A stretch of 64,000 nt of DNA from NCBI GenBank assembly GCA_021815205.1, contig JAKAHD010000004.1:4990-68989 (forward strand), written 5' to 3'. The translations under genes were made by a program, and so were the position numbers. Below the pieces are notes generated by a model. It did not search any database. It was not told the DNA's origin and was given only the letters and a program-made list of their open reading frames with translations. Of this stretch, positions 1 through 64,000 are shown piece after piece (position 1 is the stretch's first letter; each line of letters begins with the position of its first letter). Origin of the DNA: a bacterium. GTDB taxonomy: Bacteria > Patescibacteriota > Minisyncoccia > UBA6257 > GWB1-50-10.

Positions 1-228
1 CTCCGCTTCTTTTTGGGAGACCGCCTTCGCGCCGTCCGTAAGCGTTACCTGCAACGTGTCTCCGTGCACCACAATACTTTTTACCTGGCCCGCATCAATT
101 TTTTGGACAAGTTGATTAATGGTGAGGTTGTTCTCCTGTATGCTTGGCGTGAGAAACAGCGAGAACACGAGCGCGAGCAGGACTAAAAATACGAGCACCC
201 CAAAAAAGTTTTTTCCGAAACGCTTCAT
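1..228 (-). CDS. 5'-partial CDS. N-terminal 76 aa of a membrane-anchored protein (MKRFGKNFFGVLVFLVLLALVFSLFL...VKSIVVHGDTLQVTLTDG). Resembles an FtsH-type N-terminus; identity is uncertain. Continues beyond the window start.
   Basis: Hand translation of the reverse strand. ATG at 226-228 is followed by one TM helix. The ORF runs off the window at nt 1, so it is absent from the ORF track. Confidence 0.35.
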   Translation of the reverse strand, partial: MKRFGKNFFGVLVFLVLLALVFSLFLTPSIQENNLTINQLVQKIDAGQVKSIVVHGDTLQVTLTDGAKAVSQKEAE

Positions 229-324
229 CCCTCACATAACGTTTCTTTATATCGACTTGTAGTAGGCATGGATTTTGATTTTGTATTTTCATCCCTCTCG
301 TACCTTAAGTAGTTATGTGAGGGA
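228..324. repeat. Family G element, copy 1: ~100 bp bounded by 13-bp terminal inverted repeats TCCCTCACATAAC / GTTATGTGAGGGA.
   Basis: TIRs at 228-240 and 312-324. The same TIRs bound a second element at 49588-49683. The left TIR overlaps the start codon of the partial gene by 1 nt. Confidence 0.5.
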
Positions 325-556
325 TTTATAGAATGCTCTACGAATTACGAATGCATACAAATATACAAAACCACCCGTTGCGTGGTGAGTTGTAAGTAGC
401 GAGTTGCGAGTTCATAATTCGTATATTTTGTAATGGATTCGTATTTCGTAGCTCTGCTTATAGCTCCATCATACCGCACTTCCACACGGCGCGCAAAACG
501 AATATCGCCCCTCGGCTGGGACGGGCTCATGTGTGTTGTAAGAAAGAAAAACCCGA

Positions 557-1651
557 TTAATCTTTCTTGAGTTTCAGTGCGATTCTCTTCTCTTCCGGCT
601 TTACGGACTCGACCGTAAACATCCTTGATTCGCCGATCGTGAGCTCCTTTTTCATCTCCGGCACGCCGCCGAAGTCCGTCACGTACACCTGGCCCTGGAG
701 ATCATGATCGAGCGAGACAAGCGCCCCCACTGACATAAATGCGTACACCGTCCCGCGCACCTCATCGCCTTCTTTAAAAAACTGCGCCGCCTTCTCCCAC
801 GGATTCTCCTTCAACGCCTTCAAGGAGAGTGAGATGCGGCCGTTTTTAATATCCGCGATCTGCGCCTTCACCACTTCATCAATCTTCAAGACCTCTTTCG
901 GGTTGTCGATGATCTTATAGTCGATCTCCGAGACGTGAATGAACCCCTCGACGACCGGATTATCCGTGAATCGCACGAACGCGCCGAAGTCCGCCACGCC
1001 GGAGATCACCCCTTCGATAACCTGCCCCACGTGATAGTGTTCCGCGAGTTCGCGCGCACTCAATTCCTGCGCCGCCTTTTCCGAAATGATGAGCTTGTTC
1101 GTTCTTGGGTTCACGTCAATCACTTTTACCTGGAGCTCCTGCCCCACAAGGAGTTGCAGCGCTTGGAGAATCTTTCCCTTCTCATCAATTCCCACCTTGG
1201 GGTAGTGCTCGTTCGAAAGTTGGGACACAGGGAGGAACCCCGTGATCCCGCGCACGTCCGCCATAAGACCGCCCTTATTAAAGCCGGCTATTTTCAGAGG
1301 AATCACTTCTTCCTTCTCTTTGAGTTCCTGCGCTTCGGTCCATGCCCGCTGTTTGTCCGCTTCGGAGAGCGAGAGCTCAATATATCCCTCTTCGTTATCG
1401 ATATCAATCACTTTCGCGTGTACGGGATCGCCAACCTTCAAGCCCCGCACGAGTTCGCGCGCGTTCTGCAGTTCGCCGCGATACACGACTCCCGTACCAT
1501 AACGTCCCATGTCCACGAGGAGCTGCTTCGAACCCTTCTCAAGTACTTTTCCCTCGACGAGGTCTCCGACCTTCAAAGTCGAAAAAAGCGCCGCCTCATC
1601 TTTTATGAGCTGGGTGATAAGCGCCAGATTGCTTGGTTTGAGTGATGACAT
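557..1651 (-). CDS. rpsA: 30S ribosomal protein S1, short 4x S1-domain form
   Basis: Repeated S1 OB-fold motifs (GxV.G.V..I..FGAFV..). The 364-aa length is typical of reduced genomes. Confidence 0.85.
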   Translation of the reverse strand: MSSLKPSNLALITQLIKDEAALFSTLKVGDLVEGKVLEKGSKQLLVDMGRYGTGVVYRGELQNARELVRGLKVGDPVHAKVIDIDNEEGYIELSLSEADKQRAWTEAQELKEKEEVIPLKIAGFNKGGLMADVRGITGFLPVSQLSNEHYPKVGIDEKGKILQALQLLVGQELQVKVIDVNPRTNKLIISEKAAQELSARELAEHYHVGQVIEGVISGVADFGAFVRFTDNPVVEGFIHVSEIDYKIIDNPKEVLKIDEVVKAQIADIKNGRISLSLKALKENPWEKAAQFFKEGDEVRGTVYAFMSVGALVSLDHDLQGQVYVTDFGGVPEMKKELTIGESRMFTVESVKPEEKRIALKLKKD

Positions 1652-1689
1652 ATACCAAAGGAGAATACCATGATTTGAGACCCGAATGC

Positions 1690-1870
1690 AAGCCGACTAA
1701 AGAATTGCTTTGGGGGAATGGGTGAGGAACATACGAATTTCAAATTTCAATTTCTAAATTTCAAATTGAATTTTAAATGAATAAATTTTTGAAACTATAT
1801 AAATTAAAATTGATTTAAAACTTGAAATTTAAAATTTAGAATCCTGTCTCTAAGAATTAAAGGCAGACGA
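1690..1870. repeat. Family F AT-rich intergenic repeat, copy 1, inverted relative to copy 2
   Basis: 1775-1845 is the reverse complement of 5730-5820 (AAATTGAATTTTAAATGAATAAATTTTTGAAAC / TTTGAAACTAT(A/G)TAAATTAAAATTGATTTAAAACTTGAAATT). Confidence 0.6.
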
Positions 1871-1931
1871 TTCCTACGAGCATAAATGGTTTCATTGAAA
1901 AGAACGATCTACGGACATATAATAGAAGAAT

Positions 1932-2498
1932 ATGATAATCACGTATCACGGGGACGACTACTTCAAGCTCCAGTCCGGCCAGTATACGGTGCTCATCGAC
2001 CCTACCAACCAGCGCTCATTCAAGGGAGCGACGCTCGCCATACACACGGTGCGCCCCCCGGAAGTCGAGGCGTCGGATGAATTGTTTTGGATCGACCACC
2101 AGGGGGAGTATGAGGTGCGGGGGATTTCTATACAGGGAGCGACGCTTGGAAAAGATGCGGCGGGCGAGAAGACCGCGTACCGGATCGTATTCGATGAGGT
2201 GGTGTTCGGCATACTCGGTTATTGCACGAAAGAGCCCGATCCCACGATCCAGGAACTGTTTCAGAAGTGCGACGTGCTCATACTCCCCGGAAAGGGGAAG
2301 CCGTATCTTTCAATTGATGCGGCGGCAAAATTTGCCCGACAAATCGAGCCGAGCGTGATTATTCCCTCGCTCGACGGGGACTTCAAGGCGTTCCTCAAGG
2401 AATTCGGGCAGGAGAAAGCGGGGACGGAGGAAAAATTCGTCTTCAAAAAGAAGGAACTCGTCCCGAAAGCGATGGCGGTGCATCCGCTTCACGCGTAA
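1932..2498 (+). CDS. Hypothetical protein, possibly a UPF0173/MBL-fold-like metal-dependent hydrolase
   Basis: The N-terminus (MIITYHGDDYFKL) resembles the UPF0173 family. No clear HxHxDH motif, so the assignment is weak. Confidence 0.3.
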   Translation: MIITYHGDDYFKLQSGQYTVLIDPTNQRSFKGATLAIHTVRPPEVEASDELFWIDHQGEYEVRGISIQGATLGKDAAGEKTAYRIVFDEVVFGILGYCTKEPDPTIQELFQKCDVLILPGKGKPYLSIDAAAKFARQIEPSVIIPSLDGDFKAFLKEFGQEKAGTEEKFVFKKKELVPKAMAVHPLHA

Positions 2499-2518
2499 CG
2501 ACCCGAGAAACTACTCTC

Positions 2519-2992
2519 ATGAAAAAAATCGCGCGTGCAATTCATCATTTTTTTCAGGAGCTCCGACATGCCGACATGAAGACCAGAAAGCGGTGGCGCG
2601 CGCTTCTTTCGGGCGCATCCATGCTTCTCGTGATCGCGCTCTGGGTGCTCTATTCGAAGGTTGCATTTCCCTCATATGACACCGTCGCCACCGAGACTGC
2701 GGCGCCAGCCACCCAGCTTTTTGCGACGACCACCGCTTCGGAAAAAACTCCGCCGACATCATCCAGCGCGGGAGGGAGCTCGATTCTGGACACCTTTGGG
2801 AGAGGGCTCGCGGTATTCGGGAAGGACCTCCAGAATGGCGTCCGTGCCGTGGGAGATGCGGTAAGGAGCAGTTTCGAAAGAGCGGCCGCGAACTTCAGAA
2901 AGACGAACTCATTCGAGGTACGGACACCAACCTCAACCGAGGGCGGAACGAGTACCGCACCGGAACCGATTCCGCCGACGCCGCTGCCGTAA
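2519..2992 (+). CDS. Hypothetical membrane-anchored protein (single TM; Thr/Ser/Pro-rich)
   Basis: One hydrophobic helix (LLSGASMLLVIALWVLY) and a low-complexity tail. Coding-like codon usage. Confidence 0.4.
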   Translation: MKKIARAIHHFFQELRHADMKTRKRWRALLSGASMLLVIALWVLYSKVAFPSYDTVATETAAPATQLFATTTASEKTPPTSSSAGGSSILDTFGRGLAVFGKDLQNGVRAVGDAVRSSFERAAANFRKTNSFEVRTPTSTEGGTSTAPEPIPPTPLP

Positions 2993-3125
2993 CGGTGACA
3001 CGACGGCGATACCGCGGTAAGGCGGTGGTGATACGGTTGCACCTCTACCGTGTTTCTATTGGGTCGCCGTTCGTGTCTCTCGTTGTCCCCACCCCGGAAC
3101 CGTAGTACAATTTCTTTGGATTACC

Positions 3126-5633
3126 ATGCCAAAAGACGATCAGAAACACGAGGAAGAACAAAATAATACTCCGAGCCAGAGAATAGAACCGCGCGAAATT
3201 ACGGAGGAGCTTCGCGAGTCGTACCTCGACTACGCGATGTCCGTCATCGTCTCGCGCGCCCTGCCCGACGTGCGGGACGGCATGAAACCCGTGCAAAGGA
3301 GAATCCTTTGGGCGATGTGGGACTCGGGCCTTACGCACGGCGCGAAGTTCAAGAAGTCCGCGAACGTCGTGGGAGAAGTGCTTGGGAAATACCATCCGCA
3401 CGGCGACATGGCGGTCTACGACGCTCTGGCGCGTATGGCGCAGGATTTCTCGCTCCGTTATCCCTTAATAGACGGGCAAGGAAATTGGGGTTCGGTTGAC
3501 GGGGACGGTCCTGCGGCGATGCGTTATACGGAAGCGCGTCTCGCAAAGATTGCGGAAGAGCTCTTGACGGACATCGAAAAAGAGACCGCCGACTGGACAC
3601 CAAACTACGACGCGACGCGCGAGGAACCGGCATACCTCCCCGCAAAACTTCCGAACTTGCTTTTGAACGGCGCGGTCGGCATCGCGGTCGGTATGGCAAC
3701 CTCGATCCCGCCGCACAATCTCGTCGAGATCGCGGAGGCGATCTCACACCTTATTGCGCACCCCGACGCCGACGTGAAGGAGCTCATGCAGTTTGTGCAG
3801 GGGCCCGATTTCCCGACGGGCGGCATCATATATGATCGCAGGGCACTTGAAGAGGCGTACGCGACCGGGAAGGGCTCCGTCACGATGCGCGCGAAAACCG
3901 AGATTGAGGAGCGGAAGAACGGGAGCTTCCAGATCATCATCTCGGAGATCCCGTATCAGGTGAATAAATCAACCTTGATCGAGAAGATCGCGGAGCTCGT
4001 GCAAGAGAAAAAAATCGAGGGTATTAAGGACGTGCGCGACGAATCGGACCGCGAGGGACTCCGCATCGTGATCGACCTCAAGGCGGACGTACGCGCACAG
4101 CGTATCTTGAACCAGCTCTTCCAGTACACCGAACTTCAAAAGAACTTTTACTTCAACATGCTTGCTTTGACGAACGGCTTGAAGCCGGAGGTTCTTTCCT
4201 TAAAAGATATCCTCTCGGCATACATCGAGCATCGGAAAACGGTGATCCGCCGGCGCACTGAGTTTGATCTTAAGAAAGCGGAGGAGCGGGCGCATATCCT
4301 GGAGGGGCTCGTCACGGCCCTCGAGGTAATCGACAAGATTATCGCGACCATCAAGAAATCGAAGGATAAGGACGAGGCGCGTCAGAATCTCGTCAAAAAT
4401 TTTAAACTTACCCCGATCCAGGCGGACGCGATCCTCGAGATGAAACTGCAGAGCCTCGCGGCGTTGGAGCGCATCAAAATCGAGGAAGAGCTTAAGGAGA
4501 AAAAGAAGCTTATCGCGGAACTGAAACTCATCCTTAAAGAACCGAAACGGATTCTGAAGATTATCGGGCAGGATCTCGAAGATCTGAAGAAGAACTTCCC
4601 CGACCCGCGCCGCACGAAAGTTGTGGCGAGCGGCCTCAAGGAGTTTAAGGAGGAGGATCTGATTCCAAAGGAAGAGGCGTTAATCACCCTCACGCGCGAC
4701 GGCTATATCAAGCGTATGCCTCCGAACACCTTCCGCGTACAAAAGCGCGGTGGGAAGGGCTTGATCGGATTCGACGTGAAGGAGGAAGATCAGATTTACC
4801 AGCTTCTTTCGGCCGACACGCACGACAACATGCTCTTCTTCACGACGAAGGGGCGGGTGTTCCAGACGAAGGCATACGAGGTGCCCGTCGCAAGCCGTAC
4901 CGCGAAAGGAAAGGCGATCTACAACTTCCTTGATATTCCGACAAATGAGAAGATCAGCGCGGTATTGACCTATCCGCAGAATCTTATCGAAGACAAGGGG
5001 GAGCGCGCAAAGCATTTTCTCGTAATGGCGACGAAGCGCGGCGTCATCAAGCGCACGGCGCTCGAGGATTTCGGAAACGTCCGGCGGAACGGCATTATCG
5101 CGATCAAGCTCCAAAGCGACGATCTTTTGGAATGGGTCCGCCTCTCATCGGGAGACGACCAGATTGTGCTCGTGACCGCAATGGGGCAGGCGATTCGCTT
5201 CAAAGAGAAGGATGTGCGCGCGATGGGGCGGAGCGCGGCGGGCGTGCGCGCCTTGCACCTCAAGAAACAGGACTCGGTGAGCGGGCTTGATATAATAAGG
5301 AAAGACGACTTGGAAAGAGCGGGCACATCATCGCTCCGCGTGCTCGCGGTTATGGCGAACGGCTTCGCGAAACAAACCTCGATCAAAGAGTATAAGATCC
5401 AGCGCCGGGGAGGATCGGGTGTGAAGACCGCGAAGATTACTGCAAAAACCGGACCCGTGATCGGCGCGCATATCGTGGGCGACGAGACGACCGAGGTACT
5501 CGCGTTTTCCTCGAAGGGGCAGGCCTTGAAAGCGGAGCTCAAGGATATCCGAGTTTTGAGCCGCGCAACCCAAGGCGTCAAAATCATGAATCTCGACAAA
5601 GGAGACACGCTGGTGGGGATCGTGTGCCTCTAA
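3126..5633 (+). CDS. gyrA: DNA gyrase subunit A
   Basis: Canonical N-terminus [29 protein letters not shown], GyrA-box-like region and C-terminal beta-pinwheel repeats. 835 aa. Confidence 0.93.
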
Positions 5634-5843
5634 AAAATTTTTAATTTTAAATTCTTAATTTTTAATCAATTCTAAATGACAAAATTCTTTAATTTTTAAA
5701 CATTAGAGTATCTATTGTTGAATAAAAATTTCAAATTTCAAGTTTTAAATCAATTTTAATTTACATAGTTTCAAATTACATAATTTCAAAATTTATTCAT
5801 TTAAAATTCAATTAAAATTGAGAAATTAAAATTTAAAATTTCG
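5634..5843. repeat. Family F AT-rich intergenic repeat, copy 2
   Basis: 5645-5760 aligns with 21045-21150 (AAATTCTTAATTTTTAATCAA...TTGAATAAAAATTTCAAATT). 5730-5820 is the inverse of 1775-1845. Confidence 0.6.
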
Positions 5844-7151
5844 ATGCCGTTAACTCATTCTCAAAAAATAATGCTTGTGATCGGGCTTGCGGTCGCGCTT
5901 GCGGTCGCGCTCGTATTTTTGGGGGTCATTCCCGGGCTCCAAAAAAAATCCGCCGATCCGCATCAGGCGAAGGCGACGCTCACGATGTGGGGGATCTACG
6001 ACGATCAGAACGCCATGAATCCCGCGTTCCAGAATTTTAAGACGATCTACCCCAACGTTACGATCAACTACCGGCAGTTCACCGACCCAAGGGATTATTA
6101 TTCGACGCTTTTAAACGCGCTCGCTTCGGGCACCGGCCCCGACGTCTTTGAGATACGGAACACAGACACGGCGAAGTATGTAAACAAACTCGTGCCCGCA
6201 CCTCAAACCTCGTTCACTTTGCTTCAAATGAAACAACTCTTTCCGCAGACCGTGACGCAGGATTTTTACTACCAGAACAACGTCTGGGGACTTCCGGTCT
6301 CGATTGATACGCTCGCGCTCTTCTATAATAGGAACCTCTTCGACCAGGCCGGGCTCCCGCTTCCCGGCACATGGCAGAGCTGGCAGGATTTCGTGGATAC
6401 TGTTCCGAAGCTCGTGAAGAAAGATGCGCAGGGAAACATCACGCAGGCGGGCGCCGCGATCGGCGGAGACGACACTACGATTCCGACGGGCTCGGATCTT
6501 TTGGGGCTCCTAATGCTTCAGAATGGATCGCGTATCGGCACGCCGGGTGCACCTTCGTTTACGGGCGACCTCGGGGTGCAGGCCTTGAATTTCTATACGC
6601 AGTTCTCGAGCCCCGCTTCAAGCGACTACACCTGGAACGATTCGATGCAGAACGCCCGCGATCTCTTCGGGCAGGGGAAGGTCGCGATGCTCTTCGATTA
6701 CGCATCCTCGATTCCTCAGATCAAGGCGCGCAATCCATATCTGAACTTCGAGATCGCCCCTGTTCCGCAGCCGAAGAATGTCGCGACGCCCGCCGCGCTT
6801 CCCGATTACTGGGGGGTGGTGGTCTCACGACAAACGAAATATCCGACTGTTGCGTGGGATTTCGTCATTCAGACCGCTACGAATAGCGTCGTGGAAAACG
6901 CCTACGTGCAGGCGACGCAGAAGCCGCCGGCATTGAACTCGTTGCTCTACCAGTATCAGAACGATCCGGTTTTGAGCGTCTTCGCGAAGCAGGCCCTGAT
7001 CGCGCGCTCGTGGACGGAACCGGATAAAGACGCCTCGCGCGCGGTCTTCTCGCAGATGATCCATGCGGTCGTCTCGGGAGGCGCGCGGCCCGCGGACGCC
7101 CTGAACCAGGCCCAAGACGGCATCAATCAAATCATTCAAAGGTCATACTAG
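5844..7151 (+). CDS. Extracellular solute-binding protein (ABC-transporter SBP family 1-like), N-terminally membrane-anchored
   Basis: N-terminal TM helix followed by an SBP_bac_1-like sequence (TLTMWGIYDDQNAMNPAFQNFK...). No cognate permease or ATPase lies adjacent. Confidence 0.55.
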   Translation: MPLTHSQKIMLVIGLAVALAVALVFLGVIPGLQKKSADPHQAKATLTMWGIYDDQNAMNPAFQNFKTIYPNVTINYRQFTDPRDYYSTLLNALASGTGPDVFEIRNTDTAKYVNKLVPAPQTSFTLLQMKQLFPQTVTQDFYYQNNVWGLPVSIDTLALFYNRNLFDQAGLPLPGTWQSWQDFVDTVPKLVKKDAQGNITQAGAAIGGDDTTIPTGSDLLGLLMLQNGSRIGTPGAPSFTGDLGVQALNFYTQFSSPASSDYTWNDSMQNARDLFGQGKVAMLFDYASSIPQIKARNPYLNFEIAPVPQPKNVATPAALPDYWGVVVSRQTKYPTVAWDFVIQTATNSVVENAYVQATQKPPALNSLLYQYQNDPVLSVFAKQALIARSWTEPDKDASRAVFSQMIHAVVSGGARPADALNQAQDGINQIIQRSY

Positions 7152-7196
7152 ACGAATTGGACCTATTGGACCAAATAAGACCAATAGGTCGTTACT

Positions 7197-7613
7197 ATGA
7201 AAAAAACAATCGCCTCACTTTTCTTCGCCCCGCTTCTCTTTCTTCTCACCTTTGGCATTTCACACGCGGCGCTCTTTGATATCTGGAAGGGAACCTCGAA
7301 CGGGGGCTGCAACGCGTCGGACTCCGGATGCAACTTATGCGACGCGGTAAAAGTTGTCGTAAATATCGTGAATGACCTTACAACCTTCGCAATCATCGCC
7401 GCGGTCGGCATGACGGTCTATGGCGCGATCGTGCTCATGATCTCCGGCGGCTCCGAGGAGCGGGTAAAGAAAGGAAAGAGCGTCATCTTCACTGCTGTGA
7501 CAGGGCTCGTGATCGTCCTTGCGGGGTGGCTTATTATAAACACCATCCTTCATTTCTTGACCGGCAGAGTTGACTTCCCGTGGGCGAACATACAATGCTA
7601 CAATGTGAAGTAA
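7197..7613 (+). CDS. TrbC/VirB2-like pilin paralog 1 (signal peptide ending AHA, then 2 TM helices)
   Basis: Signal peptide ...FGISHAA, a Cys-containing mature N-terminus, and two hydrophobic helices separated by GGSEERVKKGK. Same architecture as the next three genes. Confidence 0.65.
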   Translation: MKKTIASLFFAPLLFLLTFGISHAALFDIWKGTSNGGCNASDSGCNLCDAVKVVVNIVNDLTTFAIIAAVGMTVYGAIVLMISGGSEERVKKGKSVIFTAVTGLVIVLAGWLIINTILHFLTGRVDFPWANIQCYNVK

Positions 7614-7665
7614 CCAATAGGAATTACTGACTTGTGAGCCCAAGTGATCTTATCGGTCCCATAAT

Positions 7666-7700
7666 GTCATCCTGATCCGCCGATGAGGCGGAGAAGGATC
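7666..7700. repeat. Family A hairpin repeat GTCATCCTGATCCGCC-loop-GGCGGAGAAGGATC, copy 1
   Basis: Near-identical copies at 10524-10558 and 14246-14279 (inverted), plus a head-to-head pair inside rsmA at 22672-22746. Confidence 0.7.
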
Positions 7701-7715
7701 TATAGTAAAATAATC

Positions 7716-8126
7716 ATGTCCACTCTCAAAAAAATTTTATCCGCCTCACTTATCTCCGTTTTTGCTTCTGTGGCGATTGGAGTGTCCCTTGCGCACGCAC
7801 AAACCAGTTGCGATCCAACAATCCAGGCAAACTGTCCAACTCCTCCACCCAACTCTTCTATCGCCCTTTCGAATCCCTTGGGAACCAATAACTCGACTGT
7901 CGAAGATCTCCTCCACTCGATTGTGAACTGGCTCATCACGATCGCGACGCCGATCGCGGTCGGGATGATTTTAATAGGCGCGTTCCAGATGATCTTTGCG
8001 GGCGGGAATCCCGAACGTTTCGCGACGGGCAGAAAAACGATTCTTTACACCGCAATCGGGTATGCTATAATCGTTATAGGTTGGGGGATGGTCTCGATAA
8101 TCCGAGATATTCTGAACGTGCCATAA
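7716..8126 (+). CDS. TrbC/VirB2-like pilin paralog 2
   Basis: Signal peptide ...SLAHAQ, then TSCDPT..., two TM helices and a GGNPERFATGRK linker. Start placed at ATG 7716 because the track ORF start at 7683 lies inside repeat A. Confidence 0.65.
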   Translation: MSTLKKILSASLISVFASVAIGVSLAHAQTSCDPTIQANCPTPPPNSSIALSNPLGTNNSTVEDLLHSIVNWLITIATPIAVGMILIGAFQMIFAGGNPERFATGRKTILYTAIGYAIIVIGWGMVSIIRDILNVP

Positions 8127-8160
8127 CCCCCGAAAGGTCGAGAAGCAAAAAGTTTTTGCA

Positions 8161-8514
8161 ATGAATAAAACATTAAAAGTGGTAACCGCAGTGGCGCTCG
8201 CGGTAAGCATCCTTTCGCCTCTCGCCGCACTCGCGCAAGTACCAAACATCTCCGGAACGCCGCCGATTTCGAGCCTCTCCGGTGTACAAACGAGCCTCTA
8301 TGGAATCGTGAACTGGATTATCGTCATCTTCTGGGTCTTGACGGTACTCTTTCTTGTGTGGGCTGCAGTACTCTATCTCACAGGGGCAGGGAATGAAGAA
8401 AAAATTAAGGAGGCGAAGAATCGAGTCATCTACGCGATTATCGCGGCGGCGATTGCGCTTCTTGCGACTGGATTACAAAGTATTGTGACAAGTATTTTGA
8501 AGGGAAATCAATAA
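8161..8514 (+). CDS. TrbC/VirB2-like pilin paralog 3
   Basis: Signal peptide ...LAALAQ, two TM helices and a GAGNEEKIKEAKNR linker. Confidence 0.65.
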   Translation: MNKTLKVVTAVALAVSILSPLAALAQVPNISGTPPISSLSGVQTSLYGIVNWIIVIFWVLTVLFLVWAAVLYLTGAGNEEKIKEAKNRVIYAIIAAAIALLATGLQSIVTSILKGNQ

Positions 8515-8530
8515 GTTCTTCTTACCTAAA

Positions 8531-8560
8531 ACACGCGGTCCCTGGACCGCGTGTTTTTCG
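8531..8560 (+). terminator. Rho-independent terminator after pilin 3
   Basis: Stem ACACGCGGTCC/GGACCGCGTGT followed by TTTTT. Confidence 0.55.
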
Positions 8561-8592
8561 TCTTTGTCATCGAGTCCGTTTCAAGGCATTAT

Positions 8593-8620
8593 TGGTTTTT
8601 GAAATTGCTTCCAGTATAAT
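8593..8620 (+). promoter_or_regulatory. Candidate sigma70-type promoter for pilin 4 (-35 TTGGTT, 16-nt spacer, -10 TATAAT). The -10 element lies only ~8 nt from the ATG, so the transcript may be leaderless or short-leader.
   Basis: Perfect TATAAT at 8615-8620. ATG at 8628. Confidence 0.35.
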
Positions 8621-8627
8621 AGAACTA

Positions 8628-8960
8628 ATGAATTTATTTTCCTCTCTCGTTTCCACCGCTCACGCGCAAACCACATGCGACATCACCACAACTGCAAACT
8701 GCGTCTCGTCAGGACTCACCTCGCTCTCGCAGGTTGAGGGTTCCTTGAACCGGATTGTAGCATTCCTCTTTAATACGTTCTGGGTAGTCGCGGTTGGCAT
8801 GCTCATCTGGGCCGCGATTCTTTTTCTCACCGCCGGAGATAATAAAGAAACTATTGAAAAGGCGAAGAAGATGATTCTCTATGCGGTAATCGCGGCGGCG
8901 GCGGCGCTTCTTGCAAGCGGCATCTATTCCATTACGTATAATGTTCTCCAGGGGAAGTAA
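8628..8960 (+). CDS. TrbC/VirB2-like pilin paralog 4
   Basis: Signal peptide MNLFSSLVSTAHAQ, then TTCDITT..., two TM helices and a AGDNKETIEKAKK linker. Confidence 0.65.
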   Translation: MNLFSSLVSTAHAQTTCDITTTANCVSSGLTSLSQVEGSLNRIVAFLFNTFWVVAVGMLIWAAILFLTAGDNKETIEKAKKMILYAVIAAAAALLASGIYSITYNVLQGK

Positions 8961-8972
8961 CCAAACCCAGCA

Positions 8973-9008
8973 AAGGAGGTTGAACCTCCAGTGGAGGTTC
9001 AACCTCTA
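8973..9008. repeat. Family D palindromic repeat (AGGTTGAACCTCCAGTGGAGGTTCAACCT)
   Basis: Related hairpins occur in a tandem array at 18945-19090. Confidence 0.55.
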
Positions 9009-9024
9009 AGCCCTCCGCCTTAAG

Positions 9025-10491
9025 ATGACTGCCCGTCGCTCATATCTCATTCTTGCCATAATTCTCGCAATAAGCGCGGTCCTGCACTTCGTGCGTATCG
9101 GAACTCCCGCGCGCACGGTGTTCGACGAGGCATATTTTGCAACCTATGCCGCGAATGACGCCGCGCACATTCCTTATTTCGACATCCACCCGCCGCTCGG
9201 AAAATTTCTCTTTTCGATTCCGCTCTTCTTTGATAAGAGTGGTTTGAAAAATGCCACCTACATCGAAAATTCGCGGACATCCGACGGAATGTTTATTACG
9301 AAAGAGACGAACGTGCCATACGGCAACTTCCCGTATGTTATAGAGCGTTCGATAAGCGCCCTGTTCGGGCTTCTCCTTATTCTTGCGGTATTCCTTTTCG
9401 TGCGCGAGCTTGCGGGGAATCGCGCCGCGCTCCTTGCGGCATTTTTTGTCGCGCTCGAAAACGCGCTCCTCCTCGACACCCGCCTTATTCTGATGGACGG
9501 TATGTACCTCTCATTCGGCTTCCTCTCGCTCTATTTCTTCTTCAAATCCAAAAACCAAACCAACAAAAAATGGCAAGAGGAGAAGTCTGTGGATCTATTA
9601 TCGAAAGTGGCCAATACCACCAAGAAAGTGGGTAAGACTTGGGCTAGCGCCCCGGAGCGCACACTTTCTCGGTGGTATTGGCCACGCAATCTATTACTAT
9701 CCGCGATCTTCTTCGGCCTCGCCATAAGCATCAAGCTCACGGCGATCGTCTTCGTAGACCCGATCCTCGCATATCTCTTTTTCCAAAACGCCTTGCTGCG
9801 GGAGAAATTCCCCTGGAAGATGCTCTTGAAATTTTTTGGCGTTGCGCTCCTTGTGTTTCTCATCCTCCTCGTCGGGATAAGCAACATTCTCTTTACTCCC
9901 CAGGAGCAACTCTCTGTTGTCGGCTCGCTCTTTAATCTTCCGGCCGCGCTTCATGACCCCTCGCTCCTTAAATCAGTTTTCTACCAACTCTTCGTGGGAG
10001 TGTCTGGCTATGTTTCTGGCGGCGCAAACCCAATGATGAGTCCGTGGTACGCGTGGCCCTTCATGATGAAACCGATGCACTTTATGTACGGTCCTGCGGG
10101 AGGGTATCTCCCTGCTGGCACACAGATCACGCTTCTCGGCAATCCGTTCGTCTGGCTCCTCTCTACGTTCGCCGTACTGCTCGTCTTATGGAAAAGTGTG
10201 CTTATAATCCTGAAACGCCTTCCGTCGGCGGGGGAGCGTGACGTACCGATTGCGGTACTTTTCGGGGGCTATGTAATATCACTGATCCCGTTCTTCACGC
10301 TCGTGCACCGTGCGACCTATCTCTACCATTACTTCCCCTCCCTCCTCTTCGCGATTGCGCTCGCGGCGATCCTTGTGATGCGCGCGCTCGAAGGAAAAAC
10401 AAAACATGCGAAGCTACTCGCGCTTGGCGCGATAGGAATTCTCTCGGTGTGGGGCTTCATTCTCGTCGCCCCGTACACCTACGGATTATAA
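9025..10491 (+). CDS. Dolichyl-phosphate-mannose-protein mannosyltransferase-like glycosyltransferase (PMT/GT39 family), polytopic membrane protein
   Basis: N-terminal motif VFDEAYFATYA...DIHPPLGK, diagnostic of the PMT/ArnT (GT-C) family, and about 11 TM helices. Contains an in-frame family B repeat insertion at 9633-9668. Confidence 0.7.
   Translation: MTARRSYLILAIILAISAVLHFVRIGTPARTVFDEAYFATYAANDAAHIPYFDIHPPLGKFLFSIPLFFDKSGLKNATYIENSRTSDGMFITKETNVPYGNFPYVIERSISALFGLLLILAVFLFVRELAGNRAALLAAFFVALENALLLDTRLILMDGMYLSFGFLSLYFFFKSKNQTNKKWQEEKSVDLLSKVANTTKKVGKTWASAPERTLSRWYWPRNLLLSAIFFGLAISIKLTAIVFVDPILAYLFFQNALLREKFPWKMLLKFFGVALLVFLILLVGISNILFTPQEQLSVVGSLFNLPAALHDPSLLKSVFYQLFVGVSGYVSGGANPMMSPWYAWPFMMKPMHFMYGPAGGYLPAGTQITLLGNPFVWLLSTFAVLLVLWKSVLIILKRLPSAGERDVPIAVLFGGYVISLIPFFTLVHRATYLYHYFPSLLFAIALAAILVMRALEGKTKHAKLLALGAIGILSVWGFILVAPYTYGL
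9633..9668. repeat. Family B repeat (GACTTGGGCTAGCGCCCCGGAGCGCACACTTT) inserted in frame in the PMT gene. It encodes KTWASAPERTL.
   Basis: The same sequence sits in frame in rsmA (22971-23003, also translated as TWASAPERTL) and intergenically at 36382-36414 (inverted). Confidence 0.7.
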
Positions 10492-10523
10492 GAAATCTCC
10501 ACGTCATCTTGGTAAAAATCTCT

Positions 10524-10558
10524 GCGTCATCCTGATCCGCCTTGGGCGGAGAAGGATC
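10524..10558. repeat. Family A hairpin repeat, copy 2
   Basis: GCGTCATCCTGATCCGCCTTGGGCGGAGAAGGATC. Confidence 0.7.
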
Positions 10559-10560
10559 TT

Positions 10561-10740
10561 TGCGTATCAGCATTTATCAGCCGTAATGTGTTATTAGTAT
10601 CAATCTGTGTGTTATATATCAGCGGCTATCAGCCAAAAATCAGCGGTAATCAGCGTCCGTCTTTTCACTCGTTATGTATCAGCATTGATCGGCGATAACC
10701 AATTCATTATCAGCATAAATCAGCACCGTTATAAAATAAG
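10561..10740. repeat. Family H: cluster of ~10 ATCAGC / ATCRGC hexamer repeats at irregular spacing (iteron-like)
   Basis: Nine exact ATCAGC copies plus variants in ~170 bp. A smaller cluster recurs at 59095-59140. Confidence 0.6.
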
Positions 10741-10772
10741 AAGTCCCGAACTCAATGTTGAGTTGGGACTTC
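10741..10772. terminator. Bidirectional rho-independent terminator (hairpin AAGTCCCGAACTCAA/TTGAGTTGGGACTT flanked by T/A runs)
   Basis: Located 8 nt downstream of the stop of minus-strand gene 10781..11608. Flanked by U-rich sequence on both strands. Confidence 0.55.
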
Positions 10773-10780
10773 GTTTAATT

Positions 10781-11608
10781 TCAATAATGATATTTGAGGT
10801 TGAGATCAACCTCACCGCTTACTGCCTTAACTTGATATTGGCAGTAGGTGGACCATTTCCCGTCTCTAAAACGGTACTCTGGTTTTATATCGGTGTACGT
10901 AGTGTCGTACACCATTTCCGCGCCCTTACCGCTATACCGGTAGGCTTTTATGTTCACCGGACCTGTAAGCCCGATGCCATATGTCGACCCCGAAGGCGGG
11001 GTGACGGTGGTCCATTCCCTATCAGTAAGATGATAGGAGATGGAATTTTCAGCGGGCGGTGTGGGAACCTGCTGGACCGGAGAAAAATCAGAGCGCTTAT
11101 CAAACGCCAACGCAAGACTATCGTAATATGCGCGTTTTGCACTTGATAATTCCGCCATCCTCTCAAGAGTTAGATTCGGCGTGTTCCTAATACCCACGAG
11201 TTCCTTATCTAACTTCGCCCTCAGAAGACTGTCATACCACATCCTCTGATCCTGCATCGAAACACTGCTTACTGTAGCGGGCATAATGGCACTAGCAAGC
11301 TTTCCGCGGTCCTGCTCCAAGCGGAGACTTGCCGCCTCCCTGATCTGCGCAAGTGGTTTGTAGGTCACTTCGTAGAGGATACCTACGCCAATCACAACCA
11401 CCGCAACAACAGCGAGGAGTTGATTTCCAGGGTGTCGTACACCACCCTCATCATGCGTACCAACGTGGTGCGCGAGCAGGTGATACACAACAGCGAGCGC
11501 GGCAACAACAACTATGTCGGCGATCTCTATGTCTACATCGCTCAACCTCCACCTGATAATAAGAATTGCAACTAAAAATATAAAACCAATAATTAATGAA
11601 CGTCTCAT
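10781..11608 (-). CDS. Hypothetical membrane protein (2 N-terminal TM helices; His-rich segment)
   Basis: Long ORF with TM helices. Last gene of a three-gene minus-strand operon. Confidence 0.45.
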   Translation of the reverse strand: MRRSLIIGFIFLVAILIIRWRLSDVDIEIADIVVVAALAVVYHLLAHHVGTHDEGGVRHPGNQLLAVVAVVVIGVGILYEVTYKPLAQIREAASLRLEQDRGKLASAIMPATVSSVSMQDQRMWYDSLLRAKLDKELVGIRNTPNLTLERMAELSSAKRAYYDSLALAFDKRSDFSPVQQVPTPPAENSISYHLTDREWTTVTPPSGSTYGIGLTGPVNIKAYRYSGKGAEMVYDTTYTDIKPEYRFRDGKWSTYCQYQVKAVSGEVDLNLKYHY

Positions 11609-11623
11609 TTCAGTCTCCTTTCA

Positions 11624-12154
11624 TTACGGTATAAATTTAGCAATGATCTTAGGACCAATCTCCACCAAAAATTCTGCGATTAACTCTGCCGGCAGAATTC
11701 TTTCTGTCCACTCCACAATTCGATCAATTGTGGTATGTCTATGCGGAGCCGTCACTGCAGGAGTAGCTCCTGCTAGTGCCGCTACTGGCGGTGCTGACGG
11801 GCGACGTCGAAGCGTCGCGGGTCTTTGAGCGATCGTCCTTTGAGCTATTCTCCATGAAATTCTTGCCTCATCCCAAAAACAGAACGGGGTGAGGACTATC
11901 CACGCTCCTAAAAACGAGAAAAACATATTCCACCAGAACCACGAGTGGTATGGGGGAACTAATTCTTTTGGGAGGAACCTTTCTTGAATTATATGCCTCT
12001 CAATAGGGCTCCCAAAGTTGAATGCGGCTACAATAAGGAGGATTATTGTTACAGTCCCCCATCCGAGCCAAATCCAATTATTAATTTCCGGTACCTTTAT
12101 CGCCCAGATCGCAACCACAACTAACAACGCGAGGGTTACAAAAATCTCTAACAT
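11624..12154 (-). CDS. Hypothetical membrane protein (3 TM helices)
   Basis: Hydrophobic helices and tight spacing to its neighbours. Confidence 0.45.
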   Translation of the reverse strand: MLEIFVTLALLVVVAIWAIKVPEINNWIWLGWGTVTIILLIVAAFNFGSPIERHIIQERFLPKELVPPYHSWFWWNMFFSFLGAWIVLTPFCFWDEARISWRIAQRTIAQRPATLRRRPSAPPVAALAGATPAVTAPHRHTTIDRIVEWTERILPAELIAEFLVEIGPKIIAKFIP

Positions 12155-12167
12155 TTTAACCTCCTAA

Positions 12168-12767
12168 TTAATATCCTTTAAACGTTCTCCGGAATTCCCC
12201 CTCGGGGAAACCGGTTACTAATATTGTTATTTCTTTTCTTTCTTTTTTGTCTAATGCAAATTCACGACGACAGTCGCCGTGAGCATCCGTCTTTGTGGAT
12301 ATGTGCTCCGACGCCGACTTATTCGAATAGACATAAATGTCTATCGGAACGTCAGCAAGATCTTTTCCGCTTTTTGTTGATGCAGAGATAATAATTTCCA
12401 CCTTGTCATCTAAAACAAGGGGAATTATTTTACATTCCGCTTCCTCGGTCGAGTCAGCGACTTTTGCAACAGCCCTCTGTTCTGAGACTGAAAACCCGGT
12501 ACCGATTAGCACCGCGCTAATCGTGTGTACTTTCCCCGCTTGCAATCCGAAGATGTCTTTTACGACTCTTCCGGTCGCGTTGAGCGGAGCGGGGGATCCA
12601 CTAGGAATCCCATCAAGTTCGAATTGGATCATACCAATCTGAACCGCGTTCTGGCCCCTCGTTACAACAGCGATAACTCGTTGTTTGTACGAAGTGCCGA
12701 TCAGCTCAGCATCAGTAGGAAATTCCAACCGCAATATTGTCGGTTGAGGTTGATTTTGATTTGCCAT
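12168..12767 (-). CDS. Hypothetical soluble protein
   Basis: 199-aa ORF with no TM helix. First gene of the operon. Confidence 0.4.
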   Translation of the reverse strand: MANQNQPQPTILRLEFPTDAELIGTSYKQRVIAVVTRGQNAVQIGMIQFELDGIPSGSPAPLNATGRVVKDIFGLQAGKVHTISAVLIGTGFSVSEQRAVAKVADSTEEAECKIIPLVLDDKVEIIISASTKSGKDLADVPIDIYVYSNKSASEHISTKTDAHGDCRREFALDKKERKEITILVTGFPEGEFRRTFKGY

Positions 12768-12941
12768 TTCGGCCTCCTTATTTTTTTAATTCTTTCAATT
12801 TCTTTCTTTTCAGCCGTTCAGAAATACTTACCCAATATTCAGCTTTTAATTTACTTGAGGATATTGTACCATATATGTATGAAAAAGTCAAACCTCGCCT
12901 AGGCCGCAAAAAGCGTATAGAATGAGGGGGAATAGAGGCGA

Positions 12942-13028
12942 GCGGGGGTGGCGGAATCGGCAGACGCGCGGGATTTAGGATCCCGTGGGAGCAATCCCTT
13001 GAGAGTTCAAGTCTCTCTCCCCGCACCA
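12942..13028 (+). tRNA. tRNA-Leu (anticodon TAG), type II with long variable arm, CCA encoded
   Basis: Acceptor stem GCGGGGG/TCCCCGC, anticodon loop TTTAGGA, long variable arm, T-arm GAGTTCAAGTCTC, 3' CCA. 87 nt. Confidence 0.8.
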
Positions 13029-13091
13029 AGGAACACGAATGTCGGTGAACACAAATGTCGGTTGCTAATAATACCCCCCACCGAATAAATT

Positions 13092-13125
13092 ACTAACTTA
13101 TCTGACGATCGTCAGATAAGTTAGT
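13092..13125. other. 34-bp perfect palindrome ACTAACTTATCTGACGATCGTCAGATAAGTTAGT (11-6-11 core), a candidate dif-like Xer site beside the xer gene
   Basis: Perfect dyad symmetry. A diverged but co-varying copy sits at 53651-53684. Confidence 0.4.
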
Positions 13126-13236
13126 TTTGTGGAAGCTTACCGCGCCCCATTCGCAGAGATAGGGGGTAACGGATGGAAGATTTGTGCACCCCCCTGCCCG
13201 CTGAACCCGTCGTGATGAAGCGAGTGAGGCAAAGCA

Positions 13237-14142
13237 TTATCCTTTCTTCTCGCGCCTTCTCCCGTGGAAAGTTTTATGCACCTCGCGGAGCTCTTTGTTC
13301 GTGAGGTGGGTGTAGATCTGCGTCGTCGCGATGTTCGCGTGCCCCAAGAGCGCCTGCACCGAACGGATATCCGCGCCATTTATAAGGAGATCCGTCGCGA
13401 ACATATGACGGAGCTGATGGGGATGCACCTTCTTTGGAATCCCCGCCGCGCGCGCATAGTGCGATACGAGCCGTTCGACGGAGCGGGGAGTGATGCGCCC
13501 CAAGGCGGTTCCTTTTTTGCTCACACTCACGAAGAGCGCCTCGTCCGTATCAATGCGCTTCGCGAGATAGCTCTTGATCGCGCGCTTCGCGTCTTCCGAG
13601 AGAAACACGATGCGCAGCTTGTCGCCCTTCCCGCGCACGGTAATCTCCCCGCGATCGAGATCGAGGTAGCGGGGGAGTGCGCATAATTCGGAAAGCCGGA
13701 GCCCTGTCGAGAAGAGCGTCTCGAGGATTGCCTTGTCGCGGAGACCGCGGAACGTATTCGTCTTCGGCGCCGCAACGAGCCGTTCGAGCTCGCCGTACTC
13801 AAGGGTTTCGATCTCGCGGCGCGATACCTTTGGAAGCTCGATCCGCTCCGGAGGAAGCGCTCTTATCCCGCGCTTCACAAGGTACTTCAGAAAGTTCCGG
13901 ATCGCGATTGCATAGTAGCTCTGCGTGATCTTCTTCAGATTCTTGTGCGAGAGGCGCACCCGGAATTCGCGCACCGCATTCTCCGTGAGGTCGGCAAGGT
14001 CCTCGAGTTTCATCTCACGAACAAAACGCGAGAGGTACCGTTCATAGTTCTCCCGTGTCTTCCACGATCGGTTCTTTTCGACCTCGAGATAATCCAAATA
14101 CTCCCGTATATACCTTTCTGTTTCGTGCGGCGCCATCGTCAT
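13237..14142 (-). CDS. xerC: Tyrosine site-specific recombinase, XerC/XerD family
   Basis: C-terminal catalytic motif HQLRHMFATDLL...LLGHANIATTQIYTHL. N-terminal SAM-like domain. Start taken at ATG (MTMAPHETERY) because the track ORF begins with TTG. Confidence 0.75.
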   Translation of the reverse strand: MTMAPHETERYIREYLDYLEVEKNRSWKTRENYERYLSRFVREMKLEDLADLTENAVREFRVRLSHKNLKKITQSYYAIAIRNFLKYLVKRGIRALPPERIELPKVSRREIETLEYGELERLVAAPKTNTFRGLRDKAILETLFSTGLRLSELCALPRYLDLDRGEITVRGKGDKLRIVFLSEDAKRAIKSYLAKRIDTDEALFVSVSKKGTALGRITPRSVERLVSHYARAAGIPKKVHPHQLRHMFATDLLINGADIRSVQALLGHANIATTQIYTHLTNKELREVHKTFHGRRREKKG

Positions 14143-14245
14143 CTTATTGTACCACCTGTCGCACAAGAAAACCTGCTGAAAAAGCCTTCTTTCTCTTGAT
14201 TATTTTCTCTACTTCCGCGGCGAGAGAAATCCTTCGGGGAATTTT

Positions 14246-14279
14246 CTTCTCCGCCTCATGGGCGGATCAGAATGACGAC
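14246..14279. repeat. Family A hairpin repeat, copy 3 (inverted orientation)
   Basis: CTTCTCCGCCTCATGGGCGGATCAGAATGACGAC. Confidence 0.65.
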
Positions 14280-14379
14280 AACAAAAAGAGCTGTCTCTTG
14301 GGCGCGGGGGCTACCCCTTACATAATTTAGTAGGTGAGGGGTGGACAAGTAAAAAACTATGTAGTAAAATCAATCCATA

Positions 14380-14643
14380 ATGCTCACGAAAAGACAGAAG
14401 CAAAACACCATAAAAGACCACCAGGAACACGCGACGGACACCGGATCGAGTGAGGTGCAGATTGCCCTACTCTCAAAGCGTATCAAATTCCTCGCGGATC
14501 ATCTGAAGAAGCACCCAAAGGATTTTCATTCGAGGAGAGGACTTCTTATGATGGTTGGGAAACGGCGCCGCTTCCTCCAGTACCTCCGCGATACCAATGA
14601 GAAGAAGTACGCGAGAATTTCGAAGAAGCTCGAGCTTGAATAA
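14380..14643 (+). CDS. rpsO: 30S ribosomal protein S15
   Basis: TGSSEVQIALLSKRI..L..HLKKHPKDFHSRRGLLMMVGKRRR.L.YL, the canonical S15 sequence. Confidence 0.9.
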   Translation: MLTKRQKQNTIKDHQEHATDTGSSEVQIALLSKRIKFLADHLKKHPKDFHSRRGLLMMVGKRRRFLQYLRDTNEKKYARISKKLELE

Positions 14644-14647
14644 CGGC

Positions 14648-15217
14648 ATGTCGTACTCCTCTCCGAATCAGCGCGTGGGCATCTTCGTGGACGCCCAGAA
14701 TATTTACCATTCGGCAAAAAATTTGTACCGCGCTCGCGTGAACTTCAAAGAGCTCTTGAGGGTGCTCGTGGGGGAGCGTGAGCTTATACGCGCCTTCGCA
14801 TACGTCGTGAAGAGCGATCCCGCAACGGGCGAGGATTCATTTTTCGAAGCGTTGAAACAAAGCGGTTTTGATCTTCGCACGAAAGACCTCCAAGTATTCG
14901 CGGACGGCTCAAAGAAAGGGGATTGGGACGTCGGCATCGCGGTTGATGCGGTACGTATGGCGCCCTCCCTGGATATCGTGATCTTGGTCACGGGCGACGG
15001 CGACTTCGTGCCCCTGATTGACTACTTGAAGTGGGGCATGGGAAAAGAAGTGCACGTCGCCGCGTTCTCGAGAACTGCTTCCGCAAAATTACGGGATGCT
15101 GCAGACGCGTTTATTGAAATCGAGAAAACCCCGCGCGCACTCTTGAAGATCAACCCGATGAGAAGCCAGAATACACAATCGCGTACTGCCTCCCGAAACA
15201 GTCGACGGCGAGGATAG
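14648..15217 (+). CDS. NYN/LabA-like (PIN-fold) domain protein
   Basis: VGIFVDAQNIYHSAK...VILVTGDGDFVPL, typical of NYN/DUF88. Start placed at MSYSS, downstream of the rpsO stop. Confidence 0.55.
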   Translation: MSYSSPNQRVGIFVDAQNIYHSAKNLYRARVNFKELLRVLVGERELIRAFAYVVKSDPATGEDSFFEALKQSGFDLRTKDLQVFADGSKKGDWDVGIAVDAVRMAPSLDIVILVTGDGDFVPLIDYLKWGMGKEVHVAAFSRTASAKLRDAADAFIEIEKTPRALLKINPMRSQNTQSRTASRNSRRRG

Positions 15218-15325
15218 TTGCTACGCAAAGCAAAGGACGAAACAAAAAATAACATCCCGCGAATTCCAGTTTTTTCATTCAAGTATTCGCATATCGGCAT
15301 TGTGATCGCCCAGGAGACGGTCACG

Positions 15326-17440
15326 ATGCGAATATACGAGTACGCAAATGATACGGACGGGCGCGCGGGACAACCTACGATGGATCTAGTAAAGAAAACG
15401 TATACCACGACCTTAAAGGGCGAGCCGATTACGCTCGAAACCTCGCGGCTCGCGGGAAAAGCGAACGCAGCCGTGATCGGGAAGTACGGCGACACGGTGG
15501 TCCTCGCGACCGTCGTGATGTCGAAGGAAAATAAGGGGGTAAACTTTCTCCCGCTTACGGTAGACTACGAAGAGCGCTTCTACGCGGCGGGAAAGATTAT
15601 CGGCAGCCGGTTCGTACGGCGCGAAGGAAGGCCGTCGGACGAAGCGATGCTCTCCGCGCGCCTCATCGACCGGACCTTGCGCCCGCTCTTTGATCCGCGT
15701 CTCCGCAGGGAGGTGCAGGTTGTGATCACGATCCTCGCCTACGATGAGGAACACGATCCGGATGTGATCGCGCTCCTCGCCGCCTCGACTGCGCTCGCGA
15801 TCTCGGACATCCCGTGGAACGGGCCGGTGGCGGGCATAAAGTTCGTATCACCTAAAACGGAGTCCTCGTTCGGTTACCAGACATTTTTCTCGGGTACAAA
15901 GGACTTTGTAAACATGATCGAGTTTGAGGGGAAGGAATTTGCCGAGCGCGACGCCGAACGGATTTTTACCGAGGCGCATGAGGAGATCAAAAAACTCATC
16001 GAATTTCAAACGGGCATCATCAAAGAAATCGGGAAATCAAAGGCGGATGTGGCGCTCGCGGAACCGAATCCGAGCCTTCGCCACACGGTTACCGAATTCC
16101 TGAAGGACGAAATCGAAACCGCACTCGCTGAAAAGCGGGTTGAGGAACTCCAAGCGAAACTCTTCGAACACCTTAAGGCCCAAGGAGAAGAAGAAGAATC
16201 ACTCAAGATCGCTGAAGTAGTCTTTGAGGAAGAAGTGGATCGCTTCGTGCACGAGCTCGCCATTAAAAAAGGAAAGCGCGTTGATGGACGGAATTTAAAC
16301 GAGGTGCGCGATCTCTACGCCGAAACGGGACTCTTCCGCCGCACGCACGGCTCGGCGCTTTTTGTGCGCGGCGAGACGCAGGTCTTGTCGGTCACGACGC
16401 TCGGCACGCCTGCCGCGGAACAGCTTGTGGAGACCATGGAGACGACCGGCACGAAACGTTTCATGCTCCACTATAACTTCCCGAGTTTTTCCGTGGGCGA
16501 GACGGGGCGATCAAGAGGACCGGGACGCCGGGAGATAGGCCACGGCACTTTGGCATTCAAAGCGATCAATGCCGTCCTCCCGAGTGAGGAGCAATTCCCC
16601 TACACGATCCGCATCGTCGCGGAGACGCTTTCCTCGAATGGTTCTTCTTCGATGGCGACGACGTGCGCCTCATCCCTCTCCCTAATGGACGCGGGCGTGC
16701 CGATCGAGAAACCGGTCGCGGGCATCGCGATCGGGCTCATGAGCGACGAGAAGGGAAACTATAAAATCCTTACCGATATCCAGGGGCCGGAAGATCATTA
16801 CGGCGACATGGACTTCAAGGTGGCGGGCACGAAGGACGGCGTGAACGCGATCCAGATGGACGTGAAGATCGGCGGCATTACGCTCCAAATTTTCCGCGAG
16901 GCGCTCGCCGCGGCGCGCGAAGCGCGGCTTCATATTCTCGAAACCATGAACGCGATACTCCCCGAGCCGAGAAAAGAACTCTCGCCGTTCGCGCCGATGA
17001 TCACCACCTTGCACATTCCTCCCGGAAAGATCGGGGAACTTATCGGCCCCGGCGGAAAAACAATCAACGGCATCTTGGCGCAAGCGGGTAATAAAGTGAC
17101 GATCGATGTCGAACAGGATGGGCGCGTGTTTGTCGCGGGGACCGATGCGGCGCTCGTCGCGAAAGTCGTGGGGCTTATTGAGCAAATTTTCCACGAATAC
17201 CGTGTGGGAGAAGTTGTCGAGGGGCCCGTGGTGCGCATCTTGGAGTTCGGCGCGATCGTTGACCTCGGGGGCGGGAGAGACGGCATGATCCATGTATCCG
17301 AACTTAAAAACGGATTCGTAAAGAAGGTGGAAGATGTGGTGCATGTGGGCGACCGGGTGCGCGCGAAGATCATCCGGGTGGAGGAAGGAAAGATCGGGCT
17401 TTCGGTGCGCCAACTCGAGGAGGGAGAAAAGGCAAGGTAG
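15326..17440 (+). CDS. pnp: Polyribonucleotide nucleotidyltransferase (PNPase). The start is ambiguous between ATG 15326 (good SD) and ATG 15380 (better N-terminal homology).
   Basis: Two RNase PH domains, plus C-terminal KH and S1 domains (GKIGELIGPGGK...; GEVVEGPVVRILEFGAIVDL). Confidence 0.9.
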   Translation: MRIYEYANDTDGRAGQPTMDLVKKTYTTTLKGEPITLETSRLAGKANAAVIGKYGDTVVLATVVMSKENKGVNFLPLTVDYEERFYAAGKIIGSRFVRREGRPSDEAMLSARLIDRTLRPLFDPRLRREVQVVITILAYDEEHDPDVIALLAASTALAISDIPWNGPVAGIKFVSPKTESSFGYQTFFSGTKDFVNMIEFEGKEFAERDAERIFTEAHEEIKKLIEFQTGIIKEIGKSKADVALAEPNPSLRHTVTEFLKDEIETALAEKRVEELQAKLFEHLKAQGEEEESLKIAEVVFEEEVDRFVHELAIKKGKRVDGRNLNEVRDLYAETGLFRRTHGSALFVRGETQVLSVTTLGTPAAEQLVETMETTGTKRFMLHYNFPSFSVGETGRSRGPGRREIGHGTLAFKAINAVLPSEEQFPYTIRIVAETLSSNGSSSMATTCASSLSLMDAGVPIEKPVAGIAIGLMSDEKGNYKILTDIQGPEDHYGDMDFKVAGTKDGVNAIQMDVKIGGITLQIFREALAAAREARLHILETMNAILPEPRKELSPFAPMITTLHIPPGKIGELIGPGGKTINGILAQAGNKVTIDVEQDGRVFVAGTDAALVAKVVGLIEQIFHEYRVGEVVEGPVVRILEFGAIVDLGGGRDGMIHVSELKNGFVKKVEDVVHVGDRVRAKIIRVEEGKIGLSVRQLEEGEKAR

Positions 17441-17464
17441 AAGATTTGCGCCTTATATCTCTTC

Positions 17465-17560
17465 ATTTGAGCGCTCCAAGCGCGCCTGCCTGCGCAGGCA
17501 GGCTAGCCCAAGCCCCCACATCTATGGCATAGGTGTGGGGGCAAGTCTTACTCTTACTCC
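17465..17560. repeat. Family B-related composite repeat (GCGCTCCAAGCGCGCCTGCCTGCGCAGGCAGGCTAGCCCAAG...CAAGTCTTACTC)
   Basis: Shares its core with 61281-61333 and 36382-36414. Confidence 0.55.
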
Positions 17561-17606
17561 GAGAGGTGCAGCAGCTGCTCTTTAAGTCTCGCTCCGCATT
17601 TTTTCA

Positions 17607-17702
17607 TTCTCCTTCGCCTGAATACCTCGCCGCGTGCGATGATGATGAGGGGGGTTGGCTTCGGACGAATTCCAATACCGCACCGCGTGCGGTGCGGTAT
17701 CT
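17607..17702. repeat. Family C repeat (TCCTTCGCCYGAATACCTC...GCGTGCGATG ... GGTTGGCTTCGGAYGAATTCCRATACCGC), short form
   Basis: A long form lies at 53857-54082 and a half copy at 43477-43519. Confidence 0.6.
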
Positions 17703-17775
17703 TTGTTGGGTGGATTTAAGTGGGTTTTGAACTATCCACACTTTCAGAAAAGTGAAGGTGGTATAATAAAGGTAT

Positions 17776-18939
17776 ATGGCAAACGAAACCAATCAGCCCG
17801 GCGGGTGGCAGCCGGCAAAGCCTCTCGGGACAGGGGAAAGCGAGTCGCCGATCGTAAACCAGCCACAAGCTCCGCAGGTGGGGATACGCACAATGAACTC
17901 CGACAAGTCGTCGATCACTACGGGAGATACCGCCCCGAAAACCTATGCTCCGCAGGCCCCCGCATCGTCTCCTTCGAGGGGGTCATCGCCCGCACCCGCT
18001 CCGTCTCCCGTCTCTTCCGCGCCCTCCGCGCCTTCTTTCTCTTCGCAGTCCTTCGAACTTCCCCAGATCGACATGGGAAGCTCTCCCTCGATAACCCCTC
18101 CAAAACCGAAGAAGAACAACAAAGGGCTCTTCGTCGCGCTCGTGACGTGTATTGTAATCATAGGCCTTGCGGCGATCGGTTATTTCGTAGTGTATCCCAT
18201 GCTCGCGGGGTCGGGTTCCGCAACACCTCCTGTCGTTTCGAACATTCCTCCCCAACCATCGAACGCCGCGCCGCAGAATCCGAACCAGCCCGCCGGAGCC
18301 GCTACCACCACTCCAACTTCTACGGAGATTGTTCCCACCTCGACCGCAACCACAACTTCTCCCGCGTCTCCGGTACCTGCGACTCACGTTACTCCCTTTA
18401 AAACCGCTCTCGATGGATCAATAACGCTCCAGTCGGCAATCACGGGCGCCGGCCTCGGCGCGGTAACGCTCCCTTCTTCTTCAAAAAATCCGGGACTTAC
18501 CGAGATAACCTACAAGGACGGCACGGGCAATTTCATTTCTTTCTCTGATATTATGCACACGCTCTTCGGCGCCGACTTCGCGTCAGGAGCGCTCTATAAC
18601 GCATTTGCCGCAACAAGCACTTCCGGATTTATCTACACCGACGCGCAAGGAAACAAGATGCTTGGCATCGTCGCGGTTGCCAACCCCTCAGCATCGCTTG
18701 CCGCGATCAAATCTGGGTTCGCACAGGCCTTTGAAGCCAATCAAAATCTCAAGAACATTTTTGCGAATGACCCCGGCGCGCAGAACGCCTGGAAGAGCGG
18801 CGAGACAAACGGTATTGCAAACCGCTACATTACGTTCGCAAATCCCGGATTTTCGGTGAACTACGGATGGGTGGGAAGTACCCTTGTGATTAGCTCCTCA
18901 TACGACGGATTCAAGGCGATCTTGGGGCACCTTCAGTAG
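17776..18939 (+). CDS. Hypothetical Pro/Ser/Thr/Ala-rich membrane-anchored protein
   Basis: A low-complexity N-terminal region is followed by a TM helix (LFVALVTCIVIIGLAAIGYFVVY) and a ~250-aa extracytoplasmic domain. Confidence 0.45.
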   Translation: MANETNQPGGWQPAKPLGTGESESPIVNQPQAPQVGIRTMNSDKSSITTGDTAPKTYAPQAPASSPSRGSSPAPAPSPVSSAPSAPSFSSQSFELPQIDMGSSPSITPPKPKKNNKGLFVALVTCIVIIGLAAIGYFVVYPMLAGSGSATPPVVSNIPPQPSNAAPQNPNQPAGAATTTPTSTEIVPTSTATTTSPASPVPATHVTPFKTALDGSITLQSAITGAGLGAVTLPSSSKNPGLTEITYKDGTGNFISFSDIMHTLFGADFASGALYNAFAATSTSGFIYTDAQGNKMLGIVAVANPSASLAAIKSGFAQAFEANQNLKNIFANDPGAQNAWKSGETNGIANRYITFANPGFSVNYGWVGSTLVISSSYDGFKAILGHLQ

Positions 18940-18944
18940 GATTC

Positions 18945-19090
18945 TCCCATGAGGTCCAACCTCCTATGGAGGTTGTTCTCCCATGAGGTCCTATGAGGTC
19001 CAACCTCCATAGGAGGTTGGACCTCATAGGTATATTCAGTAGGTTCTCGCTACACGAGGTCCAACCTCCTATGGAGGTTGGACCTCGTTA
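18945..19090. repeat. Tandem array of three family D hairpins (GAGGTCCAACCTCC(T)ATGGAGGTTGGACCTC), including a 36-bp perfect palindrome at 18994-19029
   Basis: Direct reading of the sequence. REP/BIME-like cluster. Confidence 0.65.
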
Positions 19091-19148
19091 TGGGTTCCGT
19101 GTTTTGCGCTCACCCGCGAAGTGTGGTACCCTCTCTATATTCAAAATT

Positions 19149-19484
19149 ATGAAAAAAGAATACAAGGAAATGGAAGAAAAGTTGAGGCGAGAAAAGGCAG
19201 AGATTGAGGAAGAACTCGCGAAGCTAAAAACAACGCTTGACTTCGGAGACGAAACCGACCACGAAGAGGAGGAAAGCGACGAATCGGAGGAGATTGGAAA
19301 TTATCTCGGGATCAAGAAATCGCAGGACGCACGCCTCAATCAGATTAATCACGCGCTCGAAAAGATTGCGGACGGGAGCTACGGCGTCTGCGAGAAGTGT
19401 GGGAAATCGATCGAACAAAAAATTCTCGATATCGATCCGGAATCGCTTTTATGCAAGGCCTGTAAGCAGAAGGGGAGGAATTAA
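19149..19484 (+). CDS. DksA/TraR-family C4-type zinc-finger protein
   Basis: Coiled-coil N-terminus and C-terminal CEKCGKSI...CKACKQ zinc finger. Confidence 0.6.
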   Translation: MKKEYKEMEEKLRREKAEIEEELAKLKTTLDFGDETDHEEEESDESEEIGNYLGIKKSQDARLNQINHALEKIADGSYGVCEKCGKSIEQKILDIDPESLLCKACKQKGRN

Positions 19485-19497
19485 ACGTGTTGCATTC

Positions 19498-21036
19498 ATG
19501 CAGGAGGTTCCGAAACTTCTTTCAGCGGAACTTGACGGCATCACCGCCGAACCTATTGAAGTAGAGGCCGACTTGAACGTCGGTCTTCATGCGTTTAACA
19601 TCGTGGGCCTCGCCGACAAGGCCTTGAATGAAGCGAAGGAGCGCGTGAACTCCGCGCTCAAGAACTCGGGTATTCGGCCTCCCACAAAAGAAAATCGGCG
19701 CATCACGGTGAATCTCGCGCCCGCGGATATCAGGAAGGTGGGGTCGCGATTCGATCTGCCGATCGCGCTCGCCTACCTCATGGCAAGCGAACAGCTTGCT
19801 CCTTTTAAGACCAGCGACAAGGTGTTTGTGGGAGAGCTTTCTCTTGACGGAACGCTCCGTCCCGTCACGGGCTGTCTTAATATTGCCCTCATGGCGCGCG
19901 ACCGCGGGCTCAAGGAGCTTTTCCTTCCGGAAATAAACGCCGAGGAGGCATCGGTTATTAAGGAGGTAACCGTCTTCCCCGTAAGGACGCTTTCCGAACT
20001 TATCGGCCACCTCGAGGGTGTGTCTCCCATACCTCCTTATCCGCACGCGCCGCAGGAAGGGACGTATACTCCCTCGCTCGTAACCCTCGGGGAAATCAAG
20101 GGGCAGGGCGCGGCAAAGCGCGCGCTCCTTATCGCGGCGGCGGGAGGGCACAACATCCTTTTTTCGGGGCCCCCGGGGACCGGGAAGACCATGCTCGCCC
20201 AGGCGCTCGTCTCGATTCTTCCTCCGCCCTCCCTTCAGGAAAAAATAGAAATTACTTCGATCTACAGCGCCGCGGGACTCTTGCGCCGCGATCTTTCTTT
20301 CATGCACTTCCGCCCCTTCAGGGCGCCGCACCACAGCGCGTCCTTGATCGCGATCGTGGGAGGCGGCCAAAACCCGAAACCGGGAGAAATAAGTCTCGCG
20401 CATCGCGGCGTGCTCTTCCTTGATGAAGCGCCCGAGTTTCACCGCGATGTGCTCGAGGGATTGCGCCAGCCGCTTGAAGGAGGAATGGTCTCGATCGCCC
20501 GGGCACGAAAAGCGCTGCTCCTTCCCTCACGTTTCATACTTGCCGCGGCGATGAATCCGTGCCCGTGCGGCTACTTCGGCGACCCAGAGAAAGAATGCAC
20601 CTGCACCGCCCGCGAGGTGTTCCGCTACAAAAAGCGGCTCTCCGGGCCGCTCTTGGACCGCATCGACATCCAGTTCGAGGTTCCCCGCATCACAATCGAG
20701 GTACTTCGCGAGGAGAAAACGGGAGAAGGAGATGGCGGGGCGCGGGAGGCGGTGGCGCGTGCGCGAGCGATACAACGGGAACGGTTTGCGCGGCACGGGA
20801 TCTCCGTCTACACGAACAGTGAGCTCTCCTCAAAACATATCGACGAGCTTGCCGCGCTCGAACCCGCCGCCGAGTCGTTCTTGAAAGATACACTCGAGCG
20901 GGCGTTTGTTTCGACAAGAAGCTATTATCGTATTCTGAAAGTGGCGCAGACCATCGCCGACCTTGCATCAAGCCCCGTGATAAAAAAAGACCACCTCTCG
21001 GAGGCGTTTCAATATAGGATAAGAACAAACGAATAA
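19498..21036 (+). CDS. comM: YifB/ComM-family Mg-chelatase-like AAA+ ATPase
   Basis: N-terminal ChlI-like region, Walker A GPPGTGKT and GVLFLDEAPEF. 512 aa. Confidence 0.8.
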   Translation: MQEVPKLLSAELDGITAEPIEVEADLNVGLHAFNIVGLADKALNEAKERVNSALKNSGIRPPTKENRRITVNLAPADIRKVGSRFDLPIALAYLMASEQLAPFKTSDKVFVGELSLDGTLRPVTGCLNIALMARDRGLKELFLPEINAEEASVIKEVTVFPVRTLSELIGHLEGVSPIPPYPHAPQEGTYTPSLVTLGEIKGQGAAKRALLIAAAGGHNILFSGPPGTGKTMLAQALVSILPPPSLQEKIEITSIYSAAGLLRRDLSFMHFRPFRAPHHSASLIAIVGGGQNPKPGEISLAHRGVLFLDEAPEFHRDVLEGLRQPLEGGMVSIARARKALLLPSRFILAAAMNPCPCGYFGDPEKECTCTAREVFRYKKRLSGPLLDRIDIQFEVPRITIEVLREEKTGEGDGGAREAVARARAIQRERFARHGISVYTNSELSSKHIDELAALEPAAESFLKDTLERAFVSTRSYYRILKVAQTIADLASSPVIKKDHLSEAFQYRIRTNE

Positions 21037-21155
21037 TTTCTAGTTTAAAATTCTTAATTTTTAATCAAATTAGAATGAATTAATTTTTAAAATTAAAACA
21101 TTGTTTACTTAAAAATTGAATAAAAATTTCAAATTAAAAATTTAAAATTGCAGAA
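21037..21155. repeat. Family F AT-rich intergenic repeat, copy 3
   Basis: Aligns with 5645-5760. Confidence 0.6.
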
Positions 21156-22253
21156 TTACTTCGTCACCGCAAACGGATTCTTCGCGCCGTACACCTCAAA
21201 GTGCAGGTGGCAGCCCGTGGGCCCGTGCGTGTTTCCCGTGTTGCCCATAAGTCCTATTGTTTCTCCCTGCGTCACGTAGTCGCCGGGTTTTACGAGCGCC
21301 TTCGCGAGGTGTGCGTATCGCGTCCGGGTGCGGTTCGGATGCTCGACCAGCACGAAGATCCCATACCCGTTGTTCCATCCTCCGGCGCCGCTTCCCAAAC
21401 TCTCGTCGGAGATAACGAGTCCCTCGGCGGCCGCATTGACCGGCGTGCCGCACTGATTCGCGATATCAATCGCATTATAGTCGTGCAGTTCGCCCCAGTT
21501 CCATCCGATCGCGGGAAGGGAAAAGTAATTTTTGAGATCGGGGAGGTTCGCGACGTCCGCCGCCAATCCCTGCCGACGCTCGGAGGGGAGCGACTGTGCG
21601 TAAGGAAGGGTGATACTCCCGCTCCCGTTACTCAATGCCGTCTCGTAGTTTGGGTTATATTTCTTAATAAGCTCGCTGTCAATGTGATAGCGGCTCGATA
21701 TGTCTTGCAGAGTATCACCGCGCCGCACGTGATACACAATTCCCGATACGGGAAGGATGAGGAGTTTCTGCCCCACACTCAACCTTGATCCGACGCCTGG
21801 ATTTGCCCGAAGTATCGTCTCCTCCGAAACTTGAAAACGGACGGCAATACTCGTAATAGTATCTCCGCGACGCACCTTGTACTCCTTAAGTCCTCCGCCT
21901 ATCGGTGAGAGGTTGCTTAATGGATTTGAAGACGCCACCACCGCCGTATTGTCCGCGACCAAGACGCCATTCAACGCGGGTTCAGATAACCGAAGCGTCG
22001 AGGAGGGGGGTGTTGCTCCCGCAGAGGCCGCAATCGTCTCCGGTTTCTGCACCGGTCCTCCAAATCCCCACAGATCTTCGTTTTGATAGACATCTGCGCG
22101 CTTCATGTTCGCCCCGAAGGCCGTCCCGAAGAGCGCGAGGGCGAGTACAAAAAGCACCGACCAGAAGCTGGTCGTTCTTGGAACCCCTCGTTTCCAGAGG
22201 GTCTTTAATTGAGACAAGATCGTACTTATGGGTAGAGTATAGCACATCTCCAT
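21156..22253 (-). CDS. Peptidase M23 family protein with two LysM domains (cell-wall hydrolase)
   Basis: Two LysM motifs (VRRGDTITSIAVRF and VRRGDTLQDISSRY). M23 catalytic HxH motif (CHLHFEV) and GNTGN.TGPH. Confidence 0.8.
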   Translation of the reverse strand: MEMCYTLPISTILSQLKTLWKRGVPRTTSFWSVLFVLALALFGTAFGANMKRADVYQNEDLWGFGGPVQKPETIAASAGATPPSSTLRLSEPALNGVLVADNTAVVASSNPLSNLSPIGGGLKEYKVRRGDTITSIAVRFQVSEETILRANPGVGSRLSVGQKLLILPVSGIVYHVRRGDTLQDISSRYHIDSELIKKYNPNYETALSNGSGSITLPYAQSLPSERRQGLAADVANLPDLKNYFSLPAIGWNWGELHDYNAIDIANQCGTPVNAAAEGLVISDESLGSGAGGWNNGYGIFVLVEHPNRTRTRYAHLAKALVKPGDYVTQGETIGLMGNTGNTHGPTGCHLHFEVYGAKNPFAVTK

Positions 22254-22413
22254 TCCGGGGCAATGGCACGCATCTCACGGGTACAATCAATGTGGATGTT
22301 AAGACGATGAGAGGAGTATGGTAAAAATTTCTAATTTCTAATTGACCTAATGTCTAATGAGACCGTCCCTGCTCCTCTTCCGATTATCTCCTGTGAGGCG
22401 GTACAATGAACGT

Positions 22414-23529
22414 ATGCCACGAAAGCTGGGTCAGCATTTTTTGAAGAACAAGGATGCTATCAAAAAAACGGTTGCCGCACTCGATGTGAAGGACGGCGAT
22501 ATTGTTATTGAAGTGGGGCCGGGGCATGGAGAACTCACAGAATATCTCAAAATGCAAAAATCAAAATGTAAAATTATCGCCATCGAAAAAGATGCGCGGC
22601 TTGCAAATTTCCTTGAAAAGAAATTTTTGTCATATTCCCATCCCGCCAGCTCTCCTTTTCTCCGTCATCCTGAGTCCTCCTCTTCGGCGGACGAAGGATC
22701 TCTCCACGGAGATTCCTCTCCGCCAAAGGCGGATCGGAATGACAGGAAGGGTGGGTGGCGGACTTGGAATAACAACGGGGAAGAGAGTCGGAGGGTTGAG
22801 ATTATTCACGGCGACATTTTAAAAATCCTTCCCACCATCATTGCCGAAGTAATGAATGAAGAAGATTCCCGTGCGGCGGAAAAAGTGGGTGAAGGACTGC
22901 GTCCTTCTTCCGACATCGTTCGGCTGAAATATGAGCATGCTCTTATTTCACTCCTCGCTCGTCGGAATAGGACTTGGGCTAGCGCCCCGGAGCGCACACT
23001 TTTTCTGCCGCACGGGAATCTTTCGTACAAACTCATCGGCAACATTCCCTACTACCTCACGGGGTATCTTCTCCGCACAATAAGCGAGCTCCCGATTCTT
23101 CCCGAGCGCGCGGTCTTCATGATTCAAAAGGAGGTTGCGGAGCGGATTGTGGCGCTCCCGCCGCGCATGAACCTCCTTGCGGCGAGCGTTCGCTACTGGA
23201 GCGATCCCAAAATCATAGCCGCCGTCTCAAAAGACGACTTTTCCCCGCCCCCCAAGGTCGAGTCCGCGGTGATACTCCTCAAAACACTCCCTTCTGCGAC
23301 AAAAACTCGCACACTCCCGAAAGAAAACTACTACCGCGCCGTGAAATTACTCTTTGCACACCCGAGAAAAACTATCTTGAACAACATTAGGCCTGGTTTT
23401 CATCCCTTCCAGAACGATTTTTTGGGCGAACTTGAGCGGGCGGGCATCAATCCGGAGGGAAGGCCCCAGAATCTGAGCGTACATGATATAAAAAAGATAA
23501 GCGAAATAGTGTACAATATGAATGAGTAA
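22414..23529 (+). CDS. rsmA: 16S rRNA (adenine1518/1519-N6)-dimethyltransferase RsmA/KsgA, carrying two in-frame insertions derived from repeat families A and B
   Basis: LGQHFL...EVGPGHGELT...IAIEKD and C-terminal KsgA motifs. About 100 extra residues relative to typical KsgA are encoded by repeat sequences at 22672-22746 and 22971-23003. Confidence 0.8.
   Translation: MPRKLGQHFLKNKDAIKKTVAALDVKDGDIVIEVGPGHGELTEYLKMQKSKCKIIAIEKDARLANFLEKKFLSYSHPASSPFLRHPESSSSADEGSLHGDSSPPKADRNDRKGGWRTWNNNGEESRRVEIIHGDILKILPTIIAEVMNEEDSRAAEKVGEGLRPSSDIVRLKYEHALISLLARRNRTWASAPERTLFLPHGNLSYKLIGNIPYYLTGYLLRTISELPILPERAVFMIQKEVAERIVALPPRMNLLAASVRYWSDPKIIAAVSKDDFSPPPKVESAVILLKTLPSATKTRTLPKENYYRAVKLLFAHPRKTILNNIRPGFHPFQNDFLGELERAGINPEGRPQNLSVHDIKKISEIVYNMNE
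22672..22746. repeat. Head-to-head pair of family A repeats inserted in frame in rsmA
   Basis: CGTCATCCTGAGTCCTCCTCTTCGGCGGACGAAGGATC ... GATTCCTCTCCGCCAAAGGCGGATCGGAATGAC. Confidence 0.65.
22971..23003. repeat. Family B repeat inserted in frame in rsmA (encodes TWASAPERTL)
   Basis: Identical core to 9633-9668. Confidence 0.7.
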
Positions 23530-24388
23530 GTGCGCCTCATGCCGAATGGCGCGGTCGTCAAACAATAATTTTTCAATGAAAGGAACGGGGCCTAAAAAAT
23601 CCGTGCGGAAGCGAAGAATAATAATATCCACAGTCATCCTTGGATGCGGCGTATTTCTCGCGTTTCTGCTCGTACTGGGCGCTTCCTCAGCGTCGCAAAA
23701 GCCGCTCGTTTCGGTGGTGGGGGGAAGCGATCAAAATCTGCAGACCAATAGCGGCGGGGGGTTTTTCAACCTGAACCCGCTCGGCACGACTACCGACGCG
23801 GCTTCCGGTAAAAATCTTACTAGTGAATTCGCGCAGAACTATGTAAAAAACGTCTTCACCGTGAACACCCAAAACCCCTCCAACGCCTCGGGAACGCTCC
23901 GCTTGCCCGCACCCGGTACCGTAAATAACGCGCTCGCCAAGGTACTCTCAAGCGATCTGGAGTATCCGACCTTTACGGAGAAGGATATTAGGGTGGGGAG
24001 CGATAACTCAACCTCAAGTAAGATGCGTTATATGAACGCTATCAGTGCTGTTACGCAAAGAAATTTCGGAACATTCAAAATAGAAACCACCAAAATACTG
24101 AGCGATCTTTTTCAAAATAACGATGCGGAGCCGCTCGCGCAATATACAAATATAATCCGTTCGGAAATACGGGACACGCTCGCGCTCGAAGTTCCTCCCC
24201 AGTTTGTGCTGTGGCATCTCCAAGATCTGAATCTTTGGCAAAAGAAACTTACCCTTTTCACCGCGGTGCTTAACTTTAATAGCGATCCGCTCAAGGCCGC
24301 CGTTGCGGTCCAACAAATCAAGGGGGTGCTCCAAGAAACCGCATCGCTCCAGGATACCATCCAAAAACAATATAAGAACCTCGAATAG
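23522..24388 (+). CDS. Hypothetical secreted or membrane-anchored protein, first gene of the T4SS-like operon. The real start is possibly ATG 23576.
   Basis: N-terminal TM helix (IISTVILGCGVFLAFLLVLGA) followed by a Thr/Asn-rich domain. Confidence 0.45.
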   Translation: MSKCASCRMARSSNNNFSMKGTGPKKSVRKRRIIISTVILGCGVFLAFLLVLGASSASQKPLVSVVGGSDQNLQTNSGGGFFNLNPLGTTTDAASGKNLTSEFAQNYVKNVFTVNTQNPSNASGTLRLPAPGTVNNALAKVLSSDLEYPTFTEKDIRVGSDNSTSSKMRYMNAISAVTQRNFGTFKIETTKILSDLFQNNDAEPLAQYTNIIRSEIRDTLALEVPPQFVLWHLQDLNLWQKKLTLFTAVLNFNSDPLKAAVAVQQIKGVLQETASLQDTIQKQYKNLE

Positions 24389-24389
24389 C

Positions 24390-25928
24390 ATGTTTTCTCT
24401 TGGGAATAGATGTAAAAAAATTCTTGTGGCCGTTCTCGGAATTGCCATAATTTCCGCTTCTTTTCCTGGTGTATTTTTAAGGCGTGCGAGCGCAATCGTC
24501 ACCCCCCCACTGATCGTATTAGATCCCACGGTTACGGCAACACTCGCGGCAACTCAAGCGGCGAACCTTGCGGCGCTCCATGTCGGATGGCTTGAGGAGG
24601 TGCTTTATCACATCCAGAAAGCGTGGGAATTTATCCAGAAATACGTACTTGATGCACTCCTCGCCTCCCTCAAAAAACGCCTTCTTGATGAGATCACAAA
24701 CGAGACGATACAGTGGATTCAGAACGGGAAGACGCCGGTTTTCACGCAAAATTTCGGCGACGTGTTCCGAACCGCGGCGGATCAGGCGGCGGGGGACGTG
24801 CTCCAAAACCTAGGTGAGGGTCAGCTCTGCACGGGACTTCCGCAAAAACTCTACAATCTCCAGCTTACCCAGCCGCAACCCCTCCGGCAAAGCGTGAGTT
24901 GTACGCTCTCACAGGTGGTGGGGAACATCGAGGCGTTCAAACAAAACTTTTCACAAGGAGGGTGGGTTGGATACCAGGACCTCTTGATGCCGCAAAACAA
25001 CCAGTACGGTATTATGATACTTACTCAACAAGCGCTACAGAACGAGTTGAGCCAAAAAACCCAGTCGGCGGTGCTACTCCAGCAAGTGAATCAGGGGTTT
25101 AACATCAAACAATGCACCACATGGAGATTGTATGAAAAAGCGACAAACCAACCGGTGCCGAACTCCGATGAAAACGTTACTGACCAACCTCCGTCTGCCG
25201 ATCCAGCGCTCGAATACAGGTGTGTCGAGGAAAAAGTGACTACCCCGGGAAGAACCGTTGCGGACAGCGTAAGCAAAGCGCTCGGCTCGAATATTGATTT
25301 CATTGTGAATACCAACGACCTCTCGAACGCGCTCGGTATGGTGCTTGATGCGGCGTTCAACAGGCTTATGAAGGCCGGGGTGAGCGGACTTGCAAGCTTC
25401 ACGCAAAGTTCAGGAAAGGGCATTGATTCGTCAACGCTTGGAAATGCGCTTACCGATTACTCCCAAGGGAGGAATATCACCATCAACACCAACCAATCTT
25501 CTCTTTCGGACTCTCTCTCGAAACTTATCGCGCAGGCGTCAAGCACTCTGCGAGACGCATCCGACACGCTTGTATCCGCATCGAGTTCCGCGGCATATCT
25601 CTATCAAACCGCGTTCGCGCTCAAGGACTGCCTGGGACCGAATGCGTCCTCAACCGACATTGCATGGGCGACAAGCACGATGGCGCTCGCAAGCTCGACC
25701 TACCCCGCGCAGATCACGCAACAACGGGCCGATGTGGCACGTGAGATTCCCCTTGTGCAAAATCTCACTCCCGAATACTCGAATAAGAACGCGATTGACG
25801 CCGCGGTTTCCGCCGCAACCAAGCTGAAATCGGACGCCACAACACTCTCAAACGCCATAGAATCTAATGTCGCCGAGGCGCAAAACCGATTAAGCGCTTG
25901 TATAAACACCACTCACACCTCACTGTAA
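24390..25928 (+). CDS. Hypothetical secreted protein (512 aa; N-terminal TM/signal; Ser/Thr/Ala/Gln-rich)
   Basis: N-terminal hydrophobic helix. Operon-internal position upstream of the VirB6-like gene. Confidence 0.45.
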   Translation: MFSLGNRCKKILVAVLGIAIISASFPGVFLRRASAIVTPPLIVLDPTVTATLAATQAANLAALHVGWLEEVLYHIQKAWEFIQKYVLDALLASLKKRLLDEITNETIQWIQNGKTPVFTQNFGDVFRTAADQAAGDVLQNLGEGQLCTGLPQKLYNLQLTQPQPLRQSVSCTLSQVVGNIEAFKQNFSQGGWVGYQDLLMPQNNQYGIMILTQQALQNELSQKTQSAVLLQQVNQGFNIKQCTTWRLYEKATNQPVPNSDENVTDQPPSADPALEYRCVEEKVTTPGRTVADSVSKALGSNIDFIVNTNDLSNALGMVLDAAFNRLMKAGVSGLASFTQSSGKGIDSSTLGNALTDYSQGRNITINTNQSSLSDSLSKLIAQASSTLRDASDTLVSASSSAAYLYQTAFALKDCLGPNASSTDIAWATSTMALASSTYPAQITQQRADVAREIPLVQNLTPEYSNKNAIDAAVSAATKLKSDATTLSNAIESNVAEAQNRLSACINTTHTSL

Positions 25929-25931
25929 CCC

Positions 25932-27617
25932 ATGAAGCGGCCTCTGAAAAAAATCCTCATTCCCGCGGCGCTCCTTGCGCTCGTGTTCTTTGTGGTGCCG
26001 CATCTCGCGTATGCAATATGGCCGTTTCCTTCGCTGGGGGAGATTGTCTCGGGAGTGTTGCGGTTACTTGCGTATGTTCTAAATTTCATCTTCGGGACTC
26101 TCTTTATGCTCGGCGCGATGCTCGCGAAAGCGATACTCGATCTGAACTTCAATATCCTCACCACTCAGAACGGCCTGGTGCAGGTGGGGTGGAAAATCTC
26201 GCGCGACCTTGCAAATCTCGGCTTTGTGCTCCTCATTATTTTTATCGCGTTCGGCACCATCCTCCGCATCGAGAGTTACGGGGCGAAGAAGCTCCTTCCA
26301 ATGCTCATCGGGGCCGCGATCATCGTGAACTTCAGCTTGGCAATCGGCGGCGTATTCATCAACTTCTCGAACGTCCTCTCAAACTCGTTCATTACGAAGA
26401 TGGGGGATAATTTTACTACGTCCATCGCGGGCGCCTTCGGCGCCCAGCGGCTCCTCTTGCCCCCCGACAATCCGCCGCCGCCCGACCCCGCGGAGCAGGG
26501 AGGAGCGCTCGTCGGTTTTTCGAGTGTGGTTTTGATCGGCCTCGCAAACTTGATTTTTATCTCCGTCTTTACGCTTATTGCGGCGCTCGTGATGTTCCTT
26601 ATCGCCGGCATGCTCCTTATCCGGTACATCGTGCTCTCGTTTCTCCTTATCCTCGCCCCGATCACATGGCTCTTCTGGGCGTTTCCATCCCTGAAGCATC
26701 TCTTCTCCAAGTGGTGGAGCTCGTTTATCGAGTGGGTGTTCTTTGCGCCCGCGATGCTCTTCTTTGTCTACATCGCGGTGCTTTCGGCGCAAAATCTAAA
26801 GGATGTTATCCAGCCCACTGGCTCCGGGTTTAGCGGTATTTTGAGCACTGTGATGTCAACGGGAATGCAGATGGTGGTCCTCGCAGGAGTTCTTGTGGGC
26901 GGCGTGATCGCCGCGCAGAAGATGGGGATCGCGGGGGCGAGCGCGGCGGTAAACGCCGGAAAGAAGGTGGGGAAGAGCACGCAGAAATGGGCGGGGAAAC
27001 AAGCCGCGAAGGGCGCTTCGTACCCGCTTCGCACCGTAACCGGAAGAAAAACGGCGGAAAAACTTCAAACATTCGGCGCAAAGAGCGGGTTTATTGGAAG
27101 AACTCTTTCGGCGCCTCTGCGACAAATTGGTGCCGCGTTAAGTGACGCGCGACTTAAGAGTGAGGACTACACCACGAAGGGGGTAAGAAACACCGTACGC
27201 GGCAGGTCTATTGAGGAGAATGCGAGGCGCCTCCCGCACGCTTCATCTGAAGAGAAGAATGAGATATTAAAATTCTTCCGAGATATGATAGCCCACGGCA
27301 ACACAGCCCAAAAAGAAGCGGCTAATAAAGCGGTTAGAAATGCCCCGGAAAGGGTGCTCGATAAAGAAGCGCGCCTGAAATTTCTCTACGGCGGTGGGGG
27401 AGTGGCTGGCACACGTTATGGGATGCCTAAATTGAAAAATGAGGGGAGATTTTTTCCAAGAATTGAGTTTAGAAATACATTCGTAGAAGAAAATATGCCA
27501 GAGACAAAAGAGGCGGACAAACTTGAACAAGTAAAACGTCTCCTATTTGAGGAGGGGGGTGGGGCCCCTGCTCCAGGCGGTACCGCACCTACCGGCGGAG
27601 GGAGCAACTCTCATTAG
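25932..27617 (+). CDS. VirB6/TrbL-like polytopic membrane protein with a hydrophilic C-terminal tail
   Basis: At least 7 predicted TM helices in the first ~330 aa, followed by a charged tail. Sits beside VirB3-like and VirB4 genes. Assignment is by architecture and context only. Confidence 0.5.
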   Translation: MKRPLKKILIPAALLALVFFVVPHLAYAIWPFPSLGEIVSGVLRLLAYVLNFIFGTLFMLGAMLAKAILDLNFNILTTQNGLVQVGWKISRDLANLGFVLLIIFIAFGTILRIESYGAKKLLPMLIGAAIIVNFSLAIGGVFINFSNVLSNSFITKMGDNFTTSIAGAFGAQRLLLPPDNPPPPDPAEQGGALVGFSSVVLIGLANLIFISVFTLIAALVMFLIAGMLLIRYIVLSFLLILAPITWLFWAFPSLKHLFSKWWSSFIEWVFFAPAMLFFVYIAVLSAQNLKDVIQPTGSGFSGILSTVMSTGMQMVVLAGVLVGGVIAAQKMGIAGASAAVNAGKKVGKSTQKWAGKQAAKGASYPLRTVTGRKTAEKLQTFGAKSGFIGRTLSAPLRQIGAALSDARLKSEDYTTKGVRNTVRGRSIEENARRLPHASSEEKNEILKFFRDMIAHGNTAQKEAANKAVRNAPERVLDKEARLKFLYGGGGVAGTRYGMPKLKNEGRFFPRIEFRNTFVEENMPETKEADKLEQVKRLLFEEGGGAPAPGGTAPTGGGSNSH

Positions 27618-27629
27618 TAATCGCTTATT

Positions 27630-29243
27630 ATGCCAAACGAAGAACGTGAAAACTTATACTGGATTCCCATCCTCGACGATTCCGTCTGGGAGCCGCTTCA
27701 GAAAAAAAACTATGCCGACGCCGAGCTTGCACTCGGAAGCATACTTGAATCCCTTTCCCCCCACGAATGGAATGTGGTGTTTTGGGCGGCGCTTATAGAA
27801 GGGTTCCCGATTGTGCGCGGAGAGCTCACCGAAAAAGAGTGGCGGGAGAACGTGCAGCCGATGCTCGCAAGATTGGTGCTTCAAATCGCCTCCGGAGAAG
27901 CTACCGCCAATATATTCAGCGAGCTGGTCTCATATCCCGACACCGCACAAAAATTCGAAACGCTTCTCATTTACACCTCAACAACCGCGGATGTCGAGAG
28001 TGAAATAAAAATCAAAAAAATAAATCGTCCGCTCTATACCTTCCTTATTGCAAGTCCTGCTCAAGAACTCTTTTCTCCTTTATCGCCATACCGTATCGCA
28101 AGGATTTCTTCGGTGGTGGTGAGCCAGCGCTACACCACAATCCCAGAAAAACTCAAAGATGAACTCTTCTCCTACGCAACCGCCGAAGATATTGCGAGGA
28201 TCGCGGGGGAACAACATCTTTCTCCTGAAAAGACGAATGTGATCGCGACACTTACCGGAAGGGTGCTCCTTGGATTTCTCCACCTTGAGGATATGAAAAA
28301 AGAAATTCAAAAAACACTTGATTTGGATCCGCGGCTTACGGACGCGGTCTATCAGGCGCTCGACAAAAAAATATTTTCTGAATTCAAGGACGAAATCCAC
28401 GAGGTGTATGATCCCGTAATTATCCAAACAAAACCGTCGGAAACCGGGTCCTCGCCGGAACCCGAAGAAAAAACAATCACCTTCGCGGGACTCGAGAAAG
28501 ACGCCCTAGGACCGGAAGAAAACGTGCCGGTGCGTATCTCGAGCGCTCCAATAGAAGAAAAGAAGGAAGACAACCCGTTCGTGCTTCAAGAAGAGAAGCC
28601 GCTTGAGACGGCGGGGGGCACGATGACGGGGAAAAAGTTTTCATTTTCGCTCGGCGGATTCTTCAAACCAAAGAAGAAGGACGAATCCGTCTCCCGGGAA
28701 CCCGTAAAGGCAAAGATAGAGCTTTTTGGCGGAGACAAAGACGAGAAAAGAGTAATTCATTATAGTGAGCTCCGCACGCCGCTCGAGGCGAGAGAAGAGG
28801 ACATCTTCAAGCTAAAAGAAGAACAGCCGATTAGTCCGATAGGACAGATTGGTCCTATCGGTCCAATTGGTCAAATTGGTCCAATTGGTTCTGTTGGTAG
28901 TCCTACCAGTCCTATTAGTCCAATTGATTCCAATTCCGCTTCCGCCCCTTCTCCGCTCACGCCTCCATCTACGAAGAAATCCCCCTGGGCGTTCAAGTGG
29001 TTCGGCTCCCAGGCGCCCGCCCGCGATGAGCAGAAAGCGGTTCCTGAAAATAAGACCGTGGGTGAAACATCGTTCGAGGAAAAACCGGAAGAGAAAAAAG
29101 AAAAAGAACCAGTTAGTCCTATCAGTCAAATTGGTCCAATCAATCCTATAAGTCCAATAGGTTCAATCAGTCCTATCACAGACGAACCCAAGAACCCCAC
29201 CATTGAGGGGAATATTGTGGACTTACGCACGCTCAAAAAATAA
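27630..29243 (+). CDS. Hypothetical soluble protein with Gly-X-Y / PIS tandem repeats near the C-terminus
   Basis: No TM helix. Contains GQIGPIGPIGQIGPIGSVGSP, encoded by 9-bp tandem repeats. Confidence 0.45.
   Translation: MPNEERENLYWIPILDDSVWEPLQKKNYADAELALGSILESLSPHEWNVVFWAALIEGFPIVRGELTEKEWRENVQPMLARLVLQIASGEATANIFSELVSYPDTAQKFETLLIYTSTTADVESEIKIKKINRPLYTFLIASPAQELFSPLSPYRIARISSVVVSQRYTTIPEKLKDELFSYATAEDIARIAGEQHLSPEKTNVIATLTGRVLLGFLHLEDMKKEIQKTLDLDPRLTDAVYQALDKKIFSEFKDEIHEVYDPVIIQTKPSETGSSPEPEEKTITFAGLEKDALGPEENVPVRISSAPIEEKKEDNPFVLQEEKPLETAGGTMTGKKFSFSLGGFFKPKKKDESVSREPVKAKIELFGGDKDEKRVIHYSELRTPLEAREEDIFKLKEEQPISPIGQIGPIGPIGQIGPIGSVGSPTSPISPIDSNSASAPSPLTPPSTKKSPWAFKWFGSQAPARDEQKAVPENKTVGETSFEEKPEEKKEKEPVSPISQIGPINPISPIGSISPITDEPKNPTIEGNIVDLRTLKK
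28829..28935. repeat. 9-bp tandem repeat tract (ATYGGTCMA)n inside the CDS
   Basis: agtccgataggacagattggtcctatcggtccaattggtcaaattggtccaattggttctgttggtagtcct. A second tract lies at 29110-29180. Confidence 0.7.
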
Positions 29244-29734
29244 TGGAATTCCAAGTACCCCAGTTTATAGAACAGAAGCCGAAAATTGTGGGGCCCCTCA
29301 CACTCTCGCAATTTTTTTACCTCGCGGGCGCCGCGATTGTGAGCTTCGTCTCCTTCAGGATATTCACTTTTTTCCTGTGGCTTCTCATCACGCTCATCTT
29401 CGGCGCCGTAGGCGTTACGCTTGCATTCGTGAAGATAAACGGACAGCCATTCCCGAAACTCATCGGCTCCGCGTTCAATTACTTCTGGGGGCCGCGCGTC
29501 TATACCTGGCAGAGAAAAGCGCCCCAAACCACCATCGATCTCCAGAAGATCGAGGAGATTGAGAACCTGCGGGAGCATATGCGCGTACAAGAGCGGCTTA
29601 AAAACATGGCGCTCTCCGTGATGACGGGGAAGTTCTTCCTTAAAAAACCGGAAACGGAAGACCAAAACCGGTATGAGACGGTGGTGTATCTTACGGGAGA
29701 GCGGAAGCAGGCGAAGAGAGTGGATTACTCATAA
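29243..29734 (+). CDS. VirB3/PrgI-like small membrane protein (2 TM)
   Basis: IEQKPKIVGPLTLSQFFYLAGAAIVSF followed by a second TM helix. Lies immediately upstream of VirB4. Its start overlaps the previous stop (TAATG). Confidence 0.45.
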   Translation: MEFQVPQFIEQKPKIVGPLTLSQFFYLAGAAIVSFVSFRIFTFFLWLLITLIFGAVGVTLAFVKINGQPFPKLIGSAFNYFWGPRVYTWQRKAPQTTIDLQKIEEIENLREHMRVQERLKNMALSVMTGKFFLKKPETEDQNRYETVVYLTGERKQAKRVDYS

Positions 29735-29973
29735 TGAGAATGGAAAGAACTCGGAACTTTACACGACTAAAAAGTGTGCGCTCCGGGGCAACAAGCCCCA
29801 AGTCTTATTCCGACGAGCGGGGAGTGAAATAGGGGCATGCTCACATATTTCAGCCGAACGATGTCGGAAGAAGGACGCAGTCTTTCACCCACTTTTTAGT
29901 CGTTAAAGTTCCTCGACGTTATTTTTGAGATTATTCATAATTCGTATAAAATAGAGGTAGAGGTACTACATAC

Positions 29974-30615
29974 ATGGCGGAACCGACGCAAGCATCGCAA
30001 CAATTTGTAAAGATAAAAGAGATTCGAGACGGCATTCTCTATATGAAGGGTGGCGGCCTGAGGCAGGTGCTTATGGTGAGCGGCATCAACTTTGAGCTGA
30101 AATCTGAGGGCGAGCAGGCGACGATCTTGGGCACGTTCCAGAAGTTCTTGAACTCGCTCGATTTCGGCGTCCAGTTCTTCATCCATTCGCGGAAGACGAA
30201 TATTGAAAAATATCTCGCAAACATGGAGGAGTGTAAGAAGGGGGAGACGAATGAGCTTCTGCGCGTTCAGATCGAGGAGTACATCAACTTCATTCGCACG
30301 TTCGTCGAGGAGAACGCCATCATCAACAAAAGTTTCTTTATCGTAGTGCCCTACGATCCCGTCTCGCTTACCGCGGGGAAGGGCGGCTTTTTGGACGGGC
30401 TGTTCGGCAAGAAATCAAGCATATCGAAAGAACAGCAGAAGCAGGCAACGGACGCGGAGAACGTCGCCCAACTCAAGGAGCGCGCGACCCAGGTCATCGA
30501 GGGGCTCGCGGTTATGGATCTCCGCACGGTGCCTTTGGAGGACGAGGATCTCGTCGAGTTGTTCTACAACCTCTACAACCCGAAGCTTGTCGATAAAAAA
30601 GGAGTTACCGCATGA
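29974..30615 (+). CDS. virB4: VirB4/TrbE-family ATPase, N-terminal domain, encoded as a separate 213-aa gene
   Basis: Directly precedes the Walker-A-containing VirB4 part and overlaps it by ATGA. The combined length of 796 aa equals a typical VirB4. Confidence 0.55.
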   Translation: MAEPTQASQQFVKIKEIRDGILYMKGGGLRQVLMVSGINFELKSEGEQATILGTFQKFLNSLDFGVQFFIHSRKTNIEKYLANMEECKKGETNELLRVQIEEYINFIRTFVEENAIINKSFFIVVPYDPVSLTAGKGGFLDGLFGKKSSISKEQQKQATDAENVAQLKERATQVIEGLAVMDLRTVPLEDEDLVELFYNLYNPKLVDKKGVTA

Positions 30616-32363
30616 AAATAAATATTCCCAAAGCATACAAACCCGGAAGCGAAGACCTCCCGAACATCATCGCGCCCGCGGGGCTCGAAGTGAACGCGAA
30701 CTACCTGAAGCTCGGCGATTATTACGCGAAGACCTTTTTCGTATTCACGTATCCGCGTTATCTTTCCGCGGGGTGGTTCTCGGATATTATCAACTTACCC
30801 GCCATGATGGATATCTCGATTGTGATGTACCCGATGGATACCGCGCTCGCGCTCCGAAATCTCCGGAAGAAGGTGGCACAGATCGAGGCGGAGATCGGCG
30901 AGAAACAAGAGAAGGGGCTCGTGCGCGACCCCATGCTCGAGACCGCCTATGAGGATGTGGAAACGCTCCGCGATGCGCTCCAGCAGGCGCGTGAGCGTCT
31001 CTTCGAGGTAGGGGCGTATATCACGATCTATGCCGCAACCCTGAACGACCTCTCAGACCTCGAAAATAAGATTACGAACGCCTTGGAGAGCAAGCTGGTA
31101 TACATAAAACCCTCACTCTTTCGGCAAAGCGAGGGGTTGAACTCCGTTTTCCCGATTGCCTCGGATGAGCTTGCGGTCCGCACGCCCTTGAATACCGGCC
31201 CCGCCTCATCACTCTTCCCTTTTATCTCGCCCGACCTCACCTCCGAGAAAGGCATTCTCTATGGGGTGAATATGCACAATAACAGCTTGATTATCTTCGA
31301 CCGTTACTCGCTCGAAAACGCGAATATGACGATTTTTGCGAAGTCGGGTTCCGGGAAATCATACGCGGCAAAGCTCCAGATCCTCCGCTCGATGATGCTT
31401 GGCACGAACGTGATTGTGATTGACCCCGAGAACGAGTACGAGAACCTCGCAAATGCGATCGGCGGGAGTTACTTCAAAATTTCGCTTACTTCGCCGAGCC
31501 ACATCAACCCGTTCGATATTCCGATTATTCCCGAGGGAGACGAGCCGGCGGATGTATTTAAGTCGCACGTCCTCAATCTCACGGGGCTCATAAAACTCAT
31601 GCTCGGCGAGATTACTCCGGAAGAGGAATCGCTCCTTGACCGGGCAATCACCGAGACCTACGCCTCGCGCGATATCAACGCGGAGAACTTCGGCACCATG
31701 AAGGAGTTCAACCCGCCGCTCCTCGAGGACTTCCAGACGATTCTTATGAACACCGAAGGGGGGCGCGGGATCGGCCAGCGTCTTGATAAGTTCACCCACG
31801 GATCGTATTCCGGCTTCACAAACGCCCCGACGAATGTTGATATCAAGAACCGCCTCATCGTTTTCTCGATCCGCGACCTTGAGGAAGAGCTTCGCCCGAT
31901 CGCGATGTATATCATTCTGAATTTTGTGTGGAACATCATCCGCTCGGAACTGCGGCAACGAATGCTTGTGATCGATGAGGCGTGGCTTATGATGAAACAT
32001 AAGGACAGTGCCTCGTTCCTCTTCGGCCTCGTGAAGCGCGCGCGGAAATATTATCTCGGCGTCGTCACGATCACGCAGGATGTGGACGACTTCCTGAAAT
32101 CGGAGTATGGGAAGCCGATTATTACAAACTCCTCCCTCCAGTTGCTTCTGAAACAATCGCCAAGCTCGATTGATATTCTTACCAAAGCGTTCAGCCTCAC
32201 GGAGGGTGAAGCGGCGTTTCTCTTGCAGGCGGGGATAGGAGAAGGACTCTTCTTCGCGGGGCTGAAGCATGTTGCAATCAAGATCATTCCTTCGTACACG
32301 GAAGATCAGATTATTACCACAAACCCAGAACAAATCATGGAGATTAAGGGGCTCCAGCGATAA
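30612..32363 (+). CDS. virB4: VirB4/TrbE-family conjugal-transfer ATPase, C-terminal ATPase domain
   Basis: Walker A FAKSGSGKSYAAK, Walker B MLVIDEAWLMM and C-terminal VirB4 motifs (GVVTITQDVDD). 583 aa. Confidence 0.75.
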   Translation: MKINIPKAYKPGSEDLPNIIAPAGLEVNANYLKLGDYYAKTFFVFTYPRYLSAGWFSDIINLPAMMDISIVMYPMDTALALRNLRKKVAQIEAEIGEKQEKGLVRDPMLETAYEDVETLRDALQQARERLFEVGAYITIYAATLNDLSDLENKITNALESKLVYIKPSLFRQSEGLNSVFPIASDELAVRTPLNTGPASSLFPFISPDLTSEKGILYGVNMHNNSLIIFDRYSLENANMTIFAKSGSGKSYAAKLQILRSMMLGTNVIVIDPENEYENLANAIGGSYFKISLTSPSHINPFDIPIIPEGDEPADVFKSHVLNLTGLIKLMLGEITPEEESLLDRAITETYASRDINAENFGTMKEFNPPLLEDFQTILMNTEGGRGIGQRLDKFTHGSYSGFTNAPTNVDIKNRLIVFSIRDLEEELRPIAMYIILNFVWNIIRSELRQRMLVIDEAWLMMKHKDSASFLFGLVKRARKYYLGVVTITQDVDDFLKSEYGKPIITNSSLQLLLKQSPSSIDILTKAFSLTEGEAAFLLQAGIGEGLFFAGLKHVAIKIIPSYTEDQIITTNPEQIMEIKGLQR

Positions 32364-32366
32364 ACT

Positions 32367-32807
32367 ATGGCGGAACTCTCAAGGGCCGCCTCGGGGGCGG
32401 CATCAAAAACAAAAGGAAGCACGGGAAAGAGCGCCCCTGCACGTTCCGACGAGCCCATATCCGAAGTTACAAACAAGTTCGAGCTCTCCGAGATCGTGGT
32501 GGGAACAATCTACACTTTTACAACCGACGGTCTCTGCGCACTGCTTGATATCTTCACATTAGAATCATTTGCGGTAGCGAGTTGGGTGATACGAAACGGC
32601 GTCGCGGGCACCATCTGGATGTGGTTTTACGCGAAAAAAGATCCTCATGTAAAAAAAGCAGGACGACTCATTTTCAAAGGATTTGCGAACGCCACGCCGC
32701 TCTTTATTAACACGATTATGTTTCTCATTGAGGTATATATTCACAACCACCCCGAGAAGTTCGCGGCACTCGAGAAGGTCGCGGGAGCTACGGGCGGTAA
32801 GGCATAA
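32367..32807 (+). CDS. Hypothetical small membrane protein
   Basis: Two hydrophobic segments. Operon-internal position. Confidence 0.4.
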   Translation: MAELSRAASGAASKTKGSTGKSAPARSDEPISEVTNKFELSEIVVGTIYTFTTDGLCALLDIFTLESFAVASWVIRNGVAGTIWMWFYAKKDPHVKKAGRLIFKGFANATPLFINTIMFLIEVYIHNHPEKFAALEKVAGATGGKA

Positions 32808-32823
32808 GGTATAATATAAGAAA

Positions 32824-33522
32824 ATGGATTTTAGAAAATCAATCGGACTTATTGGATTAATGGGACTTATTGGTCTTATTGGCGTGTCTCACTCTTTTGC
32901 GCAAACCGCGCCTTCCGCCGCATCAAACGTCCAAGTTGTCATCACCTGGCAGGCGAATAATTACTTTCCGGCGGGATTCGAGGGAAAGTCGCTTCCCGCG
33001 CCTTATGCGCAGGTGGTCGCCTCCGTCGAACTTCTCGAAGACAATAAACTTGCCGATCTTTCTCAAGCCACAGTGAACTGGTTTGTGGACGACAAGTTCC
33101 AAAAATCGGGGGTGGGACTTAAAACATTTTCCTTCTATACCCAGCAGGAGGATTCCGGCTACGTGTCCGTGCGCGCGGTAATTGAGCTCCAGGGCGGGGG
33201 GGGCGCACGCGGCTCGCTTCAGATTCCCATAGTGGCGCCTACTTTGGTACTCTCCTACGCCGCTCCTTCAAACTCCGTAGCCGCAAACTCAAGCGTAACG
33301 CTCGCCGCAATCCCGTTCTCTTTTAACGTCTCATCCCCAAGCGATCTCACGTTCTTCTGGACCATCAATGGGGCTCAATCGAATGTTTCAGGAAACACCG
33401 TGAAGCTCCAACTCGGCGCCCCGACGCCCCTTGACCGGCTGCTCCAGATTTCGGTGAGCGCGCAGAATAACAAGAACCCGCTCGAGATCGGAAAAACAGC
33501 CGCAGCATTTCCCATACAATAA
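32824..33522 (+). CDS. Hypothetical secreted protein
   Basis: Signal peptide IGLIGLMGLIGLIGVSHSFAQ, encoded by the same 9-bp repeat in inverse orientation. Confidence 0.45.
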   Translation: MDFRKSIGLIGLMGLIGLIGVSHSFAQTAPSAASNVQVVITWQANNYFPAGFEGKSLPAPYAQVVASVELLEDNKLADLSQATVNWFVDDKFQKSGVGLKTFSFYTQQEDSGYVSVRAVIELQGGGGARGSLQIPIVAPTLVLSYAAPSNSVAANSSVTLAAIPFSFNVSSPSDLTFFWTINGAQSNVSGNTVKLQLGAPTPLDRLLQISVSAQNNKNPLEIGKTAAAFPIQ

Positions 33523-33544
33523 CAGAACATTAAAGAAAGATGTT

Positions 33545-35113
33545 ATGTTAAAAACAAAACTGAAAAATCTCACGCTAATCGTTTTCGTGTTCCTCGCGTT
33601 TTTTGCGGTTACCGCGATCAATACCGCCTACGCACAAAAGACCTTAAACCCGCCGCAACCGATCGTGAATGTGAATTTTCCGTGCCCGAGCCCCGGTTGC
33701 CAACCAATAACTTCCGACACCCAAGTTACCACCTATATTCAAACTTTCTACCAGTTCAGTTTATGGATCGGTGGCGCTTTGGCGCTTGGGATGATCGTCG
33801 CGGGAGGTATCGTGCGGATCCTATCCGCGGGAAGCCCTGACAAGATTCGCGAGGCGAACGATATGATCACCTCGGCGATCTTCGGTCTCCTCCTCCTTTT
33901 CGGCGCCTATCTTGTCCTCAACACTATAAATCCCCAGCTCACACTCTTGAAACTCCCTGCCGCGGGAGAAGCATCAACCGAAAAAGCGCAACTCACGGAA
34001 AAACTCTCCGACACAAACTGCGTCGCGCCGGGCGTCGAGGACTTCGCAAACATCCCTGTGTGGAACGGGGTAAAACAAATAAGCGTGTTGCATTGCATTT
34101 ACAGGCAAGAAGTTGGACACAATCCAGTTTCTAATGGTTTTGGGTTTGTGGCCGGCGATTACTATGCCGAAGATTTTGCGATTCCGAATGGTTCAATGGT
34201 GTGGAAATATCCGTATTTTACTGGAACGAGCCCCACCGCTACCGCGAAGTGTTTGGTGTACGCCTACAAGGAACCGGGGGTTGGCAAAACGGTGCAGATG
34301 ACTCCGCTCAATTCGAGTTTGAAGTTATGCACTCCGCTATATCAGAATTTGGGGGGGCCTGTATGTAAGGAGTGGCAGTTCTCCGCGAGAGAATCAAAAA
34401 CAAAGGATTTCAAAAACCCCGATCAGTTTGTTACCCGCACCTTCACCGATAAGACATTTCAAAGGGATCCTTTGAGTCCTCCAACCGTTCCTTCTTTCGC
34501 AAGGGACTACTGGGGAGATAATCCTATTTATTACTGCATAAACCCGGATGGGAGTGAAAATAAGAACACCTACTGCGCAAACGAAAACGCCGCTCCTTTC
34601 TGGACGTGCACGGTAGCGGAAAATCCGCCGTCAATACAGAACAAGGATACACCCATAGTGAGTCCGTGCGCCGACTGCGAAGACCTCCCCCCCAACTTTT
34701 CTGTGAACGGCAATCCGTGCGACAAGACGATTGATAACACCACCCTTAACTCCCACAAAGGGTACTGCAGACTTAATAAAAAGTTTACAGCCGATCTCGA
34801 TAAATTCAATAAGCTGATGCAAGCGGCAAAAAACTCTTCTGGGGGAACGGGAATTTCCTGGCAAATCACCGAGGCGTGGCCGAATACGGTGTATCACTCG
34901 TCCCCCTGCCACTACGACGGGCAGTGCGCCGACATCGCGCTCACCGGAAACGTAACGTGTGCGGACGTACAGAAAACAATGGATATTTTGAAATCGAGTG
35001 CGGGGGGCGGATTTTTTAGATCCCTCAACGAGTACGCTCGGCCGCCGCTTGTGTGTAATGCAGAGGGAAACTATAAAACCACCACAGGCAACAACATCCA
35101 TGTGGAGTGGTGA
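33545..35113 (+). CDS. Pilin-like (TrbC/VirB2-type) N-terminal module fused to a ~390-aa Cys-rich extracellular domain. Putative tip or adhesin pilin.
   Basis: Signal peptide ...NTAYAQ, a Cys/Pro-rich stretch, and two TM helices flanking AGSPDKIREAND (same layout as pilins 1-4). The large domain that follows has more than 20 Cys. Confidence 0.5.
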   Translation: MLKTKLKNLTLIVFVFLAFFAVTAINTAYAQKTLNPPQPIVNVNFPCPSPGCQPITSDTQVTTYIQTFYQFSLWIGGALALGMIVAGGIVRILSAGSPDKIREANDMITSAIFGLLLLFGAYLVLNTINPQLTLLKLPAAGEASTEKAQLTEKLSDTNCVAPGVEDFANIPVWNGVKQISVLHCIYRQEVGHNPVSNGFGFVAGDYYAEDFAIPNGSMVWKYPYFTGTSPTATAKCLVYAYKEPGVGKTVQMTPLNSSLKLCTPLYQNLGGPVCKEWQFSARESKTKDFKNPDQFVTRTFTDKTFQRDPLSPPTVPSFARDYWGDNPIYYCINPDGSENKNTYCANENAAPFWTCTVAENPPSIQNKDTPIVSPCADCEDLPPNFSVNGNPCDKTIDNTTLNSHKGYCRLNKKFTADLDKFNKLMQAAKNSSGGTGISWQITEAWPNTVYHSSPCHYDGQCADIALTGNVTCADVQKTMDILKSSAGGGFFRSLNEYARPPLVCNAEGNYKTTTGNNIHVEW

Positions 35114-36348
35114 GAACACCAATGAAACTCGACTATAAAAAAATAATTATCACGCTGGTGCTCGTCGCGGTCTTCGGGCTCGTCGTGTACTTTGTTTGGC
35201 AGGGGATTGCGGGCCCCGCTTCGCCGGGGGTCCCCGCGGTTTCTTCTTCAACTCCTTCCGCGCCAAACCTTCCCGGAGGATCGCTTCCTGCCTCGTCGAC
35301 TTCTTCTCCCCAAACCTTGGGAGGCGGCACCATCACGTTCGGCACAAGCTCGCCCGCGATTATAAGGGTTTCCAATAATCCCGCTGAAGCATACTGGATC
35401 GACGGACAAACGCAAGGAATTTTTTATCTTAACCAAGACGGCCAGGTGTTTCTTGTAAATAAAAACAAGGATGGAAAGGACACCCAGATTACCCAGCAAA
35501 AAATGGGCGCCTTGAATACGATAGCAATCGGCCCCGGCTCACAGCGCGTACTCGCTTCCTTTGGGGATCCGCGCGCGCCGCAGTGGGGCGTGTTCGATGA
35601 TGTGGATCAGGTCTGGCGCCCGCTCCCCTCGACGGTCTTAAGCGCTGCATGGGGAGGGGATAACAACACCTTCTATGGCGTCGTGCAGAACGGTTCCGTG
35701 CCCGCGCTCGCCTCAATTGACATGAGCCGCGGGAACGCCGTTACCAAGATCCTTATTAAAGATTTCCGGTTCCAGGATGTGCAACTCTCTTTTTTGCCCC
35801 CCTCAACACTTTTGCTCACCGAACGAGCGTCCGCACACTATCCCTCGCGGGTGTGGAAAATAGACACTGCAAGTTTGGCGGTGCATCTTCTTATGGGCGG
35901 GCAAAATGGTCTGGTGCTTACGCTAAGCGACGATAAGCGAATTATGTTTTCCTTTATAGGAAATGCATTCCAAATTCTTGACCCCTACACCTTAAGTTCT
36001 GTGGCGCCCGTGCCGTTCCTCACGCTTCCCCCCAAATGTACCTTTTCTGGCGTGATTGCGTACTGCTTCGTGCCGGATTCACAGAATTTTAAGAACGCAA
36101 CACTCCCCGATGATTATCTCACCTTAAAACTATTTACCTCGGACACACTCTATGAGGTAAACGCCGCGAATGGGGGAATGGCTTTTTCAAATATTCCTAA
36201 GTTGCTTAATAATGGCGTGTTTGATGCGATAAATCCAATATTCAGCAATGGATTCCTCTACTTCAGAAACCGTCTCGATAATTATGTGTATGCCTTGAAC
36301 CTTACCTCGGATCAGTTTTCGCAAAACGGACAGCGTGTGGGGGACTAG
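35107..36348 (+). CDS. Hypothetical membrane-anchored extracytoplasmic protein (413 aa), last gene of the operon
   Basis: N-terminal TM helix and a Ser/Pro-rich linker. Overlaps the previous gene by 7 nt. Confidence 0.45.
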   Translation: MVRTPMKLDYKKIIITLVLVAVFGLVVYFVWQGIAGPASPGVPAVSSSTPSAPNLPGGSLPASSTSSPQTLGGGTITFGTSSPAIIRVSNNPAEAYWIDGQTQGIFYLNQDGQVFLVNKNKDGKDTQITQQKMGALNTIAIGPGSQRVLASFGDPRAPQWGVFDDVDQVWRPLPSTVLSAAWGGDNNTFYGVVQNGSVPALASIDMSRGNAVTKILIKDFRFQDVQLSFLPPSTLLLTERASAHYPSRVWKIDTASLAVHLLMGGQNGLVLTLSDDKRIMFSFIGNAFQILDPYTLSSVAPVPFLTLPPKCTFSGVIAYCFVPDSQNFKNATLPDDYLTLKLFTSDTLYEVNAANGGMAFSNIPKLLNNGVFDAINPIFSNGFLYFRNRLDNYVYALNLTSDQFSQNGQRVGD

Positions 36349-36381
36349 GGTTTTTGCCCTGCGCCGCTATTTTCTCATTCG

Positions 36382-36414
36382 GGCGCTCCGGGGCGCTAGC
36401 CCAAGTCTTACCCT
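36382..36414. repeat. Family B repeat (inverted orientation)
   Basis: GCGCTCCGGGGCGCTAGCCCAAGTCTTACCCTC. Confidence 0.65.
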
Positions 36415-36467
36415 CACTCGAAAAAGCGGTGCAGGGCCTTGTAGTGGGGAATGCGACGCGAGGATGA

Positions 36468-36896
36468 TTAAATGTTGATGTGTTTAATAATGATGTGGCG
36501 GTCCTTGCCTTCACCGTCGCTTTCCGTCTTAAGATCGGGGTTGGTTGCTATTTCCACATGCACCAAACGGCGTTCGTAGGCATTCATTGGGGGAAGCGCC
36601 ACATCCGTTTTTGTGAGAATCGCCTTCTTCGCGCCCGCCTTTGCGAGCTCAATAATCAGTCGTTCACGTTCTCTGCGATAATAATTTACGTCCACCACAA
36701 ACGAGGGGAGGTTCTCTCTGCGAAGCATGAGGTTTATGAGGTGCTCGAACGCGGGGAGTGCGGTAGGGAGTTGGGAGCGAAAGAGCTCGTCGTCCACCAC
36801 CACAAGCACCTTCCGGTGCTCCTCGTCAACCGAGACCTGATGCTCTGGAAATCCCATAAGCTCCAGAAGTTTTTGTATGTGTGCGGTTATGTTCAT
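36468..36896 (-). CDS. jag: Jag/KhpB-like RNA-binding protein (R3H domain)
   Basis: Position downstream of yidC and a C-terminal R3H-like sequence. Confidence 0.6.
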   Translation of the reverse strand: MNITAHIQKLLELMGFPEHQVSVDEEHRKVLVVVDDELFRSQLPTALPAFEHLINLMLRRENLPSFVVDVNYYRRERERLIIELAKAGAKKAILTKTDVALPPMNAYERRLVHVEIATNPDLKTESDGEGKDRHIIIKHINI

Positions 36897-37582
36897 GTGG
36901 ACTGTTCTGCGATGGCTATCTTCTTATTGATATATATCTGTTGTACCAGAGAAAAGACGTTTGACACAAGCCAGTAGAGCCCAAGTGCCGCCGGAAGGTT
37001 GCCGAGAATAAGGAGGGTGAGAAGGGGTCCTATATACATCATAATCTTCTGCATGGACGCGGTCGGGTCTTTGTGCTCGCCGCGGGCGGATGGCTCACTC
37101 TTTTTCGCAAACATCATTTTACTTTGGAAAAACTGGAGCATCGCGGCAAGCAGTACCAACACGAAGTTTTTGTCGGCAAGATCAATAAACCCAAGAAACC
37201 CCCGAGTCGCGAACTCCGTTCCCGATATTCCCGTAGTAAAGATTTGAAAGAGCGCGATAAAGATCGGGATTTGGATAAGAAGAAGCAAAAAACCGGAGAA
37301 GGGGTTTACGCGGTGTTCTTGATACAGCGCCATCAACTCCTTCGCCTGACGCTCTTTATTGTCTTTGTGCTCGGTTTGAATCCTTTTTACGTGCGGCTGG
37401 AGGCGCTGCATTATCGTCTGATCTTTTGCGCTCTTATGGAAGAGAGGAAGGAGGATGAGCCGCACCGCTATAGTGAGTTCAATAATCGCGATGCCAAGGT
37501 CGCCGAAAGAAACGTACTGATAGAAAAAAATCAAAACCGAGAAGATCGGCGTGTAGAGATAAGTATGAAAGAGTGTGCTCAT
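36893..37582 (-). CDS. yidC: Membrane protein insertase YidC (short Oxa1-type form)
   Basis: Five TM helices, conserved YidC core. Overlaps jag and rnpA by 4 nt each. Confidence 0.8.
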   Translation of the reverse strand: MSTLFHTYLYTPIFSVLIFFYQYVSFGDLGIAIIELTIAVRLILLPLFHKSAKDQTIMQRLQPHVKRIQTEHKDNKERQAKELMALYQEHRVNPFSGFLLLLIQIPIFIALFQIFTTGISGTEFATRGFLGFIDLADKNFVLVLLAAMLQFFQSKMMFAKKSEPSARGEHKDPTASMQKIMMYIGPLLTLLILGNLPAALGLYWLVSNVFSLVQQIYINKKIAIAEQST

Positions 37583-37836
37583 TTTTTATGAGGGTGATCC
37601 ATTGCGGCGCCAAGCTCGCGCTGTAATTCCTGGAATGTGATTGCGTCGATCCCTTTTCGCGCGATCACCACACAGTCGTGCGAGGCGCCCACAAGAAGCG
37701 GTACCACAATAGCGCGAATTCTTCTTTTAATCAAGTTTCTCCTCACTGCCTTTTTCACGACCGTTTTTGGAATCACACACACCACCCTCCGGGAGGAGGG
37801 TGTGTGAGGAATTAACTTGAGGGTGAGATGCGGCAC
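37579..37836 (-). CDS. rnpA: Ribonuclease P protein component
   Basis: 85-aa basic protein, RNR-like motif KKAVRRNLIKRRIRA. Sits between rpmH and yidC. Confidence 0.8.
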   Translation of the reverse strand: MPHLTLKLIPHTPSSRRVVCVIPKTVVKKAVRRNLIKRRIRAIVVPLLVGASHDCVVIARKGIDAITFQELQRELGAAMDHPHKK

Positions 37837-37971
37837 GCTATACGGTGAGTCTTTTGCGTTTCTTCGCTCTCCTTCGCCTTAACACATTCCTCCCTTGCGG
37901 CGAGCGCGACCGTTTTAAAAACCCATGTGTTCGCCTTCTCTTTTTTTTCTTCGGTTGATATGTTTGGCTCA
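37837..37971 (-). CDS. rpmH: 50S ribosomal protein L34
   Basis: Hand translation gives [44 protein letters not shown] (44 aa). This is below the 60-aa ORF-track cutoff. Canonical position upstream of rnpA. Confidence 0.85.
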
Positions 37972-38266
37972 TATAACAATACTACCACGCCTTCTTTGTT
38001 ATGTAAATTTGCTAAGTGTTGTGCCGCACAACGACTTAAAAGCGGTTTATTGAAATCAACTAGAAATTTATGGAAATGAGGTTGTTTTCGTGATCAATTT
38101 CCGCTTCGTTACAACTAATTACTAAATTACAACTCGCGTACAACTCGCGGGTGTCGTCCCATCAAAACACTTATACACAGGTAATACACAGTGGGGGTAT
38201 AAAACCCCCCTTCATCCCACTTGCATTCCGTGAAAAAGTTTCTATCCTTAAGGGAAAGCTATCACT
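37972..38266. other. dnaA upstream region with DnaA-box-like motifs (TTATACACA, TAATACACA). Part of the candidate oriC.
   Basis: 8/9 and 7/9 matches to TTATCCACA. Lies between the divergently transcribed rpmH and dnaA. Confidence 0.4.
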
Positions 38267-39643
38267 ATGGAGAACAATGAGCTTTGGGAAAACGTCTTGG
38301 GAGACATAGAGCTTCAAATCTCCAGGCCAAATTTTTTGACGTGGCTGAAGCATAGCAAACTCTTGGATAAAAATGAGCGGGAAGGGATCGTGATGGTGGG
38401 ACTTCCGAATAATTTCGCGAAAGAGTGGGTAAAGAGCCGGTATCATAAGCTTATCCTTGGGTCGTTGCGAAACATCGATGGCTCAATAAAAAACGTTGAT
38501 TACACGGTGGTGAATCAAAACCCATTGCGGCCACCCCACACCGCGGCAAAGAATGCGCAAGAGGAGGCGTCGTTTTTGGAATCGCAATCACCACTTCTCG
38601 AACCGGAAGTGAATCCTAAAACCAACCTGAACCCAAGATACACCTTCGATTCGTTCGTGGTTGGCTCCTCGAATGAGATTGCGCACGCCGCGGCGGAGGC
38701 GGTGGCGAAGGATATTGGAAAAAAGTACAACCCCCTCTTCGTGTATGGGGGTGTGGGGCTTGGAAAAACACACCTTATTCAGGCGGTGGGGAATAGGGTC
38801 GCCGCACGACACAAACATGCGGTAAACGTGCTTTACGCCTCCTCCGAAAAATTCATTAATGATGTGGTGTGGGCGGTACGGAATAGGCGGATGGAAGACG
38901 TGAAGAAAAAATATCGCGACATTGATGTGTTGATTGTAGACGACATCCAGTTTATAGGAGGAAAGACGGCAACCGAACAGGAGTTTTTTTATACCTTCAA
39001 CACGCTTTATGAACACAATAAGCAAATAATCATTTCTTCTGATAGGCCGCCAAACTCCATTCCGACACTTGAGGAGCGTCTGCGATCGCGTTTTGAGGGG
39101 GGGATGATTGTGGATGTGGGGTACCCCGATTATGAAACGCGTCTTGCTATTTTGAAAACCAAGGCGCGTGAGCGGGGTTTTTTCATAGACGACAAGGTGC
39201 TCGAAGAGGTTGCCGCAAGGGTTCAAAAAAACATACGCGAACTTGAGGGGGTTTTAAATAAGGTGGTGTTTTATGAGCAGTGTAAAAATGAGAAGATAGA
39301 CGAAAAAAAGCTCAACGAGATAATAAGTGAAGCGGTGCAAGTAACTCCAAAAAACATTACCGCGAATGATGTAGTGAGAGCGGTGGCGGATTTTTTTGAG
39401 GTTGCTCCAAACGACATAACAAACCGCAGTAGGAAACAGGAGGTGGTGCAACCCCGCCAGATCGCGATGTATCTTCTTCGGGATATGTTAAAACTTTCCT
39501 ATCCGCATATCGGCGACCGCCTTGGAAAAAGGGACCATACCACCGCGATACACGCGTGTGAAAAAATCACAAAGGAATGCAGCCGTGATCCGGGATTAAA
39601 CCAAAAAATACTGCTTATAAAAGAACGTTTGTATAAGATGTGA
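38267..39643 (+). CDS. dnaA: Chromosomal replication initiator DnaA
   Basis: AAA+ Walker A GGVGLGKTHL. C-terminal DNA-binding domain (IGDRLGKRDHTTAIHA). Confidence 0.93.
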   Translation: MENNELWENVLGDIELQISRPNFLTWLKHSKLLDKNEREGIVMVGLPNNFAKEWVKSRYHKLILGSLRNIDGSIKNVDYTVVNQNPLRPPHTAAKNAQEEASFLESQSPLLEPEVNPKTNLNPRYTFDSFVVGSSNEIAHAAAEAVAKDIGKKYNPLFVYGGVGLGKTHLIQAVGNRVAARHKHAVNVLYASSEKFINDVVWAVRNRRMEDVKKKYRDIDVLIVDDIQFIGGKTATEQEFFYTFNTLYEHNKQIIISSDRPPNSIPTLEERLRSRFEGGMIVDVGYPDYETRLAILKTKARERGFFIDDKVLEEVAARVQKNIRELEGVLNKVVFYEQCKNEKIDEKKLNEIISEAVQVTPKNITANDVVRAVADFFEVAPNDITNRSRKQEVVQPRQIAMYLLRDMLKLSYPHIGDRLGKRDHTTAIHACEKITKECSRDPGLNQKILLIKERLYKM

Positions 39644-39821
39644 ATAGCGGGGTTGGTTCTTGTGGATGAAATACGCTCAAGGAAAAAACTGTCCACATAT
39701 CATAGAAAATTCCATAACGTTTTCCACAAATTATCCGAGGGTTTATATTTAAAATAAGCAAGAGCACAAAACAAGAAAATAAAGCGCGCCGTATTTTTGC
39801 ACACCCGCTACTACCACTACT
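39644..39821. other. Candidate oriC: dnaA-dnaN intergenic region with at least 3 DnaA boxes and an AT-rich stretch
   Basis: TGTGGATGA (8/9), TGTCCACAT, TTTTCCACA (8/9), TTATCCGAG, followed by TTTATATTTAAAATAAG. Confidence 0.5.
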
Positions 39822-40925
39822 ATGAAATTAATATTACTAAAAACTAACTTAGTAGACGCGTTAGGATCTGTGGAGCGTGCGGTAAACGAGAGTTCGAGTC
39901 TTCCAATTCTTAAACACGCGCTTGTGAAAACGGTTGGGGGGAAGATTCTTCTTGTGGGAACAAACCTCGAGCTCGCGATCGAGTACTCACTCCCCGGAAA
40001 AGTGATTGAAGGAGGCGAGATCGCGGTTCCTTTCTCGCTTTTTAACTCCCTTATTAAGAATCTTATGGCGGAGCGGGTCGCGATTGAGGAAAAAGACCGA
40101 AAAATAACCATCACCACCGATAATTACGAGGCGGTACTTCAAGGGCAAGACGCCGCGGAGTTTCCTATAATTCCATCTATTCAGAAACAAACACCACCTC
40201 TCTTGTTTCCTACGGAGCTCTTTCGCGGCGCCCTTCAAAATGTAATTGTCGCCGCCCAGTACTCCGATATACGCCCAGAGATAAGCGGAGTGTATTTTAA
40301 GTGCTCCGGTCGGATGATTACACTTGCCGCAACGGATGGGTTTCGCCTTGCTGAAGAAAAAATAAATCTCCCCCCCACCGCCTCTTCTCAAGACACCGCC
40401 GCGATTATTCCTCTTAAAACCGCCTCTGAAGCCCTGAAAATGTTTAAGGGATCAGAGGAGATAACCGTGTGCATCGAGCCGAACCAAATTCTTCTCTCTT
40501 CCCCAAACGAGAAAATAATCTCGCGCCTTATTGACGGATCATTTCCTGAGTATCATGCAGTAATTCCCCACCACCCCCCGCACGAAGTCACGGTTAATCG
40601 CGCGGAGTTTATAAACGCCGTTCGTCTTGCGAGCCCCTTTTCCGGAAGAGCGAACGATGTTATTGTGCGTCTCGGGGAAAATAAAAAAGTACTCGAGGTG
40701 TATTCGGTTGATAGCGCGCTGGGAGAGAGTTTATACAAGATCCCCGTGAAGGGCAAGGGAGAGCGTTTCTCAATCATCTTTAATTGGAAATATCTTCTTG
40801 ATGGACTCAAGGTGTTCTCGGGAAATGAGGTGACGCTTGGGGTTACCTCATCCGACCGGGCGGTGCTCCTCCAGAACCCGAAAGAGCCAAACCTTTTATA
40901 TGTGGTAATGCCTATTAAGGGGTAA
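39822..40925 (+). CDS. dnaN: DNA polymerase III beta sliding clamp
   Basis: 367 aa, three-domain clamp. Canonical position after dnaA. Confidence 0.88.
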   Translation: MKLILLKTNLVDALGSVERAVNESSSLPILKHALVKTVGGKILLVGTNLELAIEYSLPGKVIEGGEIAVPFSLFNSLIKNLMAERVAIEEKDRKITITTDNYEAVLQGQDAAEFPIIPSIQKQTPPLLFPTELFRGALQNVIVAAQYSDIRPEISGVYFKCSGRMITLAATDGFRLAEEKINLPPTASSQDTAAIIPLKTASEALKMFKGSEEITVCIEPNQILLSSPNEKIISRLIDGSFPEYHAVIPHHPPHEVTVNRAEFINAVRLASPFSGRANDVIVRLGENKKVLEVYSVDSALGESLYKIPVKGKGERFSIIFNWKYLLDGLKVFSGNEVTLGVTSSDRAVLLQNPKEPNLLYVVMPIKG

Positions 40926-40963
40926 AATTCAAAGTTCTAAAATATAAGAGCATCCTCTCTATT

Positions 40964-43468
40964 CTATTTATGGTACACAATAATTTGCGCGGAGGCCTGC
41001 TCGCCGCGCGTGGTTACCGCGCGCACCTCGATTGTGTTTTGGGGATTGAGATTATTCGGGAGGATGGATGTGACGTGATACGACGCTTGGTTTATAGTAT
41101 CGAAGATTTTAAGCGGGATGCCGTTTATATATATTCCAACGCTTTTAATAACATCTTTTGATGTAATATCAGCTTGAAGATGTTCTCCTGGGGCGACAAA
41201 CGATCCGTTCTCGGGTGAGATATTTTGAATACTCACACCGCCTCCAAAATTCTGCGAGGACGCCCCAAAAGGAACCGACTGATTAAATAATCCGAAGTTT
41301 TGAATATGTTGGCTTGCCCACATAACAACCCCCGTCTCCCAATTTAGGAATTGCGGGTCGTCGGAGGGGTTTTGCGGCACGGGCCCCAAAGGATTGTTCT
41401 TATCGACGTAATAAAGAATCGAGTGGACCTGCGGGAACGTCTGGCCGCCGATATTTATTTTGGTAATGTACTGCCCATCAAGCATCGGTTTTTGGGATAT
41501 AGGAAGCGGTTCCGGCCTCGCAAATACTTCTTCGGGATAGTTTGGCAACACCCTATTTAAGAAATCGCTCCATATAGGGACGGCGGCCAAGATACTCGAT
41601 CCGTGTTTTTGGAGTGGTGCGTTGTTGTTGTTTCCCGCCCAAACACCCACCACAAGAGATGGCGTGTATCCCATTGCCCACGCGTCTCGGTAATCGTTTG
41701 TTGTGCCCGTTTTCAACGCTACATCGCGTCCAGGAAACACCGTGAGCGGAAGACTCGCTTGCATGAGCGGCGCGCGCAGGTTTTGATCAGAAAGAATTTG
41801 ATTAATAACTCTCGGATACTCTTGGTCCACAACCCGCGTCGAGTGGTCACGATACTCCTCAAGCACATTGCCGTTTGCATCGCGAACCTCAAGCACCATT
41901 ACTTGGTCGTGGCGCACCCCCTCTTGGGAGAGCGTCGCGTATGCGTTTACAAGATCAATAAGTTTTACCTCGCCCCCTCCCAACACCAACGAAAGGCCGT
42001 AGCGAGAGGGGTCGTTGAGGGTGGTAATACCAAATGAACGCACCGTGCGCAGCACATTATTCAAACCATCTAAATAAAGTACCTTTACCGCCGCCACGTT
42101 AATGGACTGCGCAAGCGCCTGCGCGAAACTCACGGGTCCCGCGAAGTTCTCAAAATCCTGAGGATGGAAGCAGTCGGGCGAACTCGTGGCATCAAAATTC
42201 GGAATAAGCGGACACGTGCTGTTCATTGGCACGAACTCGGTTGGCACATCAAATATCATTGTGCGTGGGGTGTAACCCTTCTCGAACGCGAGCATGTAGG
42301 CGAAAGGTTTTAAGGTTGACCCCGGCTGGCGCAGCCCTTGAGTTGCCACATTAAAATTCCCCCCGTCTTTGGTATCAAAATAATCCTTAGATCCCACCAT
42401 TGCGAGAATCTGACCTGTTTTTGGGTCTTGCGCGACAAGCGCCCCGTTTGTGCCTTTATAAAGTTTGGTGTTTCTTAGGACGCCGTCCGCTACCGCCTGT
42501 TCCGCGGCTTGTTGCATGGACCAGTCGAGTGTGGTGATGACTTTAAGGCCCCCGTTTACTACCATATCCTCGCCGTATTTGTTGATAAGATAGTCTTTGA
42601 CGGCAAGCGAGAAATGCGGCGTCTTAATCGATCCTATGGATGGCGGCGCGAAATGCGGTACATCTTTTTTTGCGGCGGCCGCCTGCGACGTCGTGATGTA
42701 GCCCAGCTCCGCCATCCTGTCGAGCACATAATTTCTTCTCGCGAGAAGATCGTCTATGTGCGTTCCCCAAGGAGAATAGTAGCTAGGCGCCCTAATCATT
42801 GCCGCAAGTATCGCCGATTCGCTTAAGGTGAGATCTTTCGCGTGCGTGTTAAAATAGGTTTGGCTTGCCGCCTCAACTCCGTACGCGTTTGATCCGTAAG
42901 GGATCTGGTTTAAATAAAAACCGAGAATTTGGCTTTTCGTGTATTTTGATTCGAGCTCAATCGCAAGAATAAGCTCTTTTATTTTTCTTGTGATCGTTTT
43001 CTCTCCCGAGAGAAATACGTTTCTCGCGAGCTGTTGCGTGATGGTCGACCCCCCTTGGGCGGCATACCCCTTCTGGAGATCGACCCACACCGCCCTCGCG
43101 ATACCCGTCCAATCGAACGCGGGGCGGGTATAAAAGTTTGAATCTTCAGCGGCAAGCGTCGCTTGTTGTAATGAGTTGGGGATATCAGAGAGGGGAATTA
43201 TTGTCCTTTTTTCCTCCCCGTGGATTTCATAGAGAAGTACTGTTCCGGTGCGGTCGTAGATTTTTGTGGACTGGCTTATTTGTTTGCTTGAAAATTGGTC
43301 GGGTGACGGGAGTTGTTGGATAGTCACCACCACATATAAAACACCAACCACCACCGCGCTTACCGCAACAATACACGTAATAAGAAGCGCGGAGAGAAAA
43401 AACCTTTTTCTCCCCCCTCGCTTTGTTGTGCGCGACACAAACACTTCTTTCCGCTTCTTGGTTCCCAT
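40964..43468 (-). CDS. Class A penicillin-binding protein (glycosyltransferase GT51 + transpeptidase)
   Basis: GT51 motifs EDSNFY...GGSTITQQLARN. Transpeptidase SxxK/SxN/KTG motifs (KTGTTND). Start placed at ATG 43466-43468, because the track start 43495 is a GTG inside repeat C. Confidence 0.85.
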   Translation of the reverse strand: MGTKKRKEVFVSRTTKRGGRKRFFLSALLITCIVAVSAVVVGVLYVVVTIQQLPSPDQFSSKQISQSTKIYDRTGTVLLYEIHGEEKRTIIPLSDIPNSLQQATLAAEDSNFYTRPAFDWTGIARAVWVDLQKGYAAQGGSTITQQLARNVFLSGEKTITRKIKELILAIELESKYTKSQILGFYLNQIPYGSNAYGVEAASQTYFNTHAKDLTLSESAILAAMIRAPSYYSPWGTHIDDLLARRNYVLDRMAELGYITTSQAAAAKKDVPHFAPPSIGSIKTPHFSLAVKDYLINKYGEDMVVNGGLKVITTLDWSMQQAAEQAVADGVLRNTKLYKGTNGALVAQDPKTGQILAMVGSKDYFDTKDGGNFNVATQGLRQPGSTLKPFAYMLAFEKGYTPRTMIFDVPTEFVPMNSTCPLIPNFDATSSPDCFHPQDFENFAGPVSFAQALAQSINVAAVKVLYLDGLNNVLRTVRSFGITTLNDPSRYGLSLVLGGGEVKLIDLVNAYATLSQEGVRHDQVMVLEVRDANGNVLEEYRDHSTRVVDQEYPRVINQILSDQNLRAPLMQASLPLTVFPGRDVALKTGTTNDYRDAWAMGYTPSLVVGVWAGNNNNAPLQKHGSSILAAVPIWSDFLNRVLPNYPEEVFARPEPLPISQKPMLDGQYITKINIGGQTFPQVHSILYYVDKNNPLGPVPQNPSDDPQFLNWETGVVMWASQHIQNFGLFNQSVPFGASSQNFGGGVSIQNISPENGSFVAPGEHLQADITSKDVIKSVGIYINGIPLKIFDTINQASYHVTSILPNNLNPQNTIEVRAVTTRGEQASAQIIVYHK

Positions 43469-43476
43469 ATAGTTTA

Positions 43477-43519
43477 TTCCCCTTCGCCCGAACACCTCCG
43501 TCGCGTGCGATGCGGTATC
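43477..43519. repeat. Family C repeat, half copy
   Basis: TTCCCCTTCGCCCGAACACCTCCGTCGCGTGCGATGCGGTATC. Confidence 0.5.
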
Positions 43520-43609
43520 TTCATTTTATACCCCCAGAACAAATGTCGCAAAAAACTCCCCGCGACACTTCTGTTGCGGGGAGTAATAAAACAGGTATGA
43601 GAAGAAAAT

Positions 43610-43831
43610 CTAAAACTCCTCATCGTCGAACTCGTCTATATCGTCAGTATCATTCAATTCCTCTCCGGATTCTTCCTCGTTGTTCTCATCAAATCCTCCA
43701 TCAAACTCTTTTTCTTCTTCTGTTCCCGCGTCCTCATCGTCGTCGGAGTAGTTCACTATCACGGAGGGTTGTAATAATTCTGTAGCGAGCATATTCGTAA
43801 TAGGTAACGACCTTTTATGTTTTCTCGACAA
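43610..43831 (-). CDS. Hypothetical highly acidic small protein (73 aa, more than 50% D/E in the C-terminal half)
   Basis: ORF only. The extreme composition could also be non-coding. Confidence 0.25.
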   Translation of the reverse strand: MSRKHKRSLPITNMLATELLQPSVIVNYSDDDEDAGTEEEKEFDGGFDENNEEESGEELNDTDDIDEFDDEEF

Positions 43832-43866
43832 GTATAAGGAAGGATTTTAGAAAGTCAATGCCACAA

Positions 43867-44340
43867 CTATCGTCGAGGCAACGAAGAACCGGCGATCGCA
43901 ATCGCGAGCGCGTCCGTTTCATCGTCGATGCGTTGCGCGGTGTCGATTTTGAGCGTTAAAGAAACCATTTTCGCAACCGCTTTTTTGTCCGCGTCGCCAC
44001 TTCCCGTAATCGCGAGTTTTATAGACGGCGGGGAAAGTTCCTCGAAGGGTATTCCGTGGGCGGAAAGCGTTTTTATAATGACCCCGCGTGCTTGCGCAAC
44101 GCGGATTGCCGTCTTCTTGTTTTTTGTGAAAAAAATCCTCTCAATCACCGCGATGTCGGGTCGCGGCGCGGAACGAAGAATTTGCTCGAGCGATTTCTCA
44201 AGCATCAAAAGCTGTGCTCCCTGCGCCCCGGCATGTATAGGAAGAAGCCCGCTTGTGAGGTAGATAAACGTATTTTTCTCCCGCGCGATAAAGCCGTAGC
44301 CAACCCGTACGCTCCCCGGGTCTATTCCAAGTACCGTCAT
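43867..44340 (-). CDS. ruvC: Crossover junction endodeoxyribonuclease RuvC
   Basis: MTVLGIDPGSVRVGYG..., with catalytic D/E residues in conserved positions. Confidence 0.85.
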   Translation of the reverse strand: MTVLGIDPGSVRVGYGFIAREKNTFIYLTSGLLPIHAGAQGAQLLMLEKSLEQILRSAPRPDIAVIERIFFTKNKKTAIRVAQARGVIIKTLSAHGIPFEELSPPSIKLAITGSGDADKKAVAKMVSLTLKIDTAQRIDDETDALAIAIAGSSLPRR

Positions 44341-44351
44341 AATAAGATGAA

Positions 44352-45695
44352 TTATACACCTCTTTTCAAGGGGATTGTGAAAGTGATCACAGTGCCTCTT
44401 CCGGTCTCTGATTCTATCCTTATTGTTCCCCCGAGGCCCTCAATGATGTTTTTCGCGATGTAGACGCCAAGTCCGCTTCCGTTTGGTTCGAGGCGGATCG
44501 CCTCCGCGCCGCGGTAAAATTTTTGGGAGAGTTTTTCCATATCCTCCCTCGGAATTCCTATGCCGGTGTCCGAAATACGCACCACCACAAAGCGTTGATC
44601 GCCTGAGAGTTCGGTTTTCACTGTAACCGAGCCGTTTCTTGTGTTGTATTTTACCGCGTTGTCGAGAAAATTGTTCACGCTGATCGCGAGGCGTTCCGGA
44701 TCGGTAATAACGCGATAGTGTTCGTTGGGAGTAAGAAATCTTACAGAGACCCCGTGTTCTTCGGCGTATGGTTTCATGTCCGTGATTACCGACTCGAGGA
44801 ATTGCGCAACATCAATCTCTTGCGGAGCGGCGCCGAAACGCCCCTCCTCGATCTGCGCCGCGTCAAGAAGATCGTTCACGATAGTAAGAGATCGTTGTAC
44901 GAGTCCGTGCCCCTCACGAATGCTGGTGCGTAGCACCGCATCTTCCTTTTTTTCTCCAACACTTTTTTCCAAGCTCTCAAATATCCAGTTTAGGGCAGTC
45001 ATCGGGGTTCGGAGTTGGTGCGCCGCAACCGCGATGAAATCGTTTTTTGATCGCACGATTGCGCGCTCCCGCGTGATATCAGTCACGAGCTTCAAAAACC
45101 CAACTACGCGCCCGTCCTGCCCAGTCACTTTGCTCATTACCGTGTGAAGCTCGAGTTTCGGTTCATCAAAGGTAATGTCCACAATTTGCGGCCAGCCATC
45201 TCCCGAGAGCGTGTGCATGGAAGGAGCAAGCGAAGGAAAGATGGTTTGAGTCAGCGTCCTCAAGTGCGGGTTCTTAACGAGATCCGGCGTGACATACACG
45301 CCGGCGACCTCCTCCGATGATACTCCAAAAATCGCCTCCGCCGCGCGATTAATGCTCATAATCCTGAAATTGACGTCGTAGACGATGACACCGTCGCGCA
45401 TCACGTCCACAACTGCCTCAAGCTCGGTATTTTTTATCTCATGCTCAAACCTTGATCTCGCGGTACGCAGGTAGAGGAGTAGAACGAAACAGGCGGCGGT
45501 AGAGAGAAGAAGGGCGACGAATAGAATTCCCGCAAGCGGCATAAAAAACAGCGTCGCGAGAAACGCGACCGCACAAGAAATACCCGCCCCGGATAAGAGT
45601 ACGGCGTCGCGAGTCCCAAGATAGGTGCGCACCTCTTTAATAAAAAGAAAGAGCGAGTTTTGTGTTTTGTTCATACCGCGTGAAGCGAGCCCCAA
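44352..45695 (-). CDS. Sensor histidine kinase (2 TM, PAS, HisKA, HATPase_c). No response regulator is adjacent.
   Basis: H-box AAHQLRTPMTALN. G-boxes DTGIGIPREDMEKLSQKFYRG...GSGLGV. Confidence 0.8.
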   Translation of the reverse strand: MGLASRGMNKTQNSLFLFIKEVRTYLGTRDAVLLSGAGISCAVAFLATLFFMPLAGILFVALLLSTAACFVLLLYLRTARSRFEHEIKNTELEAVVDVMRDGVIVYDVNFRIMSINRAAEAIFGVSSEEVAGVYVTPDLVKNPHLRTLTQTIFPSLAPSMHTLSGDGWPQIVDITFDEPKLELHTVMSKVTGQDGRVVGFLKLVTDITRERAIVRSKNDFIAVAAHQLRTPMTALNWIFESLEKSVGEKKEDAVLRTSIREGHGLVQRSLTIVNDLLDAAQIEEGRFGAAPQEIDVAQFLESVITDMKPYAEEHGVSVRFLTPNEHYRVITDPERLAISVNNFLDNAVKYNTRNGSVTVKTELSGDQRFVVVRISDTGIGIPREDMEKLSQKFYRGAEAIRLEPNGSGLGVYIAKNIIEGLGGTIRIESETGRGTVITFTIPLKRGV

Positions 45696-48073
45696 TTCTT
45701 TCCCACTTTCCCCTCAACTTCGAGAGGAACGTCCAAGGAAATCACATGCTCCATAATGTCGTGGAGCGGTCCGACCACTTGTGTTAGGATATCATCGCGG
45801 ATTTCAAAGAGCAATTCATCATGGATTGTAAGAATCGGCCGCGCACGGGCTCCGAGCCAACCCCCGGTGCGGAGGAAATCGTAGGTGCGGCGCATTGCCA
45901 TTTTCAATATGTCCGCTTCGAGGCTCTGAATGGGCATGTTCATTGCCGCGCGCTCCACCTCAGCGAACGCATACGGACTTTTCTTTTCTGAGGAAGAAAA
46001 CCACCGTTTTCTTCCATGTATGTTTTCCGCGTATCCCTTCCGCTTCGCGTCGGCCTTTGCGCGTTCTTGCCATGATTTTATTTTTGGAAATCCCTCGAAA
46101 TATTTTTTAATAAAATTTGAGGCCTCTTCCACCCCGATGCCGCTTGTTTTTGCGAACGCCCGCATACCCATGCCGTACACCATGCCGAAGTTTAAGGTCT
46201 TCCCGATGCGTCGGAGTTCCGGCGTTACGGCGGATTCCGGAATACCGAGGACGCGCGAGGCAGTGAGGGTGTGAATGTCTTCGTGGCGCTCGAATGCCCG
46301 AAGGAGATTTTCGTCTTTCGTGATGTGAGCAAGAAGCCGAAGTTCGAGTTGAGAGTAATCCAAGGAGTAGAAGCTCCATCCGGTTTCCGCGACGAACGCG
46401 CGCCGGAGCGCCCCAGACCACCTCGACTCCCGGGGGATGTTTTGAAGATTCGGTTTCTCGGATGAGATTCTTCCCGTCGAGGTTCCGGTTTGTACGAAGG
46501 TGGTGTGAAGCTTTCCGTCGGCTTCACGGAGGCTGAGGAGCGGTTCAAGGTAGGTGGATTTGATCTTGAACGTTTCGCGGTAGGCAAGAATAAGCCCCAC
46601 GATCGGATGCGCGTCGCGGAGCGAGGTAAGCACCTCTTCGGATGTTGCGAAGTGTCCTGTGCGCGTTTTCTTTGCCTTGGCGTTTTGTATACCGAGTTTT
46701 TTAAAGAGCACCTCGCCAATCTGCTGAGGTGAGTTGAGATTAAAGACGACGCCAGATTCCTTATAGATTTTCTTTGCGATCCCCTCGAGTTCTTTCGTGG
46801 CGTCGCGGAGCAGTAAGGAGAGTTGCGGCTCGTCCAGTCCTATGCCCCACAGCTCCATTGCGGCGAGCACTTCCACAAGCGGCATCTCAATCTCGTAGAA
46901 TACATAGGTTAGTTTCTCCTCCGCAAGTTTCGACTTGAGCGTGGTGAATATCTCTTCGAGCGCGTCGCGGCCCGCGTTTCCATGCCCCGCGAAACGGTGT
47001 AGAAGCGCCTCGGGAGAAAAATTATTCTGGTCGGGATTGAGAAGCCAGCCCGCGATGGCGCAGTCGAACGGCTTTTTGGGAAGCGGCTTCTGTGCGCGGA
47101 GCAGGTCTTTAAAACGCGATTTCCATTCCCATGCCACCTCGAACTGCCCAATGGTTCGCGGTGCGTTATCCCCGGAGCTTACCTCTTGCCTGGTGAGCGG
47201 CGCCGTTTTTTGTACGCCTTTGATGCGGGCGATAAGACTTTGAAATCCCTTGTCTCTAAGATAGGTTATACAGTCGTTTTGAAATGCATGCGGCCACGCG
47301 AGTGCGGCAAGCGAGGGGGCGACGGGCGCATCGGTGCGTATAGTGCCGAGTTGCCTAGAGAAGAACGCTTCCTTTTCGAAGGGGAGGATTTTCGGGGCGC
47401 GCACGTCCCCCCTTTTAAGTTCTTTAAAAAGCGTTTCAAGCGTGCCGAATTCCTGAAGAAGCGCACTCGCGGTTTTTGGCCCGATGCCGCGCACCCCGGG
47501 AATATTATCCGAGGCATCCCCCACAAGTCCTTTGTAATCGGGGATCTGTAAAGGTGTGACGCCGTAGCGGCGCTTCACCGCAGCTTCGTCGTATTCCATG
47601 GTCTCCCCCACGCCTTTTTTGGGGGTGATGACGGTGATTGTGTTGTCCTTCACAAGTTGGAGGGTGTCGAGATCTCCCGTAAGAATGAAGATCCGCACGC
47701 CTTTCTCGCGCGAGAAGCGCGCCGCAAGCGTGCCGATAACGTCGTCCGCTTCAAAACCTCTCGCTTCAAACGTCGCAATGCCGAATTTTTTGAAAAGTTC
47801 ATGCGCTTCAATGAGCTGGTGCACGAGTTCGTCCGGCGCCTTGGGCCGATGCGCTTTATACCCCTCGAACATCTCCTTTCGGAACGTGGGTTCGGGGCGG
47901 TCGAACGCGGCCGCGATGTAGTCGGGGTTTTGTTCTTTGATGAGTTTGAGTAGCGCGCCCGCAAGGCCGTACAAGGCGCCTGTCGGTTCGCCCAGGGGAG
48001 AGGTAAGCGGCGGAAGCGCGTGGAATGCGCGATGGATCAGCGAGTTCGCGTCGATTAAGAGAAGCTTTTTCAT
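45671..48073 (-). CDS. polA: DNA polymerase I (5'-3' exonuclease + polymerase domains)
   Basis: N-terminal FEN motif LLLIDANSLIHRAFHA. Pol A motifs RRIGKTLNFGMVYGM and HDELLFE. Start placed at ATG 48071-48073. Confidence 0.9.
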   Translation of the reverse strand: MKKLLLIDANSLIHRAFHALPPLTSPLGEPTGALYGLAGALLKLIKEQNPDYIAAAFDRPEPTFRKEMFEGYKAHRPKAPDELVHQLIEAHELFKKFGIATFEARGFEADDVIGTLAARFSREKGVRIFILTGDLDTLQLVKDNTITVITPKKGVGETMEYDEAAVKRRYGVTPLQIPDYKGLVGDASDNIPGVRGIGPKTASALLQEFGTLETLFKELKRGDVRAPKILPFEKEAFFSRQLGTIRTDAPVAPSLAALAWPHAFQNDCITYLRDKGFQSLIARIKGVQKTAPLTRQEVSSGDNAPRTIGQFEVAWEWKSRFKDLLRAQKPLPKKPFDCAIAGWLLNPDQNNFSPEALLHRFAGHGNAGRDALEEIFTTLKSKLAEEKLTYVFYEIEMPLVEVLAAMELWGIGLDEPQLSLLLRDATKELEGIAKKIYKESGVVFNLNSPQQIGEVLFKKLGIQNAKAKKTRTGHFATSEEVLTSLRDAHPIVGLILAYRETFKIKSTYLEPLLSLREADGKLHTTFVQTGTSTGRISSEKPNLQNIPRESRWSGALRRAFVAETGWSFYSLDYSQLELRLLAHITKDENLLRAFERHEDIHTLTASRVLGIPESAVTPELRRIGKTLNFGMVYGMGMRAFAKTSGIGVEEASNFIKKYFEGFPKIKSWQERAKADAKRKGYAENIHGRKRWFSSSEKKSPYAFAEVERAAMNMPIQSLEADILKMAMRRTYDFLRTGGWLGARARPILTIHDELLFEIRDDILTQVVGPLHDIMEHVISLDVPLEVEGKVGKNWGSLHAV

Positions 48074-48570
48074 AAATAGTCTGCCCGTATGGTAATTATC
48101 CGCTTTTTCGGGCTTGCGTGCGAGAAGGCGATTTCGATCGATGGAGGAAGCAGGCGTTTCGGAACGTGTTCGGCCCACTCGATCGCGACGATGTGCGCGG
48201 GAGCGTGGAGCATCGCGTTCCATCCGATATCTCTGAATTCTTTTGCGCGCGCGAGGCGATACGCGTCGACGTGATAGAAATACCGCAACGATTTTCTCCC
48301 GGGGATTTTATACCTGCGCACAATAAGAAAGGTAGGGCTTATTACAAGAGCATTGATCCGGAACCCTCGTGCAAGCCCCTTCAAGAACGTAGTTTTTCCA
48401 CTCCCCAAATCTCCTCTAAGGGCAAGCACTATCGGTCCCTTTTCTTTTCGCAGTTCCTGCGCAAGAAGCGCCCCCAAGGCGCGCGTGGCGCGGGGCGAGC
48501 CGCTCTCGTAAGTAAGCGCGCGAGGAGCTCTAGAGGAGTTTTTTCTCCCGCTCGATTCCGAGGTGTTCAT
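48070..48570 (-). CDS. tsaE: tRNA threonylcarbamoyladenosine biosynthesis protein TsaE. The start is uncertain and the 5' end overlaps the ruvB 3' end.
   Basis: P-loop GDLGSGKTTFLKG and overall YjeE-like layout. Confidence 0.7.
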   Translation of the reverse strand: MNTSESSGRKNSSRAPRALTYESGSPRATRALGALLAQELRKEKGPIVLALRGDLGSGKTTFLKGLARGFRINALVISPTFLIVRRYKIPGRKSLRYFYHVDAYRLARAKEFRDIGWNAMLHAPAHIVAIEWAEHVPKRLLPPSIEIAFSHASPKKRIITIRADYL

Positions 48571-49531
48571 ACGCAAGAGGAGTTGCAACGCGCCCCGAAG
48601 GGGTGCGGTGCAGGAGACCAAGTTTCATAAGGAAGGGCTCGTAGACCCCCTCAATAGTTTCCATTTCTTCGTTCAGGGACGCGGCGAGTGTTTTGAGACC
48701 CACCGGCCCCCCATTGAATTTTGTAATAATAATCTCAAGAAGCTGCCGGTCCGCATCCTCCAACCCCAAAGAATCAATCTCAAGCATCGCGAGCGTTTTT
48801 TCAACCGCTTGCTTGTCAATGTGTTTCTTTTTGTATACCTGCACATAATCCCGCGCGCGCTTTAGGAGGCGGTTCGCGACGCGCGGCGTAAAGCGGGAGG
48901 CGAGCGCAAGTTCATGAATACCCTCGGGGGTAATCGGAGCTCCAAGAATCCTCGCCGAGCGTTCGATGATCTTCTCAATATCCCCCATTCCGTAATAATC
49001 AAGCCGGAACGTCGCGCCGAACCGCGAGCGCAAGGGCGAGGAGAGCAAATTCACACGCGTTGTCGCGCCGATTACCGTGAAGGGCGGCAGATCGAGTGTG
49101 AAGGTCCGCGCAGTCGGCCCCTTTCCTATAATAAGATGCAGGGTGCGCGACTCAAGTGCTGGGTAGAGAATCTCCTCGACGAGCTTATTGATGCGATGAA
49201 TCTCATCAATAAAAAGGATCTCGTGCGGCTCGAGGTTACTTAAGAGCGCCGCAATGTCCCCAGCCTTCTCGAGTGCAGGGCCGGAGGTCGAGCGCACATT
49301 CACCCCCAACTCTTTTCCTATAATGTAGGCAAGCGTGGTTTTTCCAAGACCCGCCTGGCCATAGAAGAGGAGATGATCCGAGCTCTCGCCGCGCCCCTTC
49401 GCGGCATCAATAATAAGCCGGAGATTTGTCTTGATCTTTTCCTGCCCCACGTAGTCCTCGAAGCTTCCGGGGCGCAAGAGCGTCTCGAGGTTCTGCTCTT
49501 CTTTGGATTTTTTAGCGGTTTTTTGATCCAT
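48530..49531 (-). CDS. ruvB: Holliday junction branch-migration helicase RuvB
   Basis: AAA+ Walker A GQAGLGKTTLA. Winged-helix C-terminus. Confidence 0.92.
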   Translation of the reverse strand: MDQKTAKKSKEEQNLETLLRPGSFEDYVGQEKIKTNLRLIIDAAKGRGESSDHLLFYGQAGLGKTTLAYIIGKELGVNVRSTSGPALEKAGDIAALLSNLEPHEILFIDEIHRINKLVEEILYPALESRTLHLIIGKGPTARTFTLDLPPFTVIGATTRVNLLSSPLRSRFGATFRLDYYGMGDIEKIIERSARILGAPITPEGIHELALASRFTPRVANRLLKRARDYVQVYKKKHIDKQAVEKTLAMLEIDSLGLEDADRQLLEIIITKFNGGPVGLKTLAASLNEEMETIEGVYEPFLMKLGLLHRTPSGRVATPLAYEHLGIEREKKLL

Positions 49532-49587
49532 GTGTAATTACCCTTAATCTTCTTCGTTGTACTTCATGGAAATGGAGGGGGGACCTG

Positions 49588-49683
49588 TCCCTCACATAAC
49601 CATCAGTTTTACTGTATATCTCTTGTGTTTGGGTTGGCTGTCTTACCTAAGAATACCCTGTTTTATGGGCTTATGTGAGGGAT
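49588..49683. repeat. Family G element, copy 2 (TIRs TCCCTCACATAAC / TTATGTGAGGGA)
   Basis: Same 13-bp TIRs as 228-324. Internal sequence differs except for a TACCTTAAG motif. Confidence 0.5.
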
Positions 49684-49711
49684 TGACAATAATACTCTTT
49701 TATGCTAGCAT

Positions 49712-49889
49712 ACCCCTCGTATCGTATCTTGATCGGAGACCTGTGGACAAGGAGAATTTTCCCAGATTTGGGCTGTGTGGCTCCGGCTGGGCAGTTCCTC
49801 GGAAAAATCTCACATACGCCTCTCTCACTTTGGCACTGATGTCCACAGATCTCCGGTTGGGATATTCAGGCGAACTCTTATGAGTTCGC
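49712..49889 (+). ncRNA. Candidate structured small RNA, or a 48-codon sORF, with its own TTGACA-N17-TAGCAT promoter and an intrinsic terminator. Function unknown.
   Basis: A 14/15-bp long-range helix (GGAGACCTGTGGACA / TGTCCACAGATCTCC) encloses nested helices. The terminator hairpin follows. The region is non-coding in the ORF track. Confidence 0.3.
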
Positions 49890-49900
49890 TTTTATTTTTT
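49869..49900 (+). terminator. Rho-independent terminator (GCGAACTC-TTAT-GAGTTCGC + T9)
   Basis: Perfect 8-bp GC-rich stem followed by TTTTATTTTTT. Confidence 0.6.
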
Positions 49901-51572
49901 AAACACTCCAAGTAATAAGCCCCGTTAAACGTTCCACCTCGTCGAATGTCGTGATTCCTTGAAGCGTCTTCAAGACGCCGTCTTCTTGCATCGTAACCAT
50001 TCCCGTTTGTTTTGCCAAGCGCGTGAGCTCAATCTCGGTGGGGTTCTTATAGATTGCCTCCTCAATCTCATTCGTGATAGGGAAGAGTTCGAAGATGGAA
50101 GTTCTGCCTCGGTAACCGAGGTTGCCGCACTCGGCGCAACCCCTCGCCTCGAAAAGTGTTGGAGCGGCGTACGCGGCCTTTTCAACGCGCGCGGGGAGCG
50201 CCGCGATGAAGGCGTCTATCTTTTTCTTCAATGTTTCATCTATTTCTCTTTTTACTTTGCAGTGCGCGCACAGGGTGCGCACAAGACGCTGGGCGATCAC
50301 GAGAGAGAGCGAGGGGCCCACGATATTGCCCTTAATATCAAGATCCAAGAGGCGGGGAATCGCGCCTACCGCGTCGTTCGTGTGGAGTGTTGAGAAAACA
50401 AGGTGGCCTGTGAGCGACGCGTTTAAAGCGATCTCCGCGGTCTCCTTGTCTCTAATCTCGCCGATCAAGATAATGTTCGGGTCCTGCCGCAGGATCGAGC
50501 GGAGCCCCGAGGCGAAGGTGTAGCCCGCATCAGGATCGACTTGGGTTTGCGAGATGCCGGGGAGATGATACTCGATCGGGTCCTCGACGGTGATGATTTT
50601 AATCTCCGGTTTCTGCACGTAACGGAGGAAGGCGTAGAGTGTCGTCGTCTTCCCCGATCCTGTGGGGCCGGTGTTTAAAATAAGTCCGTTGGGTTTTTGA
50701 ATCGCTTGTTGCGCGATAAGAAGATCGTCCGTGCGCCACCCAAGCTCTTCAAGATTTACCTTAAGGGATTGGGGATCGAGGAGTCGAAGCACGCCCGTCT
50801 CGCCGTATTCCGAGGGAATGATCGAGGTTCTGATCTCGATTGCACGATCCTTAAGCTCAATTGTGAAGCGGCCATCCTGCGGTTTATCCCTGATGTTGAG
50901 TTTTAGGTTCGAGAGCAGTTTAACTCTTGTTACGAGAAGCTCGTAGGCGTGCGGCGTGAAGCCGTTATAGACGGAGTGGAGCAAGCCGTCGATCCTAAGG
51001 CGCAAGGTGCCCGCGTGCTCGACCGGCTCGAAGTGAATATCCGAGGCGTGAAGGGCCATCGCGCCGCTCAAGATAATCTCCAAAATCTCCGTGGTGTAGG
51101 GGCTCTTGAAGTCGCGGATGTTTTTCTCAAGATCCTCGAGACTATGGATCGTCGCCTCGAAGTTTTTTAACCGTTCTTCATTAATCTCAATACGGCCGCT
51201 AATTTCCCTTTCCTTCACGATGTACTGGTAGTACGACCAGACGTGCGTGATACTCGTCATGGAGCTCACGACGACCTTTACCTCAAACTTTTTCTTGAGT
51301 TCCTCGAGTATTGCTTTCGTTTCCGGTTTTTCGGAATCGAAGACTGCAACAATCAAGGTTTTCTTCACGAGTTGGAGCGGCGCGATGAGCGCCTTTTTTG
51401 CGTCGGCTTCAGGTACCAAGGCGAGCGCCTTGATCTCCGTGGGGACCGTCGCCGAGATGAGATTCATGTAGGGGAGCCCGAGTTTCTGCGCGCGCCGCTT
51501 CGCGTCGTTTTCTTCCGCCTCGCGGCGCTGGCGCTGCACCTGTTCCTTCAGTGAATTTGCGTTCAACGTCAT
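49899..51572 (-). CDS. pilB: Type IV pilus assembly / type II secretion ATPase (PilB/GspE family)
   Basis: Walker A LNTGPTGSGKTTTLYA, Asp box, His box, and C-terminal tetracysteine CAHC...CAEC. Confidence 0.85.
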   Translation of the reverse strand: MTLNANSLKEQVQRQRREAEENDAKRRAQKLGLPYMNLISATVPTEIKALALVPEADAKKALIAPLQLVKKTLIVAVFDSEKPETKAILEELKKKFEVKVVVSSMTSITHVWSYYQYIVKEREISGRIEINEERLKNFEATIHSLEDLEKNIRDFKSPYTTEILEIILSGAMALHASDIHFEPVEHAGTLRLRIDGLLHSVYNGFTPHAYELLVTRVKLLSNLKLNIRDKPQDGRFTIELKDRAIEIRTSIIPSEYGETGVLRLLDPQSLKVNLEELGWRTDDLLIAQQAIQKPNGLILNTGPTGSGKTTTLYAFLRYVQKPEIKIITVEDPIEYHLPGISQTQVDPDAGYTFASGLRSILRQDPNIILIGEIRDKETAEIALNASLTGHLVFSTLHTNDAVGAIPRLLDLDIKGNIVGPSLSLVIAQRLVRTLCAHCKVKREIDETLKKKIDAFIAALPARVEKAAYAAPTLFEARGCAECGNLGYRGRTSIFELFPITNEIEEAIYKNPTEIELTRLAKQTGMVTMQEDGVLKTLQGITTFDEVERLTGLITWSV

Positions 51573-51797
51573 ATATATAAGTGTAGAGGGTTTTTGAGGC
51601 GCTCACAAGAAAGATGGCGGGGGGTGGCTTTATTTTTAGAAAGGAAAGGTTGGACGTAAAAGCTGATCACGCTACGAGTACGCGGGTACACCCCTTACAT
51701 GAATACTTATATAAGGGGCACGCGCAGAATACGCCGCCGGAGTTATTCCGAGCCGCCGAAAGCGAACCATATTCCACCATCTGGGAGGGAGAAGAAA

Positions 51798-51821
51798 GGT
51801 GCTATGACATGTCATAGCACC
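51798..51821. other. 24-bp perfect palindrome GGTGCTATG-ACATGT-CATAGCACC
   Basis: Partner site with identical arms at 53730-53755. Confidence 0.5.
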
Positions 51822-52080
51822 CTTTGGTAGACCCCCTCACCAGAAAGCCGCGGGTATAACCCCGTGGTCTGGGGGCGTGAAGCGGTGTGATATTCGTTGC
51901 GCAAACGCTGACCACTTCTTCTTAGGCACTATGCTGGCACTATGCTGCGGCATAGTACTATGAGCGGGGATTTCAAACCCGCGCTTCAAGGTTGCATTCG
52001 TTTTTACGTTTGCGCATATTATGGAGGAGTGTTAAAGTGTATTCAAGTAATTTTCAATACACAATTTAAGAGGATACTCC

Positions 52081-52500
52081 ATGAAAAAGAGCACTTATCT
52101 TCTGCAAGGCGTATTTTTCTTTGAAGATATCGGTTTCTGTATTGGTCATGATCCAGAAATAGGGGAGCGCGTCGTGATAGGAAAGTGCCAGGCATACGCT
52201 TTGTTCAACGCCGTGATAAGCTCGTTCGCAGATGGTCGTCCGGGGCTTGGCGGCGTGATGATGGATAGATTTGGCACATCGAGATTGAGGAATATCATAC
52301 TTTCAAAAGTGAAAATCTCTTTTACAAAACAGTATGAGAACCGCCCGCCGATTTTCTACAACTTCGAGAGCAAAGACGCAAAAGGGGGTTGGTGGAAAGG
52401 AACATACCAAGGAAAAGACTGCGGAGAAGGATTAGCGCACTGTTTCATAAAAATAGTGGACAGCGCATTCTTTCTCGCAAAGAACATCAAGTGTTCTTAG
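52081..52500 (+). CDS. Hypothetical protein (139 aa), lower GC than surrounding genes
   Basis: ORF with an SD-like upstream sequence (GAGGATACTCC ATG). No recognisable domain. Confidence 0.4.
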   Translation: MKKSTYLLQGVFFFEDIGFCIGHDPEIGERVVIGKCQAYALFNAVISSFADGRPGLGGVMMDRFGTSRLRNIILSKVKISFTKQYENRPPIFYNFESKDAKGGWWKGTYQGKDCGEGLAHCFIKIVDSAFFLAKNIKCS

Positions 52501-52741
52501 TGCGAGAGGAACATTATGTTAAAAGAAGGCGCGTTTAAATGCGCCAACCGCGGGACAGTTTAGAATACCCAATAGAGATTTGGAAAAGCCTCGGAATGAA
52601 AATCCCGGGGTTTATTATTTTCTGACGGTGATAATACCTCCGCGAGTGGATTTGACACAATCATATTTTAGTAGTATAATGTAGGCAGTTAAGAATTGAA
52701 GTTAATCATCTATTTAAAACTTAAAATCAGCTGAGATTCAG

Positions 52742-53518
52742 TTGAGGGAGTATAAGAAATTGAAAAAGTTTTTTGCTATTTTTGTTTTGCTTTTTGTGTC
52801 GGTATTTTTCACTGCATGCGGGCACAGTTTCTATCTCGGGATGATGATAAATACCCCGAAGATAGGGTTGCTTGGGTTGGGAACCATGACGACGGTGTCG
52901 GTATTCAACCCAACGCCGTATACTGCCGAGCTTTATGGCGCATACGGCAAATACGTGGGCACCATTCCTCCGAACGGATCCGCCGTTGGTGAGGTAAACG
53001 TGAAATTCGATGGAGAACAGTATCCGTTGCTTGCGTGGATGCTGCGGAACGGCGAGCGAGTCGGTGTCGCGTTTGTGAGTCCCTCACTCCAACCCAATCA
53101 ACCGTATGACTGGGTGATACAGGAAGTGAGGTACCCCGACGGGAGATACAGTTATTACAATTACAACCAAATCTCCCCATACCCACCCTCGCCCACGCAG
53201 GGTGTGGTGAAAGTAGACTTTCCGACGATCGTGCTCATGTCTACTACGCAGGTGCAGTTTATCAACTGCACCTATTACACAATGCAGGGAGGGTTGATTG
53301 GCGGACAACAAATGTCGAATGTTCCACCGATGAGTTCGGTAACACTTCCGTACGAAAACATAAACAGAATTTATGGGAGCGTGCCGGTGGATCTGCAGTT
53401 TAATAGTTACGGATTAACTTTCGGGTGGGCGCATAGGGATTTTTCGATTTCTACCGACATTCCGAGGGTTGTACAGTTTATTTTTCAGCCGTCAGACATC
53501 CAGACGGCACGGCAATAG
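52742..53518 (+). CDS. Hypothetical lipoprotein (lipobox FTAC)
   Basis: Signal peptide KKFFAIFVLLFVSVFFTAC. Tyr/Gly-rich, lower GC. Confidence 0.5.
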   Translation: MREYKKLKKFFAIFVLLFVSVFFTACGHSFYLGMMINTPKIGLLGLGTMTTVSVFNPTPYTAELYGAYGKYVGTIPPNGSAVGEVNVKFDGEQYPLLAWMLRNGERVGVAFVSPSLQPNQPYDWVIQEVRYPDGRYSYYNYNQISPYPPSPTQGVVKVDFPTIVLMSTTQVQFINCTYYTMQGGLIGGQQMSNVPPMSSVTLPYENINRIYGSVPVDLQFNSYGLTFGWAHRDFSISTDIPRVVQFIFQPSDIQTARQ

Positions 53519-53526
53519 ATTTTAAC

Positions 53527-53568
53527 GAGCCCGTAATCAGTCATATGATTACGGGCTCTTATATTTTT
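53527..53568 (+). terminator. Rho-independent terminator after the lipoprotein gene
   Basis: Hairpin GAGCCCGTAATCAG...CTGATTACGGGCTC followed by TTATATTTTT. Confidence 0.6.
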
Positions 53569-53650
53569 GAGACACCGTTTATCTGCCACCCTTGACCGTT
53601 TGCCGCCAATTTCTCGTCGCTTTCATTGAACCCGCTCCACTCATTAAATC

Positions 53651-53684
53651 ACTAAGCTATGTGACGATCGTCACATAGGTTAGT
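53651..53684. other. Second copy of the dif-like palindrome (ACTAAGCTATGTGACGATCGTCACATAGGTTAGT)
   Basis: Relative to 13092-13125 it carries symmetric (compensatory) substitutions in both arms. The central GACGATCGTC is conserved. Confidence 0.4.
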
Positions 53685-53729
53685 AAATATGAAAGTGAGC
53701 CGGAGTGTATCGAGACGCATTCACTTCTT

Positions 53730-53755
53730 GGGTGCTATGCTATAGCATAGCACCC
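53730..53755. other. 26-bp perfect palindrome GGGTGCTATG-CTATAG-CATAGCACCC
   Basis: Arms identical to those at 51798-51821. Confidence 0.5.
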
Positions 53756-53856
53756 ATAATAAGGCATGCAACAGAGGCGTTGGGAATTATTGTTTCGCTG
53801 TTTGGCTGAGTTATCACCGCATCGCCGTCTTTTTTCCAATCGCATCTAAACTTTTT

Positions 53857-54082
53857 ATTCTCCTTCGCCCGAATACCTCCGTCGCGTGCGATGAGGATGA
53901 ATCCCGTTAGAAGCTCACACGGGGTATTAAACCCCGCGTTCGCCACGGGACGAGGCATTCATCCCCGTGGCAAGCCACGGGGTTTCCTGCTTCTCACGGG
54001 ATGAAGGGCGAAGGGGAACCTTTCCGTAGTCCGCTCGAGGCGGACGAAGGAGGGTTGGCTTCGGATGAATTCCGATACCGCG
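53857..54082. repeat. Family C repeat, long form (~225 bp) with an internal multi-hairpin insert
   Basis: Ends match 17607-17702. The interior has three GC-rich hairpins, and the left end pairs with GGGCGAAGGGGAA at 54002-54013. Confidence 0.55.
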
Positions 54083-54122
54083 TATTACCACGCAACGCTA
54101 ATTGTAGTACTATAGGTAAAAT

Positions 54123-54950
54123 ATGGTGATTTATCTCTACGGTCCCGATTCCTACAGGAGAAAGATGAAACTTGATTCGCTCCTTTCTGAGTATAAGAAG
54201 AAATATCCGAGTATGGATATTTTCTCTGCCGACTTTGAGGAAAATCCGGAAGATTGGGAAAAGGTAAGGGATTTCTTGAACCAGCCATCGATATTTGTGG
54301 ATTCGAAGATTGCAGTCGTGAGATATCCGCAGGAGGTGAAAGAAAAAGCGTGGCGCGAGATCCTAAAGAAATTTTTGAAGGACGAGAAAACCTTCATGCT
54401 GCTCTCGGACGAGAAGAAGCCCTTGAAGGATTTTCAGTTCTTGCTCAATGCGCCATCCAAGGCGCAGGAGTTCAAGGTGCTCGAAGGAAAAATGCTTGAG
54501 CTCTTTGTGCGCGAAGAAGCGAGGGCGCGCGGCCTCGTGTTTGCCCCGGATGCGCTCGCGCTCTTCGCGCGGTATCTTGAGTTAGGTGAGGAGCGGAGCT
54601 GGAACGCGGTCGCGGAGCTCGACAAACTCGCGCTTGTCGCGGGCAACGAGCCGATTTCAAAAGAAATGATCGCGGCGTATTTCAATCAATTGACGAAGTA
54701 CCAGGTATTCCAAGTAACGGCGCGAATGCTCTCGTCGCATGATTGGAAAGAGCGTCTTTCGCTTTTGGAGCGGCTCTTCCTCCAGCATGAGGCGAGCGCA
54801 TATATTTTTAACTCTCTGGGGTATGCAGCCCGCGGCAGGAACGTGGTAGCGCTCGCCGATTATGATATTTCGATAAAGTCCGGAAAACTCGAGTACGAGG
54901 AGGCGCTTCTCAAGTTCGCGCTCGGCGCGCGACGAACAGGAGTGATTTGA
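54123..54950 (+). CDS. holA: DNA polymerase III delta subunit
   Basis: N-terminus VIYLYGPDSYRRKMKLDSLL and a length of 275 aa fit the HolA family. Confidence 0.65.
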   Translation: MVIYLYGPDSYRRKMKLDSLLSEYKKKYPSMDIFSADFEENPEDWEKVRDFLNQPSIFVDSKIAVVRYPQEVKEKAWREILKKFLKDEKTFMLLSDEKKPLKDFQFLLNAPSKAQEFKVLEGKMLELFVREEARARGLVFAPDALALFARYLELGEERSWNAVAELDKLALVAGNEPISKEMIAAYFNQLTKYQVFQVTARMLSSHDWKERLSLLERLFLQHEASAYIFNSLGYAARGRNVVALADYDISIKSGKLEYEEALLKFALGARRTGVI

Positions 54951-55005
54951 TTCATAAGATCCTTTGAACGGATAGGTTTCACAAAAAAATAGGAATCCTA
55001 GATTC

Positions 55006-55272
55006 CTATTGTTTTTTTGCTTGAAGTTTTTTGGTGAGCCGCGATTTCATGCGGTTCGCTTTATTTTTCTTAATAAATCTCACCTTACTCATTTTATCAA
55101 TCGTCTTGTAGAGCGAGGGGAGTTTTGCGTTCGCGGCTTCCATATTTCCCGCCATGACAAGTCTTCTATATTCCTTCACCGCGGCGCCGAGCACGTTCTT
55201 TCGCGCGAGGTTTCGGGTGCGGCGGCGTATGGTTTGTCGGTTAGCTTTCTTGGCTGATTTTATGATTGGCAT
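55006..55272 (-). CDS. rpsT: 30S ribosomal protein S20
   Basis: MPIIKSAKKANRQTIRRRTRNLARKN.... Confidence 0.88.
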   Translation of the reverse strand: MPIIKSAKKANRQTIRRRTRNLARKNVLGAAVKEYRRLVMAGNMEAANAKLPSLYKTIDKMSKVRFIKKNKANRMKSRLTKKLQAKKQ

Positions 55273-55374
55273 AGCATCACAATAATATGCACCCTTGGAT
55301 ACATTGTCAATGTTTTCCGAATCCGGTCGTTGCCGCTGTGGTTGTGGCTCATAAAATCCTAAATTCTAATTTCT

Positions 55375-55515
55375 CTCCCCGCTGGAGATGTCTGTCCCTA
55401 CGGGACATCTCCCGCAGGGATGACCGAAGGGATATAAATCCTAAACAATAACCAAAACGCAAAATCATAATGACCGAAACACATGTTTTGGATTTTCGAT
55501 TAGGATTTTGTAGCG
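55375..55515. repeat. Family E element (AAATCCTAAAC...GATTAGGATTT inverted ends) enclosing the GGAGATGTC...GACATCTCC hairpin
   Basis: AATCCTAAACAATAACCAAAACGC recurs at 56140 and 56337. An inverted TTAGGATTT follows. Confidence 0.45.
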
Positions 55516-55538
55516 GTGTGGGCTTATAATAGGTATAT

Positions 55539-56129
55539 ATGATCTATTCCCTGAAAGGCATTTTAATTAACAAGGGCGACCACTTCCTTGTGGTGGAGAC
55601 GGGAGGCATCGGGTTTAAGGTGTTTTCAAACGAAGGAACACTCACGGCGGCACCCGAGGAGGGAAACGAGGTGCGGCTCTATTGCCATCTCCATGTGCGC
55701 GAGGACATACTCGATCTCTACGGGTTTTTTGACGAGGGCGCGTTGAAACTCTTCGAACTTTTAATCTCGGTCTCGGGCGTCGGGCCCCGCACCGCGCTTG
55801 CGATCCTTGATCTCGACACCGCGCCGAATATCATGGTCGCGATTATCGAGAAACGCGCGGATCTCCTCTCGCGCGCATCAGGCATCGGGCAGAAAACCGC
55901 GGGGCGGGTAGTCCTGGAGCTTCAGAACAAGATTATGATGCCGAAGGGCGCGGAGCGCGCGAAGGCGATCGGCGTGAACATGGAGGTCGAGGAGGCGCTC
56001 GTGGGCTTGGGTTACAACCGCCCTGAAGTGCGAAATATTATAAAAGAAATCCCGAATGAGAAGGAGGGTTTGGAAGAGAAATTACGGGAGGCGCTGAAGA
56101 TGTTAGGGAAACAGAATTCGAATTTCTAA
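55539..56129 (+). CDS. ruvA: Holliday junction DNA helicase RuvA
   Basis: MIYSLKGILI...VETGGIGFKV. HhH motifs LISVSGVGPRTA. Confidence 0.88.
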   Translation: MIYSLKGILINKGDHFLVVETGGIGFKVFSNEGTLTAAPEEGNEVRLYCHLHVREDILDLYGFFDEGALKLFELLISVSGVGPRTALAILDLDTAPNIMVAIIEKRADLLSRASGIGQKTAGRVVLELQNKIMMPKGAERAKAIGVNMEVEEALVGLGYNRPEVRNIIKEIPNEKEGLEEKLREALKMLGKQNSNF

Positions 56130-56430
56130 ATCCGAAATCCTAAATCCTAAACAATGACCAAAATGAAGGATATCCGACCGCAGGGTAAGCCCCGCACAAT
56201 GGAGCACTTTGCGCACTTCCTCACTGCAATCCGCCAGCTGGCGGAGCGGATATTAAACCCCTTCTTGGCTTGCGTGCTCGGAAACGCAAAAGTTTCACTT
56301 TTGCATTTCACTCGCTACGTTGCGCCAATTCAAAATCCGAATAACCAAAACGCTTGTTTTGGATCTCGTCCATTTAGTCATTTGGATTTGTTTAGAGTTT
56401 AGAAATTAGGATTTAGGATTTATTTTCGAA
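56130..56430. mobile_element. MITE-like ~300-bp element with terminal inverted repeats AAATCCTAAATCCTAAAC / GTTTAG...TTAGGATTTAGGATTT. Contains an 82-codon ORF of doubtful reality.
   Basis: TIRs at 56138-56160 and 56400-56425. Internally the AATCCGAATAACCAAAACGC motif matches copy E1. No transposase. Confidence 0.4.
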
Positions 56431-56431
56431 T

Positions 56432-57778
56432 ATGGTAAGAAATGTTCAGTATAATCTCATAGAGAAGATCAAAAGAGTCCCCATCTTCAAATTTCTATGC
56501 CGCATACCCTGGCTCTTGGACGCTTATCATTATCTCCTCGCGTTTCTGGGGGCGGTATGGTACGGCTTTCCAAGCAGGGAACTTTTCGTGGTCGGCGTTA
56601 CGGGCACGAAGGGTAAGTCGAGCACGGTCGAGATTTTGAACGCGACACTCGAAGCGGCCGGAAAGAAAACGGCGCTTTTGGGCTCCGTGCGGAAGAAGAT
56701 TCTTAATGCAACCGCAAAAGAGAAACCGGGAAATACGATGCCGGGGAGGTTCGCAATCCAGCGGTTTCTCCACGAAGCCGTACGTGCGGGCGCGGAGTAC
56801 GCGATTATGGAAGTGACCTCGGAGGGGATTATGCAGCACCGCCACCGCTTCATTGATTGGGACGCGGCATTTTTCTTAAATCTCGCGCCCGAGCACATCG
56901 AGCGGCACGGCTCATTCGAAAAGTATCGAGCGGCAAAGGTCTCATTCTTCTCTTCCCTCGCGCACTCCCGAAAAAAACAAAAATACTTCTTTGTGAACGA
57001 GGACGATCATAATGTGAGCTTTTTTTCCGACGCGGCGCACGCAGTGCGCGGAAACGCGCTTGTGCCGTTTTCCCACGCGATATTTTTGGAGCGCGCCGCG
57101 GCGCACGGTATGAATTTCAAGGATCCCGCAGTGCGGCGCTCGATAAACGAGTGGCTCATACCAGATTTCAACTTTATGAACGCCGCCGCCGCCGAGGCGT
57201 TTGCGGAGACCCGGCAGATTCCGTGGGAGGTGTTTCTTCGCGCGCTTCGCGCCTTCAAGGGCGTGCCGGGGCGGTGTGAGTTCGTGCAAAAAACACCTTT
57301 CGCGGTCGTCGTGGACTATGCGCACACGCCGGATTCCTTGAAGGCGATTTACGAGGCGGTACGCCCCGAACGACTTACGGGAAGGCGGGGATCCTTGATC
57401 TGCGTCTTGGGGTCCGCGGGAGGGGGAAGAGACAAATGGAAGCGGCCGGAGATGGGGAAGATCGCCGCGGAGTATTGTGATGCGATTGTTTTAACAAACG
57501 AAGATCCCTTTAACGAAAACCCCGACACAATTCTCGATGAGATCGAGAAAGGGGCGCGGGAGACCAAAGATGCCCGTTTAAATCAGAAGAATATTTTCAA
57601 GATCCTTGACCGCAGGGAAGCGATTAAAAAAGCGCTCTCGCTCGCGAAGGAAGGGGACACGATAGTGATGACTGGGAAAGGGAGTGAGTCCACGATCCGC
57701 ATGGAACACGGGAGAACAATCCCATGGAACGAGCGGCAGGTGGCGGAAGAGTTATTGAAGGAGAAAGCGGAAGAATAG
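56432..57778 (+). CDS. murE: Mur ligase family protein, MurE-like (UDP-MurNAc-tripeptide synthetase)
   Basis: ATP-binding P-loop VVGVTGTKGKSST. Central and C-terminal Mur ligase domains (NLAPEHIERHGSFEKYRAAK). Confidence 0.6.
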   Translation: MVRNVQYNLIEKIKRVPIFKFLCRIPWLLDAYHYLLAFLGAVWYGFPSRELFVVGVTGTKGKSSTVEILNATLEAAGKKTALLGSVRKKILNATAKEKPGNTMPGRFAIQRFLHEAVRAGAEYAIMEVTSEGIMQHRHRFIDWDAAFFLNLAPEHIERHGSFEKYRAAKVSFFSSLAHSRKKQKYFFVNEDDHNVSFFSDAAHAVRGNALVPFSHAIFLERAAAHGMNFKDPAVRRSINEWLIPDFNFMNAAAAEAFAETRQIPWEVFLRALRAFKGVPGRCEFVQKTPFAVVVDYAHTPDSLKAIYEAVRPERLTGRRGSLICVLGSAGGGRDKWKRPEMGKIAAEYCDAIVLTNEDPFNENPDTILDEIEKGARETKDARLNQKNIFKILDRREAIKKALSLAKEGDTIVMTGKGSESTIRMEHGRTIPWNERQVAEELLKEKAEE

Positions 57779-57781
57779 CAA

Positions 57782-58789
57782 TTGAGTACGAAATTTCCCA
57801 TGGAATTTAATTCAAATATTGGTAACCCGAACGACCCGCCATTTGAATTCTCCGAAAATGGGGTCCCGCTGGTTGCGAACACTGAGGGCAAGAAGATCGA
57901 AAGCGGACAGTTCAAAGAACTATTGCGTCACATGCAACAGGAAGACGCCCTAAAAATTTACAAATCAATTAAGAGACTTGAGGAGGGTGAGTTTAAAAAC
58001 AGCCAGCTTCAGGATGAGAATGGTGAGCTTCGTATTATGTGGCATGGAAGTCCCCGAAAATTCGAAGAATTCAGATCTGACGCGAAGGGAGAATATAGAT
58101 GGAGGAACGAGGGAATACATTTCTCCAGCTCGGAAGAAGTAGTGGAGCAATACGCGGACAAGGCGTACTCCGCATTGCGGACCGCATTGTATGCCATCGC
58201 ATCGCAATCGTTTCAACTTGAGGAGGGGAAGCCCCTCACCAACGAGCAAGTTCAAAAGGCGAAGGAGATTTATAACGGAATTATGGAGAACGTGCGAGAG
58301 AAGAAGGAACAAAGCCCATTCTATCGGAAGGAATATGTATGGAAGAGTGGTGTAAAAACGGAAGAGCGGGATCCCGCTGCTGAGAGTATAGAATATGGAA
58401 AAATAAGACTTGGTATTGAGTGGATATCCGAAATATTCGGCGGTGAGTTGCCAACAAAAGAAAATAGTATTTTTGACCAAAGAGAGGGCGTGTATGTCGG
58501 GAGAAATATTGGGAAATATTTCTACGCCGCGGTTTTAGATATCGAAAAGCCGTTCCGTGCAGAGACAAAAGACATTGATCATGGTTTTTCGATGGGGGAA
58601 GAATCAAAAGAAAAAGAAGACACCGATGGTACCATCCTATTACATCCCGAGGGAATTGTGGGAATGGGAGGATTGCTGATCTCCGGTACGGAGGGCACGA
58701 TTTCCGCCGCTATTTTTGATGAGAAGAAAATAAAGATTTTGGGGTGTAAGAGCGGAGGAAAATTTGAAGTGAGTAAGGAGTTTATTTAA
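57782..58789 (+). CDS. Hypothetical acidic protein (335 aa), lower GC
   Basis: ORF with no recognisable motif. The stop of murE is followed 3 nt later by TTG or ATG at 57782. Confidence 0.4.
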   Translation: MSTKFPMEFNSNIGNPNDPPFEFSENGVPLVANTEGKKIESGQFKELLRHMQQEDALKIYKSIKRLEEGEFKNSQLQDENGELRIMWHGSPRKFEEFRSDAKGEYRWRNEGIHFSSSEEVVEQYADKAYSALRTALYAIASQSFQLEEGKPLTNEQVQKAKEIYNGIMENVREKKEQSPFYRKEYVWKSGVKTEERDPAAESIEYGKIRLGIEWISEIFGGELPTKENSIFDQREGVYVGRNIGKYFYAAVLDIEKPFRAETKDIDHGFSMGEESKEKEDTDGTILLHPEGIVGMGGLLISGTEGTISAAIFDEKKIKILGCKSGGKFEVSKEFI

Positions 58790-58830
58790 TTTTTCTGCTA
58801 ATATTGAAGTTCTTAAAACCGTAAAAATAA

Positions 58831-58870
58831 TCGAGCGGGTACCAAACGGTATCCGCTCGAATTTTTTATT
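58831..58870 (+). terminator. Rho-independent terminator
   Basis: TCGAGCGGGTACC-AAAC-GGTATCCGCTCGA followed by ATTTTTTATT. Confidence 0.6.
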
Positions 58871-58977
58871 AACGATAACTCCAATTTATACTCCTTGCTC
58901 CAACCACGGAGCAATAATATGTAGCCGCATCCTATCCTGCGGCAATTTTGTTGGTTTAATTACCTGCGAGATAGGTC

Positions 58978-59045
58978 ACTGGTTTTGATTACTCATTCAA
59001 ATCCCGAGATAACCCTCAGAACCTGGATGAGTAATCAAACCAAAG
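58978..59045. other. Long bulged hairpin (15-bp stem TGGTT(T)TGATTACTCAT / ATGAGTAATCAAACCA, 30-nt loop)
   Basis: Direct reading of the sequence. Confidence 0.5.
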
Positions 59046-59094
59046 GAAAAAAGAGGGATCAGACATCTTGAACCCACCTCGCCTGCGGAAGAAT

Positions 59095-59140
59095 CTTGCG
59101 GTATCAGCATGCATCAGCGCCATCGGCATCAATCGGTGTC
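59095..59140. repeat. Family H ATCAGC/ATCGGC repeat cluster, second locus
   Basis: GGTATCAGCATGCATCAGCGCCATCGGCATCAATCGG. Confidence 0.5.
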
Positions 59141-59216
59141 TAAAAATTCTTCACCCTCGACGTAGCTTGGGATTAAATGACACCCGCTTCTCGGATAGGA
59201 TGTTATACTAAAAGGC

Positions 59217-60572
59217 ATGAAATTAACTTTCTGCGGAGGCGCCGGAGTAGTGACCGGTGCGAACTATCTTTTGGAGGTCGGCGACAAGAAATTTTTGATT
59301 GACTGCGGGCTCGAGCAAGGAGAGACATTTTCGTCCGACAGGAACTTCAAGGAGTTTCCATACGATCCCGCATCAATTGATGCGCTTTTCGTGACGCATG
59401 CGCACATCGATCATGTGGGACGGATTCCCCAGCTTGTGAAGGCGGGATTCAAGGGCGCGATCTATTCGACGCCGCCCACCAAAGATTTCGCGCGGCTCCT
59501 CTTGCTTGATTCGGAGCATCTCTTGGGCGAGGAGGCGGAGCAGCGGCATGTGCCGCCGCTCTACGGAGACGAGGACGTCGCGCATGCGATGAGCGTGTGG
59601 CGCACGGTGCGGTATCACGGGCCATTTTCCGCGGGGCCGCTCACGGTGGAATTTTATGACGCGGGACATATTTTGGGTTCAAGCTCGATTTGTGTTACCG
59701 CGGAAGGGAAAAAGATTGTTTTTTCGGGCGATCTTGGAAACACGCCCGCGCCGTTCATTCATCCAATCGAATATATTCCGAGCGCCGACTACGCGCTTAT
59801 CGAGTCCGCCTACGGCAACCGCATGCACGAGCGGGCAGAGGAGCGACAGGAGATGGTCCGCGAGGCGGTCGAGGAAACGGTCCGCGACGGGGGCGCGCTC
59901 GTTATTCCCGCCTTCGCGATGGAGCGGACGCAGGAGATGATCTTCGAGCTGAACGAGCTCGCCGAAAGCGGCAAGATCCCGAAGGTGCCGGTCTTTATCG
60001 ATAGCCCGCTCGCGATCAAACTTACCGAGGTGTATAAGAAGTACGCGGGCGACAAAGATTATTTTAACGACGAAGCAAGAGCGCTTCTTGCAAAAGGCGA
60101 CTCGATCTTCGATTTTCCGGGTCTCACACAGACCCCCACCAAGGAAGAATCGAAGCGCATCAACGAGGTGCCACCGCCGAAGATCGTGATTGCGGGCGCG
60201 GGAATGTCGAACGGAGGAAGAATTTTACACCACGAGATCCGTTGCCTGCCCGACCCCAAGAGCACGCTTCTTATTGTGGGGTACCAGGCGCGCGGATCGA
60301 TGGGCCGCGTGATCCAGGAGGGCGCGAAATCGGTCGAGATTTTCGGGGAACAAGTGCCCGTGCGATGTCGGGTGCGCGTCGTGAGCGGCTACTCGGCACA
60401 CGCCGACCAGCCGCAGCTTATGGAATGGGTGTCTTCGATGCGCGGGAGCGTCAAAAAGATATTCGTCGTGCAAGGAGACCCAGACGAATCCATGGCGCTT
60501 GCGGAAAAAATAAAAAGCGATCTACGACTCGAAGCGGAGGTCCCTACTCTTGGTGAGTCGGCGGTGTTATAA
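59217..60572 (+). CDS. Beta-CASP family MBL-fold ribonuclease (RNase J / CPSF73-like)
   Basis: MBL motifs LIDCG, HAHIDHVG and D/H residues. Beta-CASP region. 451 aa. Confidence 0.7.
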   Translation: MKLTFCGGAGVVTGANYLLEVGDKKFLIDCGLEQGETFSSDRNFKEFPYDPASIDALFVTHAHIDHVGRIPQLVKAGFKGAIYSTPPTKDFARLLLLDSEHLLGEEAEQRHVPPLYGDEDVAHAMSVWRTVRYHGPFSAGPLTVEFYDAGHILGSSSICVTAEGKKIVFSGDLGNTPAPFIHPIEYIPSADYALIESAYGNRMHERAEERQEMVREAVEETVRDGGALVIPAFAMERTQEMIFELNELAESGKIPKVPVFIDSPLAIKLTEVYKKYAGDKDYFNDEARALLAKGDSIFDFPGLTQTPTKEESKRINEVPPPKIVIAGAGMSNGGRILHHEIRCLPDPKSTLLIVGYQARGSMGRVIQEGAKSVEIFGEQVPVRCRVRVVSGYSAHADQPQLMEWVSSMRGSVKKIFVVQGDPDESMALAEKIKSDLRLEAEVPTLGESAVL

Positions 60573-60579
60573 TCTTCTT

Positions 60580-61251
60580 ATGCAAAAGAAAAAAACAGAG
60601 GGACGCAAAATCGTGAAAACGCCGAAGATCCTGAAATTGCCCGCGGTGTCGCGCGGGGCGCATCAGGTTCATGGTTACCATTTGAAGTATAAGATCTGCG
60701 TTTCAGGAGCTGCGGAGACGGGGCACTGCGCGAAGGACGCGATCGAGAAAGCGGAGCAGATCGGGCGAGAAGTCGCGCGGCGCGGGCTTATTCTCGTGAC
60801 GGGCGCGACGATCGGGATGCCCTACTGGGCCGCGAAGGGGGCGAAAGAAGAAGGGGGGTTCGTGATCGGGCTTTCGCCGGCGGCCTCGAAGGTCGCGCAC
60901 GTGAAGACCTACCACCTCCCGCTCGATTATCACGATGTGATTGTCTATACCGGATTCGATTATGCGGGGAGGAATCTGCTTCTCACGCGTTCGGCGGACG
61001 CCATCGTTACGCTCTGCGGGAGGACGGGAACCTTAAACGAGTTCACAATCGGGTTTGAAGATCATAAGCCCCAGGGGGTGCTCGAAGGCACGGGCGGCAC
61101 GGCGGATATGATCCGCGGCATCTTGGAGAGCGCGCATCGCGGACTCGGAAAGGTGGTCTTCTCGAGAGACCCTTCTGATCTCATTGATAAGGTAGTGCGC
61201 CTCATTCACGAAGAGGAGGTGAAGAATGGAGTAAATGGGAAGATATTGTAA
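60580..61251 (+). CDS. LOG/TIGR00725-like Rossmann-fold nucleotide-binding protein
   Basis: ILVTGATIGM...GRTGTLNEF pattern resembles SLOG/LOG-family proteins. Confidence 0.45.
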   Translation: MQKKKTEGRKIVKTPKILKLPAVSRGAHQVHGYHLKYKICVSGAAETGHCAKDAIEKAEQIGREVARRGLILVTGATIGMPYWAAKGAKEEGGFVIGLSPAASKVAHVKTYHLPLDYHDVIVYTGFDYAGRNLLLTRSADAIVTLCGRTGTLNEFTIGFEDHKPQGVLEGTGGTADMIRGILESAHRGLGKVVFSRDPSDLIDKVVRLIHEEEVKNGVNGKIL

Positions 61252-61280
61252 TACTTCCTCACCATACGTCCCGCCGGCTC

Positions 61281-61333
61281 GGGCGCTCCAAGGGCGCCTG
61301 CCCGCGCAGGCAGGCTAGCCCAGTCTTACCCTC
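61281..61333. repeat. Family B-related repeat inserted into the loop of a 13-bp inverted repeat (CATACGTCCCGCC/GGCGGGACGTATG), a likely terminator hairpin
   Basis: Perfect 13-bp IR at 61263-61275 and 61336-61348 flanks the element. Confidence 0.55.
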
Positions 61334-61402
61334 GTGGCGGGACGTATGACTCGGAATATAACTTGAAAGGGGTGTTATAGAGTTGAATAAAACCTCACTG
61401 CT

Positions 61403-62713
61403 ATGAGAAAAAAACTCGGAGCGTGGTGCCTCTATCTTATTGTATTTTCAATTCCCATCGGAACGAAGAAATATCTTTCTTCATTCGTGCCGTTCGTGAG
61501 CGACTACAACTCGGTCTTCTTGTTCGGCCTCGACGTACTTATCCTGCTCTTTCTCGTGTTTTGGGGATTCAAAGCGATCAGGCGGGATCGCTTCGCAAAA
61601 TTCTTCGCGGCATTCTCCGCCGCAGGGCTCCTCCCAATTCTCTGGTCGCCCGACAAGGGGCTCGTGCTTTATGCGTGGGCGCATCTTACACTCTTCATCT
61701 GCTTCGCGCTCGCGGTCGCGGGCTTCTTTCGCGAGAAAAAAGCCGCGCTCAAGGGAACGCTCTGGGCGCTCGGAAGCTCCGCGGTGCTTCAGTCGTTCAT
61801 CTCCTTCGCACAGTTTCGGAGCCAGACGAGCGTCGGCCTTCGCCTCCTCGGCGAATCGGTGATTGATGCGGCGACGAAGGGTGTCGCGAGAATCAACGTT
61901 GACGGCCTCTCGTTCCTCCGCGCCTACGGTACGATGCCGCACGCGAACATTCTTGCCGCATTCTTGGTAATGGGACTCGCGGCATTCATCGGCCTCTTTC
62001 TCGTTTCGCATGAAAAGAAGGTGTTGCACGCCACCTCGCTTATCGGCGTGTTCGTGACTATCGGCGGACTTCTTTTTACCTTCTCCCGTTCCGGATGGAT
62101 TGTCGCCGCGATAAGCGTCGTCGCGCTCCTTATCTATGCATTTTTCAAACAACCGCTTCGCCGCCGCGCGTTCGCGCTCCTTGTCACGTGCGTACTCGCC
62201 CTCACGCTTCTCTTTGTGCAGTTCGGGTGGCTTGCATTCCCTCGCGCGCACTTCACCGCCGAGGAGGACTCGGTAACGCATCGCGTGGGGTATGACATGA
62301 TCGGTCTCAACTTGTTTCTCAAAAATCCCTTGGGCGTCGGGTGGGGCGATCAGGTTCTCGCGGCGGAACGCGAGGGGCTCTATGCGCGAGAAGGGCTTGG
62401 TCTCCCGTGGCAGGAACAGCCGATCCATAATATCTACCTGCTCATCGCGACGGAGGCGGGGATACAGGGCGTTGCGGCGCTCCTTGTCGCGCTTTTCTTC
62501 GGACTCAAGCTTGTATTCTCGCGGTTCAGGAGAATGGATGCGGAAGCGCGCGATGAATTTTGGATCGCGCTTGTCCTACTTTTGGGGTCGCTCCTCTTCG
62601 GGCTTGTGGATCACTTCCCGTGGGACCTCGAGGCGGGCCAGGCAATGCTCTGGCTCTCCTTGGGAATCGTGATGGGCCTCGCGGAACGCGCATCCGTTTC
62701 TTCAGCCCGATAA
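61403..62713 (+). CDS. O-antigen ligase (WaaL)-like polytopic membrane protein
   Basis: About 12 TM helices and a Wzy_C-like loop (FTFSRSGWIVAAISVVAL...). Confidence 0.5.
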   Translation: MRKKLGAWCLYLIVFSIPIGTKKYLSSFVPFVSDYNSVFLFGLDVLILLFLVFWGFKAIRRDRFAKFFAAFSAAGLLPILWSPDKGLVLYAWAHLTLFICFALAVAGFFREKKAALKGTLWALGSSAVLQSFISFAQFRSQTSVGLRLLGESVIDAATKGVARINVDGLSFLRAYGTMPHANILAAFLVMGLAAFIGLFLVSHEKKVLHATSLIGVFVTIGGLLFTFSRSGWIVAAISVVALLIYAFFKQPLRRRAFALLVTCVLALTLLFVQFGWLAFPRAHFTAEEDSVTHRVGYDMIGLNLFLKNPLGVGWGDQVLAAEREGLYAREGLGLPWQEQPIHNIYLLIATEAGIQGVAALLVALFFGLKLVFSRFRRMDAEARDEFWIALVLLLGSLLFGLVDHFPWDLEAGQAMLWLSLGIVMGLAERASVSSAR

Positions 62714-62877
62714 AAATAGTGAAGGCCGGTTGATTGCTCAACGCGGCCTTTGTTCTAACTAGCCGAATTCTTCCTCACGTTTTTGCATCGCGCCCCGCCT
62801 GTTGTAGTGGCAGTATTTCGTGATCGCATCAAAAATTGGCAACCTGCGCTGGTTTGTGGTAGGTTTTGAAGAGGAAA

Positions 62878-62954
62878 GTCCTTGTAGCTCAACTGGATAG
62901 AGCGCTTCCCTCCGAAGGAAGAGGTTAGAGGTTCAAATCCTCCCAAGGACACCA
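62878..62954 (+). tRNA. tRNA-Arg (anticodon CCG), CCA encoded
   Basis: Acceptor GTCCTTG/CAAGGAC, anticodon loop CTCCGAA, T-arm GGTTCAAATCC, 3' ACCA. 77 nt. Confidence 0.8.
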
Positions 62955-63126
62955 CATAAAAAGAATCAACACCCAAATCGACCAAGAGATGGTATTCGGG
63001 CGAGTCGTTTTTCTGAAGATATCCCTGATGTAGGGGATAACGGCGAGCATAGCGATCACGCCGCCGGATTCATAATACTGATTATACACTTTACTTTTCT
63101 CTCCAATTGTATATCATATGTGATAT

Positions 63127-64000
63127 ATGGCAAAATCGCATAAAACGACCCAGCAGAAAATAGGGTATTTCATCAAAAATCTCCGCGAAGAGCGGGGAAT
63201 GACGCAAGCGGAGTTTGCGAAGGCCTTAGGCACCTCTCAGTCCGCGGTCGCGCGGATGGAGGCGGGGAGACAGAACTTCAGCACGAATGAGCTTCAGAAG
63301 ATCAGTAGAATCCTCGAACGGAGCATCGTCTCCTTGTCGGAGTCGCTCGATTTTGAGGTGCGGGGCGGGCGGAAACTCTCGGGAACGATCGCGACGAACT
63401 TCTCGAAGAATGGCTCGGTGGCACTTCTCTGCGCCGCGCTTTTAAATAAGAACAAAACAACGCTTCACGGCATTTCCCGCATCGAGGAGGTGTACCGTCT
63501 CATCGAAATTATGGAGAGCATCGGCGTTTCCGTGAGGTGGATCATGAAGAACACGGTGGAAGTTACGCCGCCCGCGAAGTTCTCGCTCCAAGCGCTCGAC
63601 AAAGATGCCGCCTCGCGCATCCGCTCGAGTTTGATGCTTATCGGGCCCCTTACACATTGCGAGTCCGAGTTCAGTCTGCCGCACGCAGGCGGATGTAAGA
63701 TGGGAAACCGCACGATTGCGGCGCACCGCTATGGGCTCGAAAATCTTGGCGTTTCGATCGTGACAAAAAGCGACTATTACAAGATTGCGGCAAAGGAGAT
63801 GCACCCTTCGGAGGTTATAATGTACGAGGCGAGCGACACCGCGACGAACAACGTCCTCATGGCGGCGGCATTGATCCCCGGCGCGACGACGATCCGTTTC
63901 GCGCCGCCGAACTACCAGGTACAGGAGCTCTGCTTCTTCCTCGAAACGATGGGCGTGAAGATCGATGGTGTAGGCACGACAACGCTCACGGTACACGGCA
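63127..64000 (+). CDS. murA: UDP-N-acetylglucosamine 1-carboxyvinyltransferase (MurA) with an N-terminal ~70-aa XRE-type HTH extension. 3'-partial, continuing beyond the window end.
   Basis: Hand translation: HTH QKIGYFIKNLREERGMTQAEFAKALGTSQSAVARMEAGRQNFS. MurA core then follows: RKLSGTIATNFSKNGSVALLCAALL and catalytic-Cys loop LPHAGGCKMGNRT. No stop in frame before nt 64000. Confidence 0.7.
   Translation, partial: MAKSHKTTQQKIGYFIKNLREERGMTQAEFAKALGTSQSAVARMEAGRQNFSTNELQKISRILERSIVSLSESLDFEVRGGRKLSGTIATNFSKNGSVALLCAALLNKNKTTLHGISRIEEVYRLIEIMESIGVSVRWIMKNTVEVTPPAKFSLQALDKDAASRIRSSLMLIGPLTHCESEFSLPHAGGCKMGNRTIAAHRYGLENLGVSIVTKSDYYKIAAKEMHPSEVIMYEASDTATNNVLMAAALIPGATTIRFAPPNYQVQELCFFLETMGVKIDGVGTTTLTVHG

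Follow-up and report, generated by a model that had tools for sequence, protein, structure and literature searches.

The window, i.e., the whole stretch of 64,000 nt of a Patescibacteriota contig analysed here, carries a cluster of type IV secretion system (T4SS) genes at 25,932-35,113, which comprises a VirB6-like gene, a PrgI/VirB3-like gene, two open reading frames that we will refer to as ORF1 and ORF2, and a pilin-like gene. ORF1 (29,974-30,615, + strand) starts with ATG and encodes 213 aa, corresponding to a stand-alone first half of a VirB4 N-terminal domain (TrsD-like, PF26593 "TraC-like"). ORF2 (30,612-32,363, + strand), also with an ATG start, encodes 583 aa, which include the second half of the same domain (approximately residues 1-200) and the P-loop ATPase domain of VirB4 (the signature T4SS ATPase). 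The junction between them reads ...GTT ACC GCA TGA, the ORF2 start codon being 30,612-30,614, and thus the stop of the former gene and the start of the latter overlap in the ATGA at 30,612-30,615 (+), with ORF2 read in the -1 frame relative to ORF1. The 3' end of ORF1 contains a Shine-Dalgarno-like AAGGAG (30,599-30,604, +), which precedes the ORF2 ATG by 7 nt, and the Walker A motif AKSGSGKS was located by sequence and alignment at ORF2 residues 243-250 (31,338-31,361, +). The ORF pair, its ATGA overlap, the Walker A motif in ORF2 and a summed length of 796 aa had been proposed in the first-pass annotation, and all of them are present as described. Nonetheless, ATGA overlaps are ordinary in the window, where a crude gene call gives them for 3 of the 39 pairs of adjacent genes on the same strand; the overlap by itself is no more than the chance expectation, and the non-trivial part is the content of the ORFs.

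The operon is tightly packed, with successive gaps of 12, -1, 239, -4, 3, 16, and 22 nt. The 239-nt gap lies 5' of ORF1 and contains a weak promoter-like site, TTGAGA-16 nt-TAAAAT (29,925-29,952, +; 10 of 12 matches in a consensus scan alone); the same scan gave no comparable site directly 5' of ORF2. Directly 5' of ORF1 lies a member of the VirB3-like PrgI family (29,243-29,734, +; PF12666, E 1.8e-7, 32.1 bits, cutoff 27), the protein expected to partner the VirB4 N-terminal domain at the membrane, and this PrgI-ORF1-ORF2 order is also found in relatives and in Bacillota megaplasmids. The cluster further includes a TrbL/VirB6-like membrane protein (25,932-27,617, +; PF04610, E 1.2e-4, below the Pfam cutoff, with PF19590 TrbL_3 precomputed for an identical gene) and a protein with a T4SS pilin domain (33,545-35,113, +; PF18895, E 4.2e-9, 36.8 bits, cutoff 26.6). 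Hence, VirB3-like and VirB6-like partners are encoded together with VirB4. The surrounding genes are ksgA (22,357-23,529), yidC and jag (36,468-37,582), dnaA (38,267-39,643, about 6 kb 3' of ORF2), and dnaN (39,822-40,925), and neither a relaxase nor a VirD4 match was found among the genes scanned at 21-43 kb of the window. This combination of VirB4, TrsD, PrgI, VirB6 and VirB2-like pilin, chromosomal and near dnaA, is that of the origin-proximal T4SS of Patescibacteria.

The two ORFs match complementary, non-overlapping stretches of four full-length VirB4 models, ORF2 covering only the later positions. ORF2 matches positions 189-734 of 752 of the NCBIfam model CD1110 (E 8.6e-112, 374.8 bits, cutoff 325), together with PF19044 (E 5e-30), and its residues 233-569 match the VirB4 C-terminal domain structure 4ag5 (E 6e-47). 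Residue 446 of TrwK, the VirB4 of R388, aligns with ORF2 residue 238, at the Walker A region, in which G459, G461, K462, and S463 are invariant (alignment A5); ORF2 thus contains a VirB4-type P-loop ATPase domain with its Walker A. Taken alone, it lacks the first ~200 residues found in fused homologues and in TrwK. On the other hand, profile searches place ORF1 at N-terminal model positions only (2-104 of 752 in CD1110, 19-171 of 792 in TIGR00929, 105-233 of 894 in VirB4_plasma), and it aligns with residues 1 to ~215 of natural fused VirB4 proteins. It also has a match, below the cutoff, to the TrsD/TraD model NF041427 (E 1.6e-5, 24.8 bits, cutoff 200), and PF26593 is assigned in precomputed annotation to a protein identical to it. 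A PDB sequence search with ORF1 alone returned nothing meaningful, but TrwK/VirB4 chains were the only specific matches in a fold search; the similarity to VirB4 N-terminal domains on which the earlier proposal depended is therefore present, by profile as well as by fold. ORF1-type proteins, mostly still annotated as "hypothetical," are stand-alone in all of the best 120 matches (209-227 aa) and in 148 of the best 150 cluster representatives. The layout is that of TrsD-type systems, a stand-alone protein of 213 aa with a 4-nt overlap onto a short VirB4 ATPase gene.

Once joined, ORF1 and ORF2 are collinear, end to end, with 64 natural single-chain homologues of 775-809 aa (55-63% identity). 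The joined sequence was modelled with AF2 using natural fused proteins as bridging alignment rows (pLDDT 76, pTM 0.62), and the model matches full-length R388 TrwK/VirB4 with an E of 4.4e-27 and a moderate TM of 0.64/0.64 over 808 columns. A complete VirB4 N-terminal domain of ~400 residues is obtained only from the two ORFs together. The first-pass annotation had suggested that alignment to full-length VirB4 would place the break at the linker between the N-terminal and ATPase domains; collinearity holds over the full length, but the breakpoint falls elsewhere, within a variable loop midway along the N-terminal domain. Since the N-terminal domain of TrwK spans residues 15-400 (PMC9259494), the Walker A of ORF2 aligns at TrwK residue 446 and the 4ag5 match begins at about ORF2 residue 233, ORF2 retains ~200 residues of that domain. 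In the alignment, the junction corresponds to a length-variable, unconserved linker between the conserved motifs ELFYNLYNP..EK and IIAP.A.EV..NYLKLGD, and residues 211-222 of the AF2 model have a pLDDT below 50; the cut lies in a short, variable surface loop that is probably flexible. An internal duplication, with ORF1 and the N-terminal part of ORF2 as repeats, was also considered; both show the same order of secondary structure, but the sequences lend it no support (hhalign probability below 1%). On this evidence, the TrsD-type ORF1 is nothing more than the opening half of the N-terminal domain of VirB4, and we consider it very probable that ORF1 and ORF2 are the halves of one VirB4 encoded by two genes, which would rejoin as one protomer.

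The split is widely shared. Among 80 related species-level loci, 79 are split, with gene 2 always directly downstream, and proteins identical to ORF1 and ORF2 recur in independent assemblies, being encoded by 7 contigs that come from ENA and from several Logan runs. Both observations agree with the earlier view of a stable two-gene VirB4, unlike a pseudogene, and with its expectation of the same split in orthologous loci. The sequence of the junction is much less constant: in the 79 split relatives the genes overlap or are at most 12 nt apart in 58 and are separated by 13-445 nt in 21, gene 2 is in frame with gene 1 in 18, at +1 in 33 and at -1 in 28, ATGA occurs in 15, and a Shine-Dalgarno-like core in only 11. 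The closest relatives (L004-L006) have kept the ATGA although neighbouring codons changed. The translational coupling that had been proposed is plausible at this locus, given the ATGA and the AAGGAG 7 nt 5' of the ATG, but it has only partial support, in view of the low frequency of ATGA and the long gaps in relatives.

Fused homologues of 775-809 aa also exist in related Patescibacteria. Fused and split forms interleave in a tree of close relatives, with at least four switches among the sampled Paceibacteria, the tree being a midpoint-rooted neighbour-joining one without support values, built on query-biased sampling, which does not polarise the direction of fission or re-fusion. Alternating fused and split proteins are ~80% identical in the ATPase part, and the split state is maintained across a large clade of 183 sequences. 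The interleaving among close relatives appears to be the modestly new element of the present work. Given this alternation and the free drift of the junction sequence, the split seems to be a state that evolution tolerates and not a dedicated device.

A dispersed inverted-repeat element of ~119 nt, for which we found neither an Rfam match nor a description in the literature, was also observed immediately next to start codons, some relatives carrying it precisely at the ORF1/ORF2-type junction. A tiny gene ("MNPVR...") had been considered between the two genes of long-gap relatives and was rejected, since conservation there is confined to an arm of the inverted repeat and does not extend to the peptide.

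Several other explanations of the locus deserve consideration. The -1 frame of ORF2 and the fused homologues of related Patescibacteria would fit an organism that really has one 796-aa gene, interrupted here by a frameshift from sequencing or assembly or by recent pseudogenisation. However, a stop codon separates the two genes identically in the independent assemblies, the junctions of the split relatives have many different sequences, none of them lacking a proper stop and ATG, and both halves are well conserved, so that neither a disruption private to this sequence nor the decay of one part is seen; this explanation is effectively refuted. It is highly unlikely that some fused VirB4 is made beside the separate chains through programmed -1 frameshifting of ribosomes at T AAA AAA G (30,594-30,601). 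ORF1 does contain the codons AAA AAA 12 nt before its stop and, as the ORF2 frame is open from 30,597 (after the TAA at 30,594-30,596) to the ATG at 30,612, a -1 slip would yield ...DKKRSYRMKINIPK..., fusing the two parts as in the natural single-chain proteins. Nonetheless, the heptamer is imperfect in having T at its X position, a stimulatory structure is absent at 5-9 nt downstream (the first hairpin-like site lies ~45 nt away), and the A-run is accounted for by the conserved KK of the motif (E/D)KKG; furthermore, gene 2 occupies all three relative frames across the split relatives, and thus there is no conserved frameshift signal. We regard as extremely unlikely a further reading, in which ORF2 would already be a complete VirB4 and ORF1 an accessory paralogue that duplicates the N-terminus. 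TrsD has been treated as a separate T4SS component that has no assigned function and shows no more than "remote homology" with the N-terminus of VirB4 (PMC12102498), and some stand-alone ORF1-like proteins bear C-terminal extensions of 280-432 aa; yet the ~200 residues missing from ORF2 are those to which ORF1 corresponds, the matches being complementary and not duplicated, hhalign detects no similarity of ORF1 to the N-terminal part of ORF2, and fused relatives have exactly one copy of each part.

The split might also be adaptive, the free N-terminal half allowing stoichiometry or timing to vary independently of the motor, for instance in PrgI/VirB3 docking or in the formation of VirB4 dimers. 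The N-terminal domain of R388 alone forms the VirB4 dimer interface and binds VirB3 and the VirB8 tails (PMC9259494), archaeal CedB and CedD divide a VirB4-like N-terminal domain (PMC11868833), the split has persisted across the 183-sequence clade, and the genes lie 100-445 nt apart in some relatives. On the other hand, the alternation of fused and split states between such similar proteins is what a near-neutral change predicts, and the predominance of junctions that overlap or span at most 12 nt favours equal synthesis; an adaptive origin seems unlikely, although conceivable. Equally doubtful is its more specific form, in which the first half of the N-terminal domain would be a dissociable subunit whose level or loading time controls PrgI/VirB3 docking and VirB4 dimerisation. 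If true, the switches between split and fused forms at one permissive loop would reflect selection on the architecture of an essential, non-conjugative T4SS.

Under the preferred reading of one VirB4 encoded by two genes, ORF1 would account for ~200 residues at the start of the N-terminal domain, and ORF2 for the remainder together with the P-loop motor. A single transcript would serve for both, their close spacing (ATGA and internal AAGGAG) may hold the amounts similar, and the two chains would associate non-covalently into a normal VirB4 protomer docked on PrgI/VirB3 at the membrane. The relevance is mainly for annotation and structural work: as TrsD corresponds to the opening half of the N-terminal domain, TrsD and the short VirB4 of Patescibacteria or pSK41-type T4SSs are to be treated as one protomer in models and pull-downs. 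The natural fused/split pairs constitute a ready test of whether chain continuity matters for this machine, without which at least one cultured Patescibacterium cannot lead its epibiotic life. The general understanding of type IV secretion is unchanged by a split VirB4.

The closest known system is the Patescibacteria T4SS of Quinonero-Coronel et al. 2025 (PMC12102498), from the same phylum, with the gene order VirB6-like/PrgI/TrsD-like/VirB4/pilins and the same origin-proximal chromosomal site with ksgA, dnaA, and dnaN nearby; nothing essential differs. TrsD-like proteins adjoin virB4 in ~1,660 Patescibacteria assemblies, and TrsD is essential in Ca. Southlakia epibionticum (PMC12102498). The layout of a TrsD-like protein with a short VirB4 is therefore widespread and already described, the locus in the window being an ordinary member, although that work makes no mention of the adjacent VirB4 being short, of complementary parts or of fused TrsD-VirB4 forms. 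The phrase "split VirB4" was not found in any paper in our literature search, and the main text of Guglielmini 2014 holds no explicit discussion of TrsD homology. The TrsD/TrsE pair of pSK41/pGO1 (MPF_FATA, pGO1 subclass) is a more distant parallel, in which a protein of ~227 aa is followed, 14 nt on, by a DUF87 ATPase of 672 aa. The start of pSK41 TrsE is homologous to that of ORF2 (ORF2 residue 15 corresponding to TrsE residue 33, E 2e-33), whereas staphylococcal TrsD is very distant from ORF1 (hhalign E 0.004, besides the low NF041427 score), and the pair belongs to a conjugative plasmid with relaxase and coupling protein, unlike the chromosomal system of the window. In Bacillota megaplasmids, likewise, an ORF1-like gene stands between PrgI and a downstream gene for a short DUF87 ATPase. 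Among single-chain proteins, TrwK of R388 (PDB 7o41, 8rtd) is one polypeptide instead of two and only 13-16% identical, but its whole chain is matched by the joined model; the CD1110 family is also single-chain, its model being shared out between ORF1 and ORF2. The single-chain VirB4 proteins of Colwellbacteria, Harrisonbacteria, and other Patescibacteria, the same that are 55-63% identical to the joined ORFs, carry both PF26593 and PF19044 and possess a linker without stop or start codon. Archaeal CedB and CedD, finally, have been proposed as a joint VirB4 equivalent, each contributing a different part of a VirB4-like N-terminal domain (PMC11868833), but they are paralogues, each with its own ATPase domain, whereas here the motor resides in ORF2 only.

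In the window, ORF1 (29974-30615, + strand; 213 aa) and ORF2 (30612-32363, + strand; 583 aa) are the halves of one VirB4, as claimed in the first-pass annotation, whose coordinates, lengths, ATGA overlap (30612-30615, + strand, the ORF1 stop TGA sharing bases with the ORF2 ATG) and Walker A motif (AKSGSGKS, ORF2 residues 243-250) are all present in the sequence. NCBIfam searches gave complementary matches, without overlap, to the full-length VirB4 models CD1110 (ORF1, 2-104, within the VirB4 N-terminal part; ORF2, 189-734, with 374.8 bits, above the cutoff), TIGR00929 (19-171 and 247-726) and VirB4_plasma (105-233 and 293-893). Using a natural fused relative as query, 101 single-chain proteins (775-809 aa) containing both PF26593, the family of ORF1, and ATPase domains were retrieved; the joined ORF1+ORF2 sequence is collinear with 64 of them (55-63% identity). 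The AlphaFold2 model of this joined sequence (mf372565b2268; pLDDT 76, pTM 0.62) found full-length TrwK/VirB4 of plasmid R388 in all of its top 13 fold matches (best match 8rtd_O, E 4.4e-27, query- or target-normalised TM 0.64, 808 columns), and the specific matches of the ORF1-alone model (pLDDT 74) were TrwK chains only.

The split is stable, as had also been proposed. When each species was represented by a single genome, 197 were found to encode a relative of ORF1. Among the best 80 of these, the ORF2 homologue always follows immediately in the same orientation; 79 pairs are split and one (locus L076) is fused in frame. Furthermore, identical ORF1, identical ORF2 and the same 4-nt overlap occur on seven contigs (an ENA assembly and several Logan runs), and a sequencing artefact or pseudogene is ruled out. 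The best 120 relatives of each protein are all of similar length (209-227 aa and 54-100% identity for ORF1; 580-593 aa for ORF2).

The break, initially placed at the linker between N-terminal and ATPase domains, lies instead midway through the N-terminal domain. In TrwK the N-terminal domain comprises residues 15-400 and the C-terminal domain residues 400-760 (PMC9259494). Since ORF2 residue 238 aligns with TrwK 446, and the crystallised Thermoanaerobacter VirB4 C-terminal domain (4ag5) aligns from ORF2 residue 233 onward, ORF2 retains about 200 N-terminal-domain residues, and ORF1 represents only the first half of that domain. Alignment with fused proteins situates the junction in a length-variable, unconserved linker flanked by the conserved motifs ELFYNLYNP..EK and IIAP.A.EV..NYLKLGD, and in the joined model it is a low-confidence segment (residues 211-222). 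Besides, ORF1 and roughly the first 180 residues of ORF2 (model residues 14-201 and 238-392; window 29974-31250) share the same secondary-structure order: three strands, helix, strand, two helices, strand, helix, strand, helix. This modelled likeness raises the possibility of an ancient tandem duplication behind the VirB4 N-terminal domain, with the cut falling between the repeats; hhalign detected no sequence similarity between ORF1 and the N-terminal part of ORF2.

The ATGA overlap is unremarkable by itself, because such overlaps occur in 3 of 39 same-strand neighbouring gene pairs of the window (crude gene call) and genes are tightly packed along the whole T4SS operon. With AAGGAG inside ORF1, 7 nt 5' of the ORF2 ATG, the translational coupling suggested earlier is plausible in the window genome; as a general trait it does not extend to the relatives, where ATGA is found at 15 of the 79 split junctions and an SD-like core 5' of gene 2 at only 11. 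The other junctions comprise gaps of 0-12 nt (39), 13-60 nt (8) or more than 60 nt (13, up to 445 nt), a 1-nt overlap (1) and other overlaps (3). ATGA itself is incidental. A fused VirB4 could in principle also arise from the window locus by a -1 slip at T AAA AAA G, which lies 12 nt before the ORF1 stop (window 30594-30615), the ORF2 frame being open from 30597 up to its own ATG. Nonetheless, the motif is probably coincidental: gene 2 uses all three frames relative to gene 1 among the split relatives (18, 33 and 28 loci), which counts against a conserved frameshift signal, a stimulatory structure is absent nearby in the window, and the A-run codes for a conserved KK.

Between the two separate genes, at least 8 of the 13 long-gap relatives, together with L086, carry a dispersed inverted-repeat element, exactly where the window has ATGA; in several relatives stop and start are both left intact. 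It measures 107-276 nt (mostly ~110-125) at junctions and ~100-130 nt overall, with inverted termini (A)TCCCGTTAGAG...CTCTAACGGG(AT), a 14-bp stem with compensatory changes at positions 12-14 and an unconserved interior; no match was found in Rfam, and no description in the literature. The window and the loci together have 24 copies, including a single window copy (53901-54002, + strand), and at least 120 metagenome stretches have the element as well; besides the window copy, its positions include L007 4642-4766; L023 4658-4777; L025 3300-3409, 4658-4767 and 6526-6635; L036 4640-4761; L060 4643-4764; L062 4692-4810; L074 4646-4921; L086 1596-1705 and 2896-3002; and L089-L208. Among 126 metagenome copies, 107 end in two bases that, with the G that follows, make up the ATG of an ORF of 60 aa or longer, the ATG-supplying end never occurring in both orientations; a perfect 5-nt direct repeat flanks 88 (ATGAA in 68, ATGGA in 15), and 18 have an upstream ORF whose end coincides with their left edge. 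The element appears MITE-like in behaviour, duplicating a 5-bp target and surviving at ATGRA starts and ATGA stop/start overlaps; the duplication preserves the upstream stop as well as the downstream start, and in the RNA the stem would rejoin them. Tandem or nested copies with ATGAA common to neighbours (L027 2134-2412 and 2415-2536; L086 1563/1596-1705) suggest repeated insertion into the duplicated target. At L086 2896-3002 the ORF1-like gene runs into the left arm and stops at a TAG there (CGT TAG), so that the element replaced the original stop and altered the protein C-terminus. Repeats of another kind, 9-nt tandem units (ATTGGTCCA, AGTCCAATC, GGACTTATT; window 28834-28925, 29115-29178, 32845-32882), code for PIGPIGQIG/SPISPI stretches in a 537-aa protein (27630-29243) and for IGLIGLMGLIG in the signal-peptide region of a 232-aa protein (32824-33522), both within the T4SS cluster.

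Fused and split forms interleave among relatives. Split-type ATPases of 568-573 aa, having their own upstream PF26593 gene (L086, L088), share 80-83% identity with the corresponding part of the fused L076 protein. An NJ tree built on the ATPase part and rooted at its midpoint (206 split and 102 fused sequences) requires at least four state changes, which may be fissions or re-fusions; this number is approximate, given the query-biased sampling and a tree without support values. The window belongs to a large clade of 183 sequences, all of them split. A library clustered at 50% identity contains 2,038 relatives of ORF1 (E <= 1e-3), the best 150 including 148 stand-alone proteins, a count biased against well-conserved fused forms.

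In the window, ksgA (22357-23529) is followed by the T4SS cluster, jag/yidC (36468-37582, - strand), dnaA (38267-39643) and dnaN (39822-40925), a layout that shares the dnaA-near location already described for Patescibacteria T4SS (PMC12102498). Within the region surveyed (21156-43468), an M23/LysM peptidase just upstream (21156-22253, - strand) could be the cell-wall hydrolase of the T4SS. The split VirB4 likewise exemplifies an arrangement that publications and family databases already cover: TrsD, remotely homologous to the VirB4 N-terminus, has 2,272 homologues, 1,664 adjoining virB4, lacks an assigned function and is essential in Ca. Southlakia epibionticum (Quinonero-Coronel et al., PMC12102498), and Pfam now lists the ORF1-type protein as PF26593 'TraC-like'. 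VirB4 length, complementarity and TrsD-VirB4 fusions are not discussed in that paper, and no paper with the phrase 'split VirB4' was found; our modest additions are explicit proof of complementarity, a homologous breakpoint in pSK41 and repeated fused/split switching. Staphylococcal pSK41 TrsE starts at a position homologous to the ORF2 start (ORF2 15 = TrsE 33, E 2e-33), with trsD (227 aa) 14 nt upstream of its gene. Many stand-alone ORF1-like proteins have 280-432 aa, not ~213 aa, with an extra C-terminal region of unassigned nature (library representatives P0404, P0411, P0412, P0419, P0424, P0438, P0459, P0492 and others; L084 3875-4873, L085 3875-4831). These include the forms of Bacillota megaplasmids, where PrgI is followed by an ORF1-like 'hypothetical' (318-332 aa) and a DUF87 ATPase (636-641 aa), the partner thus being longer too. 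An analogy exists in archaea, where CedB carries one part of a VirB4-like N-terminal domain and CedD another (PMC11868833).

What the first reader, a model, noticed from the sequence alone, without database searches (positions are those of the whole stretch)
33545..35113. Pilin module fused to a ~390-aa cysteine-rich extracellular domain (candidate tip adhesin)
The first ~140 aa repeat the pilin layout of the 7.2-9.0 kb paralogs (signal peptide, Cys/Pro-rich segment, TM, AGSPDKIREAND linker, TM). The ORF then continues into a large domain with more than 20 cysteines (CxxC, C-x-C pairs) and no TM helix. A pilin anchor carrying a disulfide-rich globular head is what a pilus-tip adhesin or receptor-binding subunit would look like. 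It sits inside the T4SS-like operon.
Basis: inference. Interest (0 to 1): 0.55.

Follow-up and report, generated by a model that had tools for sequence, protein, structure and literature searches.

The report
Conjugation-type pilin fused to wall peptidase
This gene, from an ultrasmall Patescibacteria (CPR) bacterium, joins a secretion-system pilin to an unknown disulfide-rich domain and a Hedgehog-like zinc peptidase of the kind that cuts bacterial cell wall. It is therefore probably the missing wall-cutting enzyme of that secretion machine rather than a simple adhesin.

Summary
The ORF is real: 33545-35113, + strand, 522 aa. It is identical in three independent assemblies, so it is not a join artefact.

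It has three modules:
- Residues 1-135 are a VirB2-like pilin (Pfam PF18895, E 4e-9).
- Residues 159-357 are a confidently modelled beta-rich, Cys-rich domain. It has no Pfam, PDB or viral fold match.
- Residues 405-522 are a Hedgehog/DD-peptidase (LAS) zinc-peptidase-like domain. A family profile hits the Sonic hedgehog N-domain at E 3.5e-8, and the Foldseek top hits are Hedgehog N-domains. H456-x6-D463, H519, E496 and H451 are all conserved.

The gene sits in a monoderm-type T4SS operon (VirB6, VirB3/PrgI, TraC-like, VirB4) next to dnaA. No other wall-hydrolase domain was detected in that operon.

At the same position in related genomes the pilin and middle modules persist. The C-terminal module changes: Hedgehog-like, VanY (M15B), an unassigned HxH domain, or none.

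Among 154 cluster representatives, 107 combine the pilin module with this peptidase domain.

My reading is a pilin-anchored or pilus-displayed peptidoglycan peptidase that does the VirB1 job. Whether it cuts its own wall or the host's wall is open.

The cysteine count is 16, not more than 20.

Verdict: a new variant of a known kind. Interest 0.6.

The parts
33545..33634 (+). Signal peptide, residues 1-30, with inferred cleavage after A-Y-A30
   Evidence: Hydrophobic segment at residues 4-31. A28, A30 and Q31 are invariant in orthologues. The cleavage site itself is inferred.
33635..33754 (+). N-terminal exposed pilin segment, residues 31-70, containing C47 and C52
   Evidence: The IVNV[ND]FPC motif is invariant in orthologues. 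The layout is shared with the stand-alone pilins.
33755..33934 (+). VirB2-like pilin hairpin: helix 71-97, charged loop 98-105 (SPDKIREA, within the SAGSPDKIREAND motif) and helix 106-130
   Evidence: PF18895 T4SS_pilin matches residues 58-127 at E 4.2e-9, 36.8 bits against a cut-off of 26.6. Hydropathy supports the two helices. AF2 models helices 61-93 and 98-128 with pLDDT 88-95. There are weak Foldseek matches to conjugative pilins 8dfu and 8exh. This module is 80-89% identical in orthologues.
33935..34018 (+). Linker, residues 131-158. The stand-alone pilins end within a few to about 20 residues of its start.
   Evidence: Alignment with the four array pilins. pLDDT is below 50 for residues 137-155.
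34019..34615 (+). Middle domain, residues 159-357. It is beta-rich with 8 Cys. Core motifs are YY..GS.VW.YPYF...A.CLIYAY...L.LC.P.Q...C..W, then FNYPD..PPP, ending W.C[TS]. Its function is unknown; it may be a binding module.
   Evidence: Its limits come from the 28 pilin+middle representatives; most of the shorter ones (about 340 aa) end at or just after the W.C[TS] motif. AF2 pLDDT is mostly 80-96. There is no Pfam hit, no PDB sequence hit, and no Foldseek hit in PDB or BFVD.
34616..34756 (+). Low-confidence Cys-containing linker, residues 358-404, including C375-x-x-C378 and C392
   Evidence: pLDDT is below 50 for residues 366-406. The cysteines are conserved in orthologues.
34757..35110 (+). 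Hedgehog/DD-peptidase (LAS) zinc-peptidase-like domain, residues 405-522. Putative Zn ligands are H456 (34910-34912), D463 (34931-34933) and H519 (35099-35101). The putative catalytic residue is E496 (35030-35032). H451 (34895-34897) is also conserved.
   Evidence: A profile of 48 family members hits Sonic/Indian/Desert hedgehog N-domains at E 3.5e-8 to 1e-5, with H456/D463/E496 aligned to Shh H141/D148/E177. The single sequence gives E 0.26. Twelve of 48 members hit PF01085 HH_signal, the best at 1.1e-5. The three top Foldseek hits are Hedgehog N-domains (prob 1.0), and ChiX L-Ala-D-Glu endopeptidase is fifth. Invariant residues are listed.
25932..32363 (+). Upstream T4SS genes of the same operon: VirB6/TrbL-like 25932-27617, a 537-aa protein, PrgI/VirB3-like 29243-29734, TraC-like 29974-30615 and VirB4 ATPase 30612-32363
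   Evidence: Pfam hits. The order is syntenic in L004 and L007-L012.
32367..33522 (+). Two small conserved operon genes of unknown function (146 aa and 232 aa), lying between virB4 and the fusion gene
   Evidence: Syntenic in all related loci. No family hit.
35107..36348 (+). Downstream gene, overlapping the fusion gene's end. It encodes 413 aa with an N-terminal membrane segment and is a conserved partner of unknown function.
   Evidence: Its start overlaps the stop of the fusion gene. It is present downstream in all related loci, whatever C-terminal module the fusion carries. No Pfam or PDB hit.
7197..8960 (+). Array of four stand-alone VirB2-like pilins, the likely major or variant pilus subunits with which the fusion would co-assemble
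   Evidence: PF18895 hits. A local pilin HMM finds only these four plus the fusion in the window.

Best explanation
The gene encodes a three-module subunit of the Patescibacteria type IV secretion system (T4SS).

How it is built:
- A Sec signal peptide and a VirB2-like pilin hairpin insert it in the membrane, with the C-terminus outside.
- The hairpin holds a disulfide-stabilised head outside the cell.
- The head is a beta-rich domain of unknown fold, possibly a substrate- or surface-binding module, followed by a Hedgehog/DD-peptidase (LAS) zinc-metallopeptidase domain.

How I think it works:
- The peptidase cuts peptidoglycan peptide stems or cross-links at the site where the T4SS and its pilus cross the wall.
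- It therefore does the job that VirB1, PrgK or TraG hydrolases do in other T4SSs.
- Because the anchor is a true and highly conserved pilin module, the enzyme is probably recruited by the VirB4-driven pilin-handling machinery. It may be built into the pilus, at the tip or sparsely among the small pilins. That would carry the enzyme outward, possibly as far as the host's wall.

Shown: the domain identities, conserved catalytic residues, conserved fusion, operon membership, and swapping of the module among peptidase types.

Inferred: enzymatic activity, peptidoglycan as substrate, incorporation into a pilus, and which wall is cut.
For: Pilin module:
- PF18895 scores above its cut-off.
- The layout matches the array pilins.
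- It is 80-89% identical among orthologues whose heads are 31-56% identical. That is more conservation than a passive anchor needs.

Peptidase module:
- The family profile matches Shh N-domain structures at E 3.5e-8, aligning H-x6-D and the E177-equivalent.
- H451, G459, D463 and E496 are invariant across 48 diverse members. E443 and H456 are at least 90% conserved.
- The terminal His is kept in all full-length orthologues.
- The top Foldseek hits of the AF2 model are Hedgehog N-domains at prob 1.0, followed by ChiX endopeptidase.
- Twelve of 48 members hit PF01085 and one hits Peptidase_M15_3.
- JGI names two relatives 'D-alanyl-D-alanine dipeptidase'.

Module swapping:
- At the same operon position, L011 carries pilin + middle + PF02557 VanY (31.9 bits against a cut-off of 25).
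- L010 carries a different module with H...D and E...HxH motifs, and L012 carries none.
- Independent recruitment of two LAS peptidase types argues that wall-peptide hydrolysis is the selected function.

Context:
- The gene is two genes downstream of virB4, with overlapping or short-gap gene junctions and no promoter or terminator signal above chance.
- No other hydrolase domain was detected in the operon.

Precedent:
- In S. epibionticum, the gene directly downstream of virB4 (SEML1_0007) has a C-terminal Hedgehog/DD-peptidase domain and is essential (PMC10633639 Tables S1/S2).
- Most Patescibacteria with VirB2-like pilins lack a recognisable VirB1 (PMC12102498).

Breadth:
- Of 154 cluster representatives (50% identity), 95 are pilin-peptidase and 12 are pilin-middle-peptidase.
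Against: - The window protein alone does not reach any Pfam peptidase cut-off: HH_signal scores 12.4 bits against 22.1.
- Its terminal motif is N-x-H, not the canonical H-x-H, so the first His is missing. It also lacks the Asp that four of the other five full-length relatives (P0002-P0005) have at position -3. Activity could therefore be reduced or altered.
- Hedgehog itself shows that this fold can serve as a ligand rather than an enzyme.
- No activity, metal content or localisation data exist.
- A 42-kDa head on every subunit would crowd a VirB2-type filament, so incorporation into a pilus is speculative.
Confidence: 0.55

Rival explanations
1. It is a host-directed weapon or drill. The fusion is polymerised into the T4SS pilus and carries the peptidase to the host bacterium's wall. 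It opens the host's peptidoglycan at the contact site, for effector or nutrient traffic or for lysis. It does not remodel the producer's own wall.
For: - The anchor is a genuine, highly conserved pilin rather than a plain membrane helix.
- The head evolves fast (31-56% identity) while VirB4 stays at 93%. The catalytic module is also swapped between related genomes. This is the pattern expected for host-interface proteins.
- The Patescibacteria T4SS is essential for epibiotic growth and lacks relaxase and coupling protein (PMC10633639).
- Secreted CPR wall hydrolases have been proposed to attack host walls (PMC8080830).
Against: - No pilus has been shown for these systems.
- No immunity gene specific to the peptidase is evident. 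The downstream 413-aa gene is present even where the peptidase module is absent.
- Membrane-anchored T4SS hydrolases of monoderms act on the producer's own wall (literature cited in PMC12102498).
Confidence: 0.25
2. It is a pilus-tip or surface adhesin whose head binds a host surface ligand. The Hedgehog-like domain acts as a binding module (a pseudo-enzyme), as in animal Hedgehog signalling.
For: - The head is extracellular, disulfide-rich and fast-evolving.
- The middle domain exists on pilins without any peptidase, in 28 representatives, so it has a function of its own.
- The canonical H-x-H is degraded to N-x-H in this protein.
Against: - The Zn-ligand triad, the E177-equivalent Glu and H451 are all retained here, and H451, D463 and E496 are invariant across the family.
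- Replacement by VanY at the same locus makes sense for an enzyme, not for a specific ligand-binding surface.
- No lectin or adhesin fold or family was detected.
Confidence: 0.13
3. It is a housekeeping autolysin for growth or division. It merely uses a pilin-like hairpin as a membrane anchor and has no functional tie to the T4SS.
For: LAS peptidases such as VanY, LdcB and MepA commonly act in general wall turnover (established knowledge). L011's module weakly resembles LdcB.
Against: - The position between virB4 and the 413-aa gene is strictly conserved across at least eight loci from different MAGs.
- Junctions with the flanking operon genes are overlapping or only a short gap.
- 103 of 120 relatives carry the T4SS pilin domain.
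- The hairpin is much more conserved than the head.
Confidence: 0.05
4. It is an artefact: two genes joined by mis-assembly or a frameshift.
For: None found.
Against: - The nucleotide sequence is identical in three independent assemblies.
- The same architecture occurs in orthologues at 45-47% identity and in more than 100 clusters.
Confidence: 0.01

Closest known systems
Membrane-anchored peptidoglycan hydrolases of monoderm conjugative T4SSs: PrgK (pCF10), TraG (pIP501), TcpG and CwlT, the VirB1 functional class
   Same: - Encoded in a VirB4-centred operon of the monoderm (MPF-FATA-like) type.
- N-terminal membrane anchor with extracytoplasmic wall-hydrolase domain(s).
- Thought to open the wall locally for the secretion channel (PMC12102498).
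   Different: - Those enzymes use lytic transglycosylase/lysozyme and CHAP/NlpC-P60 domains and a simple membrane helix.
- Here the catalytic domain is a LAS/Hedgehog-type zinc peptidase and the anchor is a VirB2-like pilin.
- No SLT, lysozyme or CHAP domain is detectable.
SEML1_0007 of Southlakia epibionticum ML1 (Saccharibacteria)
   Same: - It has a C-terminal ECOD 'Hedgehog/DD-peptidase' domain at residues 951-1105 of 1113.
- It is encoded immediately downstream of virB4 in an origin-proximal T4SS locus.
- It is essential in Tn-seq.
   Different: - It is twice as long.
- No pilin domain was reported for it, though its sequence could not be examined here.
- It is accompanied by a separate lysozyme/CHAP protein, SEML1_0006, and no counterpart of that was detected in this operon.
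Hedgehog N-terminal domain and bacterial Hedgehog-like DD-peptidases (bacHh, M15A; LAS arrangement)
   Same: - The H-x6-D motif, the C-terminal His ligand and the E177-equivalent Glu are present.
- The fold is an alpha/beta sandwich.
- As in bacHh proteins, the domain is C-terminal, follows membrane segments and faces outward (PMC6027127).
   Different: - The two-calcium site of Shh and bacHh is not conserved: only E443 aligns with Shh E127, and WPNTVYH replaces WDEDGHH.
- A 15-25-residue Cys-containing insert separates the Glu from the terminal His.
- The first His of H-x-H is Asn in this protein.
- Identity to Shh is only about 14-16%.
VirB2/TraA/TrbC conjugative pilins and the Patescibacteria pilin arrays (PF18895)
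   Same: - Signal peptide, two hydrophobic helices and a short charged loop.
- Linkage to virB4.
- Co-occurrence with an array of small divergent pilins (PMC12102498).
   Different: Known VirB2-type pilins are about 70-150 aa with no appended globular domain. This one carries a 390-aa two-domain head. From my own knowledge, only short peptide tags have been shown to be tolerated at the F-pilin C-terminus.
Modular type IV pilins, such as Streptococcus sanguinis PilB and PilC. This is an analogy recalled from my own knowledge and was not tested here.
   Same: The design principle is the same: a pilin module grafted to a functional globular module, so that the filament displays it.
   Different: These belong to an unrelated filament system (type IV pili, class III signal peptide). 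Their appended modules are adhesive (vWA, lectin), not peptidases.

Membership tests
T4SS_pilin (PF18895) / VirB2-like conjugative pilin | Sequence match to the family model above its curated cut-off | tested here: met
   36.8 bits against a cut-off of 26.6, E 4.2e-9, residues 58-127 covering model positions 2-70 of 71.
T4SS_pilin (PF18895) / VirB2-like conjugative pilin | Signal peptide followed by two hydrophobic helices joined by a short charged loop | tested here: met
   Hydropathy segments at residues 4-31, 71-97 and 106-130. AF2 models helices 61-93 and 98-128. The alignment with the array pilins agrees.
T4SS_pilin (PF18895) / VirB2-like conjugative pilin | Genetic linkage to a VirB4 ATPase and other T4SS genes | tested here: met
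   The gene is two genes downstream of virB4, and this arrangement is syntenic in L004 and L007-L012.
T4SS_pilin (PF18895) / VirB2-like conjugative pilin | Polymerises into an extracellular pilus | not testable with these tools
   This needs microscopy or biochemistry. No pilus has yet been visualised for Patescibacteria T4SSs, according to the papers read.
Hedgehog/DD-peptidase (LAS) zinc-peptidase superfamily | H-x(6)-D zinc-binding motif | tested here: met
   H456-YDGQCA-D463. D463 is invariant and H456 at least 90% conserved in 48 members. They align to Shh H141 and D148.
Hedgehog/DD-peptidase (LAS) zinc-peptidase superfamily | C-terminal H-x-H motif, whose second His is the third zinc ligand | tested here: inconclusive
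   The window protein has N517-I-H519, so the ligand His is present and the first His is absent. Across 124 domains the counts are H-x-H 60, N-x-H 25, S-x-H 12 and H-x-S 23.
Hedgehog/DD-peptidase (LAS) zinc-peptidase superfamily | Catalytic glutamate equivalent to Shh E177 | tested here: met
   E496, in the NEY motif, is invariant in the family and aligns to Shh E177.
Hedgehog/DD-peptidase (LAS) zinc-peptidase superfamily | The fold: an alpha/beta sandwich resembling Hedgehog-N or M15 structures | tested here: met
   AF2 pLDDT is about 80-94 for residues 410-522. The top three Foldseek PDB hits are Hedgehog N-domains at prob 1.00, about 115 aligned columns and rmsd 3.2-3.9 Å. ChiX (5opz) ranks fifth. 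E-values are modest, at 0.01-0.02.
Hedgehog/DD-peptidase (LAS) zinc-peptidase superfamily | Significant sequence match to a curated family model (PF01085 HH_signal or a Peptidase_M15 family) | tested here: not met
   - The window domain scores 12.4 bits against a cut-off of 22.1 for HH_signal, and hits no M15 family.
- The feature is met only at family-profile level: E 3.5e-8 to Shh chains, and 12 of 48 relatives hit PF01085.
- I therefore file it at superfamily level, not as a member of Pfam HH_signal.
Hedgehog/DD-peptidase (LAS) zinc-peptidase superfamily | Zinc-dependent peptidase activity on peptidoglycan peptides | not testable with these tools
   This requires a biochemical assay.
VirB1-type T4SS hydrolases (SLT/lysozyme, CHAP) | A lytic transglycosylase/lysozyme-like or CHAP/NlpC-P60 catalytic domain | tested here: not met
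   No such Pfam domain is found in this protein or elsewhere in the operon. One distant pilin-fusion relative does carry PF18896 SLT_3 and one carries a 3D domain. The protein works like VirB1 but is not a member of that family.
VanY / Peptidase M15B | Match to PF02557 | tested here: not met
   There is no hit for the window protein. The syntenic L011 protein does match, at 31.9 bits against a cut-off of 25.
Pilus-tip adhesin (VirB5/TraC class) or lectin-type adhesin | Sequence or fold similarity to VirB5-like or lectin/adhesin domains | tested here: not met

The most novel reading that the evidence does not exclude
Patescibacteria build a conjugation-type (VirB2) pilus that is itself an enzymatic tool. 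Modular pilins display interchangeable peptidoglycan peptidases (Hedgehog-like, VanY-like and others) together with a novel binding domain. The pilus carries them to the host cell and locally dissolves the host wall, creating the conduit through which the epibiont feeds. The rapid divergence and module swapping of the head would then record an arms race with host wall chemistry.
Probability: 0.2. Interest if true: 0.85.

Novelty: new variant of a known kind. Interest (0 to 1): 0.6.

Why it matters
- The T4SS of Patescibacteria is essential for their epibiotic life, but how it works is unknown. Recent surveys noted that most of these genomes have VirB2-like pilins and no recognisable VirB1 wall hydrolase (PMC12102498).
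- A widespread pilin-peptidase fusion gives a concrete candidate for that missing activity. It is found in 107 of the 154 cluster representatives examined.
- It also offers a new design principle for conjugation-type pilins: a modular VirB2 pilin carrying an enzyme.
- The hypothesis is directly testable in the cultivable Saccharibacteria, where a related Hedgehog/DD-peptidase protein next to virB4 is already known to be essential.
- It adds a large bacterial branch of Hedgehog-like domains, which bears on the bacterial origin of the animal Hedgehog N-domain.
- It defines a confidently modelled domain (residues 159-357) with no detectable relatives.

Tried and rejected
- Single-sequence searches of the head gave nothing significant: Pfam, NCBIfam, PHROGs and PDB phmmer. 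Only the family profile exposed the Hedgehog relationship.
- The middle domain has no PDB sequence hit with a 30-sequence profile. Its Pfam hits are scattered noise. Foldseek against PDB and BFVD gave only hits with prob <= 0.10 and large rmsd for nearly all.
- The trypsin-like names at the top are rejected as chance (prob 0.02, rmsd above 12 Å).
- Two profile searches of the 5.8-billion-protein index returned few hits (2 and 16), because of its word filter, and added little.
- The 'type B' C-terminal module of L010 could not be tied to the LAS fold. hhalign gave prob 14.5% over 14 columns, and there was no PDB hit. It is left unassigned.
- I considered that the downstream 413-aa gene is a peptidase immunity protein. 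I rejected this because the gene is present in all three distant loci examined (L010-L012), including L012, whose fusion gene carries no peptidase module.
- I considered inactivation of the enzyme because of N516 and N517. I judged this unproven, because E496, H451 and the ligand triad are intact and N-x-H recurs in 25 of 124 family members.
- The promoter and terminator scan around the gene found nothing above shuffled expectation.
- The neighbouring genes (146, 232 and 413 aa) have no PDB, Pfam or PHROG relatives.
- Strain-level hypervariability could not be tested, because all recovered copies are identical.
Full report
**1. Observation**

The ORF at 33545-35113 (+ strand) exists and encodes 522 aa.
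- Hydropathy gives three hydrophobic stretches: residues 4-31, 71-97 and 106-130. There is none afterwards.
- The protein has 18 cysteines, 16 of them after residue 140.
- The enrichment is nonetheless real. The C-terminal 382 aa are 4.2% Cys against 0.48% in 49 other ORFs of the window (binomial P about 1e-10).
- Fourteen of the 16 cysteines are conserved in orthologues.
- The N-terminal ~135 aa share the layout of the four small proteins at 7197-8960, with 18-21% identity. This module and three of those four score above the gathering cut-off of Pfam PF18895 T4SS_pilin; the pilin at 7197-7613 falls just below it, at 25.0 bits against 26.6.
- The exact DNA is found in an ENA assembly and in two Logan assemblies from different runs, with zero mismatches. 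The fusion is therefore not an assembly artefact.

**2. Anatomy: three modules, not a pilin plus one head**

A full HMMER scan of 1.84 billion cluster representatives with residues 141-522 gave 169 hits at E <= 1e-3.
- Local domain mapping of the 154 retrieved sequences splits the query into two independently occurring modules.
- The architectures are: pilin-Cterm 95, pilin-middle 28, pilin-middle-Cterm 12, Cterm only 17 (short, probably fragments) and middle only 2.
- 103 of 120 hits carry PF18895.
- Most of the shorter pilin-middle proteins (about 340 aa) end at or just after a conserved W.C[TS] motif. That motif corresponds to W353-C355 here and sets the middle domain at about residues 159-357.

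AlphaFold2, with a 120-sequence alignment, gives a mean pLDDT of 76.
- The pilin hairpin scores 88-95.
- The beta-rich middle domain scores mostly 80-96.
- There is a disordered stretch at residues 366-406.
- The C-terminal alpha/beta domain scores about 80-94.

**3. The C-terminal domain (405-522) is a Hedgehog/DD-peptidase-type zinc peptidase domain**
- Alone, it gives only E 0.26 to Sonic hedgehog N-domain chains and 12.4 bits to PF01085, below the cut-off.
- A profile of 48 diverse family members hits 25 Hedgehog N-domain chain sequences in the PDB at E 3.5e-8 to 1.9e-3, and no other family at E below 2.
- That alignment places H456 and D463 on Shh H141 and D148 (zinc ligands), E496 on Shh E177 (general base) and H451 on Shh H135. 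The residue roles are taken from PMC6027127.
- H451, G459, D463 and E496 are invariant in the 48 sequences. E443, P446 and H456 are at least 90% conserved.
- Twelve of 48 members hit PF01085 (best 1.1e-5) and one hits Peptidase_M15_3.
- Foldseek of the model against the PDB ranks three Hedgehog N-domains first (prob 1.00, about 115 columns, rmsd 3.2-3.9 Å). The L-Ala-D-Glu endopeptidase ChiX ranks fifth.
- One caveat: the canonical C-terminal H-x-H is N517-x-H519 here. Across 124 domains the forms are H-x-H 60, N-x-H 25, S-x-H 12 and H-x-S 23. The window protein thus belongs to a recurrent variant that keeps the ligand His.

**4. The middle domain (159-357)**
- It has a strongly conserved core (W220, Y222, Y224 and C236 are invariant) and a confident beta-rich model.
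- It has no relatives in Pfam, in PDB sequences, or in PDB and BFVD structures by Foldseek.
- More sensitive fold libraries were unavailable.
- It occurs on pilins without any peptidase, so it has its own role. Binding of a wall or surface ligand is a reasonable but untested guess.

**5. Context**

The gene lies in a + strand operon in this order:
1. VirB6/TrbL-like
2. a 537-aa protein
3. PrgI/VirB3-like
4. TraC-like
5. VirB4 ATPase
6. a 146-aa protein
7. a 232-aa protein
8. this gene
9. a 413-aa protein whose start overlaps this gene's stop

- The operon abuts jag/yidC/rnpA and dnaA/dnaN. This is the origin-proximal, monoderm-type (MPF-FATA-like) T4SS described for Patescibacteria (PMC12102498).
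- Relatives come from MAGs labelled Patescibacteria group, Minisyncoccia, Saccharibacteria or just 'bacterium'.
- No other wall-hydrolase domain is detectable in the operon, even at E <= 1.
- No promoter or terminator signal exceeds shuffled expectation around the gene.
- A local HMM finds only five pilin modules in the window (this gene plus the array) and a single copy of the peptidase domain.

**6. Comparative test**

In four loci whose VirB4 is 93% identical to the window's, the fusion is kept but is only 45-47% identical.

| Module | Identity to window |
|---|---|
| Pilin hairpin | 80-89% |
| Middle core | 40-56% |
| Rest of middle/linker | 31-40% |
| Peptidase | 39-55% |

In three more distant loci, with VirB4 at 79-81%, the gene at the same position keeps pilin + middle but changes its C-terminal module:
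- L011, a Saccharibacteria MAG, carries PF02557 VanY (31.9 bits against a cut-off of 25).
- L010 carries an unassigned module with conserved TGGTE.GH..HG....VD and E...HLHVQF motifs. This could not be linked to LAS by hhalign.
- L012 has no third module.
- The 413-aa downstream gene is present in all three, so it is not an immunity protein for one particular peptidase.

Two different LAS-clan wall peptidases recruited to the same pilin-middle scaffold is the strongest indirect evidence that wall-peptide hydrolysis is the selected function.

**7. Mechanism proposed**
- Shown: the module identities, intact catalytic residues, conserved fusion, operon linkage and module swapping.
- Inferred, step 1: Sec export and signal-peptide cleavage after A30. 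The hairpin inserts with its loop (SAGSPDKIREAND) facing the cytoplasm and both ends outside, as for VirB2-type pilins (established knowledge). The head is thus placed in the oxidising exterior, where up to eight disulfides form.
- Inferred, step 2: the zinc peptidase cleaves peptidoglycan stem peptides or cross-links where the T4SS and pilus traverse the wall. It thereby stands in for VirB1, which most Patescibacteria with VirB2-like pilins lack (PMC12102498).
- Inferred, step 3: the unusually conserved hairpin suggests specific handling by the pilin-extraction machinery, and possibly incorporation into the pilus.
- Whether the substrate is the producer's wall or the host's is unresolved. I give about 0.55 to the anchored or displayed T4SS wall peptidase in general. 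The specifically host-directed version I score separately, as a rival, at 0.25.

**8. Comparison with known systems**
- It works like PrgK, TraG, TcpG or CwlT but shares no catalytic domain with them.
- Its nearest functional relative is probably SEML1_0007 of S. epibionticum. That is an essential 1113-aa protein encoded just downstream of virB4, with a C-terminal Hedgehog/DD-peptidase domain (PMC10633639 supplementary tables). No pilin module is reported for it.
- At superfamily level the domain belongs with Hedgehog-N, bacHh and the M15 peptidases (PMC6027127). It lacks the Shh calcium site and has a Cys-containing insert.
- I found no paper describing a VirB2-type pilin fused to a peptidase: full-text searches and reading of the Patescibacteria T4SS papers found turned up none. 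The recent papers treat these pilins as small subunits in arrays.

**9. Verdict**
- The 'tip adhesin' reading is only partly supported.
- The feature is best described as a new variant of known kinds: a T4SS wall hydrolase delivered as a modular VirB2-like pilin. It is widespread in Patescibacteria and has an additional orphan domain.
- Interest is 0.6. The main weakness is that activity, substrate and pilus incorporation are all inferred.

Noticed in passing
window 7197-10491: The array of four stand-alone PF18895 pilins (7197-8960) is followed directly by a PMT-family protein O-mannosyltransferase-like gene at 9025-10491 (PF02366, PF16192). This might mean the pilins are glycosylated.
   Followed up: partly
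window 22357-40925: The whole T4SS operon sits between an RsmA-like methyltransferase gene and the jag/yidC/rnpA-dnaA-dnaN origin region. The same arrangement is seen in L004. It matches the origin-proximal placement reported for Patescibacteria T4SSs.
   Followed up: partly
L004, L007-L009 compared with window 23522-36348: Divergence is very uneven within one operon. VirB4 is 93% identical, TraC-like 72%, PrgI 70%, VirB6 62% and the 413-aa protein 62%. The pilin fusion is 45-47%, and the 288-, 541- and 537-aa proteins are 33-43%. The exposed components evolve far faster than the motor.
   Followed up: partly
L010:2378-3601; also P0025, P0032, P0069, P0093, P0121, P0123, P0140: A second, unassigned C-terminal module rides on pilin+middle proteins. 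Its invariant motifs are TGGTE.GH..HG....VDL and E...H.H..F, and it has six conserved Cys. It looks like a metallohydrolase but could not be tied to any family (hhalign to the Hedgehog-like profile gave prob 14.5%; no PDB hit).
   Followed up: partly
P0044, P0067, P0075, P0102 (C-terminal 150 aa): A third C-terminal module occurs on pilin+middle proteins, with motifs N.TRG...SCHYGG...A.DF...H[VL]H[VI][TS]V.GC. It was not analysed further.
   Followed up: no
L011:5983-7683: In a Saccharibacteria MAG, the syntenic gene is a 566-aa pilin + middle + VanY (PF02557) fusion. This is a clean example of catalytic-module replacement at a fixed operon position.
   Followed up: yes
window 35107-36348: A 413-aa protein with an N-terminal membrane segment has a start that overlaps the stop of the fusion gene. 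It is conserved downstream in every related locus (42-62% identity). It has no Pfam or PDB match and only a chance-level PHROG match.
   Followed up: partly
window 52081-52500: A small ORF of 139 aa has 3.6% cysteine, the only other strongly Cys-rich ORF in the window.
   Followed up: no
L010-L012 compared with window 30612-32363: VirB4 is still 79-81% identical between MAGs labelled as different classes (Minisyncoccia, Saccharibacteria, 'Patescibacteria group'). Either the labels are loose, or this T4SS is unusually conserved or exchanged between lineages.
   Followed up: no

Follow-up and report, generated by a model that had tools for sequence, protein, structure and literature searches.

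The window analysed here, a stretch of 64,000 nucleotides of bacterial DNA, ends within an open reading frame (ORF) that joins a helix-turn-helix (HTH) domain of the XRE family to MurA (UDP-N-acetylglucosamine 1-carboxyvinyltransferase, EC 2.5.1.7), the fosfomycin target that catalyses the committed step in peptidoglycan synthesis. We asked if this HTH-murA gene is genuine, if its product is likely to be a working MurA, and what a putative DNA-binding domain might do at the N-terminus of such an enzyme. The following parts of the ORF bear on these questions.

63127 to 64000, plus strand: HTH-murA ORF, 3'-partial (291 of ~507 codons), from ORF reading, profile matches and homologues
63172 to 63327, plus strand: XRE/Cro-C1 HTH domain (Pfam HTH_3, aa 16-67), from the Pfam profile match
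63232 to 63276, plus strand: recognition-helix segment TSQSAVARMEAGRQN (aa 36-50), from invariant residues in homologues
63325 to 63351, plus strand: short linker, aa 67-75 (SIVSLSESLDF region), from the HTH to the first MurA strand, from alignment and model
63352 to 64000, plus strand: N-terminal half of the MurA domain (aa 76-291), from the NCBIfam murA match
63406 to 63411, plus strand: Lys94-Asn95 (E. coli MurA Lys22-Asn23), from alignment to solved MurA chains, invariant in homologues
63694 to 63711, plus strand: catalytic loop from Cys190 (63694-63696; E. coli Cys115) to Arg195 (63709-63711; E. coli Arg120), from alignment

An in-frame TGA at 63121-63123 makes the ATG at 63127-63129 the earliest possible start of this ORF, from which 291 codons run without a stop to the window end; upstream of this ATG there is no space for a Shine-Dalgarno sequence. 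The translated ORF matched the Pfam families HTH_3 (PF01381) at aa 16-67 (E = 1.7e-15; 57.2 bits against a gathering cut-off of 23) and EPSP_synthase (PF00275) at aa 78-291 (E = 1.5e-21), as well as the NCBIfam murA model TIGR01072 at aa 76-291, corresponding to model positions 4-218 (E = 5.7e-49). The original prediction of a ~70-aa Cro/C1-type HTH that continues without interruption into MurA is therefore borne out by the reading frame and by both profile searches. The segment GMTQAEFAKALGTSQSAVARMEAGRQNFS occupies aa 24-52 of the product, and the MurA part does contain the predicted catalytic-cysteine loop, with GGCKMG at aa 188-193 and its Cys190 aligned to E. coli Cys115. The window holds the N-terminal ~215 residues of MurA, and features of the remainder were taken from P0001, a homologue of 507 aa with 86% identity.

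The concern that a frameshift or an assembly join might lie near position 63340 was not substantiated, as the junction (aa 67-75) is in frame, aligns without gaps to homologues of 61-86% identity, and contains two invariant residues, Ser73 and Asp75. In an AlphaFold model of P0001, the first MurA strand begins at residue 73 and is preceded by a non-helical stretch (residues 64-72; block-mean pLDDT 66-80), in agreement with a linker at this point. The fusion is a common property of its relatives: PF01381 and PF00275 occurred together in all 120 of the best protein clusters (63-86% identity; 483-510 aa, with one 360-aa partial), and a fusion of ~505 aa was found in each of the 80 best GTDB loci, from Paceibacteria/Parcubacteria and from independent assemblies. 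Relatives are encoded at no fewer than 560 GTDB species loci, and the alignments of the best 80 begin at query residue 1-24 in every case. Among complete ORFs in related loci, 73 of 75 encode 480-515 aa, one encodes 527 aa and one stops at 233. The same fusion is present in RefSeq genomes of cultured Nonomuraea (Actinomycetota). A small separate HTH gene followed by murA, the arrangement expected of relatives if a sequencing error had created the fusion, was not seen; upstream of four unfused relatives, we found neither an HTH gene nor the palindrome described below. The claim that this architecture is not standard holds for the MurA of textbooks and fails for public data, in which the fused protein is common under plain names (MurA, or "helix-turn-helix domain-containing protein"). 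Our search of open-access papers and bioRxiv found no paper on an HTH-MurA fusion, and no solved structure with both domains was found, as matches in the PDB cover MurA alone. In a crude neighbor-joining tree, fused, unfused and cysteine-less forms made up one clade separate from canonical MurA; this tree fits either a single ancient fusion with losses or repeated fusions, and the fusion may have arisen in either way.

Within the window, Lys94, Asn95, Cys190 and Arg195 are all in place, and the catalytic cysteine is present in 79 of 79 readable related loci. Throughout the catalytic clade, the equivalents of K22, N23, C115, R120, D305, R331, R371 and R397 are conserved without change; those of Asp305, Arg371 and Arg397 lie past the window end and are invariant in 32 homologues. 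Full-length P0001 scored 315 against the subfamily model NF006873, above its cut-off of 297, with model positions 4-417 of 419 matched, while the window fragment, the first half of MurA, scored 171.5 bits against this model. Against the strict murA equivalog TIGR01072, full-length P0001 scored 301, below the cut-off of 392.7, and full-length homologues carry an alanine at the position of E. coli Asp369. A single-chain AlphaFold2 model of P0001 (pLDDT 85.8) predicts the two-domain EPSP-synthase/MurA fold, of which the window encodes only the first half, and the top Foldseek matches of this model in the PDB were all MurA (target-normalised TM 0.82-0.91). No second murA was found within 4 kb in 80 related loci, or by Pfam scans of 20 other ORFs of the window. 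Given the conserved catalytic residues, HTH-MurA is best read as a predicted active MurA.

The HTH of the P0001 model consists of four helices (residues 8-22, 27-34, 38-45 and 53-63; block-mean pLDDT 66-89). Seven residues of the recognition-helix segment (T36, Q38, R43, E45, G47, Q49 and N50) show no variation among 32 homologues, and the motif TSQSA[VI].R[IM]E.G.QN is retained even in paralogues of 28-40% identity. Mean pairwise identity was 0.655 for the HTH, 0.707 for MurA and 0.735 for helix 2-turn-helix 3. From this conservation, we conclude that the HTH is kept under selection.

A candidate binding site for this domain lies immediately upstream of the gene, where we recognized the following elements.

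63110 to 63127, either strand: 18-bp palindrome TATATCAtatgTGATATA (16-bp core 63111-63126), predicted operator of the HTH, from conservation and position
63090 to 63095, plus strand: -35-like hexamer TTTACT of the predicted murA promoter, a consensus match only
63112 to 63117, plus strand: -10-like hexamer TATCAT within the left half of the palindrome, from a consensus scan
63106 to 63133, minus strand: promoter-like site TTGCCA, 16 nt, TACAAT (10 of 12 matches), overlapping the palindrome, from a consensus scan

The palindrome has the consensus (T)ATATCAyATrTGATAT(A), 16-18 bp in length with half-site centers 10 bp apart, and is unique in the 64-kb window at up to three mismatches (expected number, 0), with no further copies of the operator found there. 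It occupies the spacer and -10 region of sigma70-like promoters. On the plus strand of the window, TTTACT and TATCAT are separated by 16 nt and match the consensus at 9 of 12 positions, which is a consensus match and not a mapped promoter; the closest relatives have TTGACx or TTTACT, likewise 15 nt from the palindrome core. With TATCAT placed 9 nt upstream of the ATG, the transcript would have little or no 5' leader. The minus-strand site faces the remnant of a divergent membrane-protein gene, which together with a tRNA-Arg gene lies upstream of HTH-murA; the tRNA was the only known RNA element found in this upstream region, and murB is absent from the 64-kb window.

Of the 80 sequences compared, made up of the window and 79 related loci, 75 have the core palindrome upstream of the fused gene, and three of the five that lack it have less than 20 nt of upstream sequence. 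Positions A1, T2, T4, C5, G12, A13, A15 and T16 are invariant among 71 tabulated sites of related loci, and in 602 kb of such loci, sites with at most one mismatch occurred exclusively upstream of the fused gene. A divergent murB adjoins the fused gene in 36 of the ~75 related loci examined, with the palindrome common to both genes, and in many relatives a gap of 9-14 nt separates the start of murB from the far edge of the operator. A metagenome-wide scan for the exact 18-mer returned 126 sites, 84 of them without such an HTH nearby and mostly without a -35-like hexamer; these 84 are probably chance matches or repeats, and a regulon is not definable from a scan in which two thirds of the occurrences are away from any such HTH. 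We also considered a recognition code based on covariation of helix and operator. The helix SS[IV]P pairs with a C3/G14 operator (Fisher, 1e-10), an association confounded by phylogeny. The pairing that it predicts did not hold for L211 and L212, which combine an AIN helix with A3/T14, or for Nonomuraea, which combines AVN with C3/G14. Because of this confounding and the failed prediction, we discarded covariation as evidence and rejected such a code.

The palindrome accompanies the fused gene beyond the Paceibacteria/Parcubacteria. In Nonomuraea, whose DNA has ~70% GC, ATCTCATATGTGAGAT is located 13 nt before the ATG of the fused gene, and an AT-rich 16-mer in such DNA is not a generic promoter. 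It is likewise kept in paralogues of 28-40% identity that have lost MurA catalytic residues and retain both recognition helix and operator. Cys115, Arg120 and Arg371 are missing from three of these (P0133, P0145 and P0129), and Arg397 from two of them as well. All three have an unfused murA close by, in L082 and L086 as the immediate divergent neighbor and in L087 at the far end of the divergent operon. In these cysteine-less paralogues the palindrome heads operons with ddl, Mur-ligase genes or both; at two of the three loci a divergent unfused murA-murB pair shares it. These dead paralogues suggest that the MurA fold is able to act as a ligand sensor.

The metagenome-wide scan also turned up Gp49-XRE toxin-antitoxin operons, which carry a promoter-operator cassette of the HTH-murA type (TTGACA, 1-3 nt, TATATCATATATGATATA, TAAT). 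The antitoxins of these operons have the helix TTQSN[IV]ARMEAGQQN, and one of them is 51% identical to the window HTH over 59 residues. Like the window HTH, HigA-like XRE antitoxins (Gp49 is PF05973, of the RelE/ParE type) contain the recognition motif T[ST]QS.[VI]ARME.G.QNFT; they pair with a toxin, whereas the window HTH is covalently joined to an enzyme and lacks the ~35 N-terminal residues of the antitoxin. No toxin gene lies beside the window HTH, as its upstream neighbors are the tRNA-Arg gene and the gene remnant, and downstream it runs into MurA. On these similarities, the window HTH is homologous to Gp49-XRE antitoxins and is not itself an antitoxin, and the HTH together with its cassette appears to have common ancestry with them. 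This link points to the recruitment of a toxin-antitoxin repressor-operator module into core metabolism.

The suggestion in the original prediction that the fusion could couple cell-wall precursor synthesis to transcriptional (auto)regulation gains strong comparative support from a promoter-overlapping palindrome found with nearly every instance of the fusion, in different phyla and at different GC contents, and further support from the operator being often common to a divergent murB and from the dead paralogues. We propose that HTH-MurA is probably a bifunctional trigger enzyme, an active MurA whose HTH binds the palindrome and represses its own promoter. The HTH presumably binds this site as a dimer; MurA is normally monomeric, which bears against paired HTHs on a symmetric site. 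The palindrome would sit on the gene's own core promoter, with the -10 element in the left half-site and the ATG directly after the right half-site, so the mRNA would be leaderless or near-leaderless. Bound HTH-MurA would exclude RNA polymerase from this promoter, and the resulting negative autoregulation would allow the amount of the committed-step enzyme to set its own transcription and, in many relatives, that of murB from the same operator.

Several other explanations of this locus can be weighed against this proposal. Errors or pseudogenes do arise in metagenome-assembled genomes of this kind, as the premature stop at aa 233 in the relative L045 indicates, and one could suppose that a frameshift, a sequencing error or an assembly join had made one ORF of an HTH gene and murA; the probability of this is negligible, as such an artefact is ruled out by the conserved, gap-free junction in independent assemblies and by the fusion in cultured Nonomuraea. 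We also regard it as unlikely that the HTH is a vestigial or protein-contact module and the palindrome a mere promoter element or the site of another factor. XRE folds do sometimes serve protein contacts, as in RodZ, whose HTH binds MreB, and the -10-like sequence inside the palindrome means that part of the palindrome's conservation could be promoter conservation. Against this explanation, the recognition helix is the best-conserved stretch of the HTH domain and stays invariant even where the enzyme part decays, while the palindrome follows the HTH into actinomycete DNA, is missing before unfused murA relatives, and precedes toxin-antitoxin operons encoding a sister HTH, for which autoregulation by the antitoxin is the rule in type II systems.

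The protein could instead be primarily a transcription factor whose MurA-like domain serves only as a ligand sensor or dimerisation scaffold, with catalysis left to a separate, unfused MurA. Such an arrangement does exist in the relatives P0133, P0145 and P0129, and only 64 kb of the host genome is visible. We consider it quite improbable for the window protein, which like its whole clade retains every catalytic residue checked, has no second murA in the regions scanned, and belongs to a clade in which murB partners the fused gene itself. Sequence by itself does not tell repression from activation, and the HTH might also act at the murA promoter as an activator or a dual regulator. Activator sites are normally upstream of the -35 element; the palindrome takes up the space between -35 and -10 or lies over the -10 and start point, the classical position for steric repression, which makes activation or dual control very improbable.

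Returning to an autorepressing MurA, we also consider whether its DNA binding responds to metabolites. A more speculative idea is that a ligand bound to the MurA domain (UDP-GlcNAc, PEP or UDP-MurNAc) modulates DNA binding. In an extended form of this idea, which we put forward tentatively and hold to be less probable than not, the open or closed state of MurA, under the influence of UDP-GlcNAc, PEP and UDP-MurNAc feedback, would control HTH dimerisation or operator binding, and the precursor pool would directly set murA and murB transcription through a single operator within a divergent, leaderless promoter of ~35 nt. A toxin-antitoxin system would have been the source from which both operator and DNA-binding module were captured, and duplication with loss of catalysis would have given rise to pseudoenzyme regulators that sense UDP-sugars and govern murA-murB, ddl and Mur-ligase operons. 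If true, this metabolite-gated scheme would provide genome-reduced CPR bacteria with a minimal regulatory circuit.

To our knowledge, the control of MurA described so far is post-translational (UDP-MurNAc feedback, ClpCP/ReoM proteolysis and LpxC coupling), with none through a built-in DNA-binding domain. A MurA with its own repressor domain and an operator on a joint murA-murB promoter would, if confirmed, govern cell-wall homeostasis by a logic that is both new and very compact. What is new here is the 16-18 bp palindrome on the core promoter, abutting the start codon. The fusion is widespread in Paceibacteria/Parcubacteria, which as far as we know are uncultured and genome-reduced, with few transcription factors and almost no regulatory circuit understood. 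The operator and recognition helix constitute a directly testable protein-DNA pair, and the Nonomuraea homologue offers a culturable host.

HTH-MurA is homologous end to end with canonical MurA (E. coli/Enterobacter cloacae; PDB 1UAE and 3KQJ), at 27-30% identity and with the same two-lobed fold (TM up to 0.91), and has equivalents of the canonical residues Lys22, Asn23, Cys115, Arg120, Asp305, Arg371 and Arg397. It differs in an additional 75 N-terminal residues of HTH and linker, in ~13 more residues in the MurA body, in the alanine replacing Asp369 and in its score under the TIGR01072 cut-off. RodZ resembles HTH-MurA as a protein of the cell-wall machinery with an N-terminal XRE-type HTH; in RodZ a transmembrane segment follows the MreB-binding HTH, whereas the window HTH is followed by 9 residues and the first MurA beta-strand and is accompanied by a conserved operator. 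With a soluble enzyme in place of a transmembrane segment, HTH-MurA does not belong with the RodZ-like shape proteins. Regulators of the BzdR type combine an XRE HTH with a shikimate-kinase-like domain that is non-catalytic and binds the inducer, and the window ORF has a weak match to NCBIfam PRK08154 over the HTH part only. With an N-terminal XRE HTH on an enzyme-derived domain, BzdR is the best analogue of the cysteine-less HTH-"MurA" paralogues, while the window protein, unlike BzdR, retains all MurA catalytic residues checked. BirA (the biotin ligase/repressor), NadR and PutA each combine a pathway enzyme and a DNA-binding domain in one polypeptide, and the corepressor of BirA is an intermediate of its reaction. 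HTH-MurA shares this one-chain arrangement, and its predicted operator would place it at promoters of its own pathway genes; it differs from these proteins in its enzyme, its pathway and its class of DNA-binding domain, which is XRE in HTH-MurA and winged HTH or ribbon-helix-helix in BirA, NadR and PutA.

The reading frame at the end of the window is preceded by an in-frame TGA (63121-63123, + strand), begins at ATG 63127 and stays open for 291 codons to the window end, which places only the first half of MurA inside the window. We recovered in this ORF the peptides quoted in the original prediction of an HTH joined to MurA, with Cys190 of GGCKMG encoded by codon 63694-63696, and both domains were recognized by profile searches:

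aa 16-67, + strand: XRE/Cro-C1 HTH (HTH_3; Pfam, E 1.7e-15)
aa 78-291, + strand: EPSP-synthase/MurA fold (Pfam)
aa 76-291, + strand: murA, model positions 4-218 (NCBIfam, E 5.7e-49)

We obtained 5385 matches among 5.8 billion protein clusters, and the best 120 of these all carry both domains (63-86% identity; 483-510 aa, save one 360-aa partial). Two proteins of 483 aa each, P0077 and P0119, begin at internal Met25, their start probably being mis-called. GTDB species representatives include at least 560 loci that code for a relative; in all of the best 80, titled Uhr-, Yanofsky-, Zambryski- and Nomurabacteria, Paceibacteria and Parcubacteria, the match starts at query residue 1-24, and these loci are therefore all fused. 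Start codons are well defined because a stop a few codons 5' of the start closes the ORF in most related loci, and 73 of 75 complete ORFs encode 480-515 aa. One other encodes 527 aa and one ends at aa 233 (L045, 139-840; a frameshift, pseudogene or MAG error). We rejected a frameshift or assembly join as the origin of the fusion, since the homologue alignment is gap-free at the junction, with Ser73 and Asp75 invariant, and the best 120 protein matches and best 80 GTDB loci are all fused. As fused relatives are so many across databases, the window gene belongs, judged by sequence, to a large Patescibacteria family; the GC content of the window is 51.5%.

We assessed the enzyme half using P0001, the closest full-length homologue (507 aa), which is 86% identical to the window fragment. 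It aligns end to end to MurA models (it passes the cut-off of NF006873 and falls short of the stricter equivalog cut-off of TIGR01072), is ~27-30% identical to solved MurA chains, and keeps the equivalents of E. coli Lys22, Asn23, Cys115, Arg120, Asp305, Arg371 and Arg397; the Cys115 equivalent is kept in 79 of 79 readable related loci. An AlphaFold2 model of P0001 (pLDDT 85.8) shows the HTH as four helices, followed by a 9-residue linker and a MurA fold, and superposes on MurA structures with target-normalised TM values of 0.82-0.91. From these residues and this model, the MurA half of the fused protein looks functional. At E. coli position 369, Asp is replaced by Ala throughout the fused clade (P0001 'PPALRPA'); the Asp at this position in canonical MurA has been linked to resistance against fosfomycin.

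The gene is preceded by a palindrome:

63110-63127, directly 5' of the ATG: 18-bp palindrome TATATCAtatgTGATATA, predicted operator

This is the sole such site in the 64-kb window, where none is expected, and the same palindromic element is found upstream in nearly all related loci. Of 80 sequences (the window and 79 related loci), 75 contain its 16-bp core when up to 3 mismatches are allowed, and three of the five core-less sequences have <20 nt of upstream sequence. Positions A1, T2, T4, C5, G12, A13, A15 and T16 are invariant among 71 related-locus sites, and across 602 kb of related-locus DNA, sites with at most one mismatch occur solely upstream of the fused gene. Both in the window and in its closest relatives, the core is preceded at 15 nt by a hexamer, TTGACx or TTTACT, a -10-like TATCAT falls within the left half-site, and the right half-site abuts the ATG; Nomurabacteria-type loci have TTGCAa, 17 nt with the core inside, and TATAAT, with the ATG 11-13 nt past the core. 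As both geometries leave no room for a leader, we infer that the murA transcripts are leaderless or nearly so, and we predict repression through promoter occlusion. Helix-operator covariation in the Nomurabacteria-type loci was dropped as evidence when an out-of-clade test failed.

In 36 related loci the divergent upstream gene is murB (NCBIfam NF000755, 354 bits vs. a cut-off of 277). The murB start codon lies 9-14 nt from the far side of the core in 20 of the 21 loci with N-terminal-motif confirmation, a spacing that holds also where the murA ATG sits further off, and the palindrome also overlaps a promoter-like site on the minus strand, which has an extended -10. Given this arrangement, one predicted operator would control both genes at murB-paired loci, and with them the first two steps of UDP-MurNAc synthesis. 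A search of the window found no murB; the divergent gene there is what remains, after deletion, of a membrane-protein gene found intact in the related locus L002:

Window 62878-62954, + strand: tRNA-Arg(CCG)
Window 62925-63089, - strand: 54-aa remnant ORF, N-terminal part of the 190-aa membrane-protein gene
L002 3353-3925, - strand: intact membrane-protein gene, 190 aa, 69% identity to the window remnant over 35 aa

The window and L002 share the order tRNA-Arg, membrane protein, HTH-murA; ~680 nt are gone in the window, where the remnant ORF runs into tRNA-Arg. Just upstream of the tRNA and murA are genes for a beta-CASP/metallo-beta-lactamase RNase, a SLOG cluster-4 (LOG-like) protein and a Wzy_C O-antigen-ligase-like membrane protein (59217-61251 and 61403-62713, +). 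A toxin-like ART-PolyVal ADP-ribosyltransferase-domain protein (57782-58789, +) directly follows a Mur ligase gene (56432-57778, +). Further away, TraG-type P-loop ATPase and type IV secretion pilin genes (30612-35113 and 38267-40925, +), near several large ORFs without a Pfam match (23522-29243), are followed by dnaA and dnaN, which puts the probable replication origin near 38 kb.

Cys115 is missing from seven more fused representatives (28-39% identity), most of which have also lost further catalytic residues such as Arg120; all seven retain TSQSA[VI].R[IM]E.G.QN. We examined six of their loci, in most of which Arg120 and/or Arg397 are also gone:

Cys-less HTH-'MurA' paralogues
L082 8001-9503
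L086 5211-6740
L087 3498-5003
L084 8001-9554
L211 1474-2952
L212 6001-7467, downstream of murB and a RelA/SpoT-like gene

Three of the six are close to an unfused murA: at L082 and L086 the paralogue is directly divergent from one that is itself paired with murB, and at L087 the unfused murA ends a divergent Mur-ligase operon. These three paralogues share a transcription unit with ddl and/or a Mur ligase. An operator-like site was present at all six loci, comprising a core with at most one mismatch within 19 nt of the paralogue's own start at four, a weaker variant (2 mismatches) 10 nt upstream at L086, and a 1-mismatch site before the first gene of the paralogue's operon at L084. The Cys-less paralogues look like pseudoenzyme regulators, which suggests that the MurA fold is able to serve as a sensor. 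Mainly because the operator co-occurs with the HTH, and helix and operator outlast catalysis, we predict that the HTH functions in DNA binding, with the palindrome as its site.

Scanning of metagenomes for exact copies of the 18-mer gave at least 126 sites. This HTH family is encoded within 1.5 kb of 42 of the 126 listed sites and transcribed away from them (~24 HTH-MurA, ~18 small XRE proteins); the remaining 84, mostly without a -35-like hexamer, look unrelated. In at least 10 cases the small XRE protein is encoded by the second gene of a Gp49 (PF05973)-XRE operon with the same cassette (TTGACA, 1-3 nt, palindrome, TAAT), the palindrome lying between TTGACA and TATAAT:

L113, L114, L140, L143, L174, L176, L177, L187, L196, L199 (metagenome): Gp49 (RelE/ParE-type) toxin and XRE antitoxin operons

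For L140, the one antitoxin tested, identity to the window HTH is 51% over 59 residues. The fused gene thus has its HTH and operator in common with Gp49-XRE operons, and they were plausibly captured from such autoregulated toxin-antitoxin operons.

A 50%-identity representative search identified a fused protein in cultured Nonomuraea (Actinomycetota), 51% identical to P0001, that represents a cluster of 246 sequences, which go under the names MurA or 'helix-turn-helix domain-containing protein' in RefSeq. Its gene has ATCTCATATGTGAGAT 13 nt 5' of the ATG, in ~70%-GC DNA:

L081 6001-7530 (Nonomuraea sp. NEAU-A123, JAHFZZ010000002.1): HTH-MurA with catalytic residues

A Formyl_trans_C+ECH_1 gene precedes it and a phage-type integrase comes after it; further upstream, on the other strand, is an AMP-binding gene. 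This copy of HTH-MurA may be accessory or mobile, and it may have been transferred between phyla. Among unfused relatives, four (46-54% identity) had no operator site, and P0126 is a catalytic MurA by sequence with a degenerate N-terminal HTH.

The best supported reading is that a predicted active MurA would repress its own promoter through its N-terminal HTH, along with murB where the two genes adjoin, with homeostasis of the committed step as the outcome. Less certain is a putative ligand gating of DNA binding; PDB entry titles include MurA complexes with UDP-MurNAc and with a Cys115-PEP adduct. The original proposal of (auto)regulation gains an operator that is conserved at the promoter and travels with the HTH, while DNA binding itself is predicted from sequence. 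Fused proteins match generic MurA and generic HTH models in NCBIfam, with none spanning both domains, and a full-text search of open-access papers and bioRxiv found no paper on the fusion. Public data contain fused sequences in abundance, so this architecture has gone unannotated, not unseen. By function, HTH-MurA groups with BirA, NadR and PutA, which are trigger enzymes; by descent, it combines MurA with a HigA-like XRE antitoxin; and its catalytically dead paralogues resemble BzdR-type regulators.
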